Shown here one piece after another: positions 1-64,000 of a stretch of 64,000 bases of DNA (positions are counted from its first letter, which is position 1; every line of letters begins with the position of its first letter). The stretch spans positions 110,677 to 174,676 of the forward strand of contig CAVPDQ010000022.1 in assembly GCA_963702685.1 (NCBI GenBank), written 5' to 3'. The notes below the pieces were generated by a model that did no database searches, was not told the origin of the DNA, and saw nothing but the letters and a program-made list of their open reading frames with translations. Position numbers and translations under genes: made by a program. Source of the stretch: an uncultured Alphaproteobacteria bacterium. Lineage in GTDB: Bacteria > Pseudomonadota > Alphaproteobacteria > ATCC43930 > CGMCC-115725.

Positions 1-337
1 TGCGTACCAATTGGAAGACCGTTTGGCTCGAATCGCCGGCGCCGATCACTTGGCCTGTTACGGAATTATCGGTCGGGTCATCGTAGAGAAATGTCGAGAA
101 CGCGCCCTGGCAGGCGAGATAAAAGCCCGCGAGCGTGCGTAATTCGTTAAAGCCAGTCGTCTGGTCGTCACGCAGAAAGTCGAAAACCAGACTGAACTGC
201 CACAACGGGAACGGGTAATCGAGCGCGCGCAGCTCGCGGCCCGAGACCGCGCGCTGGATCCGGGTCTGGAATGTGGGCGCCTTGGTGACGCTCCACGCGA
301 GGCCCGGCAGTGCCGGAAAGACACCAATGTCCGCCAT
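1..337 (-). CDS. Phage tail protein, N-terminal fragment (distal/minor tail position), continues past window edge
   Basis: Minus-strand frame is open from ATG 337-335 to base 1: MADIGVFPALPGLAWSVTKAPTFQTRIQRAVSGRELRALDYPFPLWQF... Its start shares one base with the tape-measure stop (TGATG). It is absent from the ORF track because no stop lies in the window. Confidence 0.6.
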   Translation of the reverse strand, partial: MADIGVFPALPGLAWSVTKAPTFQTRIQRAVSGRELRALDYPFPLWQFSLVFDFLRDDQTTGFNELRTLAGFYLACQGAFSTFLYDDPTDNSVTGQVIGAGDSSQTVFQLVR

Positions 338-1794
338 CAGCCGGTTGCCCCGGCGTAAAGCGAGCCGCCGTTCCTGAGTGCCTTGTTTAGAGCGGCGACG
401 AGCACCGAGCCGTTGCTGGCAAACAATTTCGCGACGCTCGACGCATCGACCGCGCTGATGCCGATGTTGAAAGTATGGCCCGAGCCGCCGTTGGAGAGCA
501 TTGACTGCAAGCCCTGACTTATATTGGCGGGCAATACCATTTCGTTCGAATGCAATTGCGCCAGCGTCCCGCCTGGCCCGAGCGTCGGTACCGCCCATCC
601 GCCTTGCGCAGAGGGGACGATGCCGCCCTTGGAAAAAGCGAAGAGGGAACCCAGCCCGGCGAATAGATTGCCGAACAGTCCGCCGCTCGCGCTCGCCGCG
701 CCGATGCCGCCAAAGGCGTCGAAATCGCCTGACCCGCCGAGGAGACCGCCGGACAGGCCCTGGCCAAAAATATTGCCGAAAATACCGCTGAACAAACCGC
801 CGAAAAGACTGTTTCCGGCGCCCCCGCCGGTCGCGCCGCCGATGATCGAGCCAAACAGGCTTTTGACGCCGGCGCTGACAAATTCTCCGAGGATAGACTG
901 CGCCAGATTGGAGACCGCTTTTTGCACGGTCGTCGTGCCGAGGATGATGCCGGTGACGCTTTTGTCGATGGCGCTCTCGATCGGGGCCACGATGCTCTGC
1001 CACGCCCTTTGGCTGGCGCGCACGGCCTCGTCATCCAGCCTTTGCTTGTCGGTCAGGTATTTCTCGTATTCGAGAAGCTCCTGCTCGTTCAGCTTTTCTT
1101 GGGTTTTGGTGTCGCCCTCGGCAGCCGCCATTTTTTTCTGGAAATATTCCTGGTCGATCTCCCATTTCTGATCAGCCAGGCTCTTTTCCTGCGCGACCTC
1201 CTCGGATGCTGAGATTCGGCCAATCTCGGCCGCTCCCTCGATCGCAGCGCGCTGGCGTGCATAGCCCGCATCAGCTAGCTTTTGCTCGGTGCCGAGCGCG
1301 CTCAGCTGGTCCCGCTCGCGCTCCTCGGCGAGCTGTTTTTCGAGCTGGTAAATATTGTTTTCGACCGCGAGCTGTTCCCTCGATCCGGCATTGGTGAGCG
1401 CCAATTTGTCCTGCCAAAAGGCAAGCTCCTCGGACCGGCTGTCGCCAAAGAATTTCTGCTCTGCTGCGAGCTGCTGCTGCAATGCGGCGCGCCATTCTGC
1501 GACACGCGATACGGCAGCACCGGCGGCAGCCGATCCACCGGCTGCGGACATGGTGCCGCCAGCCGATCCAGCCAGCCCCGCGGACTTCGATTGCAACGAG
1601 CCCATCGTTGCCCCGATCTGGGCAGCCGCCGCCGCGATTTGCGAATGCACCTTGTCGGCGGCTGCGCCCAAGCTCGCAAATTGCGCACGCATCGCCGCGG
1701 TTGCAGTCTGGACCGCATTAGCGGCGGCCTCGATTCCCGACTGCAGCTCGTCGGTCTGGGCGCTGATGACGACACTGGTTCGAAGGTCAGCCAC
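337..1794 (-). CDS. Tail tape measure protein (short, 485 aa)
   Basis: Long Ala/Gln/Glu-rich coiled-coil region followed by a Gly-rich hydrophobic block (GGLFSGIFGNIFGQGLSGG...). It sits directly after the tail chaperone genes. Confidence 0.7.
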   Translation of the reverse strand: MADLRTSVVISAQTDELQSGIEAAANAVQTATAAMRAQFASLGAAADKVHSQIAAAAAQIGATMGSLQSKSAGLAGSAGGTMSAAGGSAAAGAAVSRVAEWRAALQQQLAAEQKFFGDSRSEELAFWQDKLALTNAGSREQLAVENNIYQLEKQLAEERERDQLSALGTEQKLADAGYARQRAAIEGAAEIGRISASEEVAQEKSLADQKWEIDQEYFQKKMAAAEGDTKTQEKLNEQELLEYEKYLTDKQRLDDEAVRASQRAWQSIVAPIESAIDKSVTGIILGTTTVQKAVSNLAQSILGEFVSAGVKSLFGSIIGGATGGGAGNSLFGGLFSGIFGNIFGQGLSGGLLGGSGDFDAFGGIGAASASGGLFGNLFAGLGSLFAFSKGGIVPSAQGGWAVPTLGPGGTLAQLHSNEMVLPANISQGLQSMLSNGGSGHTFNIGISAVDASSVAKLFASNGSVLVAALNKALRNGGSLYAGATG

Positions 1795-1815
1795 TCGACA
1801 GCCCTCTCAGATTTT

Positions 1816-2070
1816 TCAATTCGCCTGGCCCCGCAGCGCCGCGATGTCGAGCACTACCGCCGGCAATCCGGCACGAACGTCGCCGGCGCTGAAGCCCGGG
1901 CCGAGCTCGGCGAGCAGAGAGGCGGAGCGCTGGCCGGTCGGCGTCGCCCCGGGTGCCCGGCGGACTTTTGTGCGGGGATGGCGGATGCCGAGATACGCGG
2001 CGACGGCGATATGGAGCGGTGGGTGCTCGGCCCAATACTTGGTGAGCTCCTCGACCTCGAGGAGCGTCAT
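1816..2070 (-). CDS. Tail assembly chaperone T segment (probably expressed as a -1 frameshift G-T fusion)
   Basis: Lies in the -1 frame relative to the upstream chaperone ORF. That frame stays open at least 50 codons upstream of its first ATG and reads protein-like there (ETEWADIYGLLATACGYSYPVIDAMTLLEV). Confidence 0.5.
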   Translation of the reverse strand: MTLLEVEELTKYWAEHPPLHIAVAAYLGIRHPRTKVRRAPGATPTGQRSASLLAELGPGFSAGDVRAGLPAVVLDIAALRGQAN

Positions 2071-2078
2071 CGCGTCGA

Positions 2079-2456
2079 TTACGGGATAGCTGTAGCCGCA
2101 GGCGGTGGCGAGAAGGCCGTAGATGTCGGCCCATTCGGTCTCGTCACCGCCGGCTCTTCCCCCGGCGTGCCTGCTCCCGGCCTGAGGCCCGACCCGGTCA
2201 ATACAGCATTCAGCACCACACCGGCATTGCCGAGATCGAGCAATTGCGCCACACTTTCGGGAGCAGTGTCCGGATAGTTGCGCTGCACCGCGGCGGCGAC
2301 GATCTCGACCAAGATGTCGATCTGCTCCTCGCCCATCTCCGAGCCGATGGTGCTCAACTGGCGGACTTTGGGCATCAGCCGGCGCAGCTGGCCGAGGGTC
2401 AACGGCGGCACCGTCCAGTCCCTGCCGCCCATCTCGATGACGATACCGGGGATCAT
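2079..2456 (-). CDS. Tail assembly chaperone (gpG-like)
   Basis: Internal ATG at 2456 overlaps the tail tube stop (ATGA). About 125 aa, located between the tail tube and tape measure genes. Confidence 0.55.
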   Translation of the reverse strand: MIPGIVIEMGGRDWTVPPLTLGQLRRLMPKVRQLSTIGSEMGEEQIDILVEIVAAAVQRNYPDTAPESVAQLLDLGNAGVVLNAVLTGSGLRPGAGTPGEEPAVTRPNGPTSTAFSPPPAATAIP

Positions 2457-3208
2457 TCCACGGTGCTCAGAAATCCGATCGTGCCCGATGCATCGGCGAA
2501 CGCCATGAAATCGAGCTCGTGGATCGTCCAATCGTCGATCTTGGTCGGCAGCGACAGCTTGTTTGCGGTGCAGGCGTTGAGCCGAAGTGCCGTGCCCTTG
2601 CCGCTGTAGCTGGTGTAAAATGTTGCCTTGAAGGTCGGTGTCGTCCCCATCAGCTGGTTGGTGAGGGTCAGCTTGCTGCCGCTGGTCGCCAGATTATAGC
2701 TGTACGAGATCAGCAGCGCGGCATTGGCATCGGCCGCCGAAAATGTGTAGATACCGGTAGTGAAATTGACCGAGTACTGACCCGCCGAGCTCGGCGTCGT
2801 CACCCGGTTGAAGCGTTCGCCGGTCGCGGCGTAGGCGACACCGAGGTCGTCATTGTAGCTCGACGCATTGGCGACGGTGACGGTAAACGGGGTGGAAGCC
2901 GGGACGATCTGCGCCTCGTATTGCGCGACGGCGAATTGGCCGGTGGCGGCGCTGGTGCCGAAAAACAGGTCCGAGTACAGCAGACCCAATATTTGAGCAA
3001 ATTTCGCTTTGCCCGAAATCTTGCCCTGGCCGCGGGCGATCGCCACCGGAAATTGAAATTGGCCGTAGAGCTCCTTGTCGGTCCAATCGAAATCGACTTG
3101 GATATCCTGGAGCACACCAAACTGACGCGGGCCGACGCCCGAGCCGGTGACATCGGTGCGTTCGCCCCATACCGCGCCCGAGCCAAAGCTGAGCTGCATC
3201 TCAGTCAC
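2453..3208 (-). CDS. Major tail (tube) protein, positional call
   Basis: 251 aa, beta-rich, located immediately upstream of the chaperone pair and tape measure. Confidence 0.55.
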   Translation of the reverse strand: MTEMQLSFGSGAVWGERTDVTGSGVGPRQFGVLQDIQVDFDWTDKELYGQFQFPVAIARGQGKISGKAKFAQILGLLYSDLFFGTSAATGQFAVAQYEAQIVPASTPFTVTVANASSYNDDLGVAYAATGERFNRVTTPSSAGQYSVNFTTGIYTFSAADANAALLISYSYNLATSGSKLTLTNQLMGTTPTFKATFYTSYSGKGTALRLNACTANKLSLPTKIDDWTIHELDFMAFADASGTIGFLSTVE

Positions 3209-3404
3209 TCCTTTTTCCGAATCTGCCTTGGTCCCGTGCTAGGAGCCGTTTCAGGGTTTCCTTGGCGGCATGGGCTATATTCCAAGCTTCGGTGTCGCGC
3301 GCGACCGCCGAGCCTGGAAAATGATCTTCCCACCACCGCTCGATGAGCTTATCAACCGGTGACACGATCGGCGTGTCCGCAGCTGTCGCCTCGTCGTCGT
3401 CCAT
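3201..3404 (-). CDS. Hypothetical phage protein (67 aa)
   Basis: ORF in the operon frame with an 8-nt overlap onto the tail tube start. No recognisable motif. Confidence 0.4.
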   Translation of the reverse strand: MDDDEATAADTPIVSPVDKLIERWWEDHFPGSAVARDTEAWNIAHAAKETLKRLLARDQGRFGKRSD

Positions 3405-3426
3405 TGCTGCTATTGCCTCCGCGCTT

Positions 3427-3861
3427 TCAGACGCACAGGATCTCGACCGGCACGATTGCGATTGCCTGGTCGCCGAGAACGCCCTCGTCGGTCTCGATTT
3501 TGCCGGAGATGTAAGCGTGGCTGACCATTGTCGGCAGCCCGAGGTTCTGCACCCCGGTGGCGGGCGATGGCGCCAATGCTGCTTCGAGCGCGTCGAGCAG
3601 CGGGTTCAGCACGCTCGCCGGAGCCAGGTAAGGATCGCTCGAATGGACATAAACGTAGAAATCGGCATAGAGGGTCCAGACGATCGGCGCGCCCAGCGCT
3701 TTGACCGCAGCGTGCGCTCCCTTCTCGCTCATAAACAATGCCGGTTGCTCGGCCGGGGCCACGTCGGTCCAGTGGCGCAGGCGGCGGTTCGCGCTCGCAA
3801 AGCCCGCTGCGTTCGACCCGAGCTCCCAGAGTGCTGCGTAGATCGCCTCACGAACGATCAT
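3427..3861 (-). CDS. Head-tail joining / tail terminator-like protein (positional)
   Basis: 144 aa between the gp10-like protein and the tail tube. Its start forms an ATGA overlap with the upstream gene. Confidence 0.4.
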   Translation of the reverse strand: MIVREAIYAALWELGSNAAGFASANRRLRHWTDVAPAEQPALFMSEKGAHAAVKALGAPIVWTLYADFYVYVHSSDPYLAPASVLNPLLDALEAALAPSPATGVQNLGLPTMVSHAYISGKIETDEGVLGDQAIAIVPVEILCV

Positions 3862-4337
3862 GGCGACATCGCCCGGCGCACAGCCGCGTCTACCTCGGCG
3901 GCGATCTCGGGCGTCATGTCGTCGAGGGCCGAGCCGAGAAACGACCGGGCGGGCAAATTGAGGCGGCGTCGGTAAGCCCGCACATTGATGATTTTCTCGG
4001 CAATAGGGCGACCAAAGGCTTCCCTGATCCGCCGCAGGCTCGCCCTGACGCTGACCATTCCTTCGAACCCGAATTCCTGGGCGCGGGCGTAGCCAAGATC
4101 GGTCGAGACGGTGGCCGTCAACGTCGTCGATGCCGCTTCGAGGTCGAGATCGATGCTCGACCGCAACCTGCCGCTGCGGAGCTCGAGCGCTGGGCCGCTG
4201 AGCTTGTCCTGCACCCGGCTGCGGAGCTCGATGCCCAAATTGGCGATCGTCCGCGCGAGGCCGGACGTGACCGCGTCAGGGATCGCTTCGATCCGTGCCC
4301 GCGCCTGATCGGCGCCGACGACGAGCGCGCTGATCAC
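3858..4337 (-). CDS. HK97 gp10-family head-tail component
   Basis: 159 aa with the GYARAQEFGF motif typical of the gp10 family. ATGA overlaps on both sides. Confidence 0.65.
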   Translation of the reverse strand: MISALVVGADQARARIEAIPDAVTSGLARTIANLGIELRSRVQDKLSGPALELRSGRLRSSIDLDLEAASTTLTATVSTDLGYARAQEFGFEGMVSVRASLRRIREAFGRPIAEKIINVRAYRRRLNLPARSFLGSALDDMTPEIAAEVDAAVRRAMSP

Positions 4338-4966
4338 AGCGCACCAGCGATGGTGGCGGTGTCGGTGGCGGTCGGGGCCGGCATCGGCGGGTAAAAGGTG
4401 ACCGGAGCCACCGCGCGATATTGCTGCAGCATGGTCCTTATCGGATCGCTGATGTCCTTTTGCGAATAGGCCACGGTTTCCCCGCTGCCGAGCGCTCGCG
4501 AGACCTCGCCGATGCGAGAGCGGTCCCGGTAGCGCAGCGCGACAAGCTCGATGCAGGCTTGTGCGATTTCCGGCGGGACTGTTGAAAATCCGGCTCTATA
4601 GATCACAACGACGTTTTGCGGACGCTGCGTAAAACGGAAACCACGAACCGCCAATTGCGTCTGGCTGAACACATAGCCGGCGGTCCTGGTCGACATGCAG
4701 GGTGGGATCGCGATATCGTCGATCGTCAGCGAGACCACCGAGGAAACCGGAAAGCTCGCGAATTGCAGGCGATCGCCACCGGTGCCGTCGCGCACCTCCA
4801 TGTAGTCGGATTGGACGATGCGGCGGTTGAGCCAGCTCTCGATGAACTGGCTTGCCGCGGTGATCAGACGGGTCAAGAGCGCATCGTCTGTCACCGGAAA
4901 AGCGCTCTGACCCGTCTGCAACCACGCCTTGACGTCGGCGAGCGTAGTCAAGTCACCATAAGCCAC
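4334..4966 (-). CDS. gp6-like head-tail connector protein (double length, possibly fused with a head-closure domain)
   Basis: The N-terminus (DLTTLADVKAWLQ...DDALLTRLITAASQFIE) matches the gp6-like connector pattern. At 210 aa it is about twice the usual size. Confidence 0.55.
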   Translation of the reverse strand: MAYGDLTTLADVKAWLQTGQSAFPVTDDALLTRLITAASQFIESWLNRRIVQSDYMEVRDGTGGDRLQFASFPVSSVVSLTIDDIAIPPCMSTRTAGYVFSQTQLAVRGFRFTQRPQNVVVIYRAGFSTVPPEIAQACIELVALRYRDRSRIGEVSRALGSGETVAYSQKDISDPIRTMLQQYRAVAPVTFYPPMPAPTATDTATIAGAL

Positions 4967-4984
4967 GGCTGTTCCTTTACGGAT

Positions 4985-5356
4985 TTAACGTCGCGCACGC
5001 GCCTTGCTTGGCGCTGCGTCGGGCTCGACCTTGGGTTCGACTGGGACGAAGCCATGCGCTGCGAGCTCGGCAGCGGCTTCTGCCGGAACCAGCAGATCGC
5101 CGTTGGCTTCGCTCGTATATCGCCGCCCGCGATAGCTGCAGGCTGTGGCATCGTCGTGATGCACATAAACCGAACCGATTGCTCGCGGGCCCGAAGCAAC
5201 GTCAATCGCCCGGGCAAAACCGCCGTTGCGGGTGAGATAGGGTGCGGCCTCGGGCGGCACGCGCACGAGGCCGTCTCTATCGACGCAATAGCGCGCAGTG
5301 CCGTGATTGGCCTCGTCTTGGCCGAACATCGCCCGCAGCGCTATCATTTCCGGCAT
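4985..5356 (-). CDS. Hypothetical phage protein (123 aa)
   Basis: ORF between the capsid and connector genes. No recognisable motif. Confidence 0.45.
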   Translation of the reverse strand: MPEMIALRAMFGQDEANHGTARYCVDRDGLVRVPPEAAPYLTRNGGFARAIDVASGPRAIGSVYVHHDDATACSYRGRRYTSEANGDLLVPAEAAAELAAHGFVPVEPKVEPDAAPSKARARR

Positions 5357-5361
5357 TGAGG

Positions 5362-6861
5362 TCAGCCATTGCCGATGTTGGTGATGACACCCATCGCAAA
5401 CGGCGCGTAGACCGCAAGCACCTCTTCGGTGTAAACGCCGACCTGCCGCTGGCGGGTTACGATCGGCCAGTCGATCTGGTAGTAATCCTGCCGCGTCTTG
5501 ACCTCTGCTACGTTCGGCACCTCGTTCGATTGGTATTGAAGCGGCAAGTTCTCGGCCCAGCCGATGATCGTGCCCGGCGGTACGCGCGGATGAATTCGAA
5601 GCGGAATGCGCAAACCACCGTTCAGTGCGAACGGGTTGTAGTAATATTGCACTACGCCCGACGCTGTCACCTGATATTCTCCATCTTTACCATCGGCCGG
5701 CGAATCGTAGCGCAGCAACGGCCCGGACGAGTTTGACAGAACCTTGTTAGTGATGTTCTTCAATTCTTGAGAGTTGACGTAGAGAACCGTCGGAGACAGC
5801 TCGAAGTTGTTCCACATGTTCTGGAACATTGTGTCGATCTCGACGACCGAGCCGCGCCCCGAGCTTGTCAGGCTGGTGCCGGTGCCGGCGGTGCCGGTCG
5901 GCATGATGCTGACATAGGCGTTCGACCCCGGCTTGAGCGCAGTGGTCAAGAGGCCGTCGAAGGCAAAGCTCGGATTGGCCGAATTGTCGCCGGTGATCGC
6001 GGTTTGCGGTTGGTTTCCGACCGCGAGCGGCGCCGATATCGCGACGCTGTTGAGCGCCGTGATCTGCTGCAGCGTCTCGGTTCCGGTCGAGGTGGAGATG
6101 TACCAGGCATAGGCCACCGCACCCGGGATCGGTGCGACGCTGGAGAACAATGTCTGACCGAGGGTGACAGCCTGGCTCGCCTCGGGACTGATGCTCGACG
6201 AGCCGCCGGAGAGCGTAAAGTTTTTACCGTCGACCCCGGTGACCGTTTTGGTGGTGGCAACCCCGCTGGCAACGCTGGAGTTCTGGTATCCTTCGAGGGT
6301 CAGCGCCGCAACCTTGACGAAATAGGTTGCGGTCGGCAGCGTGCCGCCGGCGCCCGAAGCCGAAAGCGTCGGCGCCGAGGGCGGGCCGAGGATGAGCGAC
6401 GCGTTGCCGGCAAGGATCGCCATCTCTTCCTTCAGCATCATCTTTTGCAAGAGGCGAAACGTCATCCGGTCCTGGATGTCCTCGAACTGTCGGCCGGCCG
6501 AGATCGCTTCGAAGGTGGCCGCATCCTCTTCGCCGATGGTCACGAACGTCGCCGATTTGGTCGAGGTCGAATAGGACATCTGGCCCGAGCGCTGGCCTTC
6601 GGGGACCCACCCCATCGCATCGAAGCCGGAGCCGATGATCGCATTGACTTGGCGCCAATTGGTCGCGGTGCCGGTGCCGCCGCTGACCCGCGGCATCACG
6701 TTGCGGATCGGGGTGACAAAGGGATAGAGGTTCTTGGCCGGTGCCTGCAGGTCGAATGCCAAAAGGCCCGTCGCCGTCGAAATCGCTTTGGCCAGAGCCT
6801 GGTCCGGATGAGCCCGGGCCTGCCTGATCAGCGCCAGCGTTTCCTGAGTGATACCATTCAT
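5362..6861 (-). CDS. Major capsid protein (499 aa)
   Basis: Start moved to the internal ATG at 6861, which is preceded by GGGAGGA. It follows the protease-scaffold gene. Its size and Ala/Gly/Thr-rich composition fit a capsid protein carrying an insertion domain. Confidence 0.7.
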   Translation of the reverse strand: MNGITQETLALIRQARAHPDQALAKAISTATGLLAFDLQAPAKNLYPFVTPIRNVMPRVSGGTGTATNWRQVNAIIGSGFDAMGWVPEGQRSGQMSYSTSTKSATFVTIGEEDAATFEAISAGRQFEDIQDRMTFRLLQKMMLKEEMAILAGNASLILGPPSAPTLSASGAGGTLPTATYFVKVAALTLEGYQNSSVASGVATTKTVTGVDGKNFTLSGGSSSISPEASQAVTLGQTLFSSVAPIPGAVAYAWYISTSTGTETLQQITALNSVAISAPLAVGNQPQTAITGDNSANPSFAFDGLLTTALKPGSNAYVSIMPTGTAGTGTSLTSSGRGSVVEIDTMFQNMWNNFELSPTVLYVNSQELKNITNKVLSNSSGPLLRYDSPADGKDGEYQVTASGVVQYYYNPFALNGGLRIPLRIHPRVPPGTIIGWAENLPLQYQSNEVPNVAEVKTRQDYYQIDWPIVTRQRQVGVYTEEVLAVYAPFAMGVITNIGNG

Positions 6862-6885
6862 AGGGTGGTCCTCCCGAAAGGGGGG

Positions 6886-6911
6886 CAAAGAAAAACCCGC
6901 CTGAGGCGGGT
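6886..6911 (-). terminator. Intrinsic terminator-like hairpin between the scaffold/protease and capsid genes
   Basis: The minus strand reads ACCCGCC-TCA-GGCGGGT followed by TTTTCTTTG. Confidence 0.55.
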
Positions 6912-6976
6912 CTGAGTGTGGTTCCGAGGTGAAGCGAGCGATGCTTTGGAACCGTACGGTGCTGGATCGAGCTACA

Positions 6977-9115
6977 TCACCCGCCGCGCAATTCCTTTGC
7001 GCCGGCAAAGCCGGGGGGCGTGATGGGCCGCGCGCGACTGGCCTTGATCAGCGCCAATGTCTGTTCCTCGTTGCTCATTCGCGCGAAAGCGGCGGCCAGC
7101 TCTTCGTCGGAGAGCAATACATCGCCGCCGTTGTCTTGCTGTTTTGAAAGTGCGGCACCTTTGGCGATTGTCGCCGGCGGCAGCGGGGTTCGAGCGATGT
7201 CCTCGACCCGTTGCCGCAGCTGGTCGAGGCGCGGCATGATATCGGCCAGCGCTTTCATCAGCGCGGCCTTCTCGGTGCGTTCCTCGGCCAAAGCTTTTAT
7301 CAAATTTCCCGAGCGTGCGGTCTTGCCAGCCTCGAACCGCGTCCCCTGAGCCTCTTCCTCAGCGCCTCCGACAGCATCGCATTCGGCGCCGGCAGCGACC
7401 AGGTGGTCGTGCGCTGCGGTGAGATGGCCCATCGTCTCCCCGGAATGACGGGCACCCGCCTTGGTCGTTGCGCAGCACCCGCCATCGGTAAGCTTGGCGA
7501 CACAGTCATGCGCGACGTCCATCAACGCTTGGTGCCCGTTGCCACGTTTGCCGAGCGCTTCGGCGATCATGTCGAGAACCGATTTTGAGCTGTCGACCGT
7601 GGCGTTCTCGCCGGGATGGAATTCAGCGGCCGGCGGGTGCGGCATAGGCGGACGAACCTCGGGGCTGCCGGCCGTATCGACAGTCAATTCCTCGCTGGGT
7701 CCGGCGCCGGCGGCTTTTAAGGCGGTGGCGGCCGCGCTCATGTGCTCACGTTCGTGTGCCGTGAGCCCCGTCATCTTTACGCATCGGTCGGCGGCCTGAC
7801 AGGCAAGATCCAGCAGCGCCTGGTCGGTCTGCGAATGCTTTGCTCCGACCTTCGCCAGAGCCGGAGACTTGGCGAAAAGCGCATCGGCGAATTTCTGCAT
7901 TCTCGCTCCTTTACCTTTGCAAAGATCGGCGACGAGCGCTGCGCCGGATGCGCCCGCAGCCAAAAGCATCTCGATCGCGGCCGGCTCCATCGACTCGCCG
8001 ACGTCCTCCGCGTCGTCCAGGAGCTCGCTCGTCTCCTCGGCGACGAGTGCATTCAGGAAACCGCAGAGCTCGGTGACGATCTCACGCAACCGCAGCGGCT
8101 GCGGCGAGGCATCGCCTTCCATCGCCGCCTCGACCGTGAGCGTCTCGGCGAGCCAGTCGAGATCGAGAATAATCCCGGCAACACGGCCGACATCCGCCAG
8201 CGCCTTGCGCAGCAACGAGCTGGTCAATGCTTTTTGCGATTGGCCATCGCCATTTGCAGATGGCGGTCCGCTGCGATCGATTTCTTGCTTCCAGGCGGCG
8301 ATGATCTTGGCTTTGATCTGGCCGAGCTGCGCCGCCGTATAGCGCTTGGCGTTCGTCGGCCGGTTGATAAAGCTCCAAGCCGCACGGATGTGAGGCTGGG
8401 TATCGATCGGATAGCGCTTCTTGCCGTCCGATTGATAACCGGGGTCGGCATATTCGACCCTGCCATAAGGCTCGTCCCGATTTTTGCCCGCCGATGCGAC
8501 AACAGCTTCCTCGGCCGCGGTCAGCGACCTTTTTGCCGCAGCGATCAAGCCGGCTCCACTCGTCGCAGCGCCCTGCGCGGCCCATTCAAGGCATTTGAGC
8601 GCGTCGGCTTTCACCAAGTGCCGATGCTCCGGCACGCTGCAAGCCCAAATCTGCAAGGGCGGGTTGAACCGCGTTTCGAACATCGCAGCGCCTCCTGCGG
8701 CTTTCCAATAGTCGAACACGGCTTCCGGATTGGCGGGGCGGTCGACCAGCGAGATCTCGTCGAGGACGAGGCCGGTGACGGTTTTGTGGTCGGCCGGGTC
8801 GCGCCGGGTCACTCGGCCGCCGATCGAATATCCCTTGTAGACGCCCTCGACCACCTTGATCCAGGCTTGGTCATCGACGATCCGGGCGCCGACATAGAGA
8901 CCCTTGTCATCGACACCGGCCTCCTTGGCCACGCCGACTGCCGAAAGCTGGTGCATTTCACGGATGTTGGCGAATTTCATATAGTCGCCCAGCGCCGCGA
9001 CCAGCGCGTCGCGCTTTATGATCTCGCCTTGGTCGTCGCGCGCCTCGGTAGAGGCGTAGCCCCAGACTTCATGACGTTCGGCATCGACTTTGGCGATCGG
9101 AAAATAAAATTTCAT
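6977..9115 (-). CDS. Prohead protease fused to a long scaffold-like region (712 aa)
   Basis: The N-terminal ~145 aa match the prohead serine protease pattern (HEVWGYASTEARDDQGEII...EMHQ...LVDRPANPEA). The remainder is Ala/Glu-rich and helical. Confidence 0.8.
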   Translation of the reverse strand: MKFYFPIAKVDAERHEVWGYASTEARDDQGEIIKRDALVAALGDYMKFANIREMHQLSAVGVAKEAGVDDKGLYVGARIVDDQAWIKVVEGVYKGYSIGGRVTRRDPADHKTVTGLVLDEISLVDRPANPEAVFDYWKAAGGAAMFETRFNPPLQIWACSVPEHRHLVKADALKCLEWAAQGAATSGAGLIAAAKRSLTAAEEAVVASAGKNRDEPYGRVEYADPGYQSDGKKRYPIDTQPHIRAAWSFINRPTNAKRYTAAQLGQIKAKIIAAWKQEIDRSGPPSANGDGQSQKALTSSLLRKALADVGRVAGIILDLDWLAETLTVEAAMEGDASPQPLRLREIVTELCGFLNALVAEETSELLDDAEDVGESMEPAAIEMLLAAGASGAALVADLCKGKGARMQKFADALFAKSPALAKVGAKHSQTDQALLDLACQAADRCVKMTGLTAHEREHMSAAATALKAAGAGPSEELTVDTAGSPEVRPPMPHPPAAEFHPGENATVDSSKSVLDMIAEALGKRGNGHQALMDVAHDCVAKLTDGGCCATTKAGARHSGETMGHLTAAHDHLVAAGAECDAVGGAEEEAQGTRFEAGKTARSGNLIKALAEERTEKAALMKALADIMPRLDQLRQRVEDIARTPLPPATIAKGAALSKQQDNGGDVLLSDEELAAAFARMSNEEQTLALIKASRARPITPPGFAGAKELRGG

Positions 9116-9161
9116 GTTTGGACTTCCGATGGGTTGCCCGGTGGGGTAGCAGCGACGGCGA

Positions 9162-9533
9162 CTAGGGGCCCGTGCAGAGCACCGTCGAATTGAGGCTCAG
9201 GATACGTCCGTCGTTCAATGCGACGGTGGCTTCGAGCACGTAGGTGGCGCCCAAAGCGGACGCTGGCATGCCCCCGACCGAGGCGATCGAAAAGAATCCG
9301 GCGCGGGTTTGCAGCGTGCCTGAAAGCGGATCGCGCGTTTGGATCGCGGTAGCGATCTCAGTCGCAATGATCCGCGATTGCGGGCTCGGATCCATCCCGG
9401 TCTGGTATGGAGCCAGCGCACAAGTCCAGGCGGACGACACCAGCGTCGCCGCTCCGATATCAGCGGTGAAATCGAATGCAAAATTGTCGATCTCGCCGAT
9501 TTCGATCGGGTCGAACGCAGTGGGCAAGCGCAT
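9162..9533 (-). CDS. Hypothetical phage protein (123 aa), small beta-rich adaptor-like
   Basis: The pattern FDPIEIGEIDNFAFDFTADIGAATLVSSAW resembles, from memory, small phage fibre/tail adaptor or Ig-like proteins. This is a weak call. Confidence 0.45.
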   Translation of the reverse strand: MRLPTAFDPIEIGEIDNFAFDFTADIGAATLVSSAWTCALAPYQTGMDPSPQSRIIATEIATAIQTRDPLSGTLQTRAGFFSIASVGGMPASALGATYVLEATVALNDGRILSLNSTVLCTGP

Positions 9534-9534
9534 G

Positions 9535-10227
9535 TTAAATTCCCTTTATCACCCGCACACGACCAACCCTTCCAAGAAGCCGGCGCCGCCCCGGGGAACG
9601 CAGGAGCCGGTCAACCGATAAGGGCCGCGGCAGGTTTTCCAACCACTCGATCCAAGCTATCGTATCAGCAGCTTCGAGCGTGCCCGTGGTCCCTGCCCAC
9701 TCGACTGGTATTCCAGCTTCGACTTCTGAAGTCCTGACCCAGGCATTGGCAAAGCTGGCATAGACCATTCCACTTGTAAGGTGTGTCGTAGGTAAGCCAG
9801 CAACTCCGTCAGACCCGGCTAAAAACCCGATCGCCGCAAGGTCATCTCGAACAGTCGCGATGGCACCAGACCATTCTGCAGGCGCGCGATGCTCGCGCTG
9901 GGTGAGCCTCTGAATTTCGGTCGGCGTCTCAATGCGCGCGGCGTAAACGAGCAGCTGCCATTCCGGCAGCATCCCTATATCCCGGCGCGCCGCTTGCAGC
10001 GATTCTAGCTTTGCACCGGCGGGACAGCGCACTACCGGCAGGACTTCCGCCGTCTCTGCCAGCTCCCTGCTGAGGGTGCCGAGGCTTCCAAATGGTGTCC
10101 CGGAATCGGCCTTCCACGTCGCAAGGCTTCCTAGTGAGCAAGCTGCGTTGGTGACAACAACAGAACCAATTTCGCCCGTGTCGATCGTCTCGATGGTGAC
10201 GATCGCACCGAGGTCGCCGAAGATCAT
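9535..10227 (-). CDS. Hypothetical phage protein (230 aa)
   Basis: ORF in the operon with a 1-nt gap to the next gene. No motif. Part of it looks slightly lower in GC. Confidence 0.5.
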   Translation of the reverse strand: MIFGDLGAIVTIETIDTGEIGSVVVTNAACSLGSLATWKADSGTPFGSLGTLSRELAETAEVLPVVRCPAGAKLESLQAARRDIGMLPEWQLLVYAARIETPTEIQRLTQREHRAPAEWSGAIATVRDDLAAIGFLAGSDGVAGLPTTHLTSGMVYASFANAWVRTSEVEAGIPVEWAGTTGTLEAADTIAWIEWLENLPRPLSVDRLLRSPGRRRLLGRVGRVRVIKGI

Positions 10228-10244
10228 CTCAGCCTACCCGCCCT

Positions 10245-11048
10245 TCAGGGCTGCGCCCCGTAGCAGGCGACCCCTATCATCGCGGTCGCCGCACCGCTCG
10301 CTTGCGCGCGCGCGGCGATCCGGGTTCCCGCCGGGATCATGCAAGGAAGACCGATCCCCTGGGCATTGAAGGCCGCGTTGGCAACGAGGGGGACACGGAA
10401 CAGCGCTTGCTCGTTGGGCGACGCGCCCCAACCGATTTCGATGTAAATCTGACCGCTGGTTCCCATCCCCATCGAGGTGTTGAGGCAAAGAGGGGTTGCC
10501 CAAAGCATCCCAATATCGGCGGGCGTCGATGCGTTGACCGTCACCCAGCCGGTGAGGGTGGTCCCATTCAGCGTGATCGGATTTGTCGGGTCGCTGCCGG
10601 AGAGATCGGTGCACGACACGATGCGGCTAAAGCCCTGCGCCAGCGCCGAGCTGCGGTAGCCGGTGACCGCAACGCGCGTCGCCGAGCTCCCGAGCGTCTC
10701 GGTCGCCACCTTGGCCTTGATCGCAGCGCCCGATGGCACTCGGATCGGCAGATCGATGTGCGCCGTAAACGAGTTGGCTACTGCCATCGCGTTGAACGGG
10801 ATGCTGTCGGCGATGGTTGCGTCGGCCCCGCCGGTGTTGGCGGTGAGCGAAACGATGCCGCGCCGCTGAGACGCAGAGCCTATGCTGAGGGTCAAGCCGT
10901 CATAGGCAAAGCCGGCGGTGCCGATCGTCGTCAGCGTGCCGAAGGTCCCGGCGGTTGCTCCCGATGTTACGGTCGTGGCCGAGCCCGAGCCCGAGAAGCC
11001 GATTTGCTCGAACTGCGCGCCGCGGGCGCGGGCGTAGCCATAGCCCAT
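10245..11048 (-). CDS. Hypothetical phage protein (267 aa), Gly/Ala/Thr-rich
   Basis: ORF in the operon frame. No recognisable motif. Confidence 0.5.
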   Translation of the reverse strand: MGYGYARARGAQFEQIGFSGSGSATTVTSGATAGTFGTLTTIGTAGFAYDGLTLSIGSASQRRGIVSLTANTGGADATIADSIPFNAMAVANSFTAHIDLPIRVPSGAAIKAKVATETLGSSATRVAVTGYRSSALAQGFSRIVSCTDLSGSDPTNPITLNGTTLTGWVTVNASTPADIGMLWATPLCLNTSMGMGTSGQIYIEIGWGASPNEQALFRVPLVANAAFNAQGIGLPCMIPAGTRIAARAQASGAATAMIGVACYGAQP

Positions 11049-11049
11049 C

Positions 11050-11421
11050 TCAGGCGCCGTTCAGGTTGATGACGCGCCAAGTAAAGCTGCGGCTGGCGGT
11101 CGAGCCCGCCTCCAACAGCGCCGTCACCTTGAAAAAGTCCGGTGTCGGGAAGGGTGCGGTCCGGAACACGTCATAAGTCGGCGCGTTCGGGCCGAGCGTG
11201 AAATCGTCCTCGACACGGCTGTTCGAGCCGTCGCCGGACGTGTAGACGCGGATGCGGATCGTGTCGCCGTCCGCTTGGGTAGAGGTGTCCATCAAGAGCA
11301 TGAAGGTGCCGCTGGCCGCCGTCGCGCTCGCCAGCGTCGTCTCGGTCACGTTGTCGCTCGGCGCCCAAGTGCCGCTCGCCGGGTTCGGGCTCAAGAGCGC
11401 AGTGACGGCAGGGCCGGCCAT
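11050..11421 (-). CDS. Hypothetical phage protein (123 aa)
   Basis: ORF in the operon. Its start shares one base with the upstream stop. Confidence 0.5.
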   Translation of the reverse strand: MAGPAVTALLSPNPASGTWAPSDNVTETTLASATAASGTFMLLMDTSTQADGDTIRIRVYTSGDGSNSRVEDDFTLGPNAPTYDVFRTAPFPTPDFFKVTALLEAGSTASRSFTWRVINLNGA

Positions 11422-12503
11422 TATGTTGTCGTCCCTTGCGTCCGCAGGTCACCTGATCCCTTATAGGCGGCCGTCCCTGCCGGCAAAGTCAGGCGCAGCC
11501 ATAGTCCTTGCGCCCCGGCACTGTTGGGCGAGCCACCCGACGGCAAATTTCCGGGGCCCGGAATATTGACCAGCGCCGGTTGGGTTACGAACGAGCCAAC
11601 GCCTACAGCCGGTGCGGTCTGCCGATTGGCCGAGGTGTTGGTGTCGTTCAAGGAAGCGCACAGCGCCAAATCGAGCAGCGCGCCCGATGGCAGGCTCGGT
11701 GTTTCACTCAACACTTCGATTTGTGCTGCGGTCAGCGCCGTTGTGCTATTATTGTTGACCACAAACAACTTCTCGTAAAAGAGCCGGCTTGATCCACTCG
11801 GAACGTCTGCCGCCGCTGTCGCAAAACACCGGGTGATGAATTTCACCTGGTTTGGCGACGACTCGAACAGCATTCCTTGATTGACATTGTAGATGGTGGT
11901 GGCGTCCGGGACCGTGCCCCAATCTCGGTTGACCGCGACAACGTCGGCACCATAGCCAGAAGTCGCGATGATTTGGCGGAGCTGCTGAGCTCCGGTGCCG
12001 CCGGTCGTCCGGATGATCTGACCGACCGACACGTTCGCGCCGTCTCCGGATTGCATTTTGAGGAGTGCCGGCGTGGCGCCGGCATGGTTGGCCGATCCCG
12101 TTTGTGCGGTATGGGCGCTGATCACCGCGGTATGCGAAAGCAACGCGACGTCGCCAGCTGCGACGGTGCCGGCGACGGTCGCAATCGGCTTGCTGGCACC
12201 GCCACCGCCGGAGATGGCGGCATAGAGCAGGCGCTCCATGACCTTGGTGCCGTTGACCACGGTCTGGCCGTTGAGCGTCAAGGTCTCGTTTTGAACGACC
12301 CCGCTCGCATCGCGGCCGTAATAGGTGATTTGGGTCGCGGTATCGGAAACGGAGCTCGACACCACATCCAACAAACCCGTTGGAGTGATATCGTAAAAGG
12401 CGACGCGGCTCGAAAAATCTACAGCTCCGCCGATCGTCGCGCCATCGGTCTCGGGCATGTCGGCACAGCCGTACACCACGAGATCGGAAGGAAGAACGCT
12501 CAT
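11421..12503 (-). CDS. Hypothetical phage structural-like protein (360 aa)
   Basis: First ORF after the portal, beta-rich, with the C-terminal motif GLWLRLTLPAGTAAYKG. No family assigned. Confidence 0.55.
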   Translation of the reverse strand: MSVLPSDLVVYGCADMPETDGATIGGAVDFSSRVAFYDITPTGLLDVVSSSVSDTATQITYYGRDASGVVQNETLTLNGQTVVNGTKVMERLLYAAISGGGGASKPIATVAGTVAAGDVALLSHTAVISAHTAQTGSANHAGATPALLKMQSGDGANVSVGQIIRTTGGTGAQQLRQIIATSGYGADVVAVNRDWGTVPDATTIYNVNQGMLFESSPNQVKFITRCFATAAADVPSGSSRLFYEKLFVVNNNSTTALTAAQIEVLSETPSLPSGALLDLALCASLNDTNTSANRQTAPAVGVGSFVTQPALVNIPGPGNLPSGGSPNSAGAQGLWLRLTLPAGTAAYKGSGDLRTQGTTT

Positions 12504-12646
12504 CGCGGCTCCTCTTGCCTTCGTCTGTTCAGAAATTCGCCATCCGCGTCGTAGCCGCCGAACATCAAAGTTCGGTAGCAGCCTCCGGCCGGGAGACCGT
12601 TCCGGCGTGATCGCCGATGGTCTGGGGCGGAATGTTGCCGGAAGCT

Positions 12647-14009
12647 TTAGTCGGGATTTTCGCTTTGTGTCTGTGAGTCGGCGGTTCCGGCCAACGGTAC
12701 CGGGCCTCGCGAAGCCAAAAAGACCGGTTGATCGCCGCCATCGACGGGCGGCAGGCCAAGGACGCCGCGCGCCTCGTTAGGCGCATAGATGCCTGATTTG
12801 ACGTAGGTATCCAGAATAGTCGCCTGATCCTTGGGATTGGTCGAGCGCACGTCGGACCAAACGAACTCAAGGTCTGTATGGCCCATAAAATCTTGAATAA
12901 CACTGTCGATCAAGCGCTTGACCCAGCCGGCGAGCGGCGCCAATCCCTCCTCGAGGGCTGCCGCCTGGCTTGCCTCGGCGGTCGCTCGGTTGACTTGCGG
13001 TGTAAATGCAGTCGGCGGCAGGGAAAAAGCGTAGCAGACAATCCTCGCCAGCCATTCGTCGAACTCGTCCTTGTACGGGGCTTCCTTAAAGGGCTGGTAT
13101 TTGGTCCCCATGGGAGCCCAGACGAGGCGGGTCCGGGTGCCGGTGTTCCCCGCCAGGATCGAGTTCGAACCACTCCTGGAACTGCCGGATCTGCTCTGCA
13201 TTCCAGCCGTCCGGCGCATTCAGCAGACCCGGCGGCACATTGCCTTCGGTAAAATGTTGCAGCTGCATCATCTGGCGCCGCAATCCGATATTGATCGTCG
13301 TCACGATCTGCTCGCACGGGCTGAATCCATAGACTTTGTGCGGGCGCCTGTTGCGCGGCTGGTAAAGCAGCTGGTCGCTGGTCAACAATCGCCATGGTCG
13401 GCCGTGGATAACCTGCTCGTAGGCCGGCGCGGGCGGTCGCGGCCGGCGACCGGTGCCATCGATCAGCACCTTGATCGTCGAACCGTCGACGATGTCGAGG
13501 CCAATGATGTCGCCGGCCCGGTTTCGCCGCAATTCGAAAGCTGACGCATCGAGCACCAGCACGTCCTCGAGCACTTCGCGCAGCCAGGTGGCAAAGCGCT
13601 GCTCGCCATCGGGCTTGCGCCAAAACTCGGTCAAACTCCCGATACGTGCATTAGCCTCCGGCTGCGGCTGTTTTGGATTCCGCGAGCGGATCGCCCAATC
13701 CAGCTTTTCGATCTGATCTTTGCGCGTCTCGATCGCCAAGCGGGTGATGTCGTGGTGCTCTGCCAGGGCGCGCAGCTCGTGAAAGCCGATCGGCTCATAA
13801 GAACGCGGCGTGTAAATTGTGTTGTAGCCGACCGGAAAATTCCACAGCCGCACCTGCTCGCGATCGGGCGGGACCAGAGGAAAGCCGGGTGAGAAAATTC
13901 CCTGGTCGGGCTGAAAGACATCGCTGAATTGCGTGAGGTCGTTCTGTGAGCCAAAACCGCCCCAGGTGTAGGAGGCGACAGAGGCGTGATTTTCGTTGGA
14001 CGGGGGCAT
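12647..14009 (-). pseudogene. Phage portal protein, reading frame broken by a single-base frameshift near 13164-13166 (or an assembly indel)
   Basis: The N-terminal part (14009 down to ~13165) and the C-terminal part (~13165 down to 12647) lie in different frames and read through as ...QFQEWF/(D)SILAGNTGTRTRLVWAPMG... Combined length is ~450 aa. A GAGG box precedes the ATG at 14009. Confidence 0.65.
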
Positions 14010-14013
14010 CGGA

Positions 14014-14940
14014 CTACCTCGGGAAACCATGCGCGCTGGCACGCCGCGATGTCGCCGCTCCGACCAGGGACGCCATCAGCTCGTCATCGGGAAACACGAG
14101 AAATCCGAATGGATTTTCCAGCGTCCGAAAAATGACGTCATCGCTCAGAATCGTATTCCACGTGGCGGCGAACAATACAGTCCCCTCCAGAAATGTGTTT
14201 TTATTGACGCCGGCTACGACCGAGTTTGCGAAATTGGCCTCGTCCCATTGGCCCGGTGCCTTCGCCGAGCCGGCAATAGTGCTTTTCGACCGGTCATAAA
14301 AGAGATTTGCTGTTCCGGCGGCGTAATCGAGCGTCAGTACTGCTGAAAATGGCTGGCCTACGACAACAGATTGGGCAAAGACCCCGATTGTCGTGTTGTT
14401 TGTTACCCAATTCAGCGAGAAACCTAAGGCGTTGGCGGCAATTTGCAAGCTTACGCGCTGAGGCACGGCATGTCCCTCGATCCCCATCAAGGTTTGGGCG
14501 GTGGGGAGCTGCGCGTTCACCTGGGCGACCACCAGCATCGTCTGCTGTATCGGGCTCGATCGCCATGGACCCGTGCCGGCGGCGATTGTAGTGTAAATAT
14601 ACTGTGAGCGGCCGTCGAAGCCGCAGCCTTGCCCGGCTGTCGTTGTCGCAGGGCTAAATGCTGCAAATTGTGTCCGGTATGGATACCCACGCAGCGATAA
14701 TCCCCACAACGGGGCTCCCCCGGCACCCTGATTGACATTGTAGGCCGAGCCGTCGAGGTGGTAAGCGTCGACCATAAATTCGGTGATCGGATCATCGGCA
14801 AGACGTGGAATACCCGGCGGTCGATAAAGACCGCGCGAAATTCGCGGGCCTACGCCGATTGCGTCCGCAGGGCGTGTCGTCATCAACCCCGTGCTGGTGG
14901 CGGCGAGCCCGGCCAACACGTTCCGCCTGTTTGGACGCAT
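14014..14940 (-). CDS. Exported protein with twin-arginine-like signal, possibly a jelly-roll/lectin-like fold (308 aa)
   Basis: Start moved to the internal ATG at 14940 (TGATG overlap). N-terminus is MRPNRRNVLAGLAATSTGLMTTRPADA. The upstream extension of the tracked ORF is Arg-rich junk. Confidence 0.55.
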   Translation of the reverse strand: MRPNRRNVLAGLAATSTGLMTTRPADAIGVGPRISRGLYRPPGIPRLADDPITEFMVDAYHLDGSAYNVNQGAGGAPLWGLSLRGYPYRTQFAAFSPATTTAGQGCGFDGRSQYIYTTIAAGTGPWRSSPIQQTMLVVAQVNAQLPTAQTLMGIEGHAVPQRVSLQIAANALGFSLNWVTNNTTIGVFAQSVVVGQPFSAVLTLDYAAGTANLFYDRSKSTIAGSAKAPGQWDEANFANSVVAGVNKNTFLEGTVLFAATWNTILSDDVIFRTLENPFGFLVFPDDELMASLVGAATSRRASAHGFPR

Positions 14941-15479
14941 CAATATTGCACCGCTGTCGGCGCGAGGACCACGGTGTTTCCCGAGACGTTCAGTGTCTGG
15001 CCGCTGTTGTTTTGGCACAGCAGCTTGAACCTCAGCGCCGGCACCCGAACCAGGCCTTGCGACAAGAAGATCGAGGTGCCGGACACCGACGTGGCCGGTA
15101 ACGGAAAGACGACATCGGGCGCGCGTGGCGGGGCCGAGGTCCCGCTCTCGAATGCCGCTCCGTCGACGGTTTGTAAAAACCAGCAAGAGACATTGCCGCC
15201 GGTATTGATTGCGCCGGCCGTCGCGCCCAAGGTCAGGATCATCGGCGCCCAAATCACTTGCGCTGAAATGGCATTGTTGAATACGCCGCTTGTCCCGCCG
15301 AGTGCGCTGACCGCTACCGAGCCCGAAGCCAGGGCGTTGAGCTCCGTGCTCATCAATGTCTCGGCCGCCGCGAAAAGCCCAGTGTTCGAGGGGCCTGGCT
15401 CCCACAGAAACGGCGTCGCTGCGCGAGCCGTCAACGGCGCGCCGACGGCTAAGGCGAGCATCAGCCAGCGTCGCATCAT
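14940..15479 (-). CDS. Exported hypothetical protein (179 aa)
   Basis: The start at 15479 overlaps the upstream stop (TGATG). The signal-like N-terminus is MMRRWLMLALAVGAPLTARA. An alternative ATG lies at 15491. Confidence 0.55.
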   Translation of the reverse strand: MMRRWLMLALAVGAPLTARAATPFLWEPGPSNTGLFAAAETLMSTELNALASGSVAVSALGGTSGVFNNAISAQVIWAPMILTLGATAGAINTGGNVSCWFLQTVDGAAFESGTSAPPRAPDVVFPLPATSVSGTSIFLSQGLVRVPALRFKLLCQNNSGQTLNVSGNTVVLAPTAVQY

Positions 15480-16432
15480 CAGTTTACCCATGAGTTGCCC
15501 GCTGCATCGCAGGTGACGGCGCGCGCGTCGTAAGGCGGCGCTCCCGGAGTGCTGGCGCCCATGACGAAGCTGGCGCCGCCGTCGATAGCGCCGGTCGAGG
15601 GGGCCAGCGTGATCGCATTGCCGGCATCGTTGCCCGCACCGTCTTTAACCAGAAAGGTAAACCCGGGAGAACAGGTGAAACTTACTGTCGTCGCGGCCGG
15701 CGTCGTCTTGTCGATCACGATCAAATAGTCCGCAGCAGGTGACACGATAACGGGGCCGGATGCTGTGACCACCCGGATCGGCACGAAGAGCGCGCCGCTC
15801 CAGGTTGACGTTCCGGCGTAGGTGTTGTTGCCGGCGAAGATCATGTTCGCGGTCAGGCTCGTCGGCAGGCGCCCCGCCGGCAGCGTGCCGGACGCAATGT
15901 TTGCGGCATTCGTCGTATCCACCGCGCAAGAGGCGGCCGCGTTCGACAGATCGTTGCACGAGGGCTGCGATGAATGCGGGCCGCCGGCGGTCGAGATGCT
16001 GTCGAGCCATTGATGCGCCACACTGGCGAAGCTCGTGACCCCGCCTAATGCGGTGGGCGCCGGCGAAGGCAGGTCGGCCCCCGAAATTTCCCGAGGCACG
16101 AGCCCGCCGCCCGACCCGTTCGGTGACGCCAAGAACATGTTGGCAGCTTGTGTCACGGTCGTAAGCGACAATGTCCCGGCGGATGTAACCGGACTGCCCG
16201 ATACCGCGAGCCAGGAGGGCGCGGTCAAGCCGACGCTGGTCACCGTGCCGCTTCCGGCAGAGCCACCGTCCTCGATTTGGCCGCTGCCCGCCCAAGTGGC
16301 GACGTGACCGGCTGTAACGGCGCCCGCTTGACTGATGCCTCCGCTCGTCACGCTATACTGCACCGATTGAGACCAGGCCGAGGTGCTCCCCAATAGTAGT
16401 GTTGCAGCCCCCGCGACGAGCGAAAGCCTCAT
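15479..16432 (-). CDS. Tail-fibre-like protein with a signal-peptide-like N-terminus (317 aa)
   Basis: The start at 16432 forms an ATGA overlap. N-terminus is MRLSLVAGAATLLLGSTSAWS. Fibre-type motifs are present: GTVTSVGL, SGSPVTSAGTLSL and ASGTLPAGRLP. Confidence 0.55.
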   Translation of the reverse strand: MRLSLVAGAATLLLGSTSAWSQSVQYSVTSGGISQAGAVTAGHVATWAGSGQIEDGGSAGSGTVTSVGLTAPSWLAVSGSPVTSAGTLSLTTVTQAANMFLASPNGSGGGLVPREISGADLPSPAPTALGGVTSFASVAHQWLDSISTAGGPHSSQPSCNDLSNAAASCAVDTTNAANIASGTLPAGRLPTSLTANMIFAGNNTYAGTSTWSGALFVPIRVVTASGPVIVSPAADYLIVIDKTTPAATTVSFTCSPGFTFLVKDGAGNDAGNAITLAPSTGAIDGGASFVMGASTPGAPPYDARAVTCDAAGNSWVN

Positions 16433-16821
16433 TGCGCTCTCGCCTTGAAAAACGCGGTTGGGCTCGCGGTCTTGGTAAAACATCCCGTCGTGCTAAATAC
16501 AGCGACTATCCCACGAGTATAAATATCGGGCGGACCCGTGAAATTGATCGAAATCGTGCTGTTTATCGGCGCCACCACACATTCGACCGGCGTCACCGGT
16601 CCATCTGCGGGTGCTGTCGCGGCGTTGAAGGTCATCACAAAACCGGCCGTGCTTCCGGTCGTCACGTAGAGCGAATAGAGGTTTCCGGGACCGCTCTTGA
16701 TCAATCGACTGGCTTCGACGGCGGATGAAACCACCGGAGCGATCCCGGGCTCGAATGCCCAGCCGTGCCGGTTGGCGAGGACTAATATCAATAGGCAAGC
16801 AGGCCCCAAAATTCTTTGCAT
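16429..16821 (-). CDS. Small exported hypothetical protein (130 aa)
   Basis: ATG at 16821 is preceded by GAGG. N-terminus is MQRILGPACLLILVLANRHGWA. Confidence 0.55.
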   Translation of the reverse strand: MQRILGPACLLILVLANRHGWAFEPGIAPVVSSAVEASRLIKSGPGNLYSLYVTTGSTAGFVMTFNAATAPADGPVTPVECVVAPINSTISINFTGPPDIYTRGIVAVFSTTGCFTKTASPTAFFKARAQ

Positions 16822-16830
16822 CTTCACCTC

Positions 16831-19395
16831 TCAAAATGACGAGAGCGGCGCCCGCTTCCACGTGTTCGGGGCTGAGCAAAAGTAGACATAATTGATGTCG
16901 GCCTGAAGCTGGCCGGTGTTGCATGCCGCCGAGCTGGAGGCGGGGGTGCCGGGCGAAATCAATCCGCCGAGATCGTTGATCGTCTGAGGCGTGGCCGACA
17001 CGACCCGAAAGTTGCTGCCGTCGAAGCGGAGCTGGAGATATTCATAATTCTGGCCTGCGGCGACAGCGATCGAGGAGACCGCCGCACCACCGCCTGCCGG
17101 TTCCAAGATTGCGCCGCCGGAGACGCCGTTGACCCGTACGGTAAGCGATTTGCCGTTGTCCGTCGTAAATCCCATGGTCCAGCCGGCGCCAATCGTGGTT
17201 GTGGACGGCAAGGTCACGGTGAGGCCGACGGCGGTGTTGAAGCTCGACAAGGCATTGCCGTTGTCGCTCGTTGCGGCGGCATAGGTTGCTGCCGATGGAA
17301 AATTCCAGCGGTTGATGTCGGTGGCCGAGCCGGCGATGCCGATCAGCGCCGCCGTCGCGGGCGTCGCATCGGTGACGCGGAAATTGCTGCCGTCGAACCG
17401 CAGCACCACAAACTCGTAGCTGCCAGGCGCCAACGACGCTGTGGTCACCGTAGCGCCGCTGCCGGGATAGAGGATATGACCGCCTGAGACGCTGTTGGCT
17501 TGGACCGAAACCGTCTTGTTGTTGTCCGTGGCGAGCGCTATCGTCCAACCCATCGGGAGGCTGGTGGTGGGGGGCAGGGTCACGGCCAGAAACCCGAGCG
17601 GGCTGTTGGAGCTCGACACGATATTGCCGTTGTCGGCGACGCTGGCATCGTAGGCGCTGACCGCAGGAAAGCTCCAATGGCTGAGTGCCGTAGCACCCAG
17701 CATTCCAATCGCCTGGGCGGTCGCGGGCGTCGCCTGGACAACCCGGAAATTGCCGCCCCCGTCATATTGCAGCACCATGAATTCGTACGCCCCCTGGCTG
17801 GTGTTTGCCATGGCGACGCTGGTCACCGATGCGCCGCTGCCGGGCCAGACGATGTGGCCGCCCGAGCTGCTGTTTACCGCAACCGATAGCGGCTGCCGGC
17901 TGTCGGTGGCAAAGCCCAAGCTCCAGCCGGTGGGCAATCCGGTTGTCGGCGGCAACGTAACGGCAAGACCCGAGGCGGTATTGAAGCTGGACAGCACATT
18001 GCCGTTGTCGGCGAGGGTCGCGGAATACCCGGAGCTCGATGGATAGAGCCAATTGCTGGGCCATGGCGGCGGCTCAAAACCATTCGTCAGGCGGGTGTTG
18101 CGGGTGGAAGAGACCAGGCGCCAATTATTGCCGTCGGATTGCAGGCGAACATATTCGTAGTTGCCGGCGCCGAGGGTGATCGAGGGTTGGAACTTGTTTC
18201 CCGAGACGATACTGCCGCTGGGTGCGGCCACGATCATCCCTTTGCCGTTGTCGGTGGCGAACGCCATCGTCCAGCCGGGATTGACATCGGCGATCGGCGG
18301 CAATGTGACCGTCATCGACGCGCCGGGCGTGTTGAAGCTCGAAATCGCCATGCCGTCATCGATCGGCGCCGCAGTGTAGGTGGCCGCCGTCGGAAACAGC
18401 CATTGGGTGCGCGATCCGGTCCCTTGAACTGAAATGCCGATCGAGTTCGGCCCGAAGTTCACAGTGTTTCCGCCATAATTCGGATTGATCAGCATATTGC
18501 CGATCGATGCGGTCGCATCGACCGCCGTAGCGCAATCGAAATAGGGCGAGACGAAGGTGTTGAGCCCGTTGTGGTTGAATGTAATCGACAGGCAGGTTGG
18601 CGACGCTTCCAAGTCCAATCCAAAAAAGGTATTTGAAAAGTTGAAGCCGTTTTCCAGGACGAGCGCGCGCCCGCCCGTTGCCTGCGCCGTGCCGGCCCCG
18701 GAAATTCGGGAGAATTGGGTCTGCTCGAACGCCATTCCGGCGCCACCGCCTGCCGAGTCGCAAACCGCATAGATGTCGCTGTCGAGCACCGAGTTGAATT
18801 GGCAACCGCCGGCAGCGGACGCGCTCGACGCGTTATTGACGACCAGGTGATCGATCTTGGCCGAGTTATGGGCATCCGAAAAGTCGGTCTTGCCGATGAC
18901 GACGGCGTAGGTCGGGGTGGCCGCATCGATAAAGAGCGTGCCTTCCTCCTTGAAATAAAAGCATCCGGTCGGGCTGCCGACAGTGCCGCCGCTGCATTCG
19001 ACCTGCAGCACCGGCCCTGAAGCGATGCCGCGGCCGTCGATAACCGCGCCATCGGAAACCAGCCGGAAGCCTCTGCCGGCTTGTCCGGCATAGTCGATCG
19101 TCAGCTCGGCGGTCACTTTGTAGGTGCCAGCCGATAGATAAACCGGCCAACCGTTGGCGATCCCGCTGTCGATTGTGCTCTGGATCGCTCCGGTGTCGTC
19201 GTGACTGTCGTCGCCGACGGCACCGTTGCAACGGATGTCGATCCATGGGTGGCCGCTGCACACCAAGACGTCGCCGCCAAGGGTCGCGGTGCCGGTAGTC
19301 GACAAGGTCGAAAAATTGCCCGGTGCTTGCGCTAGGCTGGGCCAGGCGATCCCGAATCCCAAGCTGAGCGCGGCAAGTCCCAGCGCCGTCTTCAT
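16831..19395 (-). CDS. Pectate-lyase-fold (tailspike/depolymerase-like) protein with a signal-peptide-like N-terminus and four C-terminal tandem domains (854 aa)
   Basis: Start moved to the ATG at 19395 (TGATG overlap with the upstream gene). N-terminus is MKTALGLAALSLGFGIAWPSLAQA. It carries the motif NGAVGDDSHDDTGAIQ...VYLSAGTYKV and four ~100-aa repeats. Confidence 0.65.
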   Translation of the reverse strand: MKTALGLAALSLGFGIAWPSLAQAPGNFSTLSTTGTATLGGDVLVCSGHPWIDIRCNGAVGDDSHDDTGAIQSTIDSGIANGWPVYLSAGTYKVTAELTIDYAGQAGRGFRLVSDGAVIDGRGIASGPVLQVECSGGTVGSPTGCFYFKEEGTLFIDAATPTYAVVIGKTDFSDAHNSAKIDHLVVNNASSASAAGGCQFNSVLDSDIYAVCDSAGGGAGMAFEQTQFSRISGAGTAQATGGRALVLENGFNFSNTFFGLDLEASPTCLSITFNHNGLNTFVSPYFDCATAVDATASIGNMLINPNYGGNTVNFGPNSIGISVQGTGSRTQWLFPTAATYTAAPIDDGMAISSFNTPGASMTVTLPPIADVNPGWTMAFATDNGKGMIVAAPSGSIVSGNKFQPSITLGAGNYEYVRLQSDGNNWRLVSSTRNTRLTNGFEPPPWPSNWLYPSSSGYSATLADNGNVLSSFNTASGLAVTLPPTTGLPTGWSLGFATDSRQPLSVAVNSSSGGHIVWPGSGASVTSVAMANTSQGAYEFMVLQYDGGGNFRVVQATPATAQAIGMLGATALSHWSFPAVSAYDASVADNGNIVSSSNSPLGFLAVTLPPTTSLPMGWTIALATDNNKTVSVQANSVSGGHILYPGSGATVTTASLAPGSYEFVVLRFDGSNFRVTDATPATAALIGIAGSATDINRWNFPSAATYAAATSDNGNALSSFNTAVGLTVTLPSTTTIGAGWTMGFTTDNGKSLTVRVNGVSGGAILEPAGGGAAVSSIAVAAGQNYEYLQLRFDGSNFRVVSATPQTINDLGGLISPGTPASSSAACNTGQLQADINYVYFCSAPNTWKRAPLSSF
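16990..18402 (-). repeat. Four intragenic tandem repeats of ~100-118 codons
   Basis: Repeat units start at WLFP, WLYP, WSFP and WNFP. They share the core DNGN.LSSFNT..GL.VTLP....GW...F.TDN........GG.I.....YE...L..DG.NFRV..AT. Confidence 0.8.
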
Positions 19396-19832
19396 CACCA
19401 CCGCCGTGCCGCAAACGCCTGTCCCGTCGTAGCACCCAGGAGGCTGACGACCCCTGCCGGTCGATATCCAGCAGGTGTCGCGAAAACGCCGCCCGCGGCA
19501 ACCGGTATCGACGCGCCGCCGGAAACCGCGGCGCCGACATCGGAAACATAAAGCACTGCCGACGAGTTGTTCGCCACGAGATAGCCATTGGTCGGCGCTA
19601 CACCGCCGAACAATGTCTGCGCCGAACCGCCGATCGCCACTGTCCCGCTGCCGTCGAGCGCGGCGGATCCGGCCGCATTGATCACTGGCAGCGGGGCAGC
19701 GCTGCTGATCGGGGTCGCGATGCCGCCGGCAATCGTCGCCGGCAAATGAACCGGGACCAGGTTGCCGCCGCCGTCGAGCCCGGTCGCGAGCGACTGCGTC
19801 GCAGTATTGGCGTCCTTGACCAGCAGTGTCAC
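19395..19832 (-). CDS. Hypothetical Gly/Ala-rich phage protein (145 aa)
   Basis: First ORF after terL: MTLLVKDANTATQSLATGLDGGGNLVPVHLPA... It has better coding character than the overlapping Arg-rich extension of the 1026-aa tracked ORF. Confidence 0.55.
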   Translation of the reverse strand: MTLLVKDANTATQSLATGLDGGGNLVPVHLPATIAGGIATPISSAAPLPVINAAGSAALDGSGTVAIGGSAQTLFGGVAPTNGYLVANNSSAVLYVSDVGAAVSGGASIPVAAGGVFATPAGYRPAGVVSLLGATTGQAFAARRW

Positions 19833-19907
19833 TGTCGAGATCCTCCTCGGCAGCCCCGGGCATGGTGTGCCGATCCCGTCTCGGGGCTGATTTCCTGGGA
19901 ATAGCGA

Positions 19908-21272
19908 TCAAGCCTTCGGCGGGTCGAATTCCGATCGCCGATCGTTGAGCCGCCGGTACACCTCATAGATCCCTTGGGCGGCGCCGGGCTCGATCAGCAA
20001 GTCGGTCAATGCCCAAACCAGGGCATCGACCCGGTCGGGAGAATAGCCGGCGGCCTTGCTGTCGAAATCACCTCGCGGACCACGGCTGAAGGTGCACATC
20101 TGGTCTTCGAGCCGCGCGAACGAGCCGACATGATGAACTCGGCCTTGCTCATAGAGTGCCGCGACCGGCTCGGCGCGGGTGATCTTGCCGCGCGCCGCGT
20201 GCACCGCGGAAAACGAAGCGTTAGGGTCGATCACCCGCAGCGTGGCCTCGACCATTTCACCACCGTTATTGACCTCGGCGACAATCCGGTCGGCCCGATG
20301 GGCGCGATAGGCCGCGATCGCCACCTTCGCCCACGCGGCTGGCGTGTAGCGGCCCGATGCATCGGCCAGCACCCAGCCATGCCCTTGGCTGTCTTTGCCG
20401 GCGACGACGATCCCGGTCTCGTCTGCCTCGTCGCCCGAGCTGACCGCCGGATCGATCGCAACCACCACCCGTTCGAGCTCCGGCGGCGAAGGGCTGCGGC
20501 ACGCCTCGATTAGGCCCCGGCTCCAGAGGGCGCCCGGAAGATCGTCGAGAAGCTCGGCCTCGAGCTCTTGACGGCCGAGGCGCGTTCCTTGGTACTTCCG
20601 AACGATCCCGGTCAAAAAATCGGGCGCCAGGTTGGCGCGGTTCTCAAAGGTCGTGCCGCGGGTCAGGGCGATTTTCGAATCGCCGAGAAGGCCACGGATC
20701 AGGCTTGTCGGCCGCGGTGTCGTGGTGACGACGACTCGCGGGTCCGAACCGAGGCGCAGACCGAACATCAGCATGTCCCAGGCCGCGGGATAGCGCCAGC
20801 TGCCGAGCTCGTCGCACCAAGCCGCATCATGTTGAGGGCCGCGCAACCGCTCCGGCTCGTCGGCGCTGAAGAGCGTGGCAGCGGCGCCGTTCGGCCAGGT
20901 CAGCCGTCGCTTCGACGGCTCGTAGAGCGGGCGATCATCGGAATGCGAAATCTCGAGGATACCGCTCTCCCCCTCGACCATGACGTTACGCGCGTCGGTC
21001 GCGGTAGGTGCCACCAGCGCCACCCGGCGCGCTGTTCCCGCCCGCACCCGCGCCCGCACATATTCGGCGCCGGCTCGTGTCTTGCCAAAGCCGCGGCCGG
21101 CTATCAGCAGCCAAACCCGCCAATCGCCTTCCGGCGGCAGCTGGGCACGCCATGCCCAGAACGACCATTCATCGAGCAGTTTCCGCGCCTGGGTCCGGCT
21201 CAGCCCGCTGATCAGCCGGTCCCTCAGCGCTGGCGGCTGCGAGGCGAGCCAGGCGGCGTTTAAGGACCTCAC
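19908..21272 (-). CDS. terL: Terminase large subunit
   Basis: 454 aa with Walker A GRGFGKTRAG and the N-terminal pattern LLDEWSFWAWRAQLPP typical of this terminase family. GTG start is preceded by GGAGGAGGA. Confidence 0.9.
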   Translation of the reverse strand: MRSLNAAWLASQPPALRDRLISGLSRTQARKLLDEWSFWAWRAQLPPEGDWRVWLLIAGRGFGKTRAGAEYVRARVRAGTARRVALVAPTATDARNVMVEGESGILEISHSDDRPLYEPSKRRLTWPNGAAATLFSADEPERLRGPQHDAAWCDELGSWRYPAAWDMLMFGLRLGSDPRVVVTTTPRPTSLIRGLLGDSKIALTRGTTFENRANLAPDFLTGIVRKYQGTRLGRQELEAELLDDLPGALWSRGLIEACRSPSPPELERVVVAIDPAVSSGDEADETGIVVAGKDSQGHGWVLADASGRYTPAAWAKVAIAAYRAHRADRIVAEVNNGGEMVEATLRVIDPNASFSAVHAARGKITRAEPVAALYEQGRVHHVGSFARLEDQMCTFSRGPRGDFDSKAAGYSPDRVDALVWALTDLLIEPGAAQGIYEVYRRLNDRRSEFDPPKA

Positions 21273-21750
21273 GCGGGTCCTCCTCCGGATCGTCCGGCGC
21301 AGGCGGTTCGAGCGGCCGCGGGGCGGCGTCGAAAATGCCGAGATGGCGCGCGAGAACGTCGAGCGCGGCCTTTTTGTCGTATAGCTTCACCCGATGGTTC
21401 TTGCTTCCCGGCGCGCCGGCAATCTCTGAAATGGCTGCCGTGTCGGCATCGTCGAGCCGGTCCGGCGTCTTCAGCACCACCCCGTCGGGGCCCCAGTCGG
21501 CAAGCCGGGCCAAATCGGCAAAGGCGATACGGGCGTATTCCCGCAGCACCCGCTCGGGCGTCACGCCGAGACGGGCAGCACGTTCGGCAATCTCGTCGGG
21601 CGCGGTTGCAGGTGTCGAATTCGGTTTTGCAGCGGCCACCGCCTTGGCGCGACGTTTCGCGTTCGCCGACCGAGGCGCGGGCCACCCACTGGAACGACTC
21701 GTCAATGTCGATGCTCTCGCTGCATTCGATTCGCTCATAGTGTGGTCCAA
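21169..21750 (-). CDS. terS: Terminase small subunit
   Basis: Shows the small-terminase pattern LGVTPERVLREYARIAFADL...VKLYDKKAALDVLARHLG. Its 3' end overlaps terL by 104 nt. An ATG alternative start lies at 21738. Confidence 0.7.
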   Translation of the reverse strand: MDHTMSESNAARASTLTSRSSGWPAPRSANAKRRAKAVAAAKPNSTPATAPDEIAERAARLGVTPERVLREYARIAFADLARLADWGPDGVVLKTPDRLDDADTAAISEIAGAPGSKNHRVKLYDKKAALDVLARHLGIFDAAPRPLEPPAPDDPEEDPREVLKRRLARLAAASAEGPADQRAEPDPGAETAR

Positions 21751-21945
21751 GATGCACGTTGGCGTCGGGCCTGCCGCTCAAAAGCGATGTTCACAGGCAA
21801 CGAGGCCACCTTCGAACCGCAGAGATCGCGACCGAGCTTGTCAGGACAGCGCGACAGTGAATGCGGCGGCCGCCCCGTGTCGGCGTTTTGCCCTGCGTCG
21901 GCGTTCCGCCTCGGCCTCGTTGCCCATCTTTTGCAGTGTGACGCT

Positions 21946-21974
21946 CTTATAGCATATCGATCCGGATTTGTCAA
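21946..21974 (-). promoter_or_regulatory. Near-consensus sigma70-type promoter upstream of terS (late operon)
   Basis: The minus strand reads TTGACA-aatccggatcgatatgc-TATAAG, with a 17-nt spacer and a TGc extended -10. It is an A/T-rich patch in a GC-rich context. Confidence 0.6.
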
Positions 21975-21982
21975 TGAGAAAA

Positions 21983-22561
21983 TCATCTTTTCGCAACGCT
22001 CGGACGATAATGCGGTTCGAGCGCGCCGAGTGCAGCGATCAAAATCCCGGAAGCCGATTCCTGGCTGACGCGGCGCCCGCTCCATCCCTGCTCCGCGGCC
22101 CACTCCTTCAGCGACCGCTCCCAGCCGACAACGTGCCATAAGCAAGAGCCGCCCGGCGACCCGAGACCGCCAACCGCGAGAAGCGCCCGCCAAACCTGGT
22201 CGCGGGCATTTTCGATCCGCGAGCTTCGCTGTTCATCGTTGTTCTGAGCTCGCGCCCGGCCGCTCCGCAGTCGCGACCAGTCGAGCGATCGCAGCGGGTC
22301 GAGCTGGGCGACGGCAAAGGCGCTACGGAAATCCTCGCCGGCTTGGCGCATTCCCGACGTTATCGATCCGCGCCGCTCCATGACCGCCAAGGTGTCCACC
22401 ACCCGGTAGGGCCGGGCCGGCCGCCCTACGCTGTCGGCAATCGCTCGCTCGATGCGCTCAACCGGGTCATGTCTGCGGCGCTCCGCAGTTGGCGTTGCCT
22501 CAGCAACCCCCAAATCCGCGTGATTTTGCGCAATGCTGCGAGAAGATGCTGTGCGTGTCAT
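21983..22561 (-). CDS. Hypothetical phage regulatory-region protein (192 aa), possible late-gene activator
   Basis: Start at 22561 forms an ATGA overlap with the upstream gene. The C-terminal segment CLWHVVGWERSLKEWAAEQGWSGRRVSQESASGILIAALGAL looks HTH-like. The function is a guess. Confidence 0.5.
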   Translation of the reverse strand: MTRTASSRSIAQNHADLGVAEATPTAERRRHDPVERIERAIADSVGRPARPYRVVDTLAVMERRGSITSGMRQAGEDFRSAFAVAQLDPLRSLDWSRLRSGRARAQNNDEQRSSRIENARDQVWRALLAVGGLGSPGGSCLWHVVGWERSLKEWAAEQGWSGRRVSQESASGILIAALGALEPHYRPSVAKR

Positions 22562-22902
22562 CCCAATCTCCGAACATATAGTGAACGATGCGAGCAAGAA
22601 AAAACCCGGAGCGCCTTTTCCAGCTTCGCGATGAAACGAGGCGGCGGTCCTGCGCTATCGCTGCCGCGGCGGCCGCCGACCGCGCCTGCCAGCACCTCGA
22701 TTTCGCCCAGTCGGCGGACTGCGGCCTTGCTGCCTTCGGGCAAGTAGCAGAGAGCGTGATGATGCTGGCAATAGCTCGATCCGGGCCGTCGGGGTTGGCC
22801 GCACCTCGGGTTCCGACCTTGCCCGTCGAGCGGATAAGCGCACCCGTCATCGTCTCGCCGCCGGGCCCGCGCCAGCTCGTTTGCCGCCTCGTGCATCCGC
22901 AT
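22558..22902 (-). CDS. GcrA-like protein (114 aa)
   Basis: CAYPLDGQGRNPRCGQPRRPGSSYCQHHHALCY matches the C-terminal C.[WY]P...CG...G..YC.HH...Y pattern of GcrA-family proteins. Confidence 0.5.
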   Translation of the reverse strand: MRMHEAANELARARRRDDDGCAYPLDGQGRNPRCGQPRRPGSSYCQHHHALCYLPEGSKAAVRRLGEIEVLAGAVGGRRGSDSAGPPPRFIAKLEKALRVFSCSHRSLYVRRLG

Positions 22903-22925
22903 CGCCTTCGACCCCCAAAATCCCT

Positions 22926-22991
22926 TGCCACTATCGCATTGCCATGATAGTGTGGCACCAGCGTTGTGTCAATAGCTATTTGTGGAAATAG
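22926..22991. promoter_or_regulatory. Operator cluster between the repressor and the GcrA-like operon
   Basis: Inverted repeat TGCCACTATC (22926-22935) / GATAGTGTGGCA (22946-22957). Palindrome AATAGCTATT at 22971-22980. Inverted repeat CTATTT..AAATAG at 22976-22991. All share ATAG/CTAT half-sites. Confidence 0.55.
22944..22972 (-). promoter_or_regulatory. Near-consensus promoter for the GcrA-like operon
   Basis: The minus strand reads TTGACA-caacgctggtgccacac-TATCAT with a 17-nt spacer. The -10 lies inside an inverted repeat. Confidence 0.55.
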
Positions 22992-22995
22992 CACA

Positions 22996-23670
22996 ATGAA
23001 CATCGCCTGGTTTCACCAAGCGCTGGAGCGGGCCGGGGTGTCGCAGGCGGACCTCGCCCGCCATCTGCGGCTTGCACCCTCGGCGGTGTCGCGCATGCTC
23101 AAGGGCGAGCGTCAGATCAAGCCGATCGAGTTTGTCCACATTGCGAGCTTTCTCGGCGTGCCGCAGGAAGAGGTTCTGCAGCACGCTGTCGAGGGCACGA
23201 CATCCGTGGCGCCGGCTGACGCGCCGCGACCGGGACGCGGCCGCCCACCCTCCGCATCGATCGGCCTGTCGGCGAGGCCGGCTCAAGAAGCGGACCGGAT
23301 CCCGATTCGCGGTGCGGCGCGCGGCGGCACCGACCAGGAGATGTTCCTGCAAGACGAGATCGGCTACACGCCGCGACCCGCCAATCTGTCCGGGGTGCGG
23401 GCCGCCTATGCGATATATATGGTCGGCGACAGCATGGAGCCCCGCTACGAGCAGGGCTGGCTATTGCATGTAAACCCGTTCAAGCCGCCGATCCGGGGGC
23501 GCGACGTCATTGTCCACAAGGCCGGCCAGATCGTGCTGATCAAGCAGTTCGTCGGCTGGGAAGGCGACACTTTGGTGCTGCGCCAGCTCAACCCTCCGGA
23601 CACTTTGCGCATCCCCCGTGGCGAGGTGCGCGAATGCCACCTCGTCGTCGGCGCCGACCAGGAGGGATGA
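22996..23670 (+). CDS. CI/LexA-like repressor (XRE HTH plus S24 peptidase)
   Basis: N-terminal HTH (GVSQADLARHLRLAPSAVSRMLKG) and a C-terminal S24 domain with GDSMEP and a downstream Lys. The ATG at 22996 has no obvious SD, and a GTG alternative lies at 22966. Confidence 0.85.
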   Translation: MNIAWFHQALERAGVSQADLARHLRLAPSAVSRMLKGERQIKPIEFVHIASFLGVPQEEVLQHAVEGTTSVAPADAPRPGRGRPPSASIGLSARPAQEADRIPIRGAARGGTDQEMFLQDEIGYTPRPANLSGVRAAYAIYMVGDSMEPRYEQGWLLHVNPFKPPIRGRDVIVHKAGQIVLIKQFVGWEGDTLVLRQLNPPDTLRIPRGEVRECHLVVGADQEG

Positions 23671-23675
23671 TGCGG

Positions 23676-23692
23676 GGGTGCGCATCGCACCC
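23676..23692. terminator. Hairpin between the convergent repressor and clpB genes
   Basis: GGGTGCG-cat-CGCACCC. Only a weak T run follows it. Confidence 0.4.
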
Positions 23693-23706
23693 GCGCGTTT
23701 GCGAGA

Positions 23707-26301
<2,595 letters not shown>

Positions 26302-26368
26302 CGTGGGCCTGCTCCGCTGAACCGACCGCAGCACCCCTGATCAGGCGGCGCCGCGACCCTTCAGGGCC

Positions 26369-26398
26369 TATATGAGCTTGGCCCCGATCCCCCGCAAG
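26369..26398 (-). promoter_or_regulatory. Possible RpoH (sigma32)-type promoter upstream of clpB
   Basis: The minus strand reads CTTGCGG-N14-GCTCATATA, resembling CTTGAA-N13-15-CCCCATNTA. It lies 68 nt upstream of the ATG. Confidence 0.35.
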
Positions 26399-26416
26399 CC
26401 GTGACTGTCCTGGCCC

Positions 26417-26821
26417 TCAGAAACCCGGCGGCTGATCGTCCCGCGGCGACATGGCGGGCATCGGTTGGAGCACTGCCTCATCCTGATCGAGCTGCTCGTC
26501 TTCGGACCCACCCAATTCGAGGTCTGCCGGGGTGGTTGGGCGTTGCCCGAGCTGGCCGCCGTCACCATTCGCGTTCATGACGCGGAAATAGTGCTCTGCA
26601 TGCTGATACAGGTTTTCGGCCGCAATTCGATCACCGCTCGATGCCGCCTCGCGAGCCAGCGCAACGTAACGCTCGAACACTTGATAGGCGTTGCCGCGGA
26701 TTTTCACGCTTGGACCGTTGCTGTCAAAAGTCTGAATGCGCTGCGGCGGCCGCGGGCGATTGTAATGCGGGTTGTTCCCATTATTGCGACCGCGCGATCG
26801 TTTGTTGGGTCCTGGTCTCAT
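26417..26821 (-). CDS. DUF4167-family protein
   Basis: Shows the RGRNNGNNPH...SNGPSVKIRGNAYQVFERYVALAREAASSGDRIAAENLYQHAEHYFR pattern typical of the alphaproteobacterial DUF4167 family. Confidence 0.75.
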   Translation of the reverse strand: MRPGPNKRSRGRNNGNNPHYNRPRPPQRIQTFDSNGPSVKIRGNAYQVFERYVALAREAASSGDRIAAENLYQHAEHYFRVMNANGDGGQLGQRPTTPADLELGGSEDEQLDQDEAVLQPMPAMSPRDDQPPGF

Positions 26822-26963
26822 GACACCTGTCTGATCTCGGTGGACACTGTCGGACCTTGGTCCGGGGAAACGTTCCCTCGCCGCCCTTGGCGATTGCGTG
26901 TACGAGTCCCGGCAGGGATGGGTCGCCTTCCCGTGTCAGGCCGGACTCTGCGTCGCCGGCACC

Positions 26964-27890
26964 CTAGACGGGACGGCGGCACATTCCAACAGTTTTCTGC
27001 CGTCGCTCGCTCTCGACCCGCCGATCGTCGCGATTGCGCGCGACCACGCATCGGATAAGCCCTGCGAGATCGTGCTCGAGCCCGTCGATCGTGAAGCCCG
27101 CCGCGCACAGCAGCGCGCCGACGGCTTGTGCTTGGCCGACACCGATTTCCCCGGCAAAAATGCCCCCTGGCGCCAGCACATCTGCAAGCCCGGCGATTAT
27201 CCGACGATAAGCGGCGAGCCCGTCCTCCCCCCCGTCGAGCGCCCGCCATGGATCATAGAGCGCAACCTCGCGCGGCAGCCCGATCATCGCGGCGGTGGCG
27301 ATATAGGGCGGGTTTGCCACCACCACATCAAACTTGCCGGAGAGCGCCGTCGCCCAATCGCCGACAAAGAACTGCGCGCGCCGGTCGAGCCCGAGCGCTG
27401 CTGCGTTGCCGCGCGCGGTGCGCACAGCAGCAGGCACAACATCGATCCCTACTCCGAAGGCAGCCCTATATTCGGAGAGAAGAGCCGACAACAGACAGCC
27501 CGTTCCGGTTCCGAGATCGAGAAAACGCAGCGGTGCGTCGCGTTCGGGCAGGTGTCGAAGCACCGCGTCGATAATGGTTTCACTGTCCGGCCGCGGGTCG
27601 AGAGTGTCCGGCGACAGTGAAAATTCCAATCCCCAGAATTCACGTCGACCGGCAAGGCGGCTCAGCGGCTCTCCCGCCAGCATTCGGCGCAGCGATGCTC
27701 GGACGCAAGCTGCTTCGTGAGCGGCAAGATCACGCCGTGGCTGGCTTACCAGAACCGTTGGAGAGAGGCCGAGCGCCGACGAAACCAGCCGACGAGCCTG
27801 CCGGCGCGGATCATCGAACGCGGCCGCGGTAAACGCAGAGGCCGCCTCTTCGAGCAGCGACCCAAGGGTGTCGCCTGCGGCTTCGATCAA
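26964..27890 (-). CDS. prmC: Release factor glutamine methyltransferase
   Basis: NPPY motif (VVANPPYI) and a SAM-binding fold. ATGA overlap with the prfA stop. Confidence 0.85.
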
Positions 27891-28966
27891 ATTTCTGCGC
27901 CGGCCAATTTGGCGGCTTGGTCCTCGGTGAGGAGGGCATCGATGATTTCGTCCAGCGCCTCCCCGTTGATAACCTTGTCGATTTTGTAAAGCGTCAGGTT
28001 GATGCGGTGGTCGGTGACCCGGCCTTGCGGAAAATTATACGTTCGGATCCGCTCCGACCGGTCGCCGCTGCCGACCTGGTTTTTGCGGTCCGCGGCGCGG
28101 GCATCGTCGCGCGCGCGCCGCTCCATCTCGTACAGGCGCGATCGCAGCACCTTGAGGGCGCGCGCCTTGTTTTTGTGCTGTGATTTCTCGTCCTGCTGGA
28201 TAACGACGAGGCCAGTCGGCAAATGGGTGATCCGGACCGCGCTGTCGGTCGTGTTGACCGATTGGCCGCCGGGGCCGCTCGACCGATAGACATCGATGCG
28301 CAAATCCTTGTCGTCGATCCGTACATCGATCTCCTCCGCCTCGGGTAGCACGGCTACGGTGGCGGCCGAAGTGTGGATGCGCCCCGAAGCTTCGGTCTCC
28401 GGCACCCGCTGCACGCGATGGACTCCGGATTCGAACTTCAATCGGGCGAAAACCTGCCGCCCGCTGATTATGGCGCTCGCCTCCTTGAACCCGCCGAGCC
28501 CGGTCTCGGACAGATCGAGCAATTCAAACCGCCAGCCGCGCAACGCCGCATATCGCTGGTACATGCGGAACAGCGTTGCGGCGAACAGGGCTGCCTCCTC
28601 GCCGCCGGTGCCGGCGCGAGCTTCGAGGATCGCGTTGCGCTCGTCATCGACGTCCCTGGGCAGCAGCGCCAGCCTGACCTTGTGCTCGAGCAGCGGCAGC
28701 CGCCCGCGCAACGCGTGCAGCTCCTCTTCGGCGAGGGCCCGCAGCTCGCTGTCTTCCGTCGACCGCGCCATTTCGGCGAGTGGCGGCAACTCGACCCGTA
28801 CCCGCTCGAGCGCCTCGATCTCGCCGACGATCGGCGCCAGCTCGCTGTATTCCTTCGACAGGCGGACCAGATCCGATCCGCCGAGGCCGGCGGTGGCAAG
28901 CGTGTCGCGCAATTCGGCGTGGCGGCGCACCAATTGCTCCAGGCGCCGTTCGAGCGAGGCTTCCAT
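27887..28966 (-). CDS. prfA: Peptide chain release factor 1
   Basis: 359 aa with the GGQ motif ([11 protein letters not shown]). Confidence 0.95.
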
Positions 28967-30243
28967 CAGGGTTTTCCGTAAATCGCCCGCAACCGGGCTT
29001 GCAGCTCGCCCAGCGCTATGTCCGCCCCGTTCATCGGCACCCGAACATCGCTTTGCTCACCGCTGTCGAGGTCGCGAAGCCGGACGACGCCACGGGCCGC
29101 CTCGTCGGCGCCGATCAGCACCGCCAGCCGCGCATTGATGCGGTTTGCCCGCCGCATGCGCCGCGAAAGATTGCCGGAATAGCCGAGATCGACGGCGTAT
29201 CCGTCGCGCCGCAACATTTCGGCGATGTTCGTCGCCATCGCCTCTTCCGTCTCGCCGACCGGGACGACCGCGATGGCCCGTCGCGGCGCCGGCTCGGCGA
29301 TCAGCAGAGCCAGCCTTTCGACACCCGCCGCCCAGCCCACCCCCGGGGTCGCCGGTCCGCCGAACAATTCGACGAGCCCATCATAGCGCCCGCCGGCCAG
29401 CACCGTGCCTTGCGCGCCGAGATCGCCGGTGACGAACTCGAAGACGGTGTGGGTGTAGTAATCGAGCCCACGGACGAGCCTCGGGTTCGCCCGATACGCG
29501 ATGCCGACCCGGCCGAGCCCCTCCGACACGCGCCCAAAAAAGTCGCGCGATTTCTCATTGAGATAGCGATCGAAAGGTGGGGCATCGGCATTGAGACGCG
29601 TGTCGGCCGGGTCTTTCGAATCGAGAATTCGCAACGGGTTGACTTCAAGCCGACGCCTGCTGTCCTCGGACAGCTCGGAGCGGCGCGACGAAAAATAAGC
29701 GACCAACGCGTCCCGGTAGGCCGCGCGGCTGTCGCGGTCTCCAAGGGTATTCAGCTCCAATGTGGTGCGCTCACCAATCCCGAGCTCGTCGAGTATCCGC
29801 CGACCGAGCGCGATCACTTCGATATCGGCCTGCGGCTGCGCTACACCCAAGAGCTCGACGCCGATCTGATGAAATTGCCGGAATCTTCCTTTCTGCGGCC
29901 GTTCGTAACGAAACATCGGGCCGTCATAAAAAAATTTCAGCGGCAGGCTCTGCAGCAGCCCATTTGACAGCACCGCCCGCACGACGCCGGCGGTGTTCTC
30001 CGGGCGTAATGTTATTTCATCACCGCCACGATCGCGGAATGTGTACATTTCCTTGGAAACGATATCGCTGGTTTCTCCGATCGGTCGGCTGAAGACCTCG
30101 GTGAACTCGAAAATCGGAGTCGCCATTTCCGCAAACAGGTAGAGCTCGGCGATAGCTCGCGCGGTGTCGATGACCCGGCGATGACGCCGCATCGCCTCGG
30201 GCAAAAGATCCTGAGTGCCGCGAACCGACTGCAACGCCGCCAT
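28966..30243 (-). CDS. hisS: Histidine-tRNA ligase
   Basis: Start set at [15 protein letters not shown]. Class II aaRS with the GGRYDGLV motif. Confidence 0.9.
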
Positions 30244-30298
30244 CCGCAAATCTCCACCGACCCTCGCCGGGGAGGGCCAAACCGGCTCGCGTCGTCTG

Positions 30299-31438
30299 CT
30301 ACTGCGCGGGTTCCAGCGCTGGCTCAGCCGCTTGGCGCGCTGCTTCGATCTCAGCCGCCTTCTTCTCGACCAGCTCGACCAGATGGTCGACGATGTCGGC
30401 ATCTTTCAGGCGGTGGTCGGTGAGCCCGCTGATATACACCTGATGCGTGCCGTTGCCGCCGCCGGTAAACCCGATATCCGTCTCCCGCGCTTCGCCTGGA
30501 CCGTTTACGACGCAGCCGATCACCGAGACCGTCAGCGGCGTGGTGATGTGAGCGAGCCGCTCCTCCAGCCGTTCGACCGTCTTGATCACCGCAAATTGCT
30601 GACGCGCGCAGGATGGGCACGAAATCACGGTAACCCCGCGCCGGCGCAGGTTGAGCGACTTCAGCATCTCAAAGCCGGCCTTGACCTCCTCGACCGGATC
30701 CGCCGACAGCGAAACCCGGATCGTGTCGCCGATCCCCGACCACAACAGCATGCCGATCCCGATCGCTGATTTGACCGTGCCGCTGCGCAGCCCGCCCGCT
30801 TCGGTTATGCCGAGATGGAGCGGGTAGTCGCACGCCTCGGCGAGCTGTTGATAGGCAGCGACCGCAAGAAACACGTCGGACGCCTTGCAGGAAATCTTAA
30901 ACTCGAAAAAATCGTTGTCTTCGAGGATCTTGGCGTGGTTCAGGGCGCTTTCCACCATGGCCTCCGGGCAGGGCTCGCCATAGCGTTCCAAGAGATCGCG
31001 CTCGAGCGACCCGGCATTGACCCCGATCCGCATCGAGCAGCCATGATCTTTTGCCGCCTTGATCACCTCGCGCACGCGCGCCGCCGAGCCGATATTGCCC
31101 GGGTTGATGCGCAGGCACGCCGCCCCGCTCTCTGCTGCTTCAATCGCCCGTTTGTAGTGAAAATGGATGTCGGCGACGATCGGCACCGAAGCCTCGCGCA
31201 CGATCGCCTTCAAGGCGAGGGCCGATTCTTGGTCGGGGCACGAGACGCGCACGATATCGGCGCCAGCGCGTTCGAGCGCCTGGACTTGCTCGATCGTCGC
31301 CCTGACGTCGCTGGTCAGGGTGTTTGTCATCGATTGCACGCTGATCGGCGCATCGCCGCCAACCATCACCCTGCCGACATGGATTTTGCGGCACTTTCGA
31401 CGCTGGATGTCTCGGTAGGGCCTGACGCTCATCGTCAT
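30299..31438 (-). CDS. ispG: 4-hydroxy-3-methylbut-2-en-1-yl diphosphate synthase
   Basis: GcpE family with Cys motifs CPSCARQ and GCVVNGPGE. The start could be 31438 or 31432. Confidence 0.9.
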
Positions 31439-31519
31439 CTCACTGGGTTGATTTGTCGGGGCGGGCTTATAGACCTTTCGGGGGGAGCGGACAAAGCCGC
31501 GGCCGGTTGGCAACGATCG

Positions 31520-32611
31520 TCAATTGTGAACCGCGGTCCCCGCCATCAATGCCTGAGGGTCGAGCGCGACATTCCGACGGATGGCGCCATTTGGCCCGAT
31601 CGACGGCGCCGGCTTCCCATCGACGGTGATTTCGAGACCTCCGGCATTGCCGGTCCGCATCGACAGCCCGGGCTCGTCCGGCACCCGATAGGTCTCGCCG
31701 GCTTTCAGCAGCCGGGTGAACAACACGGCTTGGTCCGCACCGCGCACCGCGATCCAGCTGTCGGCGGTCGCTCGCAGCAAAACTCGGGTCTGGCCGTCGC
31801 CGGCACCGTAGCTTGCAGCCGCGTGCTCTTCGGTCGCAGGTGCTGCGGCAGTTGCCGCCAAAGGGCTCGTGGCCAGAGGGCTCGTGGCCAGAGGGCTCGT
31901 GGCCGATGCCGGCGGGGATGCGGCGTTCCCCGCGCTGGGCGCCGGGGATGCCGATGCTGCCGGCGGTCCGACGGCCGGCGCCAGAGTTGCCGCGGCTGCG
32001 GCCGGCGTCGCCTCTGTGCTGCCAGCCTCCCGCGCCGGTGGCGGCTGGTCGCTTGCCGCAGCCGCTTCCGGCTGGACGGCGCTACGCGGTGTTGCGGCAG
32101 TGACAGGCATGGTCTTCGGCGCCAACAGCTCGACGGGTACTTCGGTAACGCGCTCGGGGCGCGAGCGTTCGGCGCTCGACAGATAATACCAGGCGCCATA
32201 CCCGCACAGGGCCAGGATCAGAGCTGCCAGCAGCATCGACCCGCCGGGTATGCCGCGCTCCCCCAGCGGCATCGGAAACGACAGATCGGGCTTGGCGTCG
32301 AGGGCTCCGGATTCGGCCCGAAAGCGCCGCAAAATCTCGCCGCCGTCGAGCCCGAGATGCTCGCCATATGCCCGAACGAAGCCGGCCGCGTAGGCGGGGC
32401 CCGGCAGGCGGTCCGGACGACCTTCCTCGAGCGCGGCCAGATAGGCCGGCTTGATCCGCAACGCCGCCGCGATTTCGGCAAGATCAAGCCCGAGCGCCTC
32501 GCGCCGCTGCCGCAGCAGATCGCCGGCCGATCGAGAGCCGGGCCATAACCTCGTTTCCAATTCGACCCCATCCTCGCCAAGGGAAGGCCGAATACGCTGA
32601 AATAATGTCAT
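31520..32611 (-). CDS. rodZ: RodZ-like cytoskeleton protein (HTH plus DUF4115-like C-terminus)
   Basis: N-terminal HTH (LRQRREALGLDLAEIAAALRIKPAYLAALEEG), one transmembrane segment, a Pro/Ala-rich linker and a C-terminal beta domain. Confidence 0.7.
   Translation of the reverse strand: MTLFQRIRPSLGEDGVELETRLWPGSRSAGDLLRQRREALGLDLAEIAAALRIKPAYLAALEEGRPDRLPGPAYAAGFVRAYGEHLGLDGGEILRRFRAESGALDAKPDLSFPMPLGERGIPGGSMLLAALILALCGYGAWYYLSSAERSRPERVTEVPVELLAPKTMPVTAATPRSAVQPEAAAASDQPPPAREAGSTEATPAAAAATLAPAVGPPAASASPAPSAGNAASPPASATSPLATSPLATSPLAATAAAPATEEHAAASYGAGDGQTRVLLRATADSWIAVRGADQAVLFTRLLKAGETYRVPDEPGLSMRTGNAGGLEITVDGKPAPSIGPNGAIRRNVALDPQALMAGTAVHN
31861..31905. repeat. 15-bp tandem repeat x3 inside the rodZ-like linker (encodes TSPLA x3)
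   Basis: The plus strand reads aagggctcgtggcca gagggctcgtggcca gagggctcgtggccg. Confidence 0.9.
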
Positions 32612-32781
32612 GCGATCGATCCGTTGCCTGCCAACTTAACCAAAAACGCGTATCGTGTCCATGAGCCGCGCCGCGGCATCGGGCGCTTGACGCAAAGTCG
32701 CCGCCAAGCGTAAAACGCGCGCCCGTGCGATCGCAGTCGGCGCGAGCCGGCTGCGGCGGCAACATGGTTTCGAGGTGGGGC

Positions 32782-33072
32782 ATGGCGCGACGATGCGCAG
32801 TCACCGGCAAGGGCGTCCAGGTCGGACACAACGTTAGCCATGCCAACAATAAGACAAAGCGCAGGTTTCTGCCCAATCTGCAGCAAATCTCGGTTCTTTC
32901 GGACACGCTGGGGTCGGTCCGGCTGCGGATTTCTGCGGCTGCGATCCGCACGATCGAGCACAAGGGCGGCATCGATTCGTTCTTGCGTGCCACGCCCGAC
33001 CGTAAATTGTCGCCGGAAATCCGACGGCTGAAGCGCCGCGTCGAACAAGCCGCAGCACGCAAAAGCGCGTAG
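32782..33072 (+). CDS. rpmB: 50S ribosomal protein L28
   Basis: [43 protein letters not shown] precedes the ATG. Confidence 0.95.
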
Positions 33073-33113
33073 GGCGCGAACGGGCCCGGATCTGGCTCGA
33101 TCCCGGATCTGGC

Positions 33114-34934
33114 TTGTGGTCTGCCCGAACGGGGGCGGGGACTAAGCTGGCAGGCCGGCTTCTGCCGGTCGTGGCACTGATTGCGACGCTGTTGCCGGCC
33201 AGCGCACGGGCCGATTTACGGTATCGAACCGAGATCGTCGGTGTCTCGGGTGGCGACCTGGGCGATCTTCTCGACACGGTTTCACAGCTGAAGGCGCTCG
33301 AAGACAGGCCTCCGGCCTCTGCTGCAGCGCTCCGCCGTCGCGCCGATCGCGATCTAGCCGGCCTTCGCGATGCCGCGCATAGCCTCGGCTACTGGGGCGC
33401 TCAGTTTTCTTATGACGTCGACAGCACGACAGAGCCGGCAAAAGTCGTGGTGACGGTGACGCCGGGCGGCTTGTATCACGTCGATAGCGTTTGGGTGCTG
33501 GGACCCGATGGACAACGCTTGGCGATCCCCGGCGCAATGCCTTTGCCGTTGAAACCGGGCGATCCGGCGCGCACCGCCCCGGTGCTCGCCGCCGAGGCGG
33601 CGCTGGTGGTCCGCTTCACCAACAGCGGTCATCCGTTCGCCAAGGCGACCGCTCGCCGCGTGGTCATCGACAAAGGTGCGATGACAATGGCGGTCACCTA
33701 CCGGATCGACCCCGGTCCGCAGATGCGTTTCGGTCGGACCAGGATTACCGGGCTCGATCGGCTCGATCCCGGCTACGTCGAGAGACGGTTGGGTTGGCAG
33801 GGGGGCGAAACCTACGATGCCGCCAAGGTCGAAGCGTCCCGCTCGGCGCTGCTCCAAAGCGGATTGTTCAGCACGGTGGCGATCACACCCTCGGCGGACC
33901 CCAAAACCCCCGGCGAAGCAGCAATGACGATCGCCGTCACCGAGCGGGCGCATCGCACGATCGGCGTGGGCTTGGCCTACAATACCAGCCAAGGTGCGGG
34001 CGCCCGCGCCTTCTGGGAAAACCGCAACCTGTTTGGCAACGCCGAATATCTAAAGCTCGACGCCAGTGCCGGACAGCAGGTCGACGCCTTTGCCGCAAAT
34101 TTTCGCCGCCCCGACTTTCTCTCCACCGGCCAAGACCTGCTGGCTACCGCCGAGGTCGCGAACGACACGCCCGTCGCTTATCGCAGCCGCCGGGCATTGG
34201 CCACGATCGGCCTTGAACGCCGCTTCGGCCCGTTGCTGACCGGCGGCGCATCGGTAGAGGCCCAGACCGCGAACGTCGAGCAGCTCGCGACGCTGAGCCC
34301 GTTTACCGCGACCGAACGCACCCAAAGCTACGAGCTTTTAGGCGTCCCAGCCTATGTGAAGCTCGATACGACCGACAATTTGCTCGACCCGACGCACGGT
34401 TGGCGAGCTCAGCTCACGGTAACACCCGCCCACACCTTTTCGCGCCCGGATTTGAATTTTGTGACGAGCTTGGTCTCGGTCAGCACCTATCGGCCTGTCG
34501 GCGGCAGTGACCGAGTGGTCCTGGCTGGCAGGTTGGCGCTCGGCTCGCTCGATGGCGCGCCGCTCGCCGAGCTGCCGGCCGACCAGCAAATCTACGCCGG
34601 TGGGGGCGGATCGATCCGTCCCTATGGCTACCAGATGGCCGGAGCGCTCGACAGCAGCAATATCCCGATCGGCGGGAAGTCGAGCCTCGTCGGCAATCTC
34701 GAAGCCCGCATCAAGCTCACCCCGACGATCGGGCTGGTGCCGTTCATCGACGCCGGCAGCTTCTACCAGAAGAGCCTGCCGCAATTCGGCGAGCGCCTGT
34801 TTTACGGCGTCGGTCTGGGCTTGCGCTACTATACCCCGTTCGGACCGCTGCGGCTCGATCTGGCGACCCCGCTTTACAAGCGCGGCGCCGATTCGCCGAT
34901 CCAGGTCTACGTCAGCCTCGGTCAGGCCTTTTGA
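33114..34934 (+). CDS. tamA: Outer-membrane translocation and assembly module protein TamA (BamA/D15 family)
   Basis: 606 aa with a signal peptide, POTRA-like repeats and a C-terminal beta-barrel ending in ...VSLGQAF. Paired with tamB. Confidence 0.8.
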   Translation: MWSARTGAGTKLAGRLLPVVALIATLLPASARADLRYRTEIVGVSGGDLGDLLDTVSQLKALEDRPPASAAALRRRADRDLAGLRDAAHSLGYWGAQFSYDVDSTTEPAKVVVTVTPGGLYHVDSVWVLGPDGQRLAIPGAMPLPLKPGDPARTAPVLAAEAALVVRFTNSGHPFAKATARRVVIDKGAMTMAVTYRIDPGPQMRFGRTRITGLDRLDPGYVERRLGWQGGETYDAAKVEASRSALLQSGLFSTVAITPSADPKTPGEAAMTIAVTERAHRTIGVGLAYNTSQGAGARAFWENRNLFGNAEYLKLDASAGQQVDAFAANFRRPDFLSTGQDLLATAEVANDTPVAYRSRRALATIGLERRFGPLLTGGASVEAQTANVEQLATLSPFTATERTQSYELLGVPAYVKLDTTDNLLDPTHGWRAQLTVTPAHTFSRPDLNFVTSLVSVSTYRPVGGSDRVVLAGRLALGSLDGAPLAELPADQQIYAGGGGSIRPYGYQMAGALDSSNIPIGGKSSLVGNLEARIKLTPTIGLVPFIDAGSFYQKSLPQFGERLFYGVGLGLRYYTPFGPLRLDLATPLYKRGADSPIQVYVSLGQAF

Positions 34935-37900
34935 GCCAGCGCCTGGGCCGATTGCTTCACCGCATCGGGATCGCGCTGGGGCTCCTGATCGCCCTCTTCG
35001 CCGCAGTTTTCGGCTTGGCGCAGACTCCGCCGGGCCAACGCTGGCTTGGGCGAGCGGTCGCGGCGGCTCTGAGCAGCCCCGATTTCCTCGTCGCGGTCGA
35101 CGGACTGAACGGGCTCGTGCCGTTTCATTTCGAGATCGGCCGGATCGAGATCGGCGATGCGGGCGGCGCCTATCTGATCCTGCATAACCTCGCCGTCCGC
35201 GTCTCGCCGACGCAGCTGCTCGCGGGGCGCATCAGCATCCGATCGCTGACCATCGGCGAAATCGATATGGCGCGGCTGCCGAGCTCGTCGGGCTCGTCTC
35301 GCCCGCTGGCCGATTACCTGCACGTTCCGCGGCTTCCGATGGCGGTCGCGCTCGAACGGCTCGTCATCGAGCGGCTCGCATTGGGCGCGCGGGTGGCAGG
35401 CGACCGCGTCGTCTCGACAATCGAGGGGCGGGCTCGGATCGCCGGCAACTCGGCACGTATATCTTTCGATCTGCATCGGGTCGACGGCCGGGCGGGGAGC
35501 ATTGCGCTCGCGATAGCGATCATCGGCACGCCGCCGGTGTTGAGCTTGCGTCTCAGCGCCAGTGAGCCAACCGGCATCCTGATAGACCGCCTCCTCGACC
35601 GCCGGGATCGTTTGCCGTTCGCTCTTTCCGTCGATGGCATCGGGCCGGTCGCCAACTGGCATGGCCTGGTGACGGCCTCCGCCGGCGCGGGCGCTCGTCT
35701 CGACGCGAATGTGAGCCTGGCCGCCGCCGGTGAGACCGGGTTCGGGCTGAGCGGCACAGCCGATCTCGCGCGGCTCCTCCCGACCGAGCTTGCACCGATT
35801 GTCGGCGACCCTCTGCGGTTGGAGATGCACGCCCGGCTCAGCCAAGAGATCGCGCTCGGCCGGCTGACGATCGACGCCCAGGCTGGCACGTTGACGGCCG
35901 ACGCCACCGTGAAGCGGCCGAACGACTTCGTCACGGCCCATCTTCACACCGACATCCCGGACCTTTCCCTGCTGTCGCCGGTGCTCGGCGCAAAGCTCGG
36001 CGGTTCCGGCTCTTTGAGCGCGACCCTCGCCGGCGGCAAGACCCATCCGACTTTGACGGCAAACCTGTCGATAATGGGGGCGCGGGCTTACGGCTCCAGC
36101 GCCGAACGGGTCGAAGTGAAGGCGTCGGCAATACCGCTGGGACCGCTCGGTGATCGGCACACCCGCATCAACGTGGCGGCGAGTGGTCGGCTCCAGGGCC
36201 TCGTCCTCCCCGGGAGTGCAGCACTGCCGGCGAGCCTCGGACGCGACCTGGAGTTTTCGCTGACTGGCGGCGTCGCCGGCGACGGCAGCGCCATCGAGCT
36301 CGGCCGGCTGAGCGTGCATGGCATGGGCCTCGAGATGACTGGTGCAGGGCGGATGGCCGGCGCCGAGACGTCGGGCCGGCTCGAATTGGCGGCTGCCGAT
36401 TTGCGCCCGTTTAGCGGGTTGCTCGGGCATCCGGTCGGCGGCTCGGCGAGGCTCGCGGTCAAGGTGACAAAGCGGCCTGCGGGTGGGCTCGGGGCGACTT
36501 TTGACGGTTCGACCGCTGACCTGCACACCGGAATTGCGATCGCGGATGCGCTGCTCGGCGGTACGGTGACAATCAAGGGTGCGGTCGAACGTGCGGCGAA
36601 CGGCGGGCTCAGCGCCGACCACATCAATATCGACGGCGCGGCAGCCAAGCTTTCCGGAAACGCGCGGTTCGACCCGGCCTCGCAACACCTCGATGCGGCG
36701 TTGGACCTCGCTGTTGCGCGGCTCGATCCGCTCGGCAAAGCGCTCGGTGCCGAGCTTAGGGGTGCGGGCACCATTCGGGTTCAAGCAACGGGGGTGCTCG
36801 ATCGGCTCGCGGTTAAAGGCGAGCTCGACGGGCGCAGCGTCGCCGCCGCGGGTGTCGCATTCGACCGGGTCCGGCTCGCCGCTCGAACCGCCGATCTCGC
36901 GACGCTCCGGGCTGAGATCGACGGCAGCTTTGCGGCCCGCGGTCTCGAAGGAACGCTCGCGCTCACAGCGCTGCCCGAAGGCGGCGATATCGCCATCCCG
37001 CAATTGCGGCTGACCGCGGCGGGGAGCTCGATCGCCGGTGGCCTGCGCATCGCCCGCGACACGGGCCTGGTCCGCGGCAAGATCACCGGGCGGATGCCGG
37101 ACCTCGCCCGCTGGTCCAAGCTCGTCGGCAAGCCGATCGGGGGCAGTCTCGAATTTATCGCCGCCCTCGATGCCGATGGCGGCCAACGCTTCGATCTTTC
37201 TGCGACCGGAGGGAACCTTTCAGCCGGCACCGGATCTTCCCTTCTTCGGATCGGCCGCCTCGACGCGGCGATCCGGCTCGCGAATCTGCGGCGAGCCCCT
37301 TCGATAAGCGGGCGGCTGGCGCTGACCCAGGGCCGCTTCGGGGCAGCCCGCCTTGCAGCAGCGAAGCTCACTGTCGCAAGCCCGAGGCCCGGCCGCTTTG
37401 CCTTTGACGGCGAGGCAAAGGGCCAGCCATTGTCGGCCAGCTTCGCCGGCGAGGGCGCCCTCATCCCCGATGGCGTCGAGCTCCGCCTCAACCGGCTTAT
37501 CGGCTCGGTCGGTGGCGATCGGTTGGCGCTGCAAACCCCGCTGATCGTGTCGCGGCGGGCATCCAATATCGCCGTTTCCGGGTTGGACCTTCGTGTGGGA
37601 AGCGGCCGGATCAGTGGCTCCGGCGAAGTGCGCGGCGACGGCGTGACGTTGGCGGTGGCTGCGAAGGATTTGTCGATCGCATCGGCCGCGCGCACGCTCG
37701 GCTATCGCGGAATGCAGGGTCAGCTGTCCGGGACGGTCCGGATCGGCGGCAGCTTAGGTGCGCCGCGCGGCCATTTGATGCTGACCGCCCGCGACCTCGA
37801 CCTTTCGGCCCACACCGGTCCCGGCGGCCTCGGGCTCGCGATAGCCGGCGATTGGAACGGGCGGGATCTCGCTGTGCACGGGCAAGTCACAGGACTAAAG

Positions 37901-39319
37901 GGCGACAACATCGCCTTTGGCGGGTCGGTGCCGCTGCGGCTCAATCGCGCGCCATTCGGCATTTCGGTGCCGGCCGATGGCCGGCTTGCGCTCAATCTGC
38001 GCGGCAGCGGCCGGCTCGAAAATCTGGCCGATCTGTTGCCGCTCGGCGAAGACCGGGTCGCCGGACGCTTCTCGGCCGATGTTTCGCTGGCCGGCACGGT
38101 GGCCGCCCCGGCGGCGAGCGGACAGATGAAGGTCATCGACGGCCGCTGGGAGAATTTTGCGAGCGGTGCGGTGCTGACCGGCATCGAGGCGAACCTCACC
38201 GGCGACCGCGACCGTTTTCAGCTCGCCTCGTTCACCGCCGCCGACACTGCCGGCGGGCATGTCGAGGCGCGCGGCAGCGTGATGCTGGGCCGACCGGCCG
38301 GACCGGTCGTCGAGCTGTCGGCAAGGCTGGCGCAGTTTCGCATTGCTGCACGCGACGAGGCGGTCATCACGGCGAGCGGCAGCATCACGGCCGCCGGGCC
38401 GGTCGGCAGCCCGAAAATCACCGGGCGGCTGACCATCGACAAAGGCGAAATCACCCTGCCGCAGAGCCCGTCGCCGAATGTCGTCGGCCTCGACGTCATC
38501 TTCGTTGACAGCAAAAGCGGCAAAGCGCCGGCGCCGTCTTCGCCGCCATCGGCCACCGCGTTGCTGCCGGCACCGCTCGATCTGCAGCTCGATGCGCCCG
38601 GCCCGATCTTTGTCCGCGGGCACGGGCTCGACAGCCAGTGGCGCGGCAGGCTGACGGTCCGAGGCACCAGCGCCGCTCCAGACATCACCGGCCGGCTCGA
38701 GCAAATCCAGGGCAGCTTCGATCTCCTCGGCAAGACCTTTCAGCTGACCCGGGGCGCGATCGTTTTCGGCGGCGGCAGCAAGCTCGATCCGACACTCGAC
38801 ATCGTCGCCGAAGCCGGCGCTGCCGACATTACCGCGCGGGTCGTCATCACCGGGCTGGCCTCGGCCCCGAAAATCGCGCTGGCCTCGACGCCTGCTCTAC
38901 CCGAGGACGAGATCCTGGCCCGGGTCTTGTTCGGGCGGAGCCTCGGCCGGATCTCGGCCGCGCAAGGTTTGCAGCTGGCTCAGGCAGCGGCGGCGCTTGC
39001 CGGCGGCGGGCCGGGCATGGTCGACAAGCTGCGCGGCAAGCTCGGCCTCGACTGGCTGCGCTTGGGCGAAGGCTCGAGCGGACCGGCAAGCAGCATCCTC
39101 AATCCCGCCCTCGCCAACCCCGCCGGAACCGGCAATGCAGCCGTGAGCGCCGGCAAATATCTGATGCCCGGCGTTTCGGTCGGCGTCACCCAGGGAGTCT
39201 CTCCACCGACCAGCAAAGTCACCGTGCAGATCGAGCTGCGCCCGCATGTGACGGTGCAGGGCGAAGCCGGCCAAAGCGGCAACACCGGGATCGGGCTGAA
39301 CTATCAATATGATTACTGA
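34931..39319 (+). CDS. tamB: Translocation and assembly module protein TamB (DUF490)
   Basis: 1462 aa with an N-terminal membrane anchor and long beta-rich repeats. The C-terminus (...GIGLNYQYDY) is typical of TamB. TTGA overlap with tamA. Confidence 0.8.
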   Translation: MSQRLGRLLHRIGIALGLLIALFAAVFGLAQTPPGQRWLGRAVAAALSSPDFLVAVDGLNGLVPFHFEIGRIEIGDAGGAYLILHNLAVRVSPTQLLAGRISIRSLTIGEIDMARLPSSSGSSRPLADYLHVPRLPMAVALERLVIERLALGARVAGDRVVSTIEGRARIAGNSARISFDLHRVDGRAGSIALAIAIIGTPPVLSLRLSASEPTGILIDRLLDRRDRLPFALSVDGIGPVANWHGLVTASAGAGARLDANVSLAAAGETGFGLSGTADLARLLPTELAPIVGDPLRLEMHARLSQEIALGRLTIDAQAGTLTADATVKRPNDFVTAHLHTDIPDLSLLSPVLGAKLGGSGSLSATLAGGKTHPTLTANLSIMGARAYGSSAERVEVKASAIPLGPLGDRHTRINVAASGRLQGLVLPGSAALPASLGRDLEFSLTGGVAGDGSAIELGRLSVHGMGLEMTGAGRMAGAETSGRLELAAADLRPFSGLLGHPVGGSARLAVKVTKRPAGGLGATFDGSTADLHTGIAIADALLGGTVTIKGAVERAANGGLSADHINIDGAAAKLSGNARFDPASQHLDAALDLAVARLDPLGKALGAELRGAGTIRVQATGVLDRLAVKGELDGRSVAAAGVAFDRVRLAARTADLATLRAEIDGSFAARGLEGTLALTALPEGGDIAIPQLRLTAAGSSIAGGLRIARDTGLVRGKITGRMPDLARWSKLVGKPIGGSLEFIAALDADGGQRFDLSATGGNLSAGTGSSLLRIGRLDAAIRLANLRRAPSISGRLALTQGRFGAARLAAAKLTVASPRPGRFAFDGEAKGQPLSASFAGEGALIPDGVELRLNRLIGSVGGDRLALQTPLIVSRRASNIAVSGLDLRVGSGRISGSGEVRGDGVTLAVAAKDLSIASAARTLGYRGMQGQLSGTVRIGGSLGAPRGHLMLTARDLDLSAHTGPGGLGLAIAGDWNGRDLAVHGQVTGLKGDNIAFGGSVPLRLNRAPFGISVPADGRLALNLRGSGRLENLADLLPLGEDRVAGRFSADVSLAGTVAAPAASGQMKVIDGRWENFASGAVLTGIEANLTGDRDRFQLASFTAADTAGGHVEARGSVMLGRPAGPVVELSARLAQFRIAARDEAVITASGSITAAGPVGSPKITGRLTIDKGEITLPQSPSPNVVGLDVIFVDSKSGKAPAPSSPPSATALLPAPLDLQLDAPGPIFVRGHGLDSQWRGRLTVRGTSAAPDITGRLEQIQGSFDLLGKTFQLTRGAIVFGGGSKLDPTLDIVAEAGAADITARVVITGLASAPKIALASTPALPEDEILARVLFGRSLGRISAAQGLQLAQAAAALAGGGPGMVDKLRGKLGLDWLRLGEGSSGPASSILNPALANPAGTGNAAVSAGKYLMPGVSVGVTQGVSPPTSKVTVQIELRPHVTVQGEAGQSGNTGIGLNYQYDY

Positions 39320-39370
39320 CCACATCGCGGGTTCAACGCGCACGGCGCCGCCTGATCCGACACGGCGTCC

Positions 39371-39718
39371 TCAAAGAAGCGCGTCGGCCGCGTAGGCATA
39401 AGCGGTCGAGAGACGTGTGTCTTGCAGCAACTCGCCGATATCGCAGCCATAGGCGGTGCAGATCGCGGCGAGATCGGCGAAGTGAATGCGCCGCGATCCG
39501 GTTTCGATCCGATGATAGGTGAGGCGGGGCATGCCGAGGACCTGCCCGGCCGCCTCCTGGGTCAATCCCAGCGCACGCCGGCGCCGGCGCAACGCCGAAC
39601 GGATACAGGCTTGTGCATCATCGGCTCGTCGCATCGATCTCTCCTGCTGTTGCGAGCGGAACAATCCGGCGCCGAGCGCCGTGCCTAGGCGCGCCCGTTT
39701 GGATCGTCCAACGCCCAT
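39371..39718 (-). CDS. XRE-family transcriptional regulator (115 aa), probably leaderless
   Basis: HTH LGLTQEAAGQVLGMPRLTYHRIETG. The ATG at 39718 lies 7 nt downstream of the predicted -10. Confidence 0.7.
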   Translation of the reverse strand: MGVGRSKRARLGTALGAGLFRSQQQERSMRRADDAQACIRSALRRRRRALGLTQEAAGQVLGMPRLTYHRIETGSRRIHFADLAAICTAYGCDIGELLQDTRLSTAYAYAADALL

Positions 39719-39723
39719 GTTTC

Positions 39724-39770
39724 TAATATCGCATATATAGCGAATTTTGTCAAGCAAAAATGCGATATTA
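39724..39770. promoter_or_regulatory. Promoter plus 11-bp inverted-repeat operator in the divergent XRE / acyl-CoA dehydrogenase intergenic region
   Basis: Perfect inverted repeat TAATATCGCAT (39724-39734) / ATGCGATATTA (39760-39770). The minus-strand promoter is TTGACA-N17-GATATT (39753-39725). Confidence 0.6.
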
Positions 39771-39842
39771 TTATCAGATATATGGTTCTTGACCCCCGTG
39801 GCGGCGGCAGGGACGATCGGGCCGAGCGTCCGGAGATCGCCG

Positions 39843-41030
39843 ATGGATTTTGCGCTGACCGCCGATTTGGTCGAGTTGAAGGAGCGCACCGAGGAGCTTG
39901 TGCGCGCGCGGATCGTCCCGCTCGAGGACGATCCGCGCCAGACCGCGCATGGTCCCAGCCCGGAACTGCGCCGCGAGCTTGTCGCGCTCGGGCGGCAGGC
40001 CGGGCTGCTGTCCCCGCATGTCGGCCCCGAATGGGGTGGCCTCGGGCTCGATCACCGCGCAAAAGCTATTGTTTTTGAGGCCGCAGGCTATTCGCCCCTA
40101 GGACCGGTTGCGCTCAACTGTGCGGCTCCCGACGAAGCCAACATGCATCTTCTCGAGCAGATCGCCGAGGAGCATCAGAAGGAGCGTTGGCTGCGCCCGC
40201 TCGCCGTCGGAGATATCCGGTCGTGCTTTATGATGACCGAGCCGGCTCCCGGGGCCGGGTCTGATCCATCGATGCTGCAGACGACGGCGCGGCGCGACGG
40301 CAGCGAGTTCGTGATCGATGGCCGCAAATGGTTGATCACCGGGGCAGTTGGTGCCGAATTCGCAATCATTATGGCAAAAACCGGGGGCGATGAAGCCGGG
40401 CCGGCCGGCGCAACGATGTTCCTGTCGCCGATGAGCGCGCCCGGCATAACGATTGAGCGGGTGCTCGATACGCTCGACAGCTATATGTCGGGCGGCCATG
40501 CCGTTATCCGCCTCGACGGCCTGCGGGTGCACGAAAGCCAGGTGCTGGGCCGGGTCGGCGAGGGCTTTCGCTATGCCCAGGCGCGGCTCGCGCCGGCGCG
40601 GCTGACCCATTGCATGCGCTGGCTCGGCGCCGCCTGCCGCGCGCACGACATTGCCACCGATTATGCCCGTCGGCGCCGCGCCTTTGGCAAGCCGCTCGGC
40701 GAGCACGAAGGCGTCGGCTTCATGCTGGCCGACAACGAGATGGATTTGCATACGAGCCGCCTCGTCATTTGGCATACCGCCTGGGTCCTCGACCAGGGTC
40801 GGCACGGCCGCCATGAATCGAGCATGGCCAAGGTGATTTGCTCGGAAGCGATCTGGCGGGTTGTCGACCGCAGCATGCAGATCTTGGGTGGCCTGGGCAT
40901 CACCGACGATACGATCGTGGCTCGCCTCTTCCGCGAAATCCGCCCGTTCCGCATCTATGACGGCCCGTCCGAGGTGCATCGCTGGTCGATCGCCCAGCGC
41001 ATCCTCCGCGGCCAAGGGCGGGCGTCATGA
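39843..41030 (+). CDS. Acyl-CoA dehydrogenase family protein
   Basis: Start set at MDFALTADLVELKERTEE. Has the ACAD fold, and the C-terminal RIYDGPSEVHRWSIA matches the conserved IYEGTSEI region. Confidence 0.85.
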   Translation: MDFALTADLVELKERTEELVRARIVPLEDDPRQTAHGPSPELRRELVALGRQAGLLSPHVGPEWGGLGLDHRAKAIVFEAAGYSPLGPVALNCAAPDEANMHLLEQIAEEHQKERWLRPLAVGDIRSCFMMTEPAPGAGSDPSMLQTTARRDGSEFVIDGRKWLITGAVGAEFAIIMAKTGGDEAGPAGATMFLSPMSAPGITIERVLDTLDSYMSGGHAVIRLDGLRVHESQVLGRVGEGFRYAQARLAPARLTHCMRWLGAACRAHDIATDYARRRRAFGKPLGEHEGVGFMLADNEMDLHTSRLVIWHTAWVLDQGRHGRHESSMAKVICSEAIWRVVDRSMQILGGLGITDDTIVARLFREIRPFRIYDGPSEVHRWSIAQRILRGQGRAS

Positions 41031-41073
41031 CGATCTGCGGCAGCGCCGGGTGAACCATAAATCGGGCTCGGGG

Positions 41074-42198
41074 ATGGTGAGCCGGAAAATCACTCTCGAC
41101 GACATCGAGGCGCTGGCGGTCGGCGCCTGGGTGCTCGGCACCGGAGGCGGGGGCAGTCCCTATCTCGGCCTCCTCAACATGCGCCGGCTCTATGCCGAGG
41201 GGCATCGGGTCGAGCTGATGCCGGCCCACGACCTGGCCGATGCGGATTGGGTGGCGGTCGTCTCGAATATGGGCGCGCCGCTGGTCGGGCAGGAGCGGCT
41301 CGCGGATAGCCGCAACATCGCCCGCGCCGTCGAAATCCAGCAAGAGCTGCTGGGCAGCGGCGCCAAATTCCGCGCGGTGATGCCGCTCGAAATCGGCGGC
41401 AACAACTCGATCCAGCCATTGATGGCGGCGGCGCATCTGGGCCTGCCGGTGGTCGATGCCGACACAATGGGCCGCGCCTACCCCGAGGCGCAGATGACCA
41501 GCGTCGCGGTTGGCGAATTGCGGCCCTATCCTTGTGTGCTCTACGACCCGCGCGGCATCGAGGCGGTGGTCCGGAGGGTGCCGAGCTGGAAATGGATGGA
41601 GCGGGCGAGCCGCCGGATTTGCGTCGAGATGGGCTCGATCGCGTCCACCTGCAAAGCCCCGCGCACCGGCGCCGAAGTGAAGGAATGGGGCATCCATTTC
41701 ACCGTCACCAAGGCGATCGGCATCGGCCGCCGGCTGCGCGCGGCGCAGCGCCGGCACGAGGACCCGGTCGCCGCGGTCCTCGACGAGGGCCGCGGCAAGC
41801 TCTTGTTTCGCGGCAAGGTCGTCGATGTTGCGCGGCGCACGACCGAGGGATATCTGCGCGGCCGGGCGGTCATCGACGGGCTCGACGACGATCGCGGCTC
41901 GCGGCTCGAAATCGCGTTCCAGAACGAATGGGTCGTGGCCTGGCGCGACAACACGCCGCTCGTCATGTCGCCCGATCTGATCTGCGTTCTCGACACGCTC
42001 TCCGGCGAGGCCTTCGGCACCGAAACGATCGGCTACGGCCGTCGCGTCTCGGTCATCGCCCTGCCGGCCCCACCGGTCTTCCTGACGCCGAAGGGCCTCG
42101 ACCATGTCGGCCCCCGCGCCTTCGGCTACGACCTCGATTTCCGCTCGGTTTTCGCAGAGGACTCGGCGAAATTCCTATTATTGGGCCAACCGGAATAG
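41074..42198 (+). CDS. DUF917-family (hydantoinase-like) protein
   Basis: Start set at MVSRKITLDDIE. Carries the motif LGTGGGGSPYLG. Confidence 0.7.
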   Translation: MVSRKITLDDIEALAVGAWVLGTGGGGSPYLGLLNMRRLYAEGHRVELMPAHDLADADWVAVVSNMGAPLVGQERLADSRNIARAVEIQQELLGSGAKFRAVMPLEIGGNNSIQPLMAAAHLGLPVVDADTMGRAYPEAQMTSVAVGELRPYPCVLYDPRGIEAVVRRVPSWKWMERASRRICVEMGSIASTCKAPRTGAEVKEWGIHFTVTKAIGIGRRLRAAQRRHEDPVAAVLDEGRGKLLFRGKVVDVARRTTEGYLRGRAVIDGLDDDRGSRLEIAFQNEWVVAWRDNTPLVMSPDLICVLDTLSGEAFGTETIGYGRRVSVIALPAPPVFLTPKGLDHVGPRAFGYDLDFRSVFAEDSAKFLLLGQPE

Positions 42199-42256
42199 TC
42201 TCTCACTCGAAGCGACGCTCCATGCTGCTCGCTTCGATTCTCAAGTCGCGTACCGG

Positions 42257-42682
42257 CTAGAATTCCGGAGCCAACAAGGCGACCAGCTCAATCGCGAGGC
42301 GGTTCAGCAAGACCGCGTGATCATTCGCGACAATCCCCAAGATCAGAGCGTGGCCCTCGTTCTCCAGGGCGGGATCGTGCTCGACAGCCAACGCGACACG
42401 GGCGTCTCTGCCTGCGGCTCTGATCCGTCCGACGTTGAATTTGGCAAATATATGCGTCCGCCGGACCGTCCGAGTCGCGCATATCGCTTGCACCGCAGCT
42501 CGCTGGGGATCGGCCGATCAGCCAAAACATTCGACCCAGGTGACCGAGATTCCATTTGGATTGTCATCGCGGAGGGCATCCTTCGTGACTCCGACGGCTT
42601 CCCCCGTGTCAGAGCGTTCAATCGATGTCCCGGAGCAATGACGGAGGACGTGATGCTCGTCGGGTACCGGGTCCCCCTTCAA
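42257..42682 (-). pseudogene. Hypothetical protein interrupted by an in-frame TGA (last gene of the orphan operon)
   Basis: One frame reads ...DEHHVLRHCS...GISVTWVECFG-TGA(42518-42520)-SADPQRAAVQAICATRT...FAKFNVGRIRAAG...EHDP...GHALILG... A TTG start overlaps the upstream stop (TTGA). Confidence 0.5.
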
Positions 42683-43197
42683 AGGAGCAGCCAGCCTCGA
42701 TAGCCTGCGAGCTGGTCGTCGAGTCGTGAAATTGGGCAAATCCCGCCCGTCATCGTCGGCAACTCGCCGTCTCGGGCATCGACCGCGGACCATTGGACGT
42801 GCTTATCGTCGATAAAATCGACCGATAGCCGCGCCTTCTGCTCAATAGCCGGTCTCCAATTTCCTACGAAAATCCCCTCGTGGGTCAGGGTCAACGACGG
42901 CGCCCTGGTCCACGGACGCGCCGCCAAATAAGCCAGCAACGCCTCAAAGGACTTTCGATCCGGACCACCGGAAAGCTCAGCCAAATCTTCCTGATCCCCC
43001 AGAAGGTACGAGAGCTGCCGCTTCACACGGTTGAGTGTCACCGTCAAAAGGTTACCCCTCCATTTCTCCAGGATGTTCTGGAACCGGGCCAGGGCGCCTT
43101 CTCCACGCAGATTGGCAGGGTCGGGACTAGGAGCGGCCCCGCCCGGGTCATCCTCGCTGGCGATCCACGTCCTGGCCGTCAGATTTGAAGAGATCAC
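42679..43197 (-). CDS. Hypothetical protein (172 aa), orphan operon gene 3
   Basis: GTG start lies 1 nt after the upstream TAA. No recognisable motif. Confidence 0.6.
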   Translation of the reverse strand: MISSNLTARTWIASEDDPGGAAPSPDPANLRGEGALARFQNILEKWRGNLLTVTLNRVKRQLSYLLGDQEDLAELSGGPDRKSFEALLAYLAARPWTRAPSLTLTHEGIFVGNWRPAIEQKARLSVDFIDDKHVQWSAVDARDGELPTMTGGICPISRLDDQLAGYRGWLLL

Positions 43198-43198
43198 T

Positions 43199-43555
43199 TT
43201 ATTTCGAAGAATCTCCCCAACCAGCGTTAAAATCCCAATGGTTGCTGTCTCCTGCCTGTCGAGAACACTTGAGCCGACGCAGGTGAGGTTGGTAACTGCC
43301 GAGGCCTTGCCCAGGATCAGATGGCGATCGATTTCGATCTCTGTTGTCCGAACTCAGGTTCTCTGCGGAAAAGGGGTAGAAGACGATATTTCCCCGCTTA
43401 GAAATATGAGCGACGTCGGAGAAGGTCGATACCGTCACCCTGGACCCACTATACTGGCGCCGCTCGGTATCCTCAAAGCAGAGGCCCTCGAAGGGGTGGG
43501 TTCCGACCAGCGATGTTCGTCGAGTCCGGCCTTCTTCGGCCAGGCGGGCGTTCAT
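43199..43555 (-). CDS. Hypothetical protein (118 aa), orphan operon gene 2
   Basis: Start forms an ATGA overlap with gene 1, and this is the only open frame here. The C-terminal half is rich in Ser, Arg, Asp and Gly. Confidence 0.5.
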   Translation of the reverse strand: MNARLAEEGRTRRTSLVGTHPFEGLCFEDTERRQYSGSRVTVSTFSDVAHISKRGNIVFYPFSAENLSSDNRDRNRSPSDPGQGLGSYQPHLRRLKCSRQAGDSNHWDFNAGWGDSSK

Positions 43556-44295
43556 GGGAGTTCCCCGCTTTCTAAATTTTGGAGGGCCATCTCGATCAGC
43601 TCGTCATGTATATCCCCGAACCGGGAATTGTCCAATGGAGACTGCCGCTCGGCAGGCGTGTTATGATCGCATTCGACCCGAGTGTAGACACCGCCAATTC
43701 CGGAAACGGGGCCCGCAACACCGGAGACCTGAATCTGCAACGCTGACCACCGCGTAATCCGGTTGAGCTCAACCTCCGGCCCCAGCGACCTGCTTGCCTC
43801 AGGTCGGTTGATTGCATAACTGAGGTCCCGGCTGTGTTCCGCATCGATTTTGACCGACGGCAGATACTCTTGAAGCGCTTTATACGCGGTTACCCTGTCC
43901 GGCATCGGGATCACCGCAGCCACCCCAATAGCGAGACGATTTGATGTAATCTGCGCCGTTATCAGCCACTTACGAACAACCCGATTGAACGCCGAGAGCG
44001 CCGGTTCGACAGGCCCGAACTCGAAGGGAGGCACCGCTTCCGTGAGAACTGGCGGCGCCGGTACCATGATCCAATCCAGTCGCCCCGCCAGCCCCTGGAA
44101 CTGCAAGCTGAGATATCCAGGGTCGATCGGGCCTCCCTGCTCACGGAAAAGCTGACGGGGCTGAACCTGATCGATCGCGGGCGTTTCACCGGTCGCGCGC
44201 TCCCATTCATCCTGAGGAATTTGCTCGGCAGGCGGCTGGAGGAAAGCCGTAAATCGCAGCGTTTGGGCCGACCATGGGCGAGTCAGCTGTTCCAT
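43552..44295 (-). CDS. Hypothetical protein (247 aa), orphan operon gene 1
   Basis: ATG preceded by GGAG. No recognisable motif. Confidence 0.65.
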   Translation of the reverse strand: MEQLTRPWSAQTLRFTAFLQPPAEQIPQDEWERATGETPAIDQVQPRQLFREQGGPIDPGYLSLQFQGLAGRLDWIMVPAPPVLTEAVPPFEFGPVEPALSAFNRVVRKWLITAQITSNRLAIGVAAVIPMPDRVTAYKALQEYLPSVKIDAEHSRDLSYAINRPEASRSLGPEVELNRITRWSALQIQVSGVAGPVSGIGGVYTRVECDHNTPAERQSPLDNSRFGDIHDELIEMALQNLESGELP

Positions 44296-44344
44296 CGAAG
44301 CTCCGTGCTGCTGGCCACCGCCGAACGTTCAGCGCCGGCATCTA

Positions 44345-44383
44345 ATCATAAATAGGCAAACGGTGGTAAGAGCTCCGTTTGCC
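44345..44383 (-). terminator. Intrinsic terminator-like hairpin
   Basis: The minus strand reads GGCAAACGG-11 nt-CCGTTTGCC followed by TATTTATGAT. Confidence 0.55.
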
Positions 44384-44521
44384 GACCCTGTCCCAGTATT
44401 ATCTCTGCGGCTGCAGCGCACCCGCTTGGCCGCGTCTTTCGGGATCGGCTGCTGCTGCACGCGTCGTCACGCTGGATACCGCAAGAACAATCAGGCAGGC
44501 GTTGATCAAGGATCGCGTGAC

Positions 44522-44550
44522 CTTATAGCATATTCGATCGTAATTGTCAA
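44522..44550 (-). promoter_or_regulatory. Near-consensus sigma70-type promoter
   Basis: The minus strand reads TTGACA-attacgatcgaatatgc-TATAAG with a 17-nt spacer. It shares TTGACAA and ATATGCTATAAG with the terS promoter. Confidence 0.55.
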
Positions 44551-44605
44551 TATAGCAATCTCCAAATTGGGAAGTTGCGGGGCTTTGGCACCCTCAGGTC
44601 GTATG

Positions 44606-46093
44606 TCAGCGGTTGGGGAGGTCGAGCGGGTAGATCGGACGGCGGACCTTCTCGAATTTGAGCTGCGAGTAGTCCGAGGTGCATACGCCCACGCCGGCGC
44701 AATCGACGACGGCCTCGGCCATCGGCCCGAGCCCGGCGCGCCAGTGGATGCGGCTTTTGAGCATCACATAGCGCTTTTGAGTCGGATCGATGCCGAGGCT
44801 CAAAAGGCAATTCAAATCGGATGGCTCGACATGGCGCGAGATCAGCACGATCTCGACCGCGCCGGTATCGAGCACGACCGCCGGGCCCATTTCCATTGCC
44901 ACGCCGCGCGCCATCGGCCCGCGATTGTTGTAGCGCCCGTCGGAAATCGTTTTGACCCGGCCGGTCACGGTCAAGGGCGGGCTCTCGGCCGGGATCGAAG
45001 GCATCGCGATCTTGCCGCCGATCGACAGGGTTACGCGTGCGCCGATGCCGGCGGCGATGGCTTGTTGCACCGCGTCGGGGTCGCAGATCGCAAACGCGGC
45101 GACGCCTTCGAGGCCTTGCCGCAGGATTTCGGCCAAGACCGCGGTCGTGTCCATCGTGCCGCCCGAGGCGCAATTGTCGTAATGGTCGAGCAGCACGATC
45201 GGGCCGGCGCCGGGCGCAATCGCCTTGGCCCTGGCGACCGAGCTCGCCAGCGGCTCGATCTGGTAGACAAAGGCGCCGCGCTCGACCCAGGCGCGGTCCA
45301 GCAGCTCGTCGCGCAAATCCTCGGCGAGCTTGCGGTTGCCGTCGGTGACGACGAGAGCGGAGAGCCCGGCATTCCTTATGTCGGCGTGCGGGAAGCCGGT
45401 AAAGAGGCTCGCCGCCAGCGCGCCCTCGCTGCTCATCGCCGCGCAGCGCTGCTGCAATTCCTGGTTCGGATGGTCGTCGCTGCCCTGCCGCATGACATGC
45501 GGCAGCATCGGCTGGTTGCCCCAGGCCATGACCGGCCTGACCTCGCCGCGGATCGTGCGTAAGAGGATATCGCCGGCAAGCCGTGCGGTCTCGTAAGTGT
45601 CGATATGCGGGTAGGTGCGGTAGCCGGTGACGACCGTCGAATTGGCGACGATCTCGTCATAGAGGTTGGCATGCATGTCGAGCGAGACCGCGACCGGCGT
45701 TTTCGGGTCGATCGCGCGCAGCCGCTTTAGAAGCTGCCCTTCGCCGTCCTCCAGGCTCTCGGTGACCATCGCACCGTGCAAATCGAGCAGGATGCCGTCG
45801 AAGCCGCCCTTGGCGACGTCCTCCAGGATCGTGTCGGTGATGTGCGCATAGGCGGCATCCTCGACCGGGCGGCTCGGCGGTGCACCCGCCGCGATCGGCA
45901 ACACGATCTCGGCGCCTGCACGCTCGGCCAGGTCGAGATAAGCGCCGAGCCCGGTGCCGGTGCCGCGATAGGCCGCGGCCGCCGCCTCGCCATAGAGCGG
46001 GCCCGGACCGTTGCCGAACCGCGTCAGCGGCGTCGGCACCGGCGAAAAGGTGTTGGTCTCGTGCTTCATCATCGCGATCAGCAAGCGCATCAA
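44606..46093 (-). CDS. M81-family metallopeptidase (MlrC-like)
   Basis: The N-terminus (MMRLLIAMMKHETNTFSP) is typical of the MlrC/DUF1485 family. 495 aa. Confidence 0.75.
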   Translation of the reverse strand: MMRLLIAMMKHETNTFSPVPTPLTRFGNGPGPLYGEAAAAAYRGTGTGLGAYLDLAERAGAEIVLPIAAGAPPSRPVEDAAYAHITDTILEDVAKGGFDGILLDLHGAMVTESLEDGEGQLLKRLRAIDPKTPVAVSLDMHANLYDEIVANSTVVTGYRTYPHIDTYETARLAGDILLRTIRGEVRPVMAWGNQPMLPHVMRQGSDDHPNQELQQRCAAMSSEGALAASLFTGFPHADIRNAGLSALVVTDGNRKLAEDLRDELLDRAWVERGAFVYQIEPLASSVARAKAIAPGAGPIVLLDHYDNCASGGTMDTTAVLAEILRQGLEGVAAFAICDPDAVQQAIAAGIGARVTLSIGGKIAMPSIPAESPPLTVTGRVKTISDGRYNNRGPMARGVAMEMGPAVVLDTGAVEIVLISRHVEPSDLNCLLSLGIDPTQKRYVMLKSRIHWRAGLGPMAEAVVDCAGVGVCTSDYSQLKFEKVRRPIYPLDLPNR

Positions 46094-46132
46094 TGCATCT
46101 CCGGAAGAGCCGCCGAGGATACCGCAATGCGC

Positions 46133-47182
46133 CTAATGGAAACGCGGCATGACCTCCTGGCACAGCAGCCGCAGCGCGTTCATGACCTGGGCGTGCGGGA
46201 TCAGACCGCCGCAATTCAATTCGGCGAGGATACCGTCGAGGCCGAGCTCGTCCTGCAAGCCGCGCAGCCGCTCGGCGACATCGTCGGGGGTGCCGACAAG
46301 CACCTGGCCGCCCAGCGCCTCGTCATAGGTCAGGCTTTCGAGCCGCGTCAGCCGTTCGGCCCGCCCTTCGATCGCGCGCGTGCCGCCGCGGGACATCGAG
46401 TCGCGCAGCCGCTCGGTCTGCTCTCGATAGAAATGCATCAGGCTGTCGCGCGGCTCCTGATAGGCGCGGGCCGCGGTGTCGGCGAGATAGGTCGGGACCC
46501 GCAGATAGACCCGGCCGCGGCCCGGATGGCCGGCCGCCTCATAGGCGGCGCGGTAGTCGCGGATCGCCGGGGCGAACTCCGAAAACGAGCCGTGTCGCGC
46601 GTTGAGAAAGATCGGCAAGCCGCGCGCGCCGACCTGCGGATAGGTGTCGGGGCTGGCGGCGGCGACGCGGATCGGCGGGTGCGGCTGGCGGAACGGCCTT
46701 GGCGTCACCCTGATGTCCTTGAAGCGGTAGTACTTGCCCTCGTAATGGACCGCCGGCTGCGACCACGCCTGCTCGATAATGTCGAGGACCTCGCCAAAAC
46801 GATCGCGGCTTTCGGCATAGGACACGCCGTAATCCTCGTAGGTGCGCGGCAGCCCGCTGCGCCCGACCCCGAAAATCAGCCGGCCCTGGCTGATCTGGTC
46901 CACCGTCGCCGCTTCCTCGGCGAGGCGGAGCGGATGGCACAGCGGCAGCACCTGGACCGCGATCCCGATATTGATGCGGCGGGTGCGGGCGGCCACTGCG
47001 CTGGCGATGCTGAGCGGCGCCGACAACACCGAGCGCTGCGGATCGAAATGGAGCTCGGCGAGCCACATCACGTCGAGGCCCAGCTCCTCGGCCGCGTCGA
47101 TCTGGGCAAAGGCTTCCGCGAACGTCTCCGCATCGCTGCGCCCGGGCAGCGACGGGAACTGGTGGAACATGCCGAATTCCAT
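46133..47182 (-). CDS. LLM-class (luciferase-like) flavin-dependent oxidoreductase
   Basis: Start set at MEFGMFHQFPSLPG. Carries LGLDVMWLAELHF and has TIM-barrel monooxygenase character. Confidence 0.75.
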   Translation of the reverse strand: MEFGMFHQFPSLPGRSDAETFAEAFAQIDAAEELGLDVMWLAELHFDPQRSVLSAPLSIASAVAARTRRINIGIAVQVLPLCHPLRLAEEAATVDQISQGRLIFGVGRSGLPRTYEDYGVSYAESRDRFGEVLDIIEQAWSQPAVHYEGKYYRFKDIRVTPRPFRQPHPPIRVAAASPDTYPQVGARGLPIFLNARHGSFSEFAPAIRDYRAAYEAAGHPGRGRVYLRVPTYLADTAARAYQEPRDSLMHFYREQTERLRDSMSRGGTRAIEGRAERLTRLESLTYDEALGGQVLVGTPDDVAERLRGLQDELGLDGILAELNCGGLIPHAQVMNALRLLCQEVMPRFH

Positions 47183-47382
47183 GGCGACGAACTCCTCTTT
47201 GCCCGCCGAGCTGCTCCCGGCGCGATCAAATACGGTCGGCGCCATCGTGAACGCAGCCAAAAGGGCGTGCAAGAGATGCCGTCCGAGCCTATAGCGTGCC
47301 GCTCGGCACGGGTTGGAGAGGCGCTGCGGTTCCGGAGCGACGAAGCCGTCTCGGTCGGACCCGCCGGCAGATCGGAGGAGAC

Positions 47383-48153
47383 ATGGGCTACGAGCACATC
47401 CTGGTCGAGCGCGAGGACGGCGTCGGCATCCTGACCCTGAACCGCCCCGACAAGCTCAACGCGATGAGCCGCAGGCTCTCCGCCGAGCTGCACGACGCGA
47501 TCAAGGAGATGGACGCCGATGACGCGATCGGCTGCATCGTCGTCACCGGGGCCGGCAACCGCGCCTTCTCGGCGGGCGGCGACATCCACGAGCAGCGCGA
47601 GGACGACCGCCACTTTACCCAGGAGGAATTGGACGCGCGCCGCACCCGCGGCAGCTACGAGATCGCCGCCAGCAAAAAGCCGACGATCGGCATGCTGAAC
47701 GGGCTCGCCTATGGCGGGGCGGCGGTGCTGGCCTCCTCGTTCGACATGCGGGTCGGCTGCGAGGACACCCGCTTTCGCTTTCTCGCCGCTGCGTATGGCC
47801 GGATCAACAGCACCTGGACCCTGCCCAACCAGGTCGGCTGGCCGATCGCCAAGGAATTGCTGTTCACCGCCCGCATCGTCGAGGCCGCGGAGGCTTTCCG
47901 CATCGGCCTCTTGAACCACCTCGTGCCGCGCGAAGAGCTGCGCGCAAAGACGATGGAGCTCGCCCGCATGATCGCCGGCAACAACCGCGCCGCCGTCATC
48001 GGCGTCAAGGCGCTCTTGTTGAAGCAGATGGCGCAAACCCTCGAACAGCAATACGACGAGGAGCGGGATTACACGACGCATGTCGTGCGCGGCGCGCGCG
48101 CCGAAGAAGCCTTCCCCGAATTCATCGCCCGCCACGGCCGCCCGCTGGGCTAG
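47383..48153 (+). CDS. Enoyl-CoA hydratase/isomerase family protein
   Basis: Start is preceded by GGAGGAG. Shows the crotonase pattern ILTLNRPDKLNAM and FSAGGDI. Confidence 0.85.
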   Translation: MGYEHILVEREDGVGILTLNRPDKLNAMSRRLSAELHDAIKEMDADDAIGCIVVTGAGNRAFSAGGDIHEQREDDRHFTQEELDARRTRGSYEIAASKKPTIGMLNGLAYGGAAVLASSFDMRVGCEDTRFRFLAAAYGRINSTWTLPNQVGWPIAKELLFTARIVEAAEAFRIGLLNHLVPREELRAKTMELARMIAGNNRAAVIGVKALLLKQMAQTLEQQYDEERDYTTHVVRGARAEEAFPEFIARHGRPLG

Positions 48154-48156
48154 GCC

Positions 48157-49311
48157 CTAGGCGATCCGGTGCTTGTTGACAAAACCCCAATCGATTTCGA
48201 GCCCAAAGCCAGGCTTGTCGCCGAGATGGAGATGGCCGTCGCGCAATAGCGGGTGCTCGACAAACAGGCCGTGGCCGAGCGGGTCCTCTTCCGGCCCGCC
48301 ATGGCCTTCGACGCCAAAGGTGCAACGCGGCAGGGCCAGCACCAGATGGCCGTGCAATTCCGGCGCGGTATGAGGCGCGACGACGACCCCGTGCTGCTCG
48401 GCGAGCTGGGCAATGCGCAACGCCTCGGTAAAGCCGGCGGCGCGGGTCGCATCGAATTGCGCATAGCGGATGCCGCCGGTGACGATAAAATCGCGGATCG
48501 TGAACCGGGTCAGCTCGCGTTCGCCATGCGCCAGCGGAATCGGCGTCGCCGCGGCGAGCCGGGCGAAATCGGCGGGCTGCAGATACCAGTGCAGCGGCTC
48601 CTCCAGCCAGAAGATCCGCGACGGCTCGACGGCACGGGCAAAATCGATGCAGTCGGGCAGATCATAGGCGGCGTTCATATCGAGCATCAGGAGCGGCTCG
48701 TCGCCGATCGCACGCCGCACCGCGGCGATCCGCCGGGCCTCGTCGGCGACGCTGCCGGCGCCGGTCTTCAATTTGACCGCGCGATAGCCGTGCCGCAGCA
48801 TCTGCGCCATCTCGGCGGCATAATCGGCATCGGTGGCGCCCGCCCGGTAATAGCCACCGGTGGCATAGGTGAAGAGCGGCCGGTTCTCGCCGCCGAGGAG
48901 GCGATAGACCGGCAGCCCCGCCGCCTTGCCCTTGATGTCCCAGAGCGCGATGTCGATCCCGGCGATCGCCGCCATGACCTGGGTGCGCTCGCCGCGCGCG
49001 ATCGGCGGCGGCAGCCCGTCCTTGCCCTCAATCCCGCCCGGCCGCGGCGAGGTCAGCGCAAATAATTTCTCCCACACCGCGACATGGGCCAGCGCATCCA
49101 TGCCGCGGACGATCTCGCCGAAGCGCGCCACCCATTCGCAGATCCGCGGCATCGGCGCGCCGTGGATCTGGCCATAGCCCACGAGCCCGTCATCGGTGCG
49201 GACCTCGGTCAGAATGACATTCCACGCTTTCATCTCTTCATGCGCGGTCCAGGTCGTCTGTGGCCGCGGCATCGAAACCATGTGCGTTTTTACCGCGGCA
49301 ATCCGGCTCAT
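48157..49311 (-). CDS. Mandelate racemase/muconate lactonizing enzyme family protein (enolase superfamily)
   Basis: Start set at MSRIAAVKTH. Metal-ligand regions LMLDMNAAY and FWLEEPL are present. Confidence 0.8.
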   Translation of the reverse strand: MSRIAAVKTHMVSMPRPQTTWTAHEEMKAWNVILTEVRTDDGLVGYGQIHGAPMPRICEWVARFGEIVRGMDALAHVAVWEKLFALTSPRPGGIEGKDGLPPPIARGERTQVMAAIAGIDIALWDIKGKAAGLPVYRLLGGENRPLFTYATGGYYRAGATDADYAAEMAQMLRHGYRAVKLKTGAGSVADEARRIAAVRRAIGDEPLLMLDMNAAYDLPDCIDFARAVEPSRIFWLEEPLHWYLQPADFARLAAATPIPLAHGERELTRFTIRDFIVTGGIRYAQFDATRAAGFTEALRIAQLAEQHGVVVAPHTAPELHGHLVLALPRCTFGVEGHGGPEEDPLGHGLFVEHPLLRDGHLHLGDKPGFGLEIDWGFVNKHRIA

Positions 49312-49462
49312 CCTCGCCTCTCCCGATAATCCTGGCTCGCGGCGACCCAGCCCGCCGCGCGCGCAGCTGTCAAGCCCCGCTTTCGACCTACGCTGTTTGT
49401 CCGGGTTGCGGGATAGGCGTTCCGGGTGTAGCAATTGCCGGGTTCGATTTCGGAGACGCCCG

Positions 49463-50068
49463 ATGGCCAACAATAGCCCCGACAGCGTAGCAGCCCCGGT
49501 CGCCGCGGTCAGCCCATCCGGTATCAATCATCTGGTGCTGAACGTACGCGACCTCGACGAGTCGCATAAATTCTGGACCGAGATCGTCGGCTTCAAGCAG
49601 GTCGCCGAATTGAACCCGCGCGAGGACCGGCCCAACCCGCCAAAGATGCGGTTTTACAGCGCCGTCAACAACGGCCAGCTGACGCACCACACCGTGGCGC
49701 TGGTCGAAAGCCCGAACCTGCCGCCGCCCGCCGATTGGGTGCTGATGAACAGCCGCGTCGCGATCAACCATGTCGCGCTGACGATGCCGAGCCGCGAGGC
49801 GTGGCAGCAGCAGCTCGCTTTCCTGCAGAGCCGTGGGGTCAAGTTCAACTGGCGCGTCAATCACGGTGTGACGCACAGCGTCTATATCAATGACCCGAAT
49901 GGCTATGGCGTCGAGTTCCTTTACGAGCTACCGCGCGAGATGTGGGAAAACGACATCAACGGCGCTATCAACTGGGCCGAAAATCTGCCGAGCGAAGGCG
50001 CGGAGGCCATGATCGACCGCACCGACAGCCCGAGCTTCGGCATGAGGGAGCCGATTCCGGCCGAATAG
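49463..50068 (+). CDS. VOC (glyoxalase/dioxygenase) family protein
   Basis: Start set at MANNSPDS. Carries INHLVLNVRDLDESHKFWTEIVGF. Confidence 0.75.
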   Translation: MANNSPDSVAAPVAAVSPSGINHLVLNVRDLDESHKFWTEIVGFKQVAELNPREDRPNPPKMRFYSAVNNGQLTHHTVALVESPNLPPPADWVLMNSRVAINHVALTMPSREAWQQQLAFLQSRGVKFNWRVNHGVTHSVYINDPNGYGVEFLYELPREMWENDINGAINWAENLPSEGAEAMIDRTDSPSFGMREPIPAE

Positions 50069-50265
50069 CGGCCGCCGGCTGCCCGCCGCGCGAAAGCGGG
50101 CGTGAGAGGCGGCTATGTGGGTGGCAAGGTGCGCGTCGCGCAGCGCCATCGCCGGAACTGCATGCCAGGATGAAATGACCACACAGCGGGAGCAGCTCTC
50201 CAGCCGTGGCGGTTGTTCTGTTGCGGGGTCAGGCGACCGGTAAAAGGGGAGATCAGGGAGGAGGC

Positions 50266-51834
50266 GTGAGGCGGTTCGCGGCATTGCTCGACGCGCTGAT
50301 CTTCACCCCGTCGCGCAACGGCAAGCTGCGGTTGATGCAGGAGTATTTCGCGACCGAAGCCGACCCCGAGCGGGGTTGGGCCTTGGCGGCGCTGACCGGT
50401 GAGCTGAGCTTTGCCGCGGCCAAGCCTCGCGACGTGCGAGCGCTTGCGGCGATGCGCGGCGATCCCGAGCTTTTCGCTTGGTCCTATGATTTCGTCGGCG
50501 ATCTGGCCGAGACCGTCTCGCTGATTTGGCCCTCGCCGACCGGCGCCGCGCAGCCGGTTCCAAGCCTTGCAGAGATTGTGGACAAGCTCGCTAATATCGG
50601 CCGAGGCGAGATCGGAGCGCTGCTCGAGCAATGGCTCGACGCCCTCGATGCTACCGGTCGCTGGGCTTTATTGAAGCTCGTTACCGGCAGCCTGCGCATC
50701 GGAGTTTCCGCTCGGCTCGCCAAGCTGGCGCTGGCCGAATGGGGTGGCGTCGATGTCGACCGCATCGAAGCGCTGTGGCACGGCCTGTCACCCCCTTTTT
50801 TGCCGCTCTTCGACTGGCTCGGTGGCCGCGGGCCGTCGCCCGATCCCGGTGAGCTGCCGAATTTCTGCCCGCTGATGCTGGCCCAGCCGCTCGACGACGC
50901 CGATCTCGCCGCGCTCGATCCATGCGACTATCTGGCCGAGTGGAAGTGGGACGGGATTCGCGTCCAGCTCGTCGCCCGCAGCGGTCAAAAGCGGCTTTAT
51001 TCGCGCTCCGGGGACGATATCGGCGTAGGCTTTCCGGATGTCCGCGCGGCGATGCCCGATGCGGTGACGCTCGACGGCGAGCTTCTTGTGATCCGCGATG
51101 GCGAGGTCGCCTCGTTCAACAATTTGCAGCAGCGGCTCAACCGCAAAACGCCGAGCCCGAAGCTGCTGCGCGACTATCCGGCCGCAATCCGTCTCTACGA
51201 TATCCTGCGCGAGGGCGATGAAGATTTGCGCGGCCTGTCCTTTGCCGAACGCCGCCGGCGGCTCGAAGCCTGGTTCGCGCGCGCCAAGCGGCCCGGTCTC
51301 GATCTATCGCCGCTGGTGCCGTTCGCCGGCTGGGACGAGCTGCGTCAATTGCGCGATCGGGCGCGCGCGCACGGCATCGAGGGACTGATGCTGAAACGCG
51401 CGGACTCGCATTATGTGTCGGGCCGGCCGAAGGGGCCGTGGTTCAAGTGGAAGCGCGCTGCCCTGACCGTCGATACGGTGCTGATGTACGCCCAGCGCGG
51501 ACATGGCAAGCGCTCCTCGTTTTACTCTGACTATACTTTTGGAGCCTGGTGCGGTGGCGAATTGGTCACGGTCGGCAAAGCCTATTCGGGCTTTACCGAC
51601 GACGAATTGCGCCGTCTCGATCGCTGGGTGCGCGACAACACGGTACGGCGCTGGGGACCGGTGCGCGAGGTGACGCCCGGCATCGTGCTCGAAATCGCCT
51701 TTGACAGCGTGCACCGCTCGACCCGCCACAAATCCGGCGTGGCGATGCGTTTTCCGCGGATCCATCGCATCCGCTGGGACAAGCCCTTTGCCGAAGCCGA
51801 CACGCTCGAAAGCCTCGAACGGCTGGTGACCTGA
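50266..51834 (+). CDS. ATP-dependent DNA ligase
   Basis: GTG start is preceded by GGGAGGAGG. Has adenylation motif I (EWKWDGIR). The N-terminus FAALLDALIFTPSRNGKLRLMQEYF is typical of the damage-response ligase type. Confidence 0.85.
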   Translation: MRRFAALLDALIFTPSRNGKLRLMQEYFATEADPERGWALAALTGELSFAAAKPRDVRALAAMRGDPELFAWSYDFVGDLAETVSLIWPSPTGAAQPVPSLAEIVDKLANIGRGEIGALLEQWLDALDATGRWALLKLVTGSLRIGVSARLAKLALAEWGGVDVDRIEALWHGLSPPFLPLFDWLGGRGPSPDPGELPNFCPLMLAQPLDDADLAALDPCDYLAEWKWDGIRVQLVARSGQKRLYSRSGDDIGVGFPDVRAAMPDAVTLDGELLVIRDGEVASFNNLQQRLNRKTPSPKLLRDYPAAIRLYDILREGDEDLRGLSFAERRRRLEAWFARAKRPGLDLSPLVPFAGWDELRQLRDRARAHGIEGLMLKRADSHYVSGRPKGPWFKWKRAALTVDTVLMYAQRGHGKRSSFYSDYTFGAWCGGELVTVGKAYSGFTDDELRRLDRWVRDNTVRRWGPVREVTPGIVLEIAFDSVHRSTRHKSGVAMRFPRIHRIRWDKPFAEADTLESLERLVT

Positions 51835-51843
51835 TCCGGCGGC

Positions 51844-52242
51844 TCAGCGCAGCCAATTCTCGCAGCGGAGGTCGGGAACGCGGCCAAACTCCCGCTCGTT
51901 GTCGGTCACAATGGTATGCCCTAGGGCGACGGCTTGGGCGGCGATCAGCAGGTCGTTGCCACCGATCGGCCGGCCCGATCGTTCGAGGCCGGCGCGCAGC
52001 CGGCCATAGGCGATGTCGGCCGGCGTCTCGAAAGGCAGAACATCGAGCGCGCCGAGCACCGCCTCGAGCTGAGCGGTGAGCCGCGGCGACGTTCGTTTTT
52101 GAGCGCCATAGCGCAATTCCGCCGCGACAATGATGCTGGTGCAGACCTGCTCCTGGCCGACCGCCCGAATGCGCTCGGTCACTCGGCCCCGCGGGTTGCG
52201 AATCAGGTCGGAAAGAATGTTGGTGTCGAGCAGATAGCGCAT
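51844..52242 (-). CDS. vapC: PIN-domain toxin VapC
   Basis: MRYLLDTNILSDL... plus conserved acidic residues. The start shares one base with the vapB stop. Confidence 0.85.
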   Translation of the reverse strand: MRYLLDTNILSDLIRNPRGRVTERIRAVGQEQVCTSIIVAAELRYGAQKRTSPRLTAQLEAVLGALDVLPFETPADIAYGRLRAGLERSGRPIGGNDLLIAAQAVALGHTIVTDNEREFGRVPDLRCENWLR

Positions 52243-52475
52243 CAAAGCTCGACGGGATCAAGATCCAGCTCGACGACCGGCGGAAAATCTTCGTCGAGCG
52301 GAGCGAGGGTCGCCAGCACCGCCAGCAAGGATCGCGCCGGGACGGGTTCGATGACCAATCGCGAGCCCTCCCGGCGCATGACGGCTTCGTCGCCGGGCAG
52401 TTCGAACTCGCGGGGGATCCTTACCGCCTGGTTGCGACCGTTCTTGAACAGCTTGACATATCGTTCCGCGGACAT
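52242..52475 (-). CDS. vapB: AbrB/SpoVT-type antitoxin VapB (77 aa)
   Basis: Begins MSAERYVKLFKNGRNQAVRIPREFEL. It is the internal start of a longer tracked ORF. Confidence 0.8.
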   Translation of the reverse strand: MSAERYVKLFKNGRNQAVRIPREFELPGDEAVMRREGSRLVIEPVPARSLLAVLATLAPLDEDFPPVVELDLDPVEL

Positions 52476-52563
52476 CGCGAGCCCTCCTATCAGCATATGC
52501 TGACATAGGCTGATCGCCCTCTGCTGTCCACCGCGCCGGAAGGACCGCACCGCAAAAAATTCG

Positions 52564-54564
52564 TCAGGAGGCGGCGGTGGCGGCGTTTGGGCCGGCGGCG
52601 ATCCGGCGGTATTCGGGGACCAGGCGCTCGACCAGCTGGAGCACGCGCTCCTCGCGCCGGGCGCGGGCGTTCTCTTCGAGCTCGTCGATCGACCGGGCCA
52701 GCATCGCATAGTCGGCGGTGCGCGGTGCGGCGAGGCGGATTGCCGGGTTTGCGGTCGCGACCAGCGGCTCGGCCGGATGGAACAACTCCTCATGCAGCTT
52801 CTCGCCCGGCCGCAGCCCGATGAGCTCGATCGTGATGTCGCGGCCCGGCCGCAGCCCGGCGAGGCGGATCATCTGATGCGCCAGATCGACGATTTTGACC
52901 GGCTCGCCCATGTCGAGGACAAAAATTTTGCCGCGCGCCTCGGCTTGGTCGGCGCTTGGGGCCAGCGCCGCGGCTTGCAGCACCAGCTCGACGGCCTCGC
53001 GCACGGTCATGAAAAACCGCGTCACCTCCGGGTGGGTGACGGTCAACGGGCCGCCCGCGGCGAGCTGGCGTTGAAACAACGGCACCACCGAGCCGGTCGA
53101 GCCCAGCACATTGCCGAAGCGCACAGTGACCAGGCGGGTGCCGTGCTCGAGCGGGCCGCGCCGCCGCGCTTCGTAGAGGTCGAGCGCCTGACAAAAGGCT
53201 TCGGCAACACGCTTGGTTGCGCCCATGACGCTCGTCGGGTTTACCGCCTTGTCGGTCGAGATCATGACCAGGAGCGGCACCCCGAAGGCGCGCGCCGCCT
53301 CGGCAATGTTGCGGGTGCCGACGATGTTGGTCATGACTCCTTCGAGCGGGTTGGCCTCGACCATCGGCAGATGTTTGAGCGCCGCGGCGTGAAACACGAT
53401 TTCGGGCCGCTCGGCGGCGATGACCGCATCAAGCTCGGCGCGCCCACGCACATCGCGCAACAACGGCACCGGCAACAGCCCCGGGAACCGCTCGCGCAAA
53501 TCGAGCTCGATCGCGTAAAGGGCGAACTCGCTGTTGTCGAGCAGCGCCAGACGGGCAGGCGTCAGCGCCGCGATCTGGCGGGAGAGCTCGGCGCCGATCG
53601 TGCCGCCGGCGCCGGTCACCAGCACCCGGCGCCCATGCACGAGCCGCGCCATGCCCTCGTGGTCGAGCACCGCCTGCGGGCGGCCGAGCAAATCTTCGAG
53701 CGCGATCGGCTCGATCGCGTGCTCGGGCACACGGTCGGGATCGTCGAGATGGCGTTCGAAATCGGTCAGGCGGGGGAGGCGGGCGAGCGGGATGGCGAGC
53801 GCGTCCGCCCGGTCGAGCAGGGCGCGCACCTGTGCCCCCGGCAGGCTCTGCCCGGTGATGATCAGCTTTTGCGGACGCCGGCCGCGGCGATCGAGGCGTG
53901 CGACCACCTCGTCCAACGCATCGATCGTGCCCAGCACCGGCACGCGGTTGATCTCGCGCCCGACCCGCGAGGGCGTGTCGGCGAGGACGCCGACGACGCG
54001 ATAAACGGCGCGCGGGTCGCGGGTCATCGCCCGGATGAAAGTGTCGGCAGCGTCCTTGGCGCTGATCAGCAATACCGGTACGCCGCGGTGCTTGGCACGC
54101 TCAAAAATGTGGTCGAGGCCGCGGTCCTTGAAGAGGCGATAGGCGAGGCGCGGTCCGCCCAGCAGCGCGATCAGCACAAACCAATCGATCAACAAGGTCG
54201 AGCGCGGCAGCGCGTCGAGGCGGGTCAGCACAAACATGACCGGCAAAAAAATGAGCACGGTCAAGGTTACCGCTCGGCCGATATTGAAAAGGTCGGGCAG
54301 CGACGCATAGCGCCAGATGCCGCGATAGAGCCCGGTCAGCAGAAACACCGCCGCCGCGATCAGCGTGAAGCTCGCGATATAGCCGGCGATCAGCCGCGGG
54401 TGATAGCCGACAAAATCCGCGCCCATGCGCAAATACAGCGAAGCGGCGAGCGACAGCGCCGCCATGATCGTGTCGTGCAGGAAGGCGAAGAGGGCTCGCC
54501 GGTTGCTCGGGAAGAGGGCCACCGCGCCGCTATAACAGGATTCGCCGCAGCGAGGAACGGGCAC
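52564..54564 (-). CDS. CapD/WbpM-like polysaccharide biosynthesis protein (membrane-anchored NDP-sugar dehydratase/epimerase)
   Basis: N-terminal transmembrane helices followed by a Rossmann motif (VLVTGAGGTIG). The start is uncertain: GTG at 54564 or GTG at 54522. Confidence 0.8.
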   Translation of the reverse strand: MPVPRCGESCYSGAVALFPSNRRALFAFLHDTIMAALSLAASLYLRMGADFVGYHPRLIAGYIASFTLIAAAVFLLTGLYRGIWRYASLPDLFNIGRAVTLTVLIFLPVMFVLTRLDALPRSTLLIDWFVLIALLGGPRLAYRLFKDRGLDHIFERAKHRGVPVLLISAKDAADTFIRAMTRDPRAVYRVVGVLADTPSRVGREINRVPVLGTIDALDEVVARLDRRGRRPQKLIITGQSLPGAQVRALLDRADALAIPLARLPRLTDFERHLDDPDRVPEHAIEPIALEDLLGRPQAVLDHEGMARLVHGRRVLVTGAGGTIGAELSRQIAALTPARLALLDNSEFALYAIELDLRERFPGLLPVPLLRDVRGRAELDAVIAAERPEIVFHAAALKHLPMVEANPLEGVMTNIVGTRNIAEAARAFGVPLLVMISTDKAVNPTSVMGATKRVAEAFCQALDLYEARRRGPLEHGTRLVTVRFGNVLGSTGSVVPLFQRQLAAGGPLTVTHPEVTRFFMTVREAVELVLQAAALAPSADQAEARGKIFVLDMGEPVKIVDLAHQMIRLAGLRPGRDITIELIGLRPGEKLHEELFHPAEPLVATANPAIRLAAPRTADYAMLARSIDELEENARARREERVLQLVERLVPEYRRIAAGPNAATAAS

Positions 54565-54620
54565 CCTGGTCGCAACGGGAGGCTTGTTCCCGCCGGTCCG
54601 CCAAGCTCCTACAATCGCGC

Positions 54621-55814
54621 ATGAGCTGCGAGCGCCTTTATCAGCTGCTTCAGCCCGAAGAGCCCAAGCCTGCGGCGCGGACCTTTCGTGCGATCCATCA
54701 CGTGATGGTCGCGTTTGGGATCGCGATCATGCTGGCCGACACGGTGGCGCCGTGGCGTCAGGCGTTCAGCGGGGTGTTCGATGCCGGGTTCCAGATCGCA
54801 TGCGCGTTTTTCTTCATCGAATACTGGCTTCGGCTGATTGCCGCGGCCGGAGCGCCGGGTGCGGAGCGCAGCGGCCCGTGGCGTTCCCGCTGCGCTTGGG
54901 CAGTGTCGATCGGCGGCGTGTTCGACTTGCTCGGCGCTCTGCCAGGCATTCTCGATGTCGCATTCGACACCGGCTATGCGAGCCTTTTCGGCTTTGTCTG
55001 GGTGTTCAAGCTGGTCCGCTACGCGCCGGGCCTCGCCGGGCTGCAGCGGGTCATCGGCCGTGCCCGCCACGCGCTGCTCGCCGTATTCCTCGCTTTCGGC
55101 ATCGTGCTCCTGCTGGCCGCGACCTTCGCCTACCTGATCGAGCGCAATGTTCAGCCGGGAGGGTTCGGCTCGGTGCCGGCGGCGCTGTGGTGGGCGATCG
55201 TCACCTTGACGACGACCGGCTATGGCGACGTGATCCCGGTGGGGGTGGCCGGGCGGATTTTGAGCGGCATCGTCATGGTCGGCGGGATCATGGTCTTTGC
55301 CTTGTGGGCCGGCATCCTGGCGACCGGCTTTGCCGAAGAAACGCGGCGGCGAGAATTCCTGCGGACGTGGGACCTCGTCGCCAAAGTCCCGTTTTTTCAT
55401 GAAGTCGGCGCGTCTGCAATTGCCGAGGTCGCGCGTCTGCTGCGGCCCCGCGAATATCCGGCGGGTGCGGTCATCGTTCGCCGCGGCGAGCCCGGCGATT
55501 GCATGTATTTTGTCGCCGAGGGCGAAGCCGAGGTACGGGTGCAGCCAAAGCCGGTGCGGCTCGGACCCGGCGACTTCTTCGGCGAGGTCGCGCTCCTGAC
55601 CGGCGGGCCGCGCAACGCGACGATCGTGGCATCGCGGCCTTGCACCTTGCTCGCCCTCGATATCGTCGATTTTCGCGAGCTGCTCGGGCGCCAGCCGGAA
55701 TTGGCGCGCGTTATACACGCCGAAGCAGAACGCCGGCCCGGCGCCGCCGCCAAGGCGCCGCCGCTTCAGGAACGTCCGCCGCCGGTCGAGGTGACGAGCG
55801 CGAGCGGCTCGTAA
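54621..55814 (+). CDS. Cyclic-nucleotide-gated potassium channel (MloK1-like)
   Basis: Transmembrane helices, the selectivity filter TTTGYGD, and a C-terminal cNMP-binding domain (FFGEVALLTGGPRNATIVA). Confidence 0.85.
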   Translation: MSCERLYQLLQPEEPKPAARTFRAIHHVMVAFGIAIMLADTVAPWRQAFSGVFDAGFQIACAFFFIEYWLRLIAAAGAPGAERSGPWRSRCAWAVSIGGVFDLLGALPGILDVAFDTGYASLFGFVWVFKLVRYAPGLAGLQRVIGRARHALLAVFLAFGIVLLLAATFAYLIERNVQPGGFGSVPAALWWAIVTLTTTGYGDVIPVGVAGRILSGIVMVGGIMVFALWAGILATGFAEETRRREFLRTWDLVAKVPFFHEVGASAIAEVARLLRPREYPAGAVIVRRGEPGDCMYFVAEGEAEVRVQPKPVRLGPGDFFGEVALLTGGPRNATIVASRPCTLLALDIVDFRELLGRQPELARVIHAEAERRPGAAAKAPPLQERPPPVEVTSASGS

Positions 55815-56590
55815 TAGGTGGCGGGCAAGCCGGCAGCCGCGCGCGCCCTATGGTTGAACGGCGGTTTCAGGCCGCCCTTGAAACAGCGCCGCACGCGATC
55901 GGCGAACACGTCGGCCGGTGAGAGGCGGCGCGCCTCGCAGAGATGGTGGAACCAGCGCCGGCCAACCGCGACGTGGCCGATCTCGTCTTCATAGATGCGA
56001 TTGAGGATCGCTGCGCTGTCGCAGTCGCCAACCCGCTCGAGCTGCGCCGCCATTGCCGGCGTCACGTCGAGGCCGCGCGCTTCGAGCACGAGCGGCACGA
56101 CGGCGAGGCGCGCGAGCAGATCGTCGGCTGTCGCCACCGCTGCTTCCCAGAGCCCGTCATGGGCCGGCAGATCGCCGTATTCGACGCCTACATCGGCAAG
56201 CCGTTGCGCCAGCAGCTCGAAATGCCCGGCTTCCTCGACCGCTACTCTCACCCAGTCGTCGAAAAACTCCTGCGGCAGCCCTTCGCCGGCAAACCGCGCG
56301 ACGATGTCCCAGCCGAGATCGATGGCGTTGAGCTCGATATGGGCGAGCGCATGCAGCAGCGCCACCCGCCCGCCCGTCGAGCCGAATGCGCGGCGTCTTG
56401 GCATTTCTTTGGGCGGACGCAGCACCGGCCGAGACGGCCGTGCCGGACGCTTCGGCGGCAATGTATCGCCGATTGCGATCGCACCAGTCTGCCAGGCTTC
56501 GCCGAGCGCCCTGCTGGCCGATACCTTGGCTGCCGGCTCGGAAGTTCCCAGGATCGCGACCGCACCGGCCGTCAGCGTGGCTGCGATCAG
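55766..56590 (-). CDS. DUF455 (ferritin-like) family protein; start codon unresolved
   Basis: ALLHALAHIELNAIDL and EEAGHFELL di-iron-type motifs. There is no in-frame ATG, GTG or TTG near the expected N-terminus, so 56590 is a CTG. Confidence 0.65.
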   Translation of the reverse strand: MIAATLTAGAVAILGTSEPAAKVSASRALGEAWQTGAIAIGDTLPPKRPARPSRPVLRPPKEMPRRRAFGSTGGRVALLHALAHIELNAIDLGWDIVARFAGEGLPQEFFDDWVRVAVEEAGHFELLAQRLADVGVEYGDLPAHDGLWEAAVATADDLLARLAVVPLVLEARGLDVTPAMAAQLERVGDCDSAAILNRIYEDEIGHVAVGRRWFHHLCEARRLSPADVFADRVRRCFKGGLKPPFNHRARAAAGLPATYYEPLALVTSTGGGRS

Positions 56591-57051
56591 AGGGTCGCCG
56601 CCGCTTTCAACACTTCGCCGACATGGCCTGGTACCCGCACCTTGCGCCAGACACCGCGCACGGTTCCGGCCTTGTCGATCAGAAAAGTGGCGCGCTCGAT
56701 CCCCATATATTTGCGGCCGTACATGCTTTTTTCGACCCACACTCCGTATTTCTCGCACACCTCCCCTTGGGTGTCGGCGGCGAGAGTGAACGGCAGCGCG
56801 TGCTTTTTCTTGAACTTGTCGTGCGAGGCGACCGAATCCTTGGAAACCCCGATCACGACAGCATCCGCCCCGCGGTAATCGGGAAACGAGTTGCGAAAGC
56901 CGCACGCTTCGGCGGTACAGCCGGAAGTATCGTCCTTCGGATAGAAATAAAGAACGACATTGTGGCCCGCGAGCTTCGACAAGGTGACGCTGCCGTCGCC
57001 GTCGGTGGGCAGGGTGAAATCGGGGGCCTTGGCACCGGTCTCGACGCTCAT
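56587..57051 (-). CDS. bcp: Peroxiredoxin Bcp
   Basis: 154 aa with the motif YFYPKDDTSGCT. Confidence 0.9.
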   Translation of the reverse strand: MSVETGAKAPDFTLPTDGDGSVTLSKLAGHNVVLYFYPKDDTSGCTAEACGFRNSFPDYRGADAVVIGVSKDSVASHDKFKKKHALPFTLAADTQGEVCEKYGVWVEKSMYGRKYMGIERATFLIDKAGTVRGVWRKVRVPGHVGEVLKAAATL

Positions 57052-57347
57052 GCGGCCTGTCTCCTTGTGGCTTCGCCGCGTCCGACCTTGGTCCGGGATC
57101 GGCGGGGCTCCGAGGGCGCTGTCCGTTTTCGACGATACCACAACAGGCGTTTTGGGGGGGCGCAAGAGGCTCTTCAGGCGCAAGCTCGATCTGCGTTTTC
57201 GATCGAACGTGCCCCAGTCTCGCCGAAGTAGATTTACCTTGACCCTCCTGCGCCAGATGTCAGGGTAGCATTGTTGACACTCAGGCTCACACCGAGGGCA
57301 TGCCGGCCCGTTCAACCGTGGCATTTATCAGCGAGAAGGAGGCGGCG

Positions 57348-57605
57348 ATGTCAATTATAGGGTGGATCATCCTAGGTCTAATCGCGGGCTTTATCGCCAG
57401 CAAGATCGTCAACAAATCGGGTGAAGGGTTTATCCTCGACATTGTCCTCGGGATCGTCGGGGCGATCGTCGGGGGCTTTATCTTCAGCTTCTTCGGTGCG
57501 AATGGAGTAACCGGGTTCAATCTTTACAGCATGATCGTCGCAATCATCGGGGCGATCGTCGTGCTGGTGATATACCACGCATTGTTCGGCAGAAAAGCAG
57601 TTTGA
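57348..57605 (+). CDS. GlsB/YeaQ/YmgE-family stress membrane protein
   Basis: Starts MSIIGWIILGLIAGFIASKI, with three Gly-rich transmembrane helices. AAGGAGG precedes the ATG. Confidence 0.8.
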   Translation: MSIIGWIILGLIAGFIASKIVNKSGEGFILDIVLGIVGAIVGGFIFSFFGANGVTGFNLYSMIVAIIGAIVVLVIYHALFGRKAV

Positions 57606-57769
57606 TGGAGGTGGAGGCCGGCACGGGAGCGAAACCTCGGCCGCGGCCCGATCGGGCGAGAAGCCCCAAATAGCCGCCAAGGCTGGATGATGCGCCTCCG
57701 GCCTTGGGGCGCATCGCTACCTATTGCCGCCACACTTCTTATCGCCGTTTCAGCTGAGGGAGCCTGTGC

Positions 57770-58804
57770 ATGAAGAACGGCATGGTGATTATCGATGCCG
57801 ACGGGCATGCGGTGGATTACGACCCGGTGTACCGGGAGCGGATGCCGGCGGAATTCAGAAAACGGGCCACGTTTTATCCCTCGGACAATTTCGACCGGCA
57901 GCAGAACGGCAAGATCGACAAGCGTCCGGCTTCCGCGGCGCAGAACCTCGCCGACAACGACCGCGAAGGGATCGACCTCCAGATCATCTATCCGACCGGC
58001 GGGCTTTTCCTGACGCGGGTGCGCGAACGCGATTTTGCGGTGGCGCTGTGCCGCACCTATAACGATTGGATGCACGAATGGTGCGCGACCGACCCGAAGC
58101 GGCTGAAAGGGGTGGCGCTCGTGCCGCTTCACGTCGATGTACGCGCGGCAATCGATGAGATGGAACGCGCGGTAACGAAGCTCGGGGCGGTCGGCGTCAT
58201 GGTCAACACCTTCGACCGGAGCCGCAATGTCGCGCACCCGGATTTCTGGCCGTTCTACGAGGAATGCGCCCGCCAGGGGGTGGCGGTCGGGTTTCACGCC
58301 TCGGGCAGCGACACGCTCGATCCCTTGGGCCATTTCGACAATTTCTTGCAGGTGCACACGCTGTCGCACGCGCCCGAGCAACTGATCGCCTGCACCGCGG
58401 TCGTCTACAGCGGCCTTCTCGAAAAATACCAGGATTTGCGCGTCGCCTTTCTCGAAGCCGGGATCGGCTGGGTCCCGTATTGGATGGAGCATATGGACGA
58501 GGAGTACGAATTCCGTCGCTTCGACGCACCGCGCTTGAAAGCGAAGCCGTCGGAATACATGGCGTGCGGGCGCGTCTTCGTGTCGTGCGAGCCGGAGGAG
58601 AAGACCCTTCGCTATGTCCCGGATTTCTTCCCCGAGGACAATATCCTCTTTGCTTCTGACTATCCCCATTGGGACGGCGAGTTTCCCTATGCCGTAGCGC
58701 ATTTAGCCGACCGCAACGACGTCTCGGCCGAATTCAAGCGCAAGATCTTTTTCGACAACCCGCAGCGCTTCTACGGGTTCACGGTCGATGCGGTAGCGCG
58801 GTAG
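57770..58804 (+). CDS. Amidohydrolase-2 family protein (ACMSD-like hydrolase/decarboxylase)
   Basis: N-terminal IIDADGH metal site and a C-terminal SDYPHWD motif. Confidence 0.75.
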   Translation: MKNGMVIIDADGHAVDYDPVYRERMPAEFRKRATFYPSDNFDRQQNGKIDKRPASAAQNLADNDREGIDLQIIYPTGGLFLTRVRERDFAVALCRTYNDWMHEWCATDPKRLKGVALVPLHVDVRAAIDEMERAVTKLGAVGVMVNTFDRSRNVAHPDFWPFYEECARQGVAVGFHASGSDTLDPLGHFDNFLQVHTLSHAPEQLIACTAVVYSGLLEKYQDLRVAFLEAGIGWVPYWMEHMDEEYEFRRFDAPRLKAKPSEYMACGRVFVSCEPEEKTLRYVPDFFPEDNILFASDYPHWDGEFPYAVAHLADRNDVSAEFKRKIFFDNPQRFYGFTVDAVAR

Positions 58805-58806
58805 GC

Positions 58807-59877
58807 TCAAGGGTCGGGCGACCGCTGGCGGCGGCGGAAATTTGCACCGAGGACGATGAGCGAGAATAGCTCGAACAGCATTTGCGCGCCGACCATCGCG
58901 GTGTTGCTGGTCGGGTCGTATTGCGGGGCGACCTCGACGACGTCGCCGCCGACGATGTCGAGGCCCTTCAGCCCGTGCAAGATCGCCTGCGCCTCGCGCG
59001 GGGTGAGGCCGCCGGCCTCGGGCGTGCCGGTGCCGGGGGCATAGGCCGGGTCGAGCCCGTCAACATCGAACGAGATGTAGGTTGGCCCGTCGCCGACGAC
59101 CGCGCGCGCCTTTTCGACGACACCGGCGATGCCGAGCCGGTCCACATCCTCGATGTGCAATACGGTCATCCCCAATTCATACGAAAAGCCCCAGAAGATT
59201 TCGGCCGGGCCGCGGATGCCGATCTGGATGGTTCGTTCGGGGTCGAGGGCGCCTGCCAGCACCGCCTGACGGAACGGGCCGCCATGATGGAATTTCGAGC
59301 CGTCGATCTCGCCCATCGTGTCGCAATGGGCATCGATATGGACGAGGCCGAGCGGGCGCCCAACGCCGAGTGATTTCAGGATCGGGTAGGTCACCGAATG
59401 GTCGCCGCCGACCGAAAGCGGACGCACCCCGGCAGCGCGGATACGGTCGTAGAAGAGCGCGATGTCCTCGATCGACTGGTCGAGGCTGTAGCGCGACCGC
59501 ATCGGCACGTCGCCAATATCGGCGACCGCGCATTCGCCTCCAGGGGCGACGCCGAGCGCATGATTGTAGGGGCCGATGCGCTCGACCTCGCGCACCGCGC
59601 GCGGGCCAAAGCGCGCACCCGGCCGGTTGGTCACGCCCAGATCCATCGGCACGCCGACAAGGGCGACGTCGAGCCCGCCGAAATCAGGGAGGTCGGGCGC
59701 CTCCGGGCGATAGGGCGCGTCGAGCAGGGTCGAAACGCCGGCATAGGGCATCGGCCGGCGATAGGCGCTGCCGAAGACTTGGGAAAGCGGCTTCCGGAAC
59801 CGCTCGGGTGCAATTTCGGTTTCCTTTGCCCCCTCATACTTGGCGCGCAGCGCCGCAAGCTTCGCTTTGTCGAACAT
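58807..59877 (-). CDS. Agmatinase/ureohydrolase family protein
   Basis: Carries the arginase-fold Mn-binding motifs GGDHS, DAHCDT and SFDVDGLDP. Confidence 0.85.
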   Translation of the reverse strand: MFDKAKLAALRAKYEGAKETEIAPERFRKPLSQVFGSAYRRPMPYAGVSTLLDAPYRPEAPDLPDFGGLDVALVGVPMDLGVTNRPGARFGPRAVREVERIGPYNHALGVAPGGECAVADIGDVPMRSRYSLDQSIEDIALFYDRIRAAGVRPLSVGGDHSVTYPILKSLGVGRPLGLVHIDAHCDTMGEIDGSKFHHGGPFRQAVLAGALDPERTIQIGIRGPAEIFWGFSYELGMTVLHIEDVDRLGIAGVVEKARAVVGDGPTYISFDVDGLDPAYAPGTGTPEAGGLTPREAQAILHGLKGLDIVGGDVVEVAPQYDPTSNTAMVGAQMLFELFSLIVLGANFRRRQRSPDP

Positions 59878-59898
59878 CGGCAGGTTGCTCCGTCAACA

Positions 59899-59935
59899 CC
59901 CTCCCCCTCGATGGGGGAGGGATGGGGTGGGGGTG
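59899..59935. repeat. GC-rich palindromic (REP-like) element, copy 1
   Basis: Hairpin CCCTCCCCC-tcgat-GGGGGAGGG followed by ATGGGGTGGGGGTG. Confidence 0.7.
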
Positions 59936-60123
59936 GCACCACGCCAGATGGTCGACGATAACTGCATGCGTTCCCTCCGGTTTTATGACGGTTCGCCGAC
60001 CCACGGCACAACTCGGCAACCGCCGTCCCTACAAAAAGGGCTATTCCGCCCGCGCAACGGATCATGGATCGTGGTTGCCGCGATCGGAACTCCTTTGTCC
60101 GCATCGCTTGGCTCGGCGGCCGT

Positions 60124-60159
60124 CACCCCCTCCCAACCCTCCCCGATCGATGGGGAGGG
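60124..60159. repeat. GC-rich palindromic (REP-like) element, copy 2, inverted relative to copy 1
   Basis: CACCCCCTCCCAA followed by the hairpin CCCTCCCC-gatcgat-GGGGAGGG. Confidence 0.7.
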
Positions 60160-60198
60160 CTTCGCGAGAAGGGCGGGCAAAAAGGTTCTGCCTGGCAT

Positions 60199-61834
60199 TT
60201 ATCTCATTCCGCGGACCCGCGGCGGGATCAGCACCTTCCACGGGTCGGGCATCTCGCCGACCGCGACTTCGATCAGCGTCGTGCCGCGGCGCTTCAACGC
60301 GGCGGCGAGCTCGGTGCGCAGACCCGCGGGGCTCGTCGTGCGCACCCCGGCCACACCAAAGCTCTCGGCCATTTTCGGGAATTGCGGGTTCAGCGAGATC
60401 GACGCCGATCAGCCGATTGCCGTAATCCTCCTTTTGCATGCGCCGCACATTGCCGAAAGCGCCGTCGGCAAAGACGATCGCGACGATATCGATGCCGTGC
60501 CGCACCGCAGTCGATAATTCCTGGACGTTGTACATAAAGCCGCCATCGCCCGAGACCGAGACGACCGGCAGATCGGGCCGGCCGACCTTGGCGCCGAGGG
60601 CGGTCGCGAAACCGAAGCCGAGCGTGCCCTGATAACCGCTGTGGATATAGCTGCGCGGCCGGTAAACCGGAAATGCCATGCGGCCGACATAGCCGACCTG
60701 GGTCAAATCTTCGACATAGATGCCGTCATCCGGCAATTCGGCGCGGATCGCCTGCAAATATTCGCATTGCGGGCCAAGCCGCTCGGCGAGGTGGGCGAGG
60801 GTGCGGGATTTGAGGGCTTCGAGCTCGTCGCGGCGCGAGGCGCGCTTGGGCGCAAGCCGGTCGAGGGCGCGGTGGAGCGCCATGAGCGCCGCCTTGGCGT
60901 CGCCGACGATGCCGAGGCCGGGCTTGAAAAAGCGGGTGATTTCGACAGGGTCGACGTCGATCCGGATCAATGTCAGGTCGCGGTCGGTGCCCCAGCGCAA
61001 TTGCGGCTGATGCAGCCGCGTGCCGACCGCGAGCACAACATCCGCGGTGCGCCACAATTCGTGGCCGGCGAGCGCCGATTGCGCCAGATAATGGCGGTCG
61101 CTCAAAATACCTTTGCCGCCGGTAAAGCTGACGACCGGGGCCTGCAGCATCTCGGCGACGGCGAGCACCTCTTCGCCCGCTTCGACCGCACCGCCGCCGA
61201 TAAAGATCAGCGGGTTTTTGGCGGCGGCAAGGAGCCCCGCCGCGCGCCCGATCAGCTCGGGGTCGGGTTCGAGAACGGGCGGCGTCGCGGCCGGCGCCGG
61301 CAATGCCGCTTCGGTCGCAAGCGCCAAGATATCGGGTGCGATTTCGAGACCGACCGGGCGCGGCCGGCCGGTGCGCAGCTGATGGAACGCCTCGTTGACG
61401 AGATCGCCGGCTTGCGTCGGGTGGTCGATCCGCGCCGCCCATTTGGTCAGCGTCGAGAGGATGCCGAGCTGGTCCGGGATTTCGTGCAAAAGGCCAAAGC
61501 CGCGTCCGATCATGTCCGAGGGCACCTGGCCGCTGACGCACAGCACCGGCGTGTTGGTCGCATAGGCGGTGGCGAGGGCGGCCGTCGTGTTGAGCAGCCC
61601 CGGCCCCGGCACGACTGCATAGGTGCCGACCTTGCCGGTGGCCCGCGCATAGCCCAAGGCCATGTAGGCCGCCCCCTGCTCATGGCGGGTGTGGATGATC
61701 CGCAACGCGTCGCCGGCATCGTAGAAGGCGACAAAGAGGGCATCGTTCTGCACCCCCGGCAAGGCAAAGACCGTGTCCACGCCGTTCCGGCGCAGCATCT
61801 CGACCAGCGCCCCGCCTCCCGTCATCTTGGCCAT
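60199..61834 (-). pseudogene. Thiamine-diphosphate-dependent enzyme (acetolactate-synthase-like), frameshifted near its 3' end (or an assembly indel)
   Basis: ATG at 61834 is preceded by AAGGAA, and the TPP motif GDGGFMYN is present. After ...GNRLIGVDL the family-like sequence (NPQFPKMAESFGVAGVRTTSPAGL...EVAVGEM) continues in another frame down to the TAA at 60199. Confidence 0.75.
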
Positions 61835-61885
61835 TACGCATTCCTTTCCGAGGCCCACCACCGCCGGCTGCTCATGAAGCGACAG

Positions 61886-62104
61886 CTATTCCGCCGCCGC
61901 CCGCGGCGCATCGTCGAAAATGATCGACATGACGAGGTCCCGCTTTTGCGACGCATGCTGCACGTCGTAGCCCACCGGCTCGCCGTCTTCGCCGAGGTCG
62001 AGCATGACGTCCTCCTCGAGCTCGCGCGTCCGCTTGGCCGCCATGGGTCTGAGCTCGATGTAGAGGCTGTCCGTGGATCTGTCGTATGAAAGTCGGACGC
62101 TCAC
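61886..62104 (-). CDS. DUF2283-family protein (putative antitoxin)
   Basis: MSVRLSYDRSTDSLYIELRP...GEDGEPVGYDV pattern. GTGA overlap with the upstream gene. Confidence 0.6.
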   Translation of the reverse strand: MSVRLSYDRSTDSLYIELRPMAAKRTRELEEDVMLDLGEDGEPVGYDVQHASQKRDLVMSIIFDDAPRAAAE

Positions 62105-62370
62105 GGGCGATAGTCCTCGTCGTGAAAGGCATTGTGAACGGTCTCGCCGTCAGAGAGTAGCACGACCCGAAGGTAGCCGCGGAGGCTTGCCGCATAGCCC
62201 CATAATCGTATGCGGCCATCGGCCTGCACCTGGCGGCGTTCTGGACGGCCGATGATCCTCCGGATCTCGATGGGGTCGAGATAGTCGCGCCGGGCGAGCA
62301 CATCGAAGGCAAAATACCGTGTGCGCCAGAACGGCGGTGGCGGAAGCCGCTCGGGCTCAAACGCAACCAT
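62101..62370 (-). CDS. DUF4258-like protein (putative toxin, 89 aa)
   Basis: Internal ATG of a longer tracked ORF. Assigned by its size and its pairing with a DUF2283 partner, so this is a moderate call. Confidence 0.5.
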   Translation of the reverse strand: MVAFEPERLPPPPFWRTRYFAFDVLARRDYLDPIEIRRIIGRPERRQVQADGRIRLWGYAASLRGYLRVVLLSDGETVHNAFHDEDYRP

Positions 62371-62420
62371 GAAACCCCGGCTGCCGTCTGGTAAGGCCCT
62401 TGCGGACCCGGTCTCGCCAC

Positions 62421-63299
62421 CTACTCTTCGAAATCGTAGCGGTAGGTGCTGTTGTGGCGGCGGATATGGCCGACGGTCGGCGTCGGGAAATGCGCCGGCA
62501 GAAGCCGCGTGCCGCGGTCGGCATGCTCCTCGATCAGGCGGGTGCGGGTTTTGCGGGATAATTCGCGGTCGGTGCAGGCGATCGTGGACCATTCCGGCCG
62601 GATCAATTGCAGCGGGTGGTGCAGCACGTCGCCCAGGAAGACCGCGCGGTCCTCGCCTGAGCGGGCATGGATCACGACATTGCCCGGGGTGTGGCCGGGG
62701 GCGGCTTCGAACCAGAGCCCGTCATCGAGCGCGAAATCGTCATCGACGAGCTGCGATTGCCCGGTGCGCACGACCGGCAGAACGCTGTCCTCGAAGGCGC
62801 GGCGATGCGGCGTGTCCTCGCCATCCTTGTGCAAATTCTCCCAATGGTCGTACTCGCGGCGCGCCATGACATAGCGCGCATTGGGAAAAGTCGGGACCCA
62901 GCGACCGTTGTCGAGCCGGGTGTTCCAGCCGACATGGTCCCAGTGGAGATGCGTGCACATGACATAATCGACCGCCTCGGGCTCGACCCCGGCTTGTCTC
63001 AGATCGGCCAGGTAGTTGCTGCGCAGCCGATGGAATTGCGGCCGGGTCGGGCGCTCCTTGTCGTTGCCGAGACAGGAATCGACAAGGATCGTGTGATGCC
63101 CGGTCTTGATCACAAAGCTGTGGAAGCTGAAGACCAGCCGACCGGTCGCCGGATCGATCAGCCGCGGCCCCAGGAGATCGGCGTTGGCGCGCACCACTTC
63201 GGGGTCGAAATCGGGAAAAAAATCCGCGGCCGGAAAAAACGGCCCTTCGTATTCGGTGACGCGATGGACCTCGAAATCCCCGATCCTGGTGATTTGCAT
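62421..63299 (-). CDS. MBL-fold metallo-hydrolase (lactonase-like)
   Basis: HLHWDH zinc motif. 292 aa. Confidence 0.85.
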   Translation of the reverse strand: MQITRIGDFEVHRVTEYEGPFFPAADFFPDFDPEVVRANADLLGPRLIDPATGRLVFSFHSFVIKTGHHTILVDSCLGNDKERPTRPQFHRLRSNYLADLRQAGVEPEAVDYVMCTHLHWDHVGWNTRLDNGRWVPTFPNARYVMARREYDHWENLHKDGEDTPHRRAFEDSVLPVVRTGQSQLVDDDFALDDGLWFEAAPGHTPGNVVIHARSGEDRAVFLGDVLHHPLQLIRPEWSTIACTDRELSRKTRTRLIEEHADRGTRLLPAHFPTPTVGHIRRHNSTYRYDFEE

Positions 63300-63436
63300 G
63301 ATGTCGCCTCCGCAAACCGCGAAGCGGGGAGCCTACGCCGGGCCGATGGCGCGGTCGAGAGGGTGGCGGACGGCCGGGCTTCGACCAGTCGAGGGCGGCG
63401 TTCGATGCTACGTTCGCAGCTCGCGATGCTGCGAGC

Positions 63437-63512
63437 TGGTAGGCGCGAAAGGGAATCGAACCCCTGACCTCTCCCATGTGGTAGGAGCGCTCTGCCACTG
63501 AGCTACGCGCCT
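63437..63512 (-). tRNA. tRNA-like gene with anticodon loop ACCACAT (reads as CAC, Val) and non-canonical features
   Basis: Perfect 7-bp acceptor stem AGGCGCG/CGCGCCT with A73 and an encoded CCA. Canonical D arm (GCTCAGTGGCAGAGC) and T loop (GGTTCGATTCC). It has C at position 33 and one extra T between the T stem and the acceptor stem. Confidence 0.6.
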
Positions 63513-63541
63513 GTATCGGCCTTGGCGCTATCGCGTGGCCG

Positions 63542-63616
63542 TGGTGGGCGCGACAGGGATTGAACCTGTGACCCCACCCGTGTGAAGGGTGTGCTCTCCC
63601 GCTGAGCTACGCGCCC
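63542..63616 (-). tRNA. tRNA-Val (anticodon CAC)
   Basis: GGGCGCGTAGCTCAGCGGGAGAGCACACCCTTCACACGGGTGGGGTCACAGGTTCAATCCCTGTCGCGCCCACCA folds as a canonical 75-nt cloverleaf. Confidence 0.9.
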
Positions 63617-63660
63617 GCGCCGGCATTTACGCTTCCGCGCGCTCGCGCTGTCAAGGCACG

Positions 63661-64000
63661 TCACTCGGACGGCGCAGCCGCCTCGGCCAGGATGCGCAAG
63701 CCGCTCATGATCGTTTCGAACAGCGCCCGCTCGCCGTAATCGAACCCCGGCTCGTCGAAAAACCCCTCGGCGAACAGCTCCATCTGCACCAGCGCGTCGC
63801 CGATCGAGGACGCTTGCATGGCGGCGATTTTTTCGCCGATCGCGTCGGCTTGGCGGTTGAGCGCGCCCTCCTCGTTTTCCAGGGTGGCGAGCCCGGCCCG
63901 GTCTTGCTCGGCCTCGCTGCGGGCCTTCGCCGCCGCGAGGTCTGCTGTCAATTCGGCGACCAGGCGTTCGCGGCGCGCAACCGGGATAGCTGCCGCGTCG
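63661..64000 (-). CDS. Hypothetical protein, C-terminal part (frame open to window edge)
   Basis: Ala/Glu-rich helical ORF. The frame stays open upstream of the tracked TTG start through base 64000. Confidence 0.45.
   Translation of the reverse strand, partial: DAAAIPVARRERLVAELTADLAAAKARSEAEQDRAGLATLENEEGALNRQADAIGEKIAAMQASSIGDALVQMELFAEGFFDEPGFDYGERALFETIMSGLRILAEAAAPSE

Follow-up and report, generated by a model that had tools for sequence, protein, structure and literature searches.

Organization of the TerL-portal interval

The window, a 64,000-nt stretch of DNA from an uncultured alphaproteobacterium, carries on its minus strand a sextet of genes that separates the gene for the large terminase subunit, TerL (19908-21272, minus strand; Terminase_6N and Terminase_6C matches), from the portal gene (12647-14009, minus strand; PF04860). 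An ORF check placed all six where the original prediction had them: g145 (19395-19832), g854 (16831-19395), g130 (16429-16821), g317 (15479-16432), g179 (14940-15479), and g308 (14014-14940). The genes are joined by stop-start overlaps or gaps of 4-9 nt, and the minus-strand overlaps are TGATG at 19393-19397 (g145 stop with g854 start), 15477-15481, and 14938-14942 and ATGA at 16429-16432. Downstream, g308 ends with TAG at 14014-14016 and the portal ATG follows 4 nt on, at 14009, with a GAGG Shine-Dalgarno; upstream, g145 starts 3-130 nt past TerL in relatives. Both the stop-start chain and the 4-nt spacing before the portal gene had been predicted, and both were confirmed. The portal reading frame is broken into two ORFs in the window by one surplus base at 13165 and is whole (453 aa) in an independent, 99.96%-identical contig, L081, and the frameshift in the window is probably an assembly error.

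We scanned 12 kb for regulatory sites, using for promoters the sigma-70 consensus, which alphaproteobacterial promoters may escape. This yielded 4 promoter-like sites versus 2.3 expected and 12 terminator-like sites versus 10.4 expected. The strongest promoter of the region, and the only strong one in this sigma-70-like scan, lies at 22944-22972 on the minus strand, matches 11 of 12 consensus positions, abuts the repressor gene, and points into the leftward operon. The GC content of the cassette (0.59-0.66) is like that of the remainder of the element, and no DGR-type template/variable repeat or other long repeat was seen in the cassette besides four in-frame domain repeats of g854. The sequence therefore supports placing the cassette in the same operon as the packaging and head genes. 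Of the predicted co-expression with these genes, the shared operon stands, with promoter- and terminator-like sites unenriched, and the timing of expression is a presumption built on it.

N-terminal export signals

Export signals were assessed with a home-made n/h/c-region scorer, not SignalP, that looks for a positive n-region, an uncharged hydrophobic h-region of 7-17 residues, and small residues at -3 and -1. The N-termini of g854, g130, g317, g179, and g308 scored 3.97-4.93 with this scorer, versus no score or at most 2.5 for 23 other proteins of the window. The signal was kept in 48 of 54 homologues of g854, all 15 of g130, all 15 of g317, 15 of 16 of g179, and 13 of 16 of g308, and in none of the 54 homologues of g145, the one cassette product without an export signal. 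Distant g854 relatives (37-49% identity) likewise start with signal peptides. All five signal-bearing starts are pinned by a stop-start overlap or a nearby Shine-Dalgarno.

The leaders have drifted more than the proteins that follow them. Column identity was 0.43-0.56 in leaders versus 0.68-0.79 in mature parts, g854 not being part of this measurement, and for g130, g317, and g179 the mature parts reached 0.73-0.79 versus 0.43-0.56. The residues right after the predicted cleavage sites are nearly invariant, while the leaders vary (15-54 homologues per family). The predicted sites are ..GWA↓FEPG in g130 and ..ARA↓ATPFLW in g179. In g854, the implied AQA↓P cleavage is doubtful and only the leader itself stands: the AQ[SA]↓P site puts Pro at +1, a residue that signal peptidase I disfavours there, and an alternative conserved site, ..A↓[LWGV]P[ST].., lies 7 residues upstream.

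The four leaders of g854, g130, g317, and g179 are predicted to be of Sec type and that of g308 of Tat type. In g308, R4 and R5 are invariant in 13 sequences, and an RRx[FLVIM] twin-arginine motif (RRxFLAGLAA-type) is present in 14 of 16 homologues. One homologue, P0147, which NCBI names a Tat-signal protein, passes NCBIfam TIGR01409 with 17.1 bits versus a cut-off of 16.7, and the leader of the window copy (NRRNVL) gave no TIGR01409 match at the cut-off. For the five products as a set, scorer and homologue conservation agree with the original prediction, and these comparative criteria support the view that the N-terminal export signals are real. Proteins with such signals should fold outside the cytoplasm, the compartment in which phage particles are built.

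Predicted folds and conserved cysteines

The g854 product consists of a Sec-type leader, a pectate-lyase-type beta-helix, and four tandem repeats of ~122 aa. PF12708 matches residues 51-102 with 30.9 bits (cut-off 27; E 2.9e-7), in agreement with the pectate-lyase-fold signature predicted for it. Since this alignment spans only profile positions 1-54 of 213, catalytic competence of g854 is only putative. Searches against PDB sequences gave weak matches, to mannuronan epimerase and beta-helix adhesins, and a 39-residue stretch (~40 aa) at the C-terminus matches the end of the phrog_17312 "tail protein" family. The beta-helix starts only about 25 residues after the leader, a spacing in which no particle-binding N-terminal domain is visible, and the N-terminus has no family match in Pfam or PHROGs. 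The segment directly after the leader, PGNFSTLSTTGTATLGG, is nearly invariant. Conservation is even over the whole length of g854, and the family is modular in a tailspike-like manner, with the N-terminal part conserved and the C-termini swapped. The ten cysteines form five closely spaced pairs, of which 46/56, 134/145, and 268/288 are present in 35 of 35 homologues, 198/212 in 22 of 35 each, and 825/840 in 31 of 35 each; the equal counts within pairs indicate joint presence or loss, pointing to disulfides.

The 130-residue product of g130, which has no detectable family, has a mature protein of 108 aa with two invariant Cys. That of g317 has four invariant Cys, a C-terminal domain, and a fibre repeat module (residues 59-130) that also occurs in proteins carrying PF13884 or PF18454, which bears out the tail-fibre-type motifs predicted for it; its profile gave no match, or weak beta-helix starts at most, against PDB sequences. 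In g179, there are two invariant Cys and a weak match to a tail-fibre PHROG, with no other match. Searches of Pfam, PHROGs, and NCBIfam gave nothing usable, even at E ≤10, for g145, g130, g317, g179, g308, and the five genes after the portal gene.

Profile searches with g308 found no Pfam match and no PDB sequence match, and its structure model was searched with Foldseek. The top 50 PDB matches were all CBM40, pentraxin, LamG, or sialidase lectin domains, with E-values as low as 9e-8 and target-normalised TM-scores of 0.55-0.64, for a model with a mean pLDDT of 50.6 and 54-87 per 10-residue block over residues 131-280. The C-terminal ~170 aa of g308 are thus predicted from the model to be a ConA-like lectin/LamG beta-sandwich. 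For g145, the N-terminus MTLLVKDANT is invariant and the C-terminal ~85 aa are a small beta-sandwich domain related to phrog_22789; its structure model gave only non-significant cupin or jelly-roll matches and ~100-aa uncharacterised phage proteins. Confidence is low for both AlphaFold models (pLDDT 50.6, for g308, and 58.9). A paralogous origin of g130, g179, and g145 as small beta-sandwiches was considered and rejected by hhalign (probability ≤8.5%). Nor do genes for signal-bearing proteins as a rule follow the distant g145-like genes (phrog_22789), another idea that was rejected.

The host element

Upstream of TerL, on the minus strand, lie the genes for the small terminase subunit (21169-21750; phrog_2606, phrog_51) and a DUF6456 protein (21983-22597; a 204-aa ORF, 192 aa in L081/L082) that is found upstream of terS in relatives too. 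A CI/LexA-type repressor gene with HTH and Peptidase_S24 domains occupies 22966-23670 on the plus strand, and its stop is 36 nt from that of its neighbour clpB (23707-26334, minus strand). Neither a tRNA nor an att site was found at this right end of the element, where the repressor gene abuts clpB, and the repressor-clpB junction was seen in 26 of 80 loci. Beyond the portal gene, a second accessory slot in the portal-protease interval (9162-12503, minus strand) holds five unknown-family genes of 360, 123, 267, 230, and 123 aa, none of which scores as export-signal-bearing with the home-made scorer. Single-sequence searches of two of them, p360 and p123b, against PDB sequences gave no match, or weak beta-helix starts at most. 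The same head operon continues downstream with a prohead protease fusion (6977-9115, minus strand; 712 aa) and the presumed major capsid protein (5362-7008, minus strand; 548 aa), which is assigned by position and size only; it belongs to phrog_13692, a family without a function, and has no HK97 Pfam match.

Pieced together from different contigs, with the window supplying the right end, the element contains genes for a repressor, packaging, head, tail, and lysis; integrase and replication genes were not seen in this composite. The tail-tip genes of relatives encode a DUF2460-like protein, Phage_BR0599, a small protein at the g14 position without a Pfam match, and a g15-like tail protein. After the tail genes, relatives have a GH25 endolysin without a leader together with membrane and lipoprotein genes; their tail ends carry GH25 and spanin-like genes, followed by a host aminotransferase. 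The divergence of the element tracks that of its host. From its gene content, the element looks like a repressor-controlled unit limited to packaging, head, tail, and lysis. An element without visible integrase or replication genes weakens one of the options originally raised for the cassette, lysogenic conversion by a temperate phage.

Distribution among relatives and known phages

The g145+g854 pair was detected in 55 of 80 related loci; it is present wherever TerL is at least 67% identical and the locus reaches far enough, except in L042, L050, and L080. Its divergence tracks that of TerL (rho 0.88), and in more distant relatives TerL adjoins the portal gene. The g130-g317-g179-g308 block is found in 15 of 80 loci only and sits in a different slot in locus L049. 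The cassette is composite, a conserved core pair, g145+g854, with an optional four-gene block, rather than the single six-gene insertion originally proposed. All six cassette genes are under purifying selection (dN/dS 0.12-0.19 versus 0.10 for TerL).

Similar kinds of genes occupy the second slot, from portal to protease, in relatives, and in some of them these include different large signal-bearing beta-helix proteins. On contig L248, a g854 relative lies downstream of the tail tip, beyond a lysis-like cluster and near the usual position of fibre genes, where it is flanked by p360 and p123b homologues.

DNA and protein searches of the cassette against 50,697 cultured-phage records matched TerL and the portal and nothing else, and tblastn of g854, g145, and g317 against these records found no match. 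The TerL-fibre-portal order, which could have proved common in well-studied phages, was not found in the 50,697 records. A literature search found no report of exported fibre-like genes between packaging and portal genes and none of Sec- or Tat-routed virion proteins of a tailed phage or gene transfer agent (GTA). We know of no tailed phage or GTA that sends virion proteins through Sec or Tat.

Discussion

The three functional options of the original prediction (lysogenic-conversion or surface-remodelling factors, exported exclusion proteins, and an unusual fibre-delivery route) cannot be separated by sequence alone. The explanation we prefer, and hold tentatively, is that the cassette specifies accessory proteins which a phage-derived particle element directs to the envelope, expressed late and exported to act on the surface polysaccharide of the producer, where they may aid release or limit re-adsorption. 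Co-transcribed with, and translationally coupled to, the packaging and head genes, they would be made once the repressor is lifted. Export over the inner membrane would use Sec for g854, g130, g317, and g179 and Tat for g308, and the proteins would fold in the periplasm, probably disulfide-bonded, to reside there or at the surface. The g854 beta-helix, as a putative enzyme, may cut or modify the producer's own surface polysaccharide, its presumed glycan substrate, to which the fibre-like g317, the lectin-like g308, and the small g130 and g179 may bind. Particles could then leave the capsule/EPS matrix without being lost by re-adsorbing to the lysing producer or its debris. Such a role would be receptor-destroying or receptor-masking, played by proteins not built into particles in the cytoplasm. 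Since relatives already carry a host-recognition protein at the tail tip as well as the usual lysis genes, the cassette should be needed neither for adsorption nor for basic lysis.

Operon integration, conserved export signals, purifying selection, and the glycan-directed folds (PF12708 in g854, the lectin model of g308, and the repeat of g317) speak for this explanation, as do the paired cysteines of g854, the short stretch ahead of its beta-helix with no visible particle-binding domain, and the precedent of XepA. On the other side, g854 resembles a core structural gene, being evenly conserved, kept alongside TerL, and tracking its divergence (rho 0.88), and has tailspike-like modularity, a "tail protein" C-terminal match, and the L248 relative near the fibre-gene position. 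The XepA protein of PBSX, a defective prophage of B. subtilis, is produced late in expression and exported, and it is not found in particles (PMC6834076). It is likewise a late-operon protein of a repressor-controlled, domesticated phage-like particle element, but it is a single protein of unrelated fold from a Gram-positive host and is encoded in a lysis cassette rather than in the TerL-portal interval; the sole structural match to it, that of g145 to 6i56 in Foldseek, is non-significant (E 0.85). Late phage proteins that host Sec exports before lysis also include Sec- or SAR-exported endolysins and spanins (PMC6116005), but these are peptidoglycan hydrolases or membrane-fusion proteins in lysis cassettes, whereas the Stellaceae lineage has its own leaderless GH25 endolysin and membrane/lipoprotein genes after the tail, apart from the cassette.

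A rather unlikely alternative, though the nearest contender, is that the proteins are genuine spikes or fibres of the head or tail whose disulfides can form only in the oxidising periplasm, and that they join finished particles no earlier than the mixing of compartments at lysis, or else at the envelope during exit. Their genes lie translationally coupled within the morphogenesis operon, the core pair co-diverges with TerL, and the modularity and "tail protein" motif of g854 and the fibre repeat of g317 are what appendages would have; the L248 relative, beside p360 and p123b homologues, lies near the usual fibre-gene position, the conserved cysteine pairs agree with such maturation, and the near-invariant PGNFSTLSTTGTATLGG could serve as a docking strand. 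The beta-helix (PF12708), fibre repeats, C-terminal swapping, and C-terminal motif are shared with tailspike depolymerases and fibres such as P22 gp9, K1F endosialidase, and the T5 L-shaped fibre. The known members of that group, however, fold in the cytoplasm without any signal peptide and attach to the particle through a dedicated N-terminal domain, and their genes lie at the tail end of the genome. Against appendages also stand the lack of any known Sec- or Tat-routed virion protein in tailed phages or GTAs, including in our literature search, the absence of a visible N-terminal adaptor domain, the g15-like host-specificity protein that the tail already owns, and the absence of the four-gene block from most relatives.

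It seems unlikely that this is a vertically inherited, repressor-controlled GTA- or PBSX-like element without integrase or replication genes whose conserved beta-helix, fibre, and lectin proteins pass through Sec and Tat, gain their disulfides in the periplasm, and reach the particles only at or after lysis. The element, as pieced together from different contigs, looks like RcGTA in showing head, tail, and lysis genes only, with integrase and replication genes not seen, in its conserved chromosomal site and co-divergence with the host, and in the g12-g15 type of the tail-tip genes seen in relatives. It differs in its CI/LexA-type repressor and in a capsid gene without an HK97 Pfam match. In RcGTA, the portal gene directly follows TerL, and head spikes and tail fibres are encoded elsewhere.

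Surface factors made in uninduced lysogens, such as moron-like cargo, adhesins, or superinfection exclusion proteins, are a fairly improbable reading; they would remodel or decorate the surface of the cell for its benefit, or keep related particles out. Lambda lom and bor, T5 Llp, and Cor are signal-bearing, envelope-acting proteins encoded in or beside late structural regions, a known pattern that the cassette shares. Only 15 of 80 loci have the four-gene block, a patchy distribution, and in L049 it takes another slot; other signal-bearing large beta-helix proteins occur in the portal-protease slot of relatives, and a benefit to the host is plausible given that the element co-diverges with it. 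However, a moron comes with a promoter and a terminator of its own and often stands out in GC content, and the cassette shows neither trait: flanking promoter- and terminator-like sites are not above chance in a sigma-70 scan that may miss alphaproteobacterial promoters, stop-start overlaps bind the genes to TerL and portal, and the GC content matches the rest of the element. Known morons are also small outer-membrane proteins or lipoproteins, compared with the 854-aa beta-helix of g854, and are sporadic, whereas the core pair is conserved across the lineage and only the block is patchy. Cellular adhesins that resemble phage fibres and bear signal peptides exist in Bdellovibrio, whose MAT (mosaic adhesive trimer) fibres combine a signal peptide, a conserved domain, and variable adhesive tips, including lectin folds (PMC10769870). 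Like the cassette proteins, MAT fibres are phage-tail-fibre/tailspike-like proteins starting with a signal peptide, but they are encoded by chromosomal genes of a predator without a link to a head-tail operon, and no sequence relationship with the cassette proteins was found.

It is highly improbable that the hydrophobic N-termini are mis-called starts, or that they serve cytoplasmic virion proteins as membrane anchors or oligomerisation helices. For this reading, the Pro at +1 of g854 would block cleavage there and could leave an anchor, the window g308 leader falls below the TIGR01409 cut-off, and the calls come from a home-made scorer rather than SignalP/TatP, but the five starts are fixed, the n/h/c architecture is kept while sequence drifts, the twin-arginine motif recurs in g308 homologues with one over the Tat model, the cysteine pairs suit an oxidising compartment, and the 23 other scored window proteins lack a comparable signal.

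Tailed-phage particles and their fibres are held to be assembled in the cytoplasm, and to our knowledge export of late phage proteins has so far been seen for lysis proteins and a handful of small envelope proteins. In the present case, an entire lineage of phage-derived elements keeps Sec- or Tat-targeted tailspike-, fibre-, and lectin-like proteins in a packaging/head operon under purifying selection. If the preferred explanation, conditioning of the producer surface for release, is true, they would form a new class of exit or anti-readsorption factors and bear on phage ecology in EPS-rich soils and on depolymerase discovery. Should they instead belong to the particle, the accepted view of how virions assemble would have to be revised, and maturation in the periplasm would be a first for the host-recognition appendages of a tailed-phage-type particle, which would then mature outside the cytoplasm. 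Either way, the cassette offers a starting point for experiments on a soil family that is abundant but uncultured, and on a particle system that may have been domesticated. A search of 185,579 species-representative genomes gave at least 235 stretches with a TerL relative, and the element lineage is found in many uncultured soil Stellaceae and also in many soil viral contigs.

Gene layout and operon coupling of the cassette

Window genes were taken from the ORF list and protein family scans, and all relevant genes of the phage-derived element that holds the cassette lie on the minus strand except the repressor. The CI/LexA-type repressor gene (22966-23670, plus strand) and clpB (23707-26334) have their stops 36 nt apart, and only two or three small genes separate it from terS. 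Leftward from the repressor lie a DUF6456 gene (21983-22597), terS (21169-21750, with PHROG hits), TerL (19908-21272), the six cassette genes, the portal gene (12647-14009), five genes without a known family (360, 123, 267, 230 and 123 aa), a 712-aa prohead-protease fusion with a DUF6582 segment and ten cysteines (6977-9115), and a presumed capsid protein of 548 aa (5362-7008), for which the family scan found no Pfam match and only matches to the unannotated phrog_13692. Further left come adaptor, neck and tail genes, the last of which, tape-measure-like, lies at the window's left edge. The five genes without a known family (9162-12503, minus strand) split the portal-protease junction, which is usually tight. 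A 205-aa ORF antisense to terS (21335-21952, plus strand) appears in public gene calls on identical Logan contigs, in which terS is omitted; the PHROG hits favour terS, on the minus strand, over this call.

The six ORFs of the original prediction were recovered with the same coordinates and lengths, and its stop-start overlaps, TGATG at 19393-19397, 15477-15481 and 14938-14942 and ATGA at 16429-16432, are present on the minus strand. The gap between g854 and g130 (genes are named by product length in aa) is 9 nt, and the portal ATG, preceded by GAGG, lies 4 nt past the g308 stop. Between 12 and 24 kb, promoter-like sites (4 versus 2.3 expected) and terminator-like sites (12 versus 10.4 expected) were at chance level, and the sole strong promoter (22972-22944, 11/12 positions) lies beside the repressor gene. 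On the strength of the overlaps, short gaps, chance-level sites and lone strong promoter, the cassette can be taken to belong to a single operon running leftward, consistent with its proposed joining to the packaging and head genes.

In the window the portal gene is broken into ORFs of 318 and 190 aa. An independent short-read contig (99.96% identical) has one base fewer at window position 13165 and an intact portal of 453 aa. The extra base is probably a long-read assembly indel, not the mark of a pseudogene.

Predicted export signals of the cassette proteins

Leaders were examined with a simple n/h/c-region scorer and by comparison across homologues. The scorer gave 3.97-4.93 for g854, g130, g317, g179 and g308; another 23 window proteins, TerL, portal, capsid and ClpB among them, had no score or one no higher than 2.5. 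To collect relatives, species-representative genomes were scanned with TerL, yielding at least 235 related stretches, from which 80 loci were kept; most relatives are labelled Stellaceae, and the nearest genome on record, with a 98% identical TerL, is the MAG of an uncultured alphaproteobacterium. Homologues were scorer-positive in 48/54 cases for g854, 15/15 for g130, 15/15 for g317, 15/16 for g179 and 13/16 for g308, and in none of 54 for g145. Within the first 17-30 residues the charge and hydrophobicity pattern was kept while the sequence drifted (column identity 0.43-0.56 versus 0.68-0.79 in the mature parts). Near-invariance began at AQ[SA]-PGNFSTLSTTGTATLGGDVLMCSGRPWIDVRC in g854, AWA-YEPGI.PVVS in g130, WAQS-VQYGP in g317 and AQA-ATPFLW.PG in g179. 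The scorer values and this contrast between drifting leaders and conserved mature parts argue for export signals on five of the six products, as had been proposed.

The twin-arginine character ascribed to g308 was borne out in part. Its two arginines are invariant, most homologues carry SRRRFLAGLAA, and one homologue, named a Tat-signal protein by NCBI, scored above the cut-off of the NCBIfam Tat-signal model; the leader of the window copy (NRRNVL) fell below it.

Signal peptidase I is not known to accept proline at +1, where cleavage of g854 directly after AQ[SA] would put one; a conserved ..A-[LWGV]P[ST].. seven residues upstream (cleavage at the hyphen) is a plausible alternative site. In g854 the ten cysteines are arranged as five pairs of near neighbours, of which three occur in 35/35 homologues. 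Members of the other two have equal counts (198 and 212, 22/35 each; 825 and 840, 31/35 each), indicating joint presence or loss. This pattern would be expected of disulfides formed in an oxidising compartment. Four invariant cysteines are present in g317.

Folds of the cassette proteins and selection

The pectate-lyase-type fold proposed for g854 was recovered as a PF12708 match (the start of the beta-helix, 30.9 bits) about 25 residues past the leader. Four tandem repeats of ~122 aa follow (366-378 nt at the DNA level), and at the C-terminus ~40 residues match the final part of a "tail protein" family in PHROGs. When 1.84 billion representatives were searched exhaustively, 945 relatives were found. 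All 16 long relatives inspected (37-49% identity, 890-1512 aa) start with a signal peptide; the beta-helix and at least the first repeats are common to them, and their C-terminal parts differ. In L247 (2-475) a g854 relative is immediately preceded by a collagen-like gene.

Likewise, the tail-fibre-type features reported for g317 correspond to a ~70-residue fibre repeat module, which is shared with proteins that have a Peptidase_S74 or Mtd_N domain. The predicted model of g308 had low overall confidence (pLDDT 50.6), with a beta-sandwich at residues 131-280, and all 50 of its 50 best PDB matches were ConA-like lectin folds (CBM40, pentraxin, LamG and sialidase lectin domains). No family matches were found for g130 or g179. 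The C-terminal ~85 residues of the leaderless g145, ending ..IGATTGQAFAAREW, are modelled as a small beta-sandwich and are related to phrog_22789, a domain without known function that is widespread among unrelated viral contigs (L150, 9920-10255; L155, 9920-10270; L116, L147 and L158). There it occurs with its own signal peptide, with a Gly-rich N-terminal part or, in one case, with a ~300-aa domain (phrog_779). Profile comparison gave no sign of kinship among g130, g179 and g145.

Between the window and a 95%-identical relative, dN/dS was 0.12-0.19 for all six cassette genes and 0.10 for TerL, indicating that the cassette is under purifying selection.

Distribution and composite makeup of the cassette

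A g854 homologue was found in 55/80 loci, and g145 and g854, where both were detectable, came straight after TerL and ahead of portal. The block g130-g317-g179-g308 was found, in constant order between g854 and portal, in only 15/80 loci; one further locus has g179 and g308 homologues downstream of portal. IMG/VR viral contigs comprised 32 with the two-gene form and none with the six-gene form. TerL lies next to portal in four distant relatives (L062, L064, L065 and L070; TerL 63-65% identical) and in Brevundimonas phages, indicating that adjacency is the ancestral state and that the cassette is an insertion. The six-gene insertion of the original view is thus composite, and its four-gene block is patchy.

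Divergence of g854 tracked that of TerL (Spearman 0.88), and its conservation was even over the whole length, a mode of evolution unlike that of typical fast-evolving receptor-binding proteins. In other loci the portal-protease slot holds 560-790-aa proteins with strong signal peptides (L013, 10114-12225; L101, 5531-7882; L019, 17204-19480; L021, 16219-18069; L112, 9105-11396), two of which match PF12708, suggesting that exported beta-helix proteins recur as cargo in this lineage. On a 37-kb phage contig (L248), a 47%-identical g854 relative lies past the tail-tip genes and a lysis-like cluster of small membrane/lipoprotein genes, followed by homologues of p123b and p360, window proteins of the portal-protease slot; the p360 and p123b homologues flank the g854-like gene (L248, 14133-15116). 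This arrangement indicates that cassette-type genes travel together and can take different positions.

Possible function of the cassette

Phage accessory proteins that are exported have been described before, as have beta-helix depolymerases; we did not find described in the literature their combination here, Sec-/Tat-targeted tailspike-, fibre- and lectin-like proteins conserved in the TerL-portal junction of a widespread element. From the operon coupling, export signals, disulfide-type cysteines, glycan-directed folds and selection we tentatively infer, as the likeliest reading, a role on the surface of the producer. On induction the proteins would be made with the packaging and head operon and exported. 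Their target could be the surface polysaccharide of the producer itself, with g854 as a putative enzyme and the others as binders; particles would thereby be released from the matrix, and fewer would be lost on the lysing cell and its debris. There is a precedent in XepA of PBSX, a defective B. subtilis prophage: the protein is made late and exported and is not part of the particle (PMC6834076). The surface role is supported by the element's own tail-tip host-specificity protein and by the normal lysis set in relatives. No particle-binding N-terminal domain was found in g854.

The main rival, a doubtful one, is that the proteins are true particle appendages, matured in the periplasm and docking at or after lysis. 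It draws on the core status of g145 and g854, the co-divergence with TerL, the tailspike-like modularity and the L248 context, but we found no report of such a route and know of none; periplasmic maturation of appendages is itself unlikely. The review found on the subject covers exported endolysins only (PMC6116005). A third reading, in which the lysogen makes the proteins as surface factors, would fit the patchy four-gene block, and the Bdellovibrio MAT fibres, phage-like fibres with signal peptides, can serve as cellular adhesins (PMC10769870), yet the cassette lacks expression signals of its own, and we consider this role quite improbable. That the leaders are an artefact and not export signals is hardly credible beside their scores and conservation pattern.

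Nature of the element

Past the tape measure, relatives encode a DUF2460-like distal tail protein, a Phage_BR0599 hub protein, a small g14-position protein with no Pfam match, a ~900-aa g15-like tail protein, and a GH25 endolysin with membrane/lipoprotein genes, followed by a host aminotransferase. The far end of the element runs into the aminotransferase gene in two relatives. This layout was put together from several contigs, among them L275, L277 and L257. Neither end showed an integrase or replication gene, and apart from a repressor the element seems to carry nothing but packaging, head, tail and lysis genes.

The repressor adjoins clpB, in the same host gene order, in 26/80 loci; other loci are not beside clpB. 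In 14 of the 26, TerL, portal, g854 and g145 distances correlated with those of flanking host genes (rho 0.47-0.56, Mantel p 0.002-0.01); the element genes thus co-diverge with the host flanks. In its clpB-side host synteny and the lack of visible integrase and replication genes, the Stellaceae element resembles a GTA or PBSX more closely than an ordinary temperate phage, and it is possibly domesticated.

Distant from the element, two tandem tRNA-Val (CAC) genes lie at 63437-63616 on the minus strand, and on the host side GC dips locally to 0.57-0.61 at 42001-45000, against a background of 0.65-0.69.

Follow-up and report, generated by a model that had tools for sequence, protein, structure and literature searches.

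A foreign, partly broken three-gene cassette in an alphaproteobacterial genome belongs to a sporadic family linked to TIGR04255 proteins

Hypervariable sensors joined to conserved modules are known in defence systems, for example in fused toxin–antitoxin (TA) systems of the CapRel type. Here, we describe a cassette of three genes, A, B and C, in a 64-kb stretch of DNA (the window, by which we mean the whole stretch analysed), whose second gene may by analogy follow the same plan, as one of its domains evolves fast and cannot be aligned while the other is strongly conserved, although it has no sequence or fold relationship to the CapRel type. The cassette also resembles type II and tripartite TA systems in being small, coupled, sporadic, compositionally foreign, located on islands, found beside TA pairs and prone to decay, and in the window its effector-like gene appears to have been lost first. 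It differs from them in that its proteins exceed the usual size of TA components and have no homology to toxin, antitoxin, HTH/RHH or SecB-like chaperone families. A third comparison is offered by the defence cargo that temperate phages and satellites carry in hotspots (PMC9122126): distant versions of the cassette lie at the end of a prophage record and close to a recombinase ORF, whereas A, B and C of the window type have no match in phage records. In these distant versions, the first gene encodes a member of TIGR04255, an uncharacterised family that NCBIfam describes as a 'sporadically distributed protein' and of which, under this name or its synonyms, no mention was found in the literature searched.

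The cassette occupies a 2.4-kb segment (Table 1), a horizontally acquired island that carries one operon, A–B–C. As the preliminary description of this DNA had noted, it fills the gap between two convergent genes, a DUF917/S-Me-THD gene on the forward strand that ends at 42198 and an M81/MlrC peptidase gene on the reverse strand (44606–46093). The GC content of the segment, 0.587, is the minimum among the 2.4-kb stretches of the window (mean 0.646, s.d. 0.023), and windowed values of 0.56–0.60, compared to 0.67–0.70 in the flanks, bear out the earlier impression that it is poorer in G+C. Codon usage deviates as well, with a GC3 of 0.58–0.69 in the cassette genes and 0.86 in the flanking ones; as both measures depart from the flanks, the island is compositionally foreign. 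A repeat search of the window found no direct or inverted repeats flanking the island, no mobility gene is present in the window and an Rfam scan of the island returned no match.

Table 1. Coordinates of the features of the cassette locus, as positions in the window.
Feature	Position	Strand	Basis or remark
Low-GC island	42199..44605		Between the stops of the DUF917/S-Me-THD and M81 peptidase genes
Upstream element CTTACC-N17-19-(A/G)TG(A/G)TTAGAT	44340..44370	-	Conserved; 45–75 nt before the A start; aligns in 10/10 upstream regions
GGAG ribosome-binding site of A	44301..44304	-	GGAG in 9/10 aligned upstream regions
Gene A, 247 aa, intact	43552..44295	-	Homologues, dN/dS, coding-type GC pattern
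Gene B, pseudogene, intact form 291 aa	42679..43555	-	Covers ORF2 and ORF3 of the preliminary description
ORF2 (118 aa), B codons 1–68 then 50 out-of-frame codons	43199..43555	-	Frame comparison; flat GC1/2/3
+1 frameshift TT, splits B after codon 68	43351..43352	-	Assembly comparison; single T in sister assemblies
ORF3 (172 aa)	42679..43197	-	
Conserved C-terminal domain of B, residues ~150–291 including the stop codon	42679..43107	-	Homology and model
Gene C, pseudogene, 141 codons, TTG start overlaps the B stop	42257..42682	-	Homology to intact C
In-frame TGA, C codon 55	42518..42520	-	Close homologues mostly Q there; others K, G etc.

Our ORF analysis recovered the minus-strand frames of the preliminary description at the same coordinates and lengths, three of them open and the fourth, of 142 codons, interrupted by a single in-frame TGA. 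The junctions between them (ATGA, TAA-a-GTG and TTGA) are as described, and their overlaps agree with the proposal of a translationally coupled unit. What has to be revised is the number of genes, given earlier as four: ORF2 and ORF3 are the halves of a single gene, B, divided by a +1 frameshift, and the operon thus consists of three translationally coupled genes with a conserved upstream element of its own. That four genes function here, with ORF2 and ORF3 as separate products and the TGA of ORF4 read through or recoded, is contradicted by the comparison and very improbable. The four ORFs are indeed open and leave almost no space between them, but B is a single gene at every other locus, ORF2 lacks the coding-type GC pattern, and its residues 69–118, previously taken for a probably disordered Ser/Arg/Asp/Gly-rich tail, are an out-of-frame translation with no counterpart in any homologue; moreover, within this operon both A and B end with TGA as an ordinary stop codon, and the C homologues compared have no stop at the position of codon 55. 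The notion that the ORFs are chance open frames of GC-rich DNA and not genes has next to no probability. Spurious ORFs are common in high-GC genomes, and many overlapping ORFs do lie on both strands of this region, but the idea is refuted by homologues at E values down to 1e-160, a conserved gene order, dN/dS well below 1 and a structure model with a pLDDT of 95.

Purifying selection acts on A, on C and on the C-terminal domain of B, each with a dN/dS of ~0.1–0.2. Gene A shows the coding-type pattern GC1>GC3>GC2, has 12 close homologues (57–99% identity) and belongs to a family of 2,623 representative clusters (E ≤ 1e-3) for which there is no family model; profile scans with A returned one locus from genomes, one from metagenomes and none from viral sequences. 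Upstream of A, the remainder of the ten regions compared cannot be aligned outside the conserved element, which has no canonical sigma-70 match and which, from its sequence conservation, is a possible candidate for a promoter or operator. The exception to the conserved ribosome-binding site is locus L005, with GGCA in place of GGAG. Two other readings, of TTGACA-17-TATAAG (~44547–44519) as a promoter and of a hairpin at ~44385–44355 as a terminator or attenuator, were dropped because neither is conserved at other loci or called by the scanner.

Gene C encodes, in its intact form, a compact alpha/beta protein of ~140 aa. The window sequence is 63–71% identical to intact C proteins, in a family of 62 members; Cys16, Trp49, Glu51, His102, Pro104, Asn108 and His111 are conserved in C, and the structure model of one homologue (P0016) reaches a pLDDT of 95.4. 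A Foldseek search with the C model found no match in the PDB (best E 1.2), and the ART-fold proteins AvrPphF ORF2 and DarT, at a TM score of ~0.3, were treated as noise; in BFVD, a single unnamed viral protein of 149 aa was found (E 1.8e-3). The EHDP...N..GH motif might be read as HNH-like, but its spacing and predicted secondary structure are unlike canonical His-Me fingers, and a Cys-His triad was likewise left unassigned, since spacing and predicted secondary structure are unlike those of papain-like folds. The TGA in C is present in all four assemblies that cover the site, that is, the window, L014, L015 and L016 (78-aa product P0035).

Gene B combines a hypervariable N-terminal half, near saturation at a pN of 0.46–0.65, with a conserved alpha/beta C-terminal domain of ~140 aa. 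This domain has 54 homologues, is 52–62% identical to its counterparts at L001, L002, L008 and L011 (62% with residues 155–311 of the L002 protein) and is modelled with a pLDDT of at least 84 in every 10-residue block over 151–290, mostly above 90; the B of the window matches a cassette B homologue at an E value of 2e-58, and Foldseek found no PDB match for the B model (best E 0.3). Deletion of one T opens a 291-codon frame that differs by two residues from an intact 291-aa B (P0082). The extra T is unique to the window and absent from L007, L014 and L015, in the last of which gene calling gives an uninterrupted B of 291 aa.

The frameshift, private to the assembly of the window, may have arisen by mutation or through faulty assembly. 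We regard as possible, if doubtful, that it is a sequencing or assembly error and that A and B are intact in the organism, with only C broken. The extra T falls within a two-base homopolymer of this one assembly, a 200-kb NCBI/ENA contig is the only recorded source of the 172-aa product while three intact 291-aa B variants occur on at least five Logan contigs of the same lineage, the window contig derives from a MAG, and a portal gene in the window (12647–14042) is likewise split. On the other hand, a second frameshift in B, −G at 43438–43440, is common to the independent Logan assemblies L007 and L014, indicating that B undergoes real indels in this lineage, and a high rate of indel errors is made less likely by the large neighbouring genes of the window, which are unbroken. 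With a nonsense codon in C and a frameshift in B, the copy in the window is defective, broken in two of its three genes.

Far from being an orphan, as first proposed, the operon has homologous cassettes in many genomes. Three genes in the same order, encoding an A of ~250 aa, a B of 200–319 aa and a C of ~140–175 aa, were found at at least 11 independent loci, with order and overlapping junctions alike at L001, L002/3, L005, L008, L011-13, a JGI contig, L017, L018/19, L020, L021 and L022. Co-occurrence of A, B and C thus extends to contexts that are unrelated to one another and in part island-like or mobile, the test that the preliminary description had set for a candidate system, and defines an uncharacterised, sporadic cassette family that is found mainly in Alphaproteobacteria.

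This family is part of a larger one linked to TIGR04255 proteins. In the distant cassettes L017, L020, L021 and L022, the first position is held by a bona fide TIGR04255 protein; L017 (115 bits, E 3.8e-33) and L020 (85 bits, E 5.4e-24) served as positive controls and score well above the NCBIfam membership cut-off for TIGR04255.1 of 30 bits. The window shares with them a second gene related to the C-terminal domain of B, a third gene related to C (hhalign probability 99.65% for that of L020), the gene order and the junctions. Gene A of a cassette is of one of two types, a member of the large family without a model, as in the window, or a TIGR04255 protein. The two types are alike in their length of ~250 aa and in their first position. 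A profile comparison between them gave a weak colinear alignment, in which A6 and four TIGR04255 proteins align over 29–259 and 27–244 with a score of 28.7 (P 0.0023, hhalign probability 12.7%, below significance thresholds) that nonetheless exceeds those of all 30 column shuffles (best 23.7). They differ in that the A of the window has no match to TIGR04255.1 at E ≤ 1, nor does any of the 46 members of its family (the window A and 45 relatives) at E ≤ 0.01. One TIGR04255 gene, carried by a Crinalium plasmid, is accompanied by unrelated genes.

The neighbourhoods of the cassettes vary. At L021, an IMG/VR contig, a serine recombinase ORF lies upstream with one 139-aa ORF in between, and a Ralstonia P2-like prophage record, labelled 'UNVERIFIED_ORG' and apparently continuing into host DNA, ends with a distant TIGR04255-headed triad. 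The similarity of this triad to the cassette is weak in its second gene (to B, P 0.038) and in its third (to C, P 2.8e-4). Other neighbours are Phage_AlpA at L022, GmrSD_N at L020, TIR-WD40 and MT-A70 at L001, ParB_N/DUF5681 at L002, and ParE and RES TA pairs near L018. The cassettes of the window, L008 and L017 sit among ordinary metabolic genes without defence neighbours. A Tle1-like gene lies ~5 kb from L004, and TagO is near the solo C-like gene of L023. Separately, genes judged by eye to encode PAAR and DUF4123 proteins directly follow the distant triad of L024.

Database searches agree with the preliminary description, which could assign the first three products to no family and saw no HTH or nuclease signature in them. 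The products of the window match nothing in Pfam, NCBIfam or PADLOC-DB v2.0, and when all products and the distant cassette proteins were scanned against Pfam, NCBIfam, PADLOC and PHROGs, the only matches were TIGR04255 in L017 and L020 and, weakly, PDC-M02B in a distant cassette protein (E 0.016), the sole PADLOC match. PDB searches at the sequence level, with single proteins and profiles, gave only noise. No toxin, nuclease, NTPase, HTH or defence domain is recognisable in the cassette proteins, and neither a toxin or antitoxin family recognised by Pfam or NCBIfam nor an antitoxin DNA-binding domain was found among the products. With tblastn, the A of the window had no match in 72,556 plasmid records, a close C homologue (P0013) none in 50,697 phage and the same plasmid records, and intact B (P0082) none in the phage records.

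The explanation that we consider best overall, with a slightly better than even chance of being right, is that of a foreign A–B–C cassette, defective here, that would act as a conflict module. More tentative, and somewhat short of an even chance, is the specific proposal of an abortive-infection/defence or TA-like addiction module carried as cargo on mobile DNA. Under such a scheme, C would be an enzyme and the effector, and B would regulate it or serve as its specificity subunit; the fast-evolving N-terminal domain of B might, speculatively, sense an invader or a partner protein, and A could be a TIGR04255-like scaffold or co-sensor. Loss of the effector C would have preceded the frameshifts in B, which would have arisen independently, an order that fits the decay of a module once its effector is dead. 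The island-like or mobile context of several loci and the foreign GC of the window island count in favour of conflict; counted against it are the lack of a diagnostic domain, of a PDB fold match and of a match in phage or plasmid records, together with the metabolic surroundings of several loci; the defence neighbours were noted locus by locus.

A cassette that is real and conserved could also serve outside defence and TA, in accessory regulation or stress, in the maintenance or transfer of mobile elements, or as a type VI secretion effector/immunity set. This we find unlikely, even though no diagnostic defence or toxin domain is present, many loci are embedded among metabolic genes and T6SS-related genes occur near some of them (L004, L023 and, by eye, L024), as these neighbours differ from locus to locus, neither signal peptides nor membrane segments nor secretion-marker domains occur in A, B or C, and a cassette that is sporadic and tightly coupled, with foreign GC and a hypervariable domain, is more what one expects of a conflict system.

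For annotation, the '118-aa' and '172-aa' hypothetical proteins are fragments of one gene, and B and C at this locus are to be entered as pseudogenes. For functional work, the window copy is unsuited, whereas intact relatives such as L002 (GCA_041643115.1), L005, L017 (Sphingobium xenophagum) and L020 (Mesorhizobium) are suited. It is conceivable, though we rate it as rather doubtful, that A–B–C and its TIGR04255-headed relatives form a widespread, undescribed three-component immunity or abortive-infection family, in which C would be an effector whose fold is absent from the PDB, B would sense invaders through its hypervariable domain and link this to a conserved regulatory domain, and the shared core, able to pair with other effectors too, would be a TIGR04255-like protein. 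Should the cassette prove to be a conflict system, a first function would follow for the TIGR04255 family and for the model-less A family of ~2,600 clusters, two protein folds without a solved relative would be added, and a further example would be at hand of a conserved module with a hypervariable sensor fused to it.

The island at 42199-44605 of the window carries a foreign, self-contained and conserved three-gene cassette, A-B-C, in a defective copy. The preliminary description had read four minus-strand ORFs as one translational unit, and their positions and junctions (ATGA, TAA-a-GTG and TTGA) are correct; the four-gene unit itself is not borne out, as ORF2 and ORF3 are parts of a single gene, B. 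Twelve close homologues of gene A (247 aa) are 57-99% identical to it, and wherever the sequence of the locus suffices (L001, L002/L003, L008, L011-L013 and one JGI contig, with L005 by tblastn) A is followed by a B of 291-319 aa and a C of 141-149 aa, with overlapping junctions. ORF3 corresponds to the C-terminal half of B (62% identity to residues 155-311 of the L002 protein, E 2e-58), and ORF2 has the start region alone in common with it. Removing one T from the TT at 43351/43352 joins ORF2 codons 1-68 to the frame of ORF3, giving 291 open codons whose product differs at two residues from P0082, an intact 291-aa B recorded from sister assemblies. The Ser/Arg/Asp/Gly-rich tail described earlier for the second product (ORF2 residues 69-118) is therefore an out-of-frame translation, which also explains the flat GC1/2/3 pattern of ORF2. 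ORF4 is C, with a single in-frame TGA at 42520-42518 (codon 55), a position that is mostly Q in close homologues. A working operon of four genes is very improbable. Gene callers misplace the start of A in three other loci (see table), and the contig of one of them, L004, encodes a full-length A of ~250 aa by tblastn (L005), so that part of the variation in A length among database entries is an annotation artefact.

Positions of the cassette, its relatives and neighbouring features
Locus	Feature	Position	Strand	Remark
Window	ORF1 (A)	43552-44295	-	
Window	ORF2 (B, part)	43199-43555	-	
Window	ORF3 (B, part)	42679-43197	-	
Window	ORF4 (C)	42257-42682	-	
Window	Upstream element	44370-44340	-	alignment of ten upstream regions
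Window	DUF917/S-Me-THD gene		+	flank of island
Window	M81/MlrC peptidase gene		-	flank of island
Window	XRE-family HTH gene	39371-39889	-	172 aa
Window	Prophage remnant	6977-19911	-	
Window	Prohead-protease-like gene	6977-9115		S78/DUF6582
Window	Portal gene, two ORFs	12647-13219, 13086-14042		overlapping
Window	Putative tail fibre gene	16831-19911		1026 aa, pectate-lyase-like
L001	A, start misplaced	8001-8981		326 aa
L004	A, start misplaced	8001-8522		173 aa
L018	A, start misplaced	6695-7246		183 aa
L017, Sphingobium xenophagum	Cassette			253-204-162 aa
L018/L019	Cassette			183-253-148 aa
L020, Mesorhizobium	Cassette			245-202-147 aa
L021, IMG/VR contig	Cassette			261-215-178 aa
L022, Sphingomonas	Cassette			248-201-174 aa
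L004	Tle1-like lipase gene	13644-14333		
L023	Solo C-like gene	7956-8486		176 aa
L023	TagO gene	12230-12892		
L024	PAAR- and DUF4123-like genes	2317-3442		by eye
L025	TIGR04255-headed unit	4983-6813		253-182-171 aa

The island and its flanks recur in four Logan assemblies at 99.7-99.8% identity to the window, and A is intact in all compared assemblies of the lineage. Every assembly that covers C (window, L014, L015 and L016) has the TGA, so this nonsense codon is real and lineage-wide. Among the compared assemblies only the window has the extra T in B, which reflects a mutation confined to it or else an error of assembly; the error, which would hold irrespective of what the cassette does, is somewhat unlikely. 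B is intact in L015 (called at 291 aa), and cluster records hold three 291-aa variants on at least five contigs together with two truncated 252-aa calls; the sole record of the 172-aa fragment is a 200-kb NCBI/ENA contig that also bears the window's exact A. L007 and L014, Logan assemblies of the same lineage that are independent of each other, have a different frameshift in common (-G at 43438-43440), linked to an A-to-G change at 43416; the two changes mark a sub-lineage in which the frame of B was broken a second time, independently.

The lower G+C content that had been judged by eye holds in both windowed GC (0.56-0.60 within the segment, 0.67-0.70 outside) and GC3 (0.58-0.69 in cassette ORFs, 0.86 in flanking genes), and at 0.587 the island is the lowest of all 2.4-kb stretches in the window (mean 0.646, s.d. 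0.023). Its flanking genes are convergent, as described previously, and no repeats flanking its ends were found in the window. Upstream of A, otherwise unalignable regions have in common CTTACC-N17-19-(A/G)TG(A/G)TTAGAT, 45-75 nt before the ATG, with a GGAG ribosome-binding site in nine of the ten aligned, and the cassette thus appears to travel with its own putative control element; this is not a canonical sigma-70 promoter. No Rfam family matches in the island. Elsewhere in the window, between a TamB-like and an acyl-CoA dehydrogenase gene, a patch of lower GC (0.59-0.61) holds an XRE-family HTH gene at a distance of 2.4 kb from the cassette; its product matches HTH_31/HTH_3 and, weakly, an Xre-like antitoxin HTH. 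The second lowest-GC stretch (about 11.5-15.5 kb, 0.595-0.61) falls in a prophage remnant, whose split portal gene reflects a further frameshift or else an indel error.

Profile searches found 62 proteins for C and 54 for the C-terminal domain of B, and the distant members, too, sit in three-gene cassettes with overlapping genes. In two of these the first gene encodes a bona fide TIGR04255 protein (L017, E 3.8e-33; L020, E 5.4e-24), and the product of the third L020 gene aligns to the C profile with a probability of 99.65%. The A family comprises 2,623 representative clusters at E ≤ 1e-3 (1,989 at E ≤ 1e-10) in an exhaustive HMMER search, with no Pfam or NCBIfam match among 46 sampled members. 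Aligned with four TIGR04255 proteins by hhalign, A gives a full-length colinear match at a probability of just 12.7% (score 28.7, P 0.0023). The score lies above that of every one of 30 column-shuffled controls (at most 23.7), which hints at homology but does not prove it. On Crinalium epipsammum plasmid pCRI9333.03 (L025), an annotated TIGR04255 gene heads a three-gene unit of similar size, with a 4-nt overlap between the first two genes, whose downstream partners have no similarity to B or C; given these unrelated partners, the TIGR04255-like first gene may act as a core to different, interchangeable modules. Rhizobium gallicum plasmid pRgalR602b (L023) has a solo C-like gene (32% identity to the Sphingobium C) without an A or B partner, adjoining a VapC/DUF433 TA pair near nif genes.

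Purifying selection acts on A, C and the C-terminal domain of B (pN 0.14-0.29, with pS saturated at 0.62-0.81), and that they are chance ORFs is scarcely conceivable. The N-terminal half of B (~100-170 aa; pN 0.46-0.65) is essentially unalignable across cassettes that are 55-77% identical elsewhere. Its pLDDT in the AlphaFold model is below 50, which is what an uninformative alignment would be expected to give; the strand-like hydrophobic periodicity seen by eye makes a fast-evolving folded domain more likely than a disordered linker. The confident model of the C-terminal domain (residues ~150-290) has helices, then a five-stranded sheet and two helices, with no Foldseek match in the PDB better than E 0.3. 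For C (pLDDT 95.4, pTM 0.89) the PDB gives nothing better than E 1.2, and its sole structural neighbour in BFVD is A0A9E7QQI2, an unnamed 149-aa viral protein (E 1.8e-3, TM 0.45, 18% identity). Residues conserved in C (numbered as in an intact homologue, P0016) are Pro7, Val12, Cys16, Ala36-Phe37, Asp41, Gly44, Ser46-Val47, Trp49, Glu51, Val84, Val100, His102, Pro104, Asn108, His111 and Gly116; the Cys/His/Glu/Asn set and the compact predicted fold suggest an enzyme active site or a ligand-binding site.

In the window, L008 and L017 the cassette stands alone amid metabolic genes; elsewhere it lies in mobile or island-like surroundings, near Phage_AlpA and many hypothetical genes (L022), GmrSD_N (L020), MT-A70, AAA_25 and TIR-WD40 (L001), ParB_N and DUF5681 (L002), or ParE and RES TA pairs at most 7 kb away (L018). 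In L021, a predicted viral contig, a large serine recombinase ORF lies upstream, with one 139-aa ORF between. A distant TIGR04255-headed triad, whose second and third members resemble B and C only weakly, occupies one end of a P2-like prophage record (Ralstonia phage YO139_2; L024) that is unverified and appears to continue into type VI secretion genes of the host; hotspots of defence genes occur in P2-like phages (PMC9122126). Genes related to type VI secretion are found repeatedly close to triads or C-like genes: PAAR- and DUF4123-like genes directly after this triad, a Tle1-like lipase gene ~5 kb away in L004, and TagO ~4 kb from the solo gene of L023. This could be coincidence between islands. 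As a rival reading of the cassette, a non-defence accessory or type VI secretion-linked function is rather unlikely.

We tentatively favour a conflict module, possibly a defence or TA-like system, on the grounds that the cassette is sporadically distributed, compositionally foreign and tightly coupled, that it occurs in mobile or island contexts, that B has a hypervariable domain, and that decay took a certain order, with a fixed nonsense codon in the putative effector and then polymorphic frameshifts in B. Against a defence or TA role count the several purely metabolic neighbourhoods and the lack of any diagnostic domain or PDB fold match. None of the three products can be assigned to a characterised family; two of them have confident models without a solved structural relative, and TIGR04255, the only named relative, is likewise uncharacterised and goes unmentioned in the literature searched. 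The cassette thus stands well apart from all described systems. In such a module, A would be a TIGR04255-like core, B a regulator whose hypervariable domain would give specificity, and C the effector.
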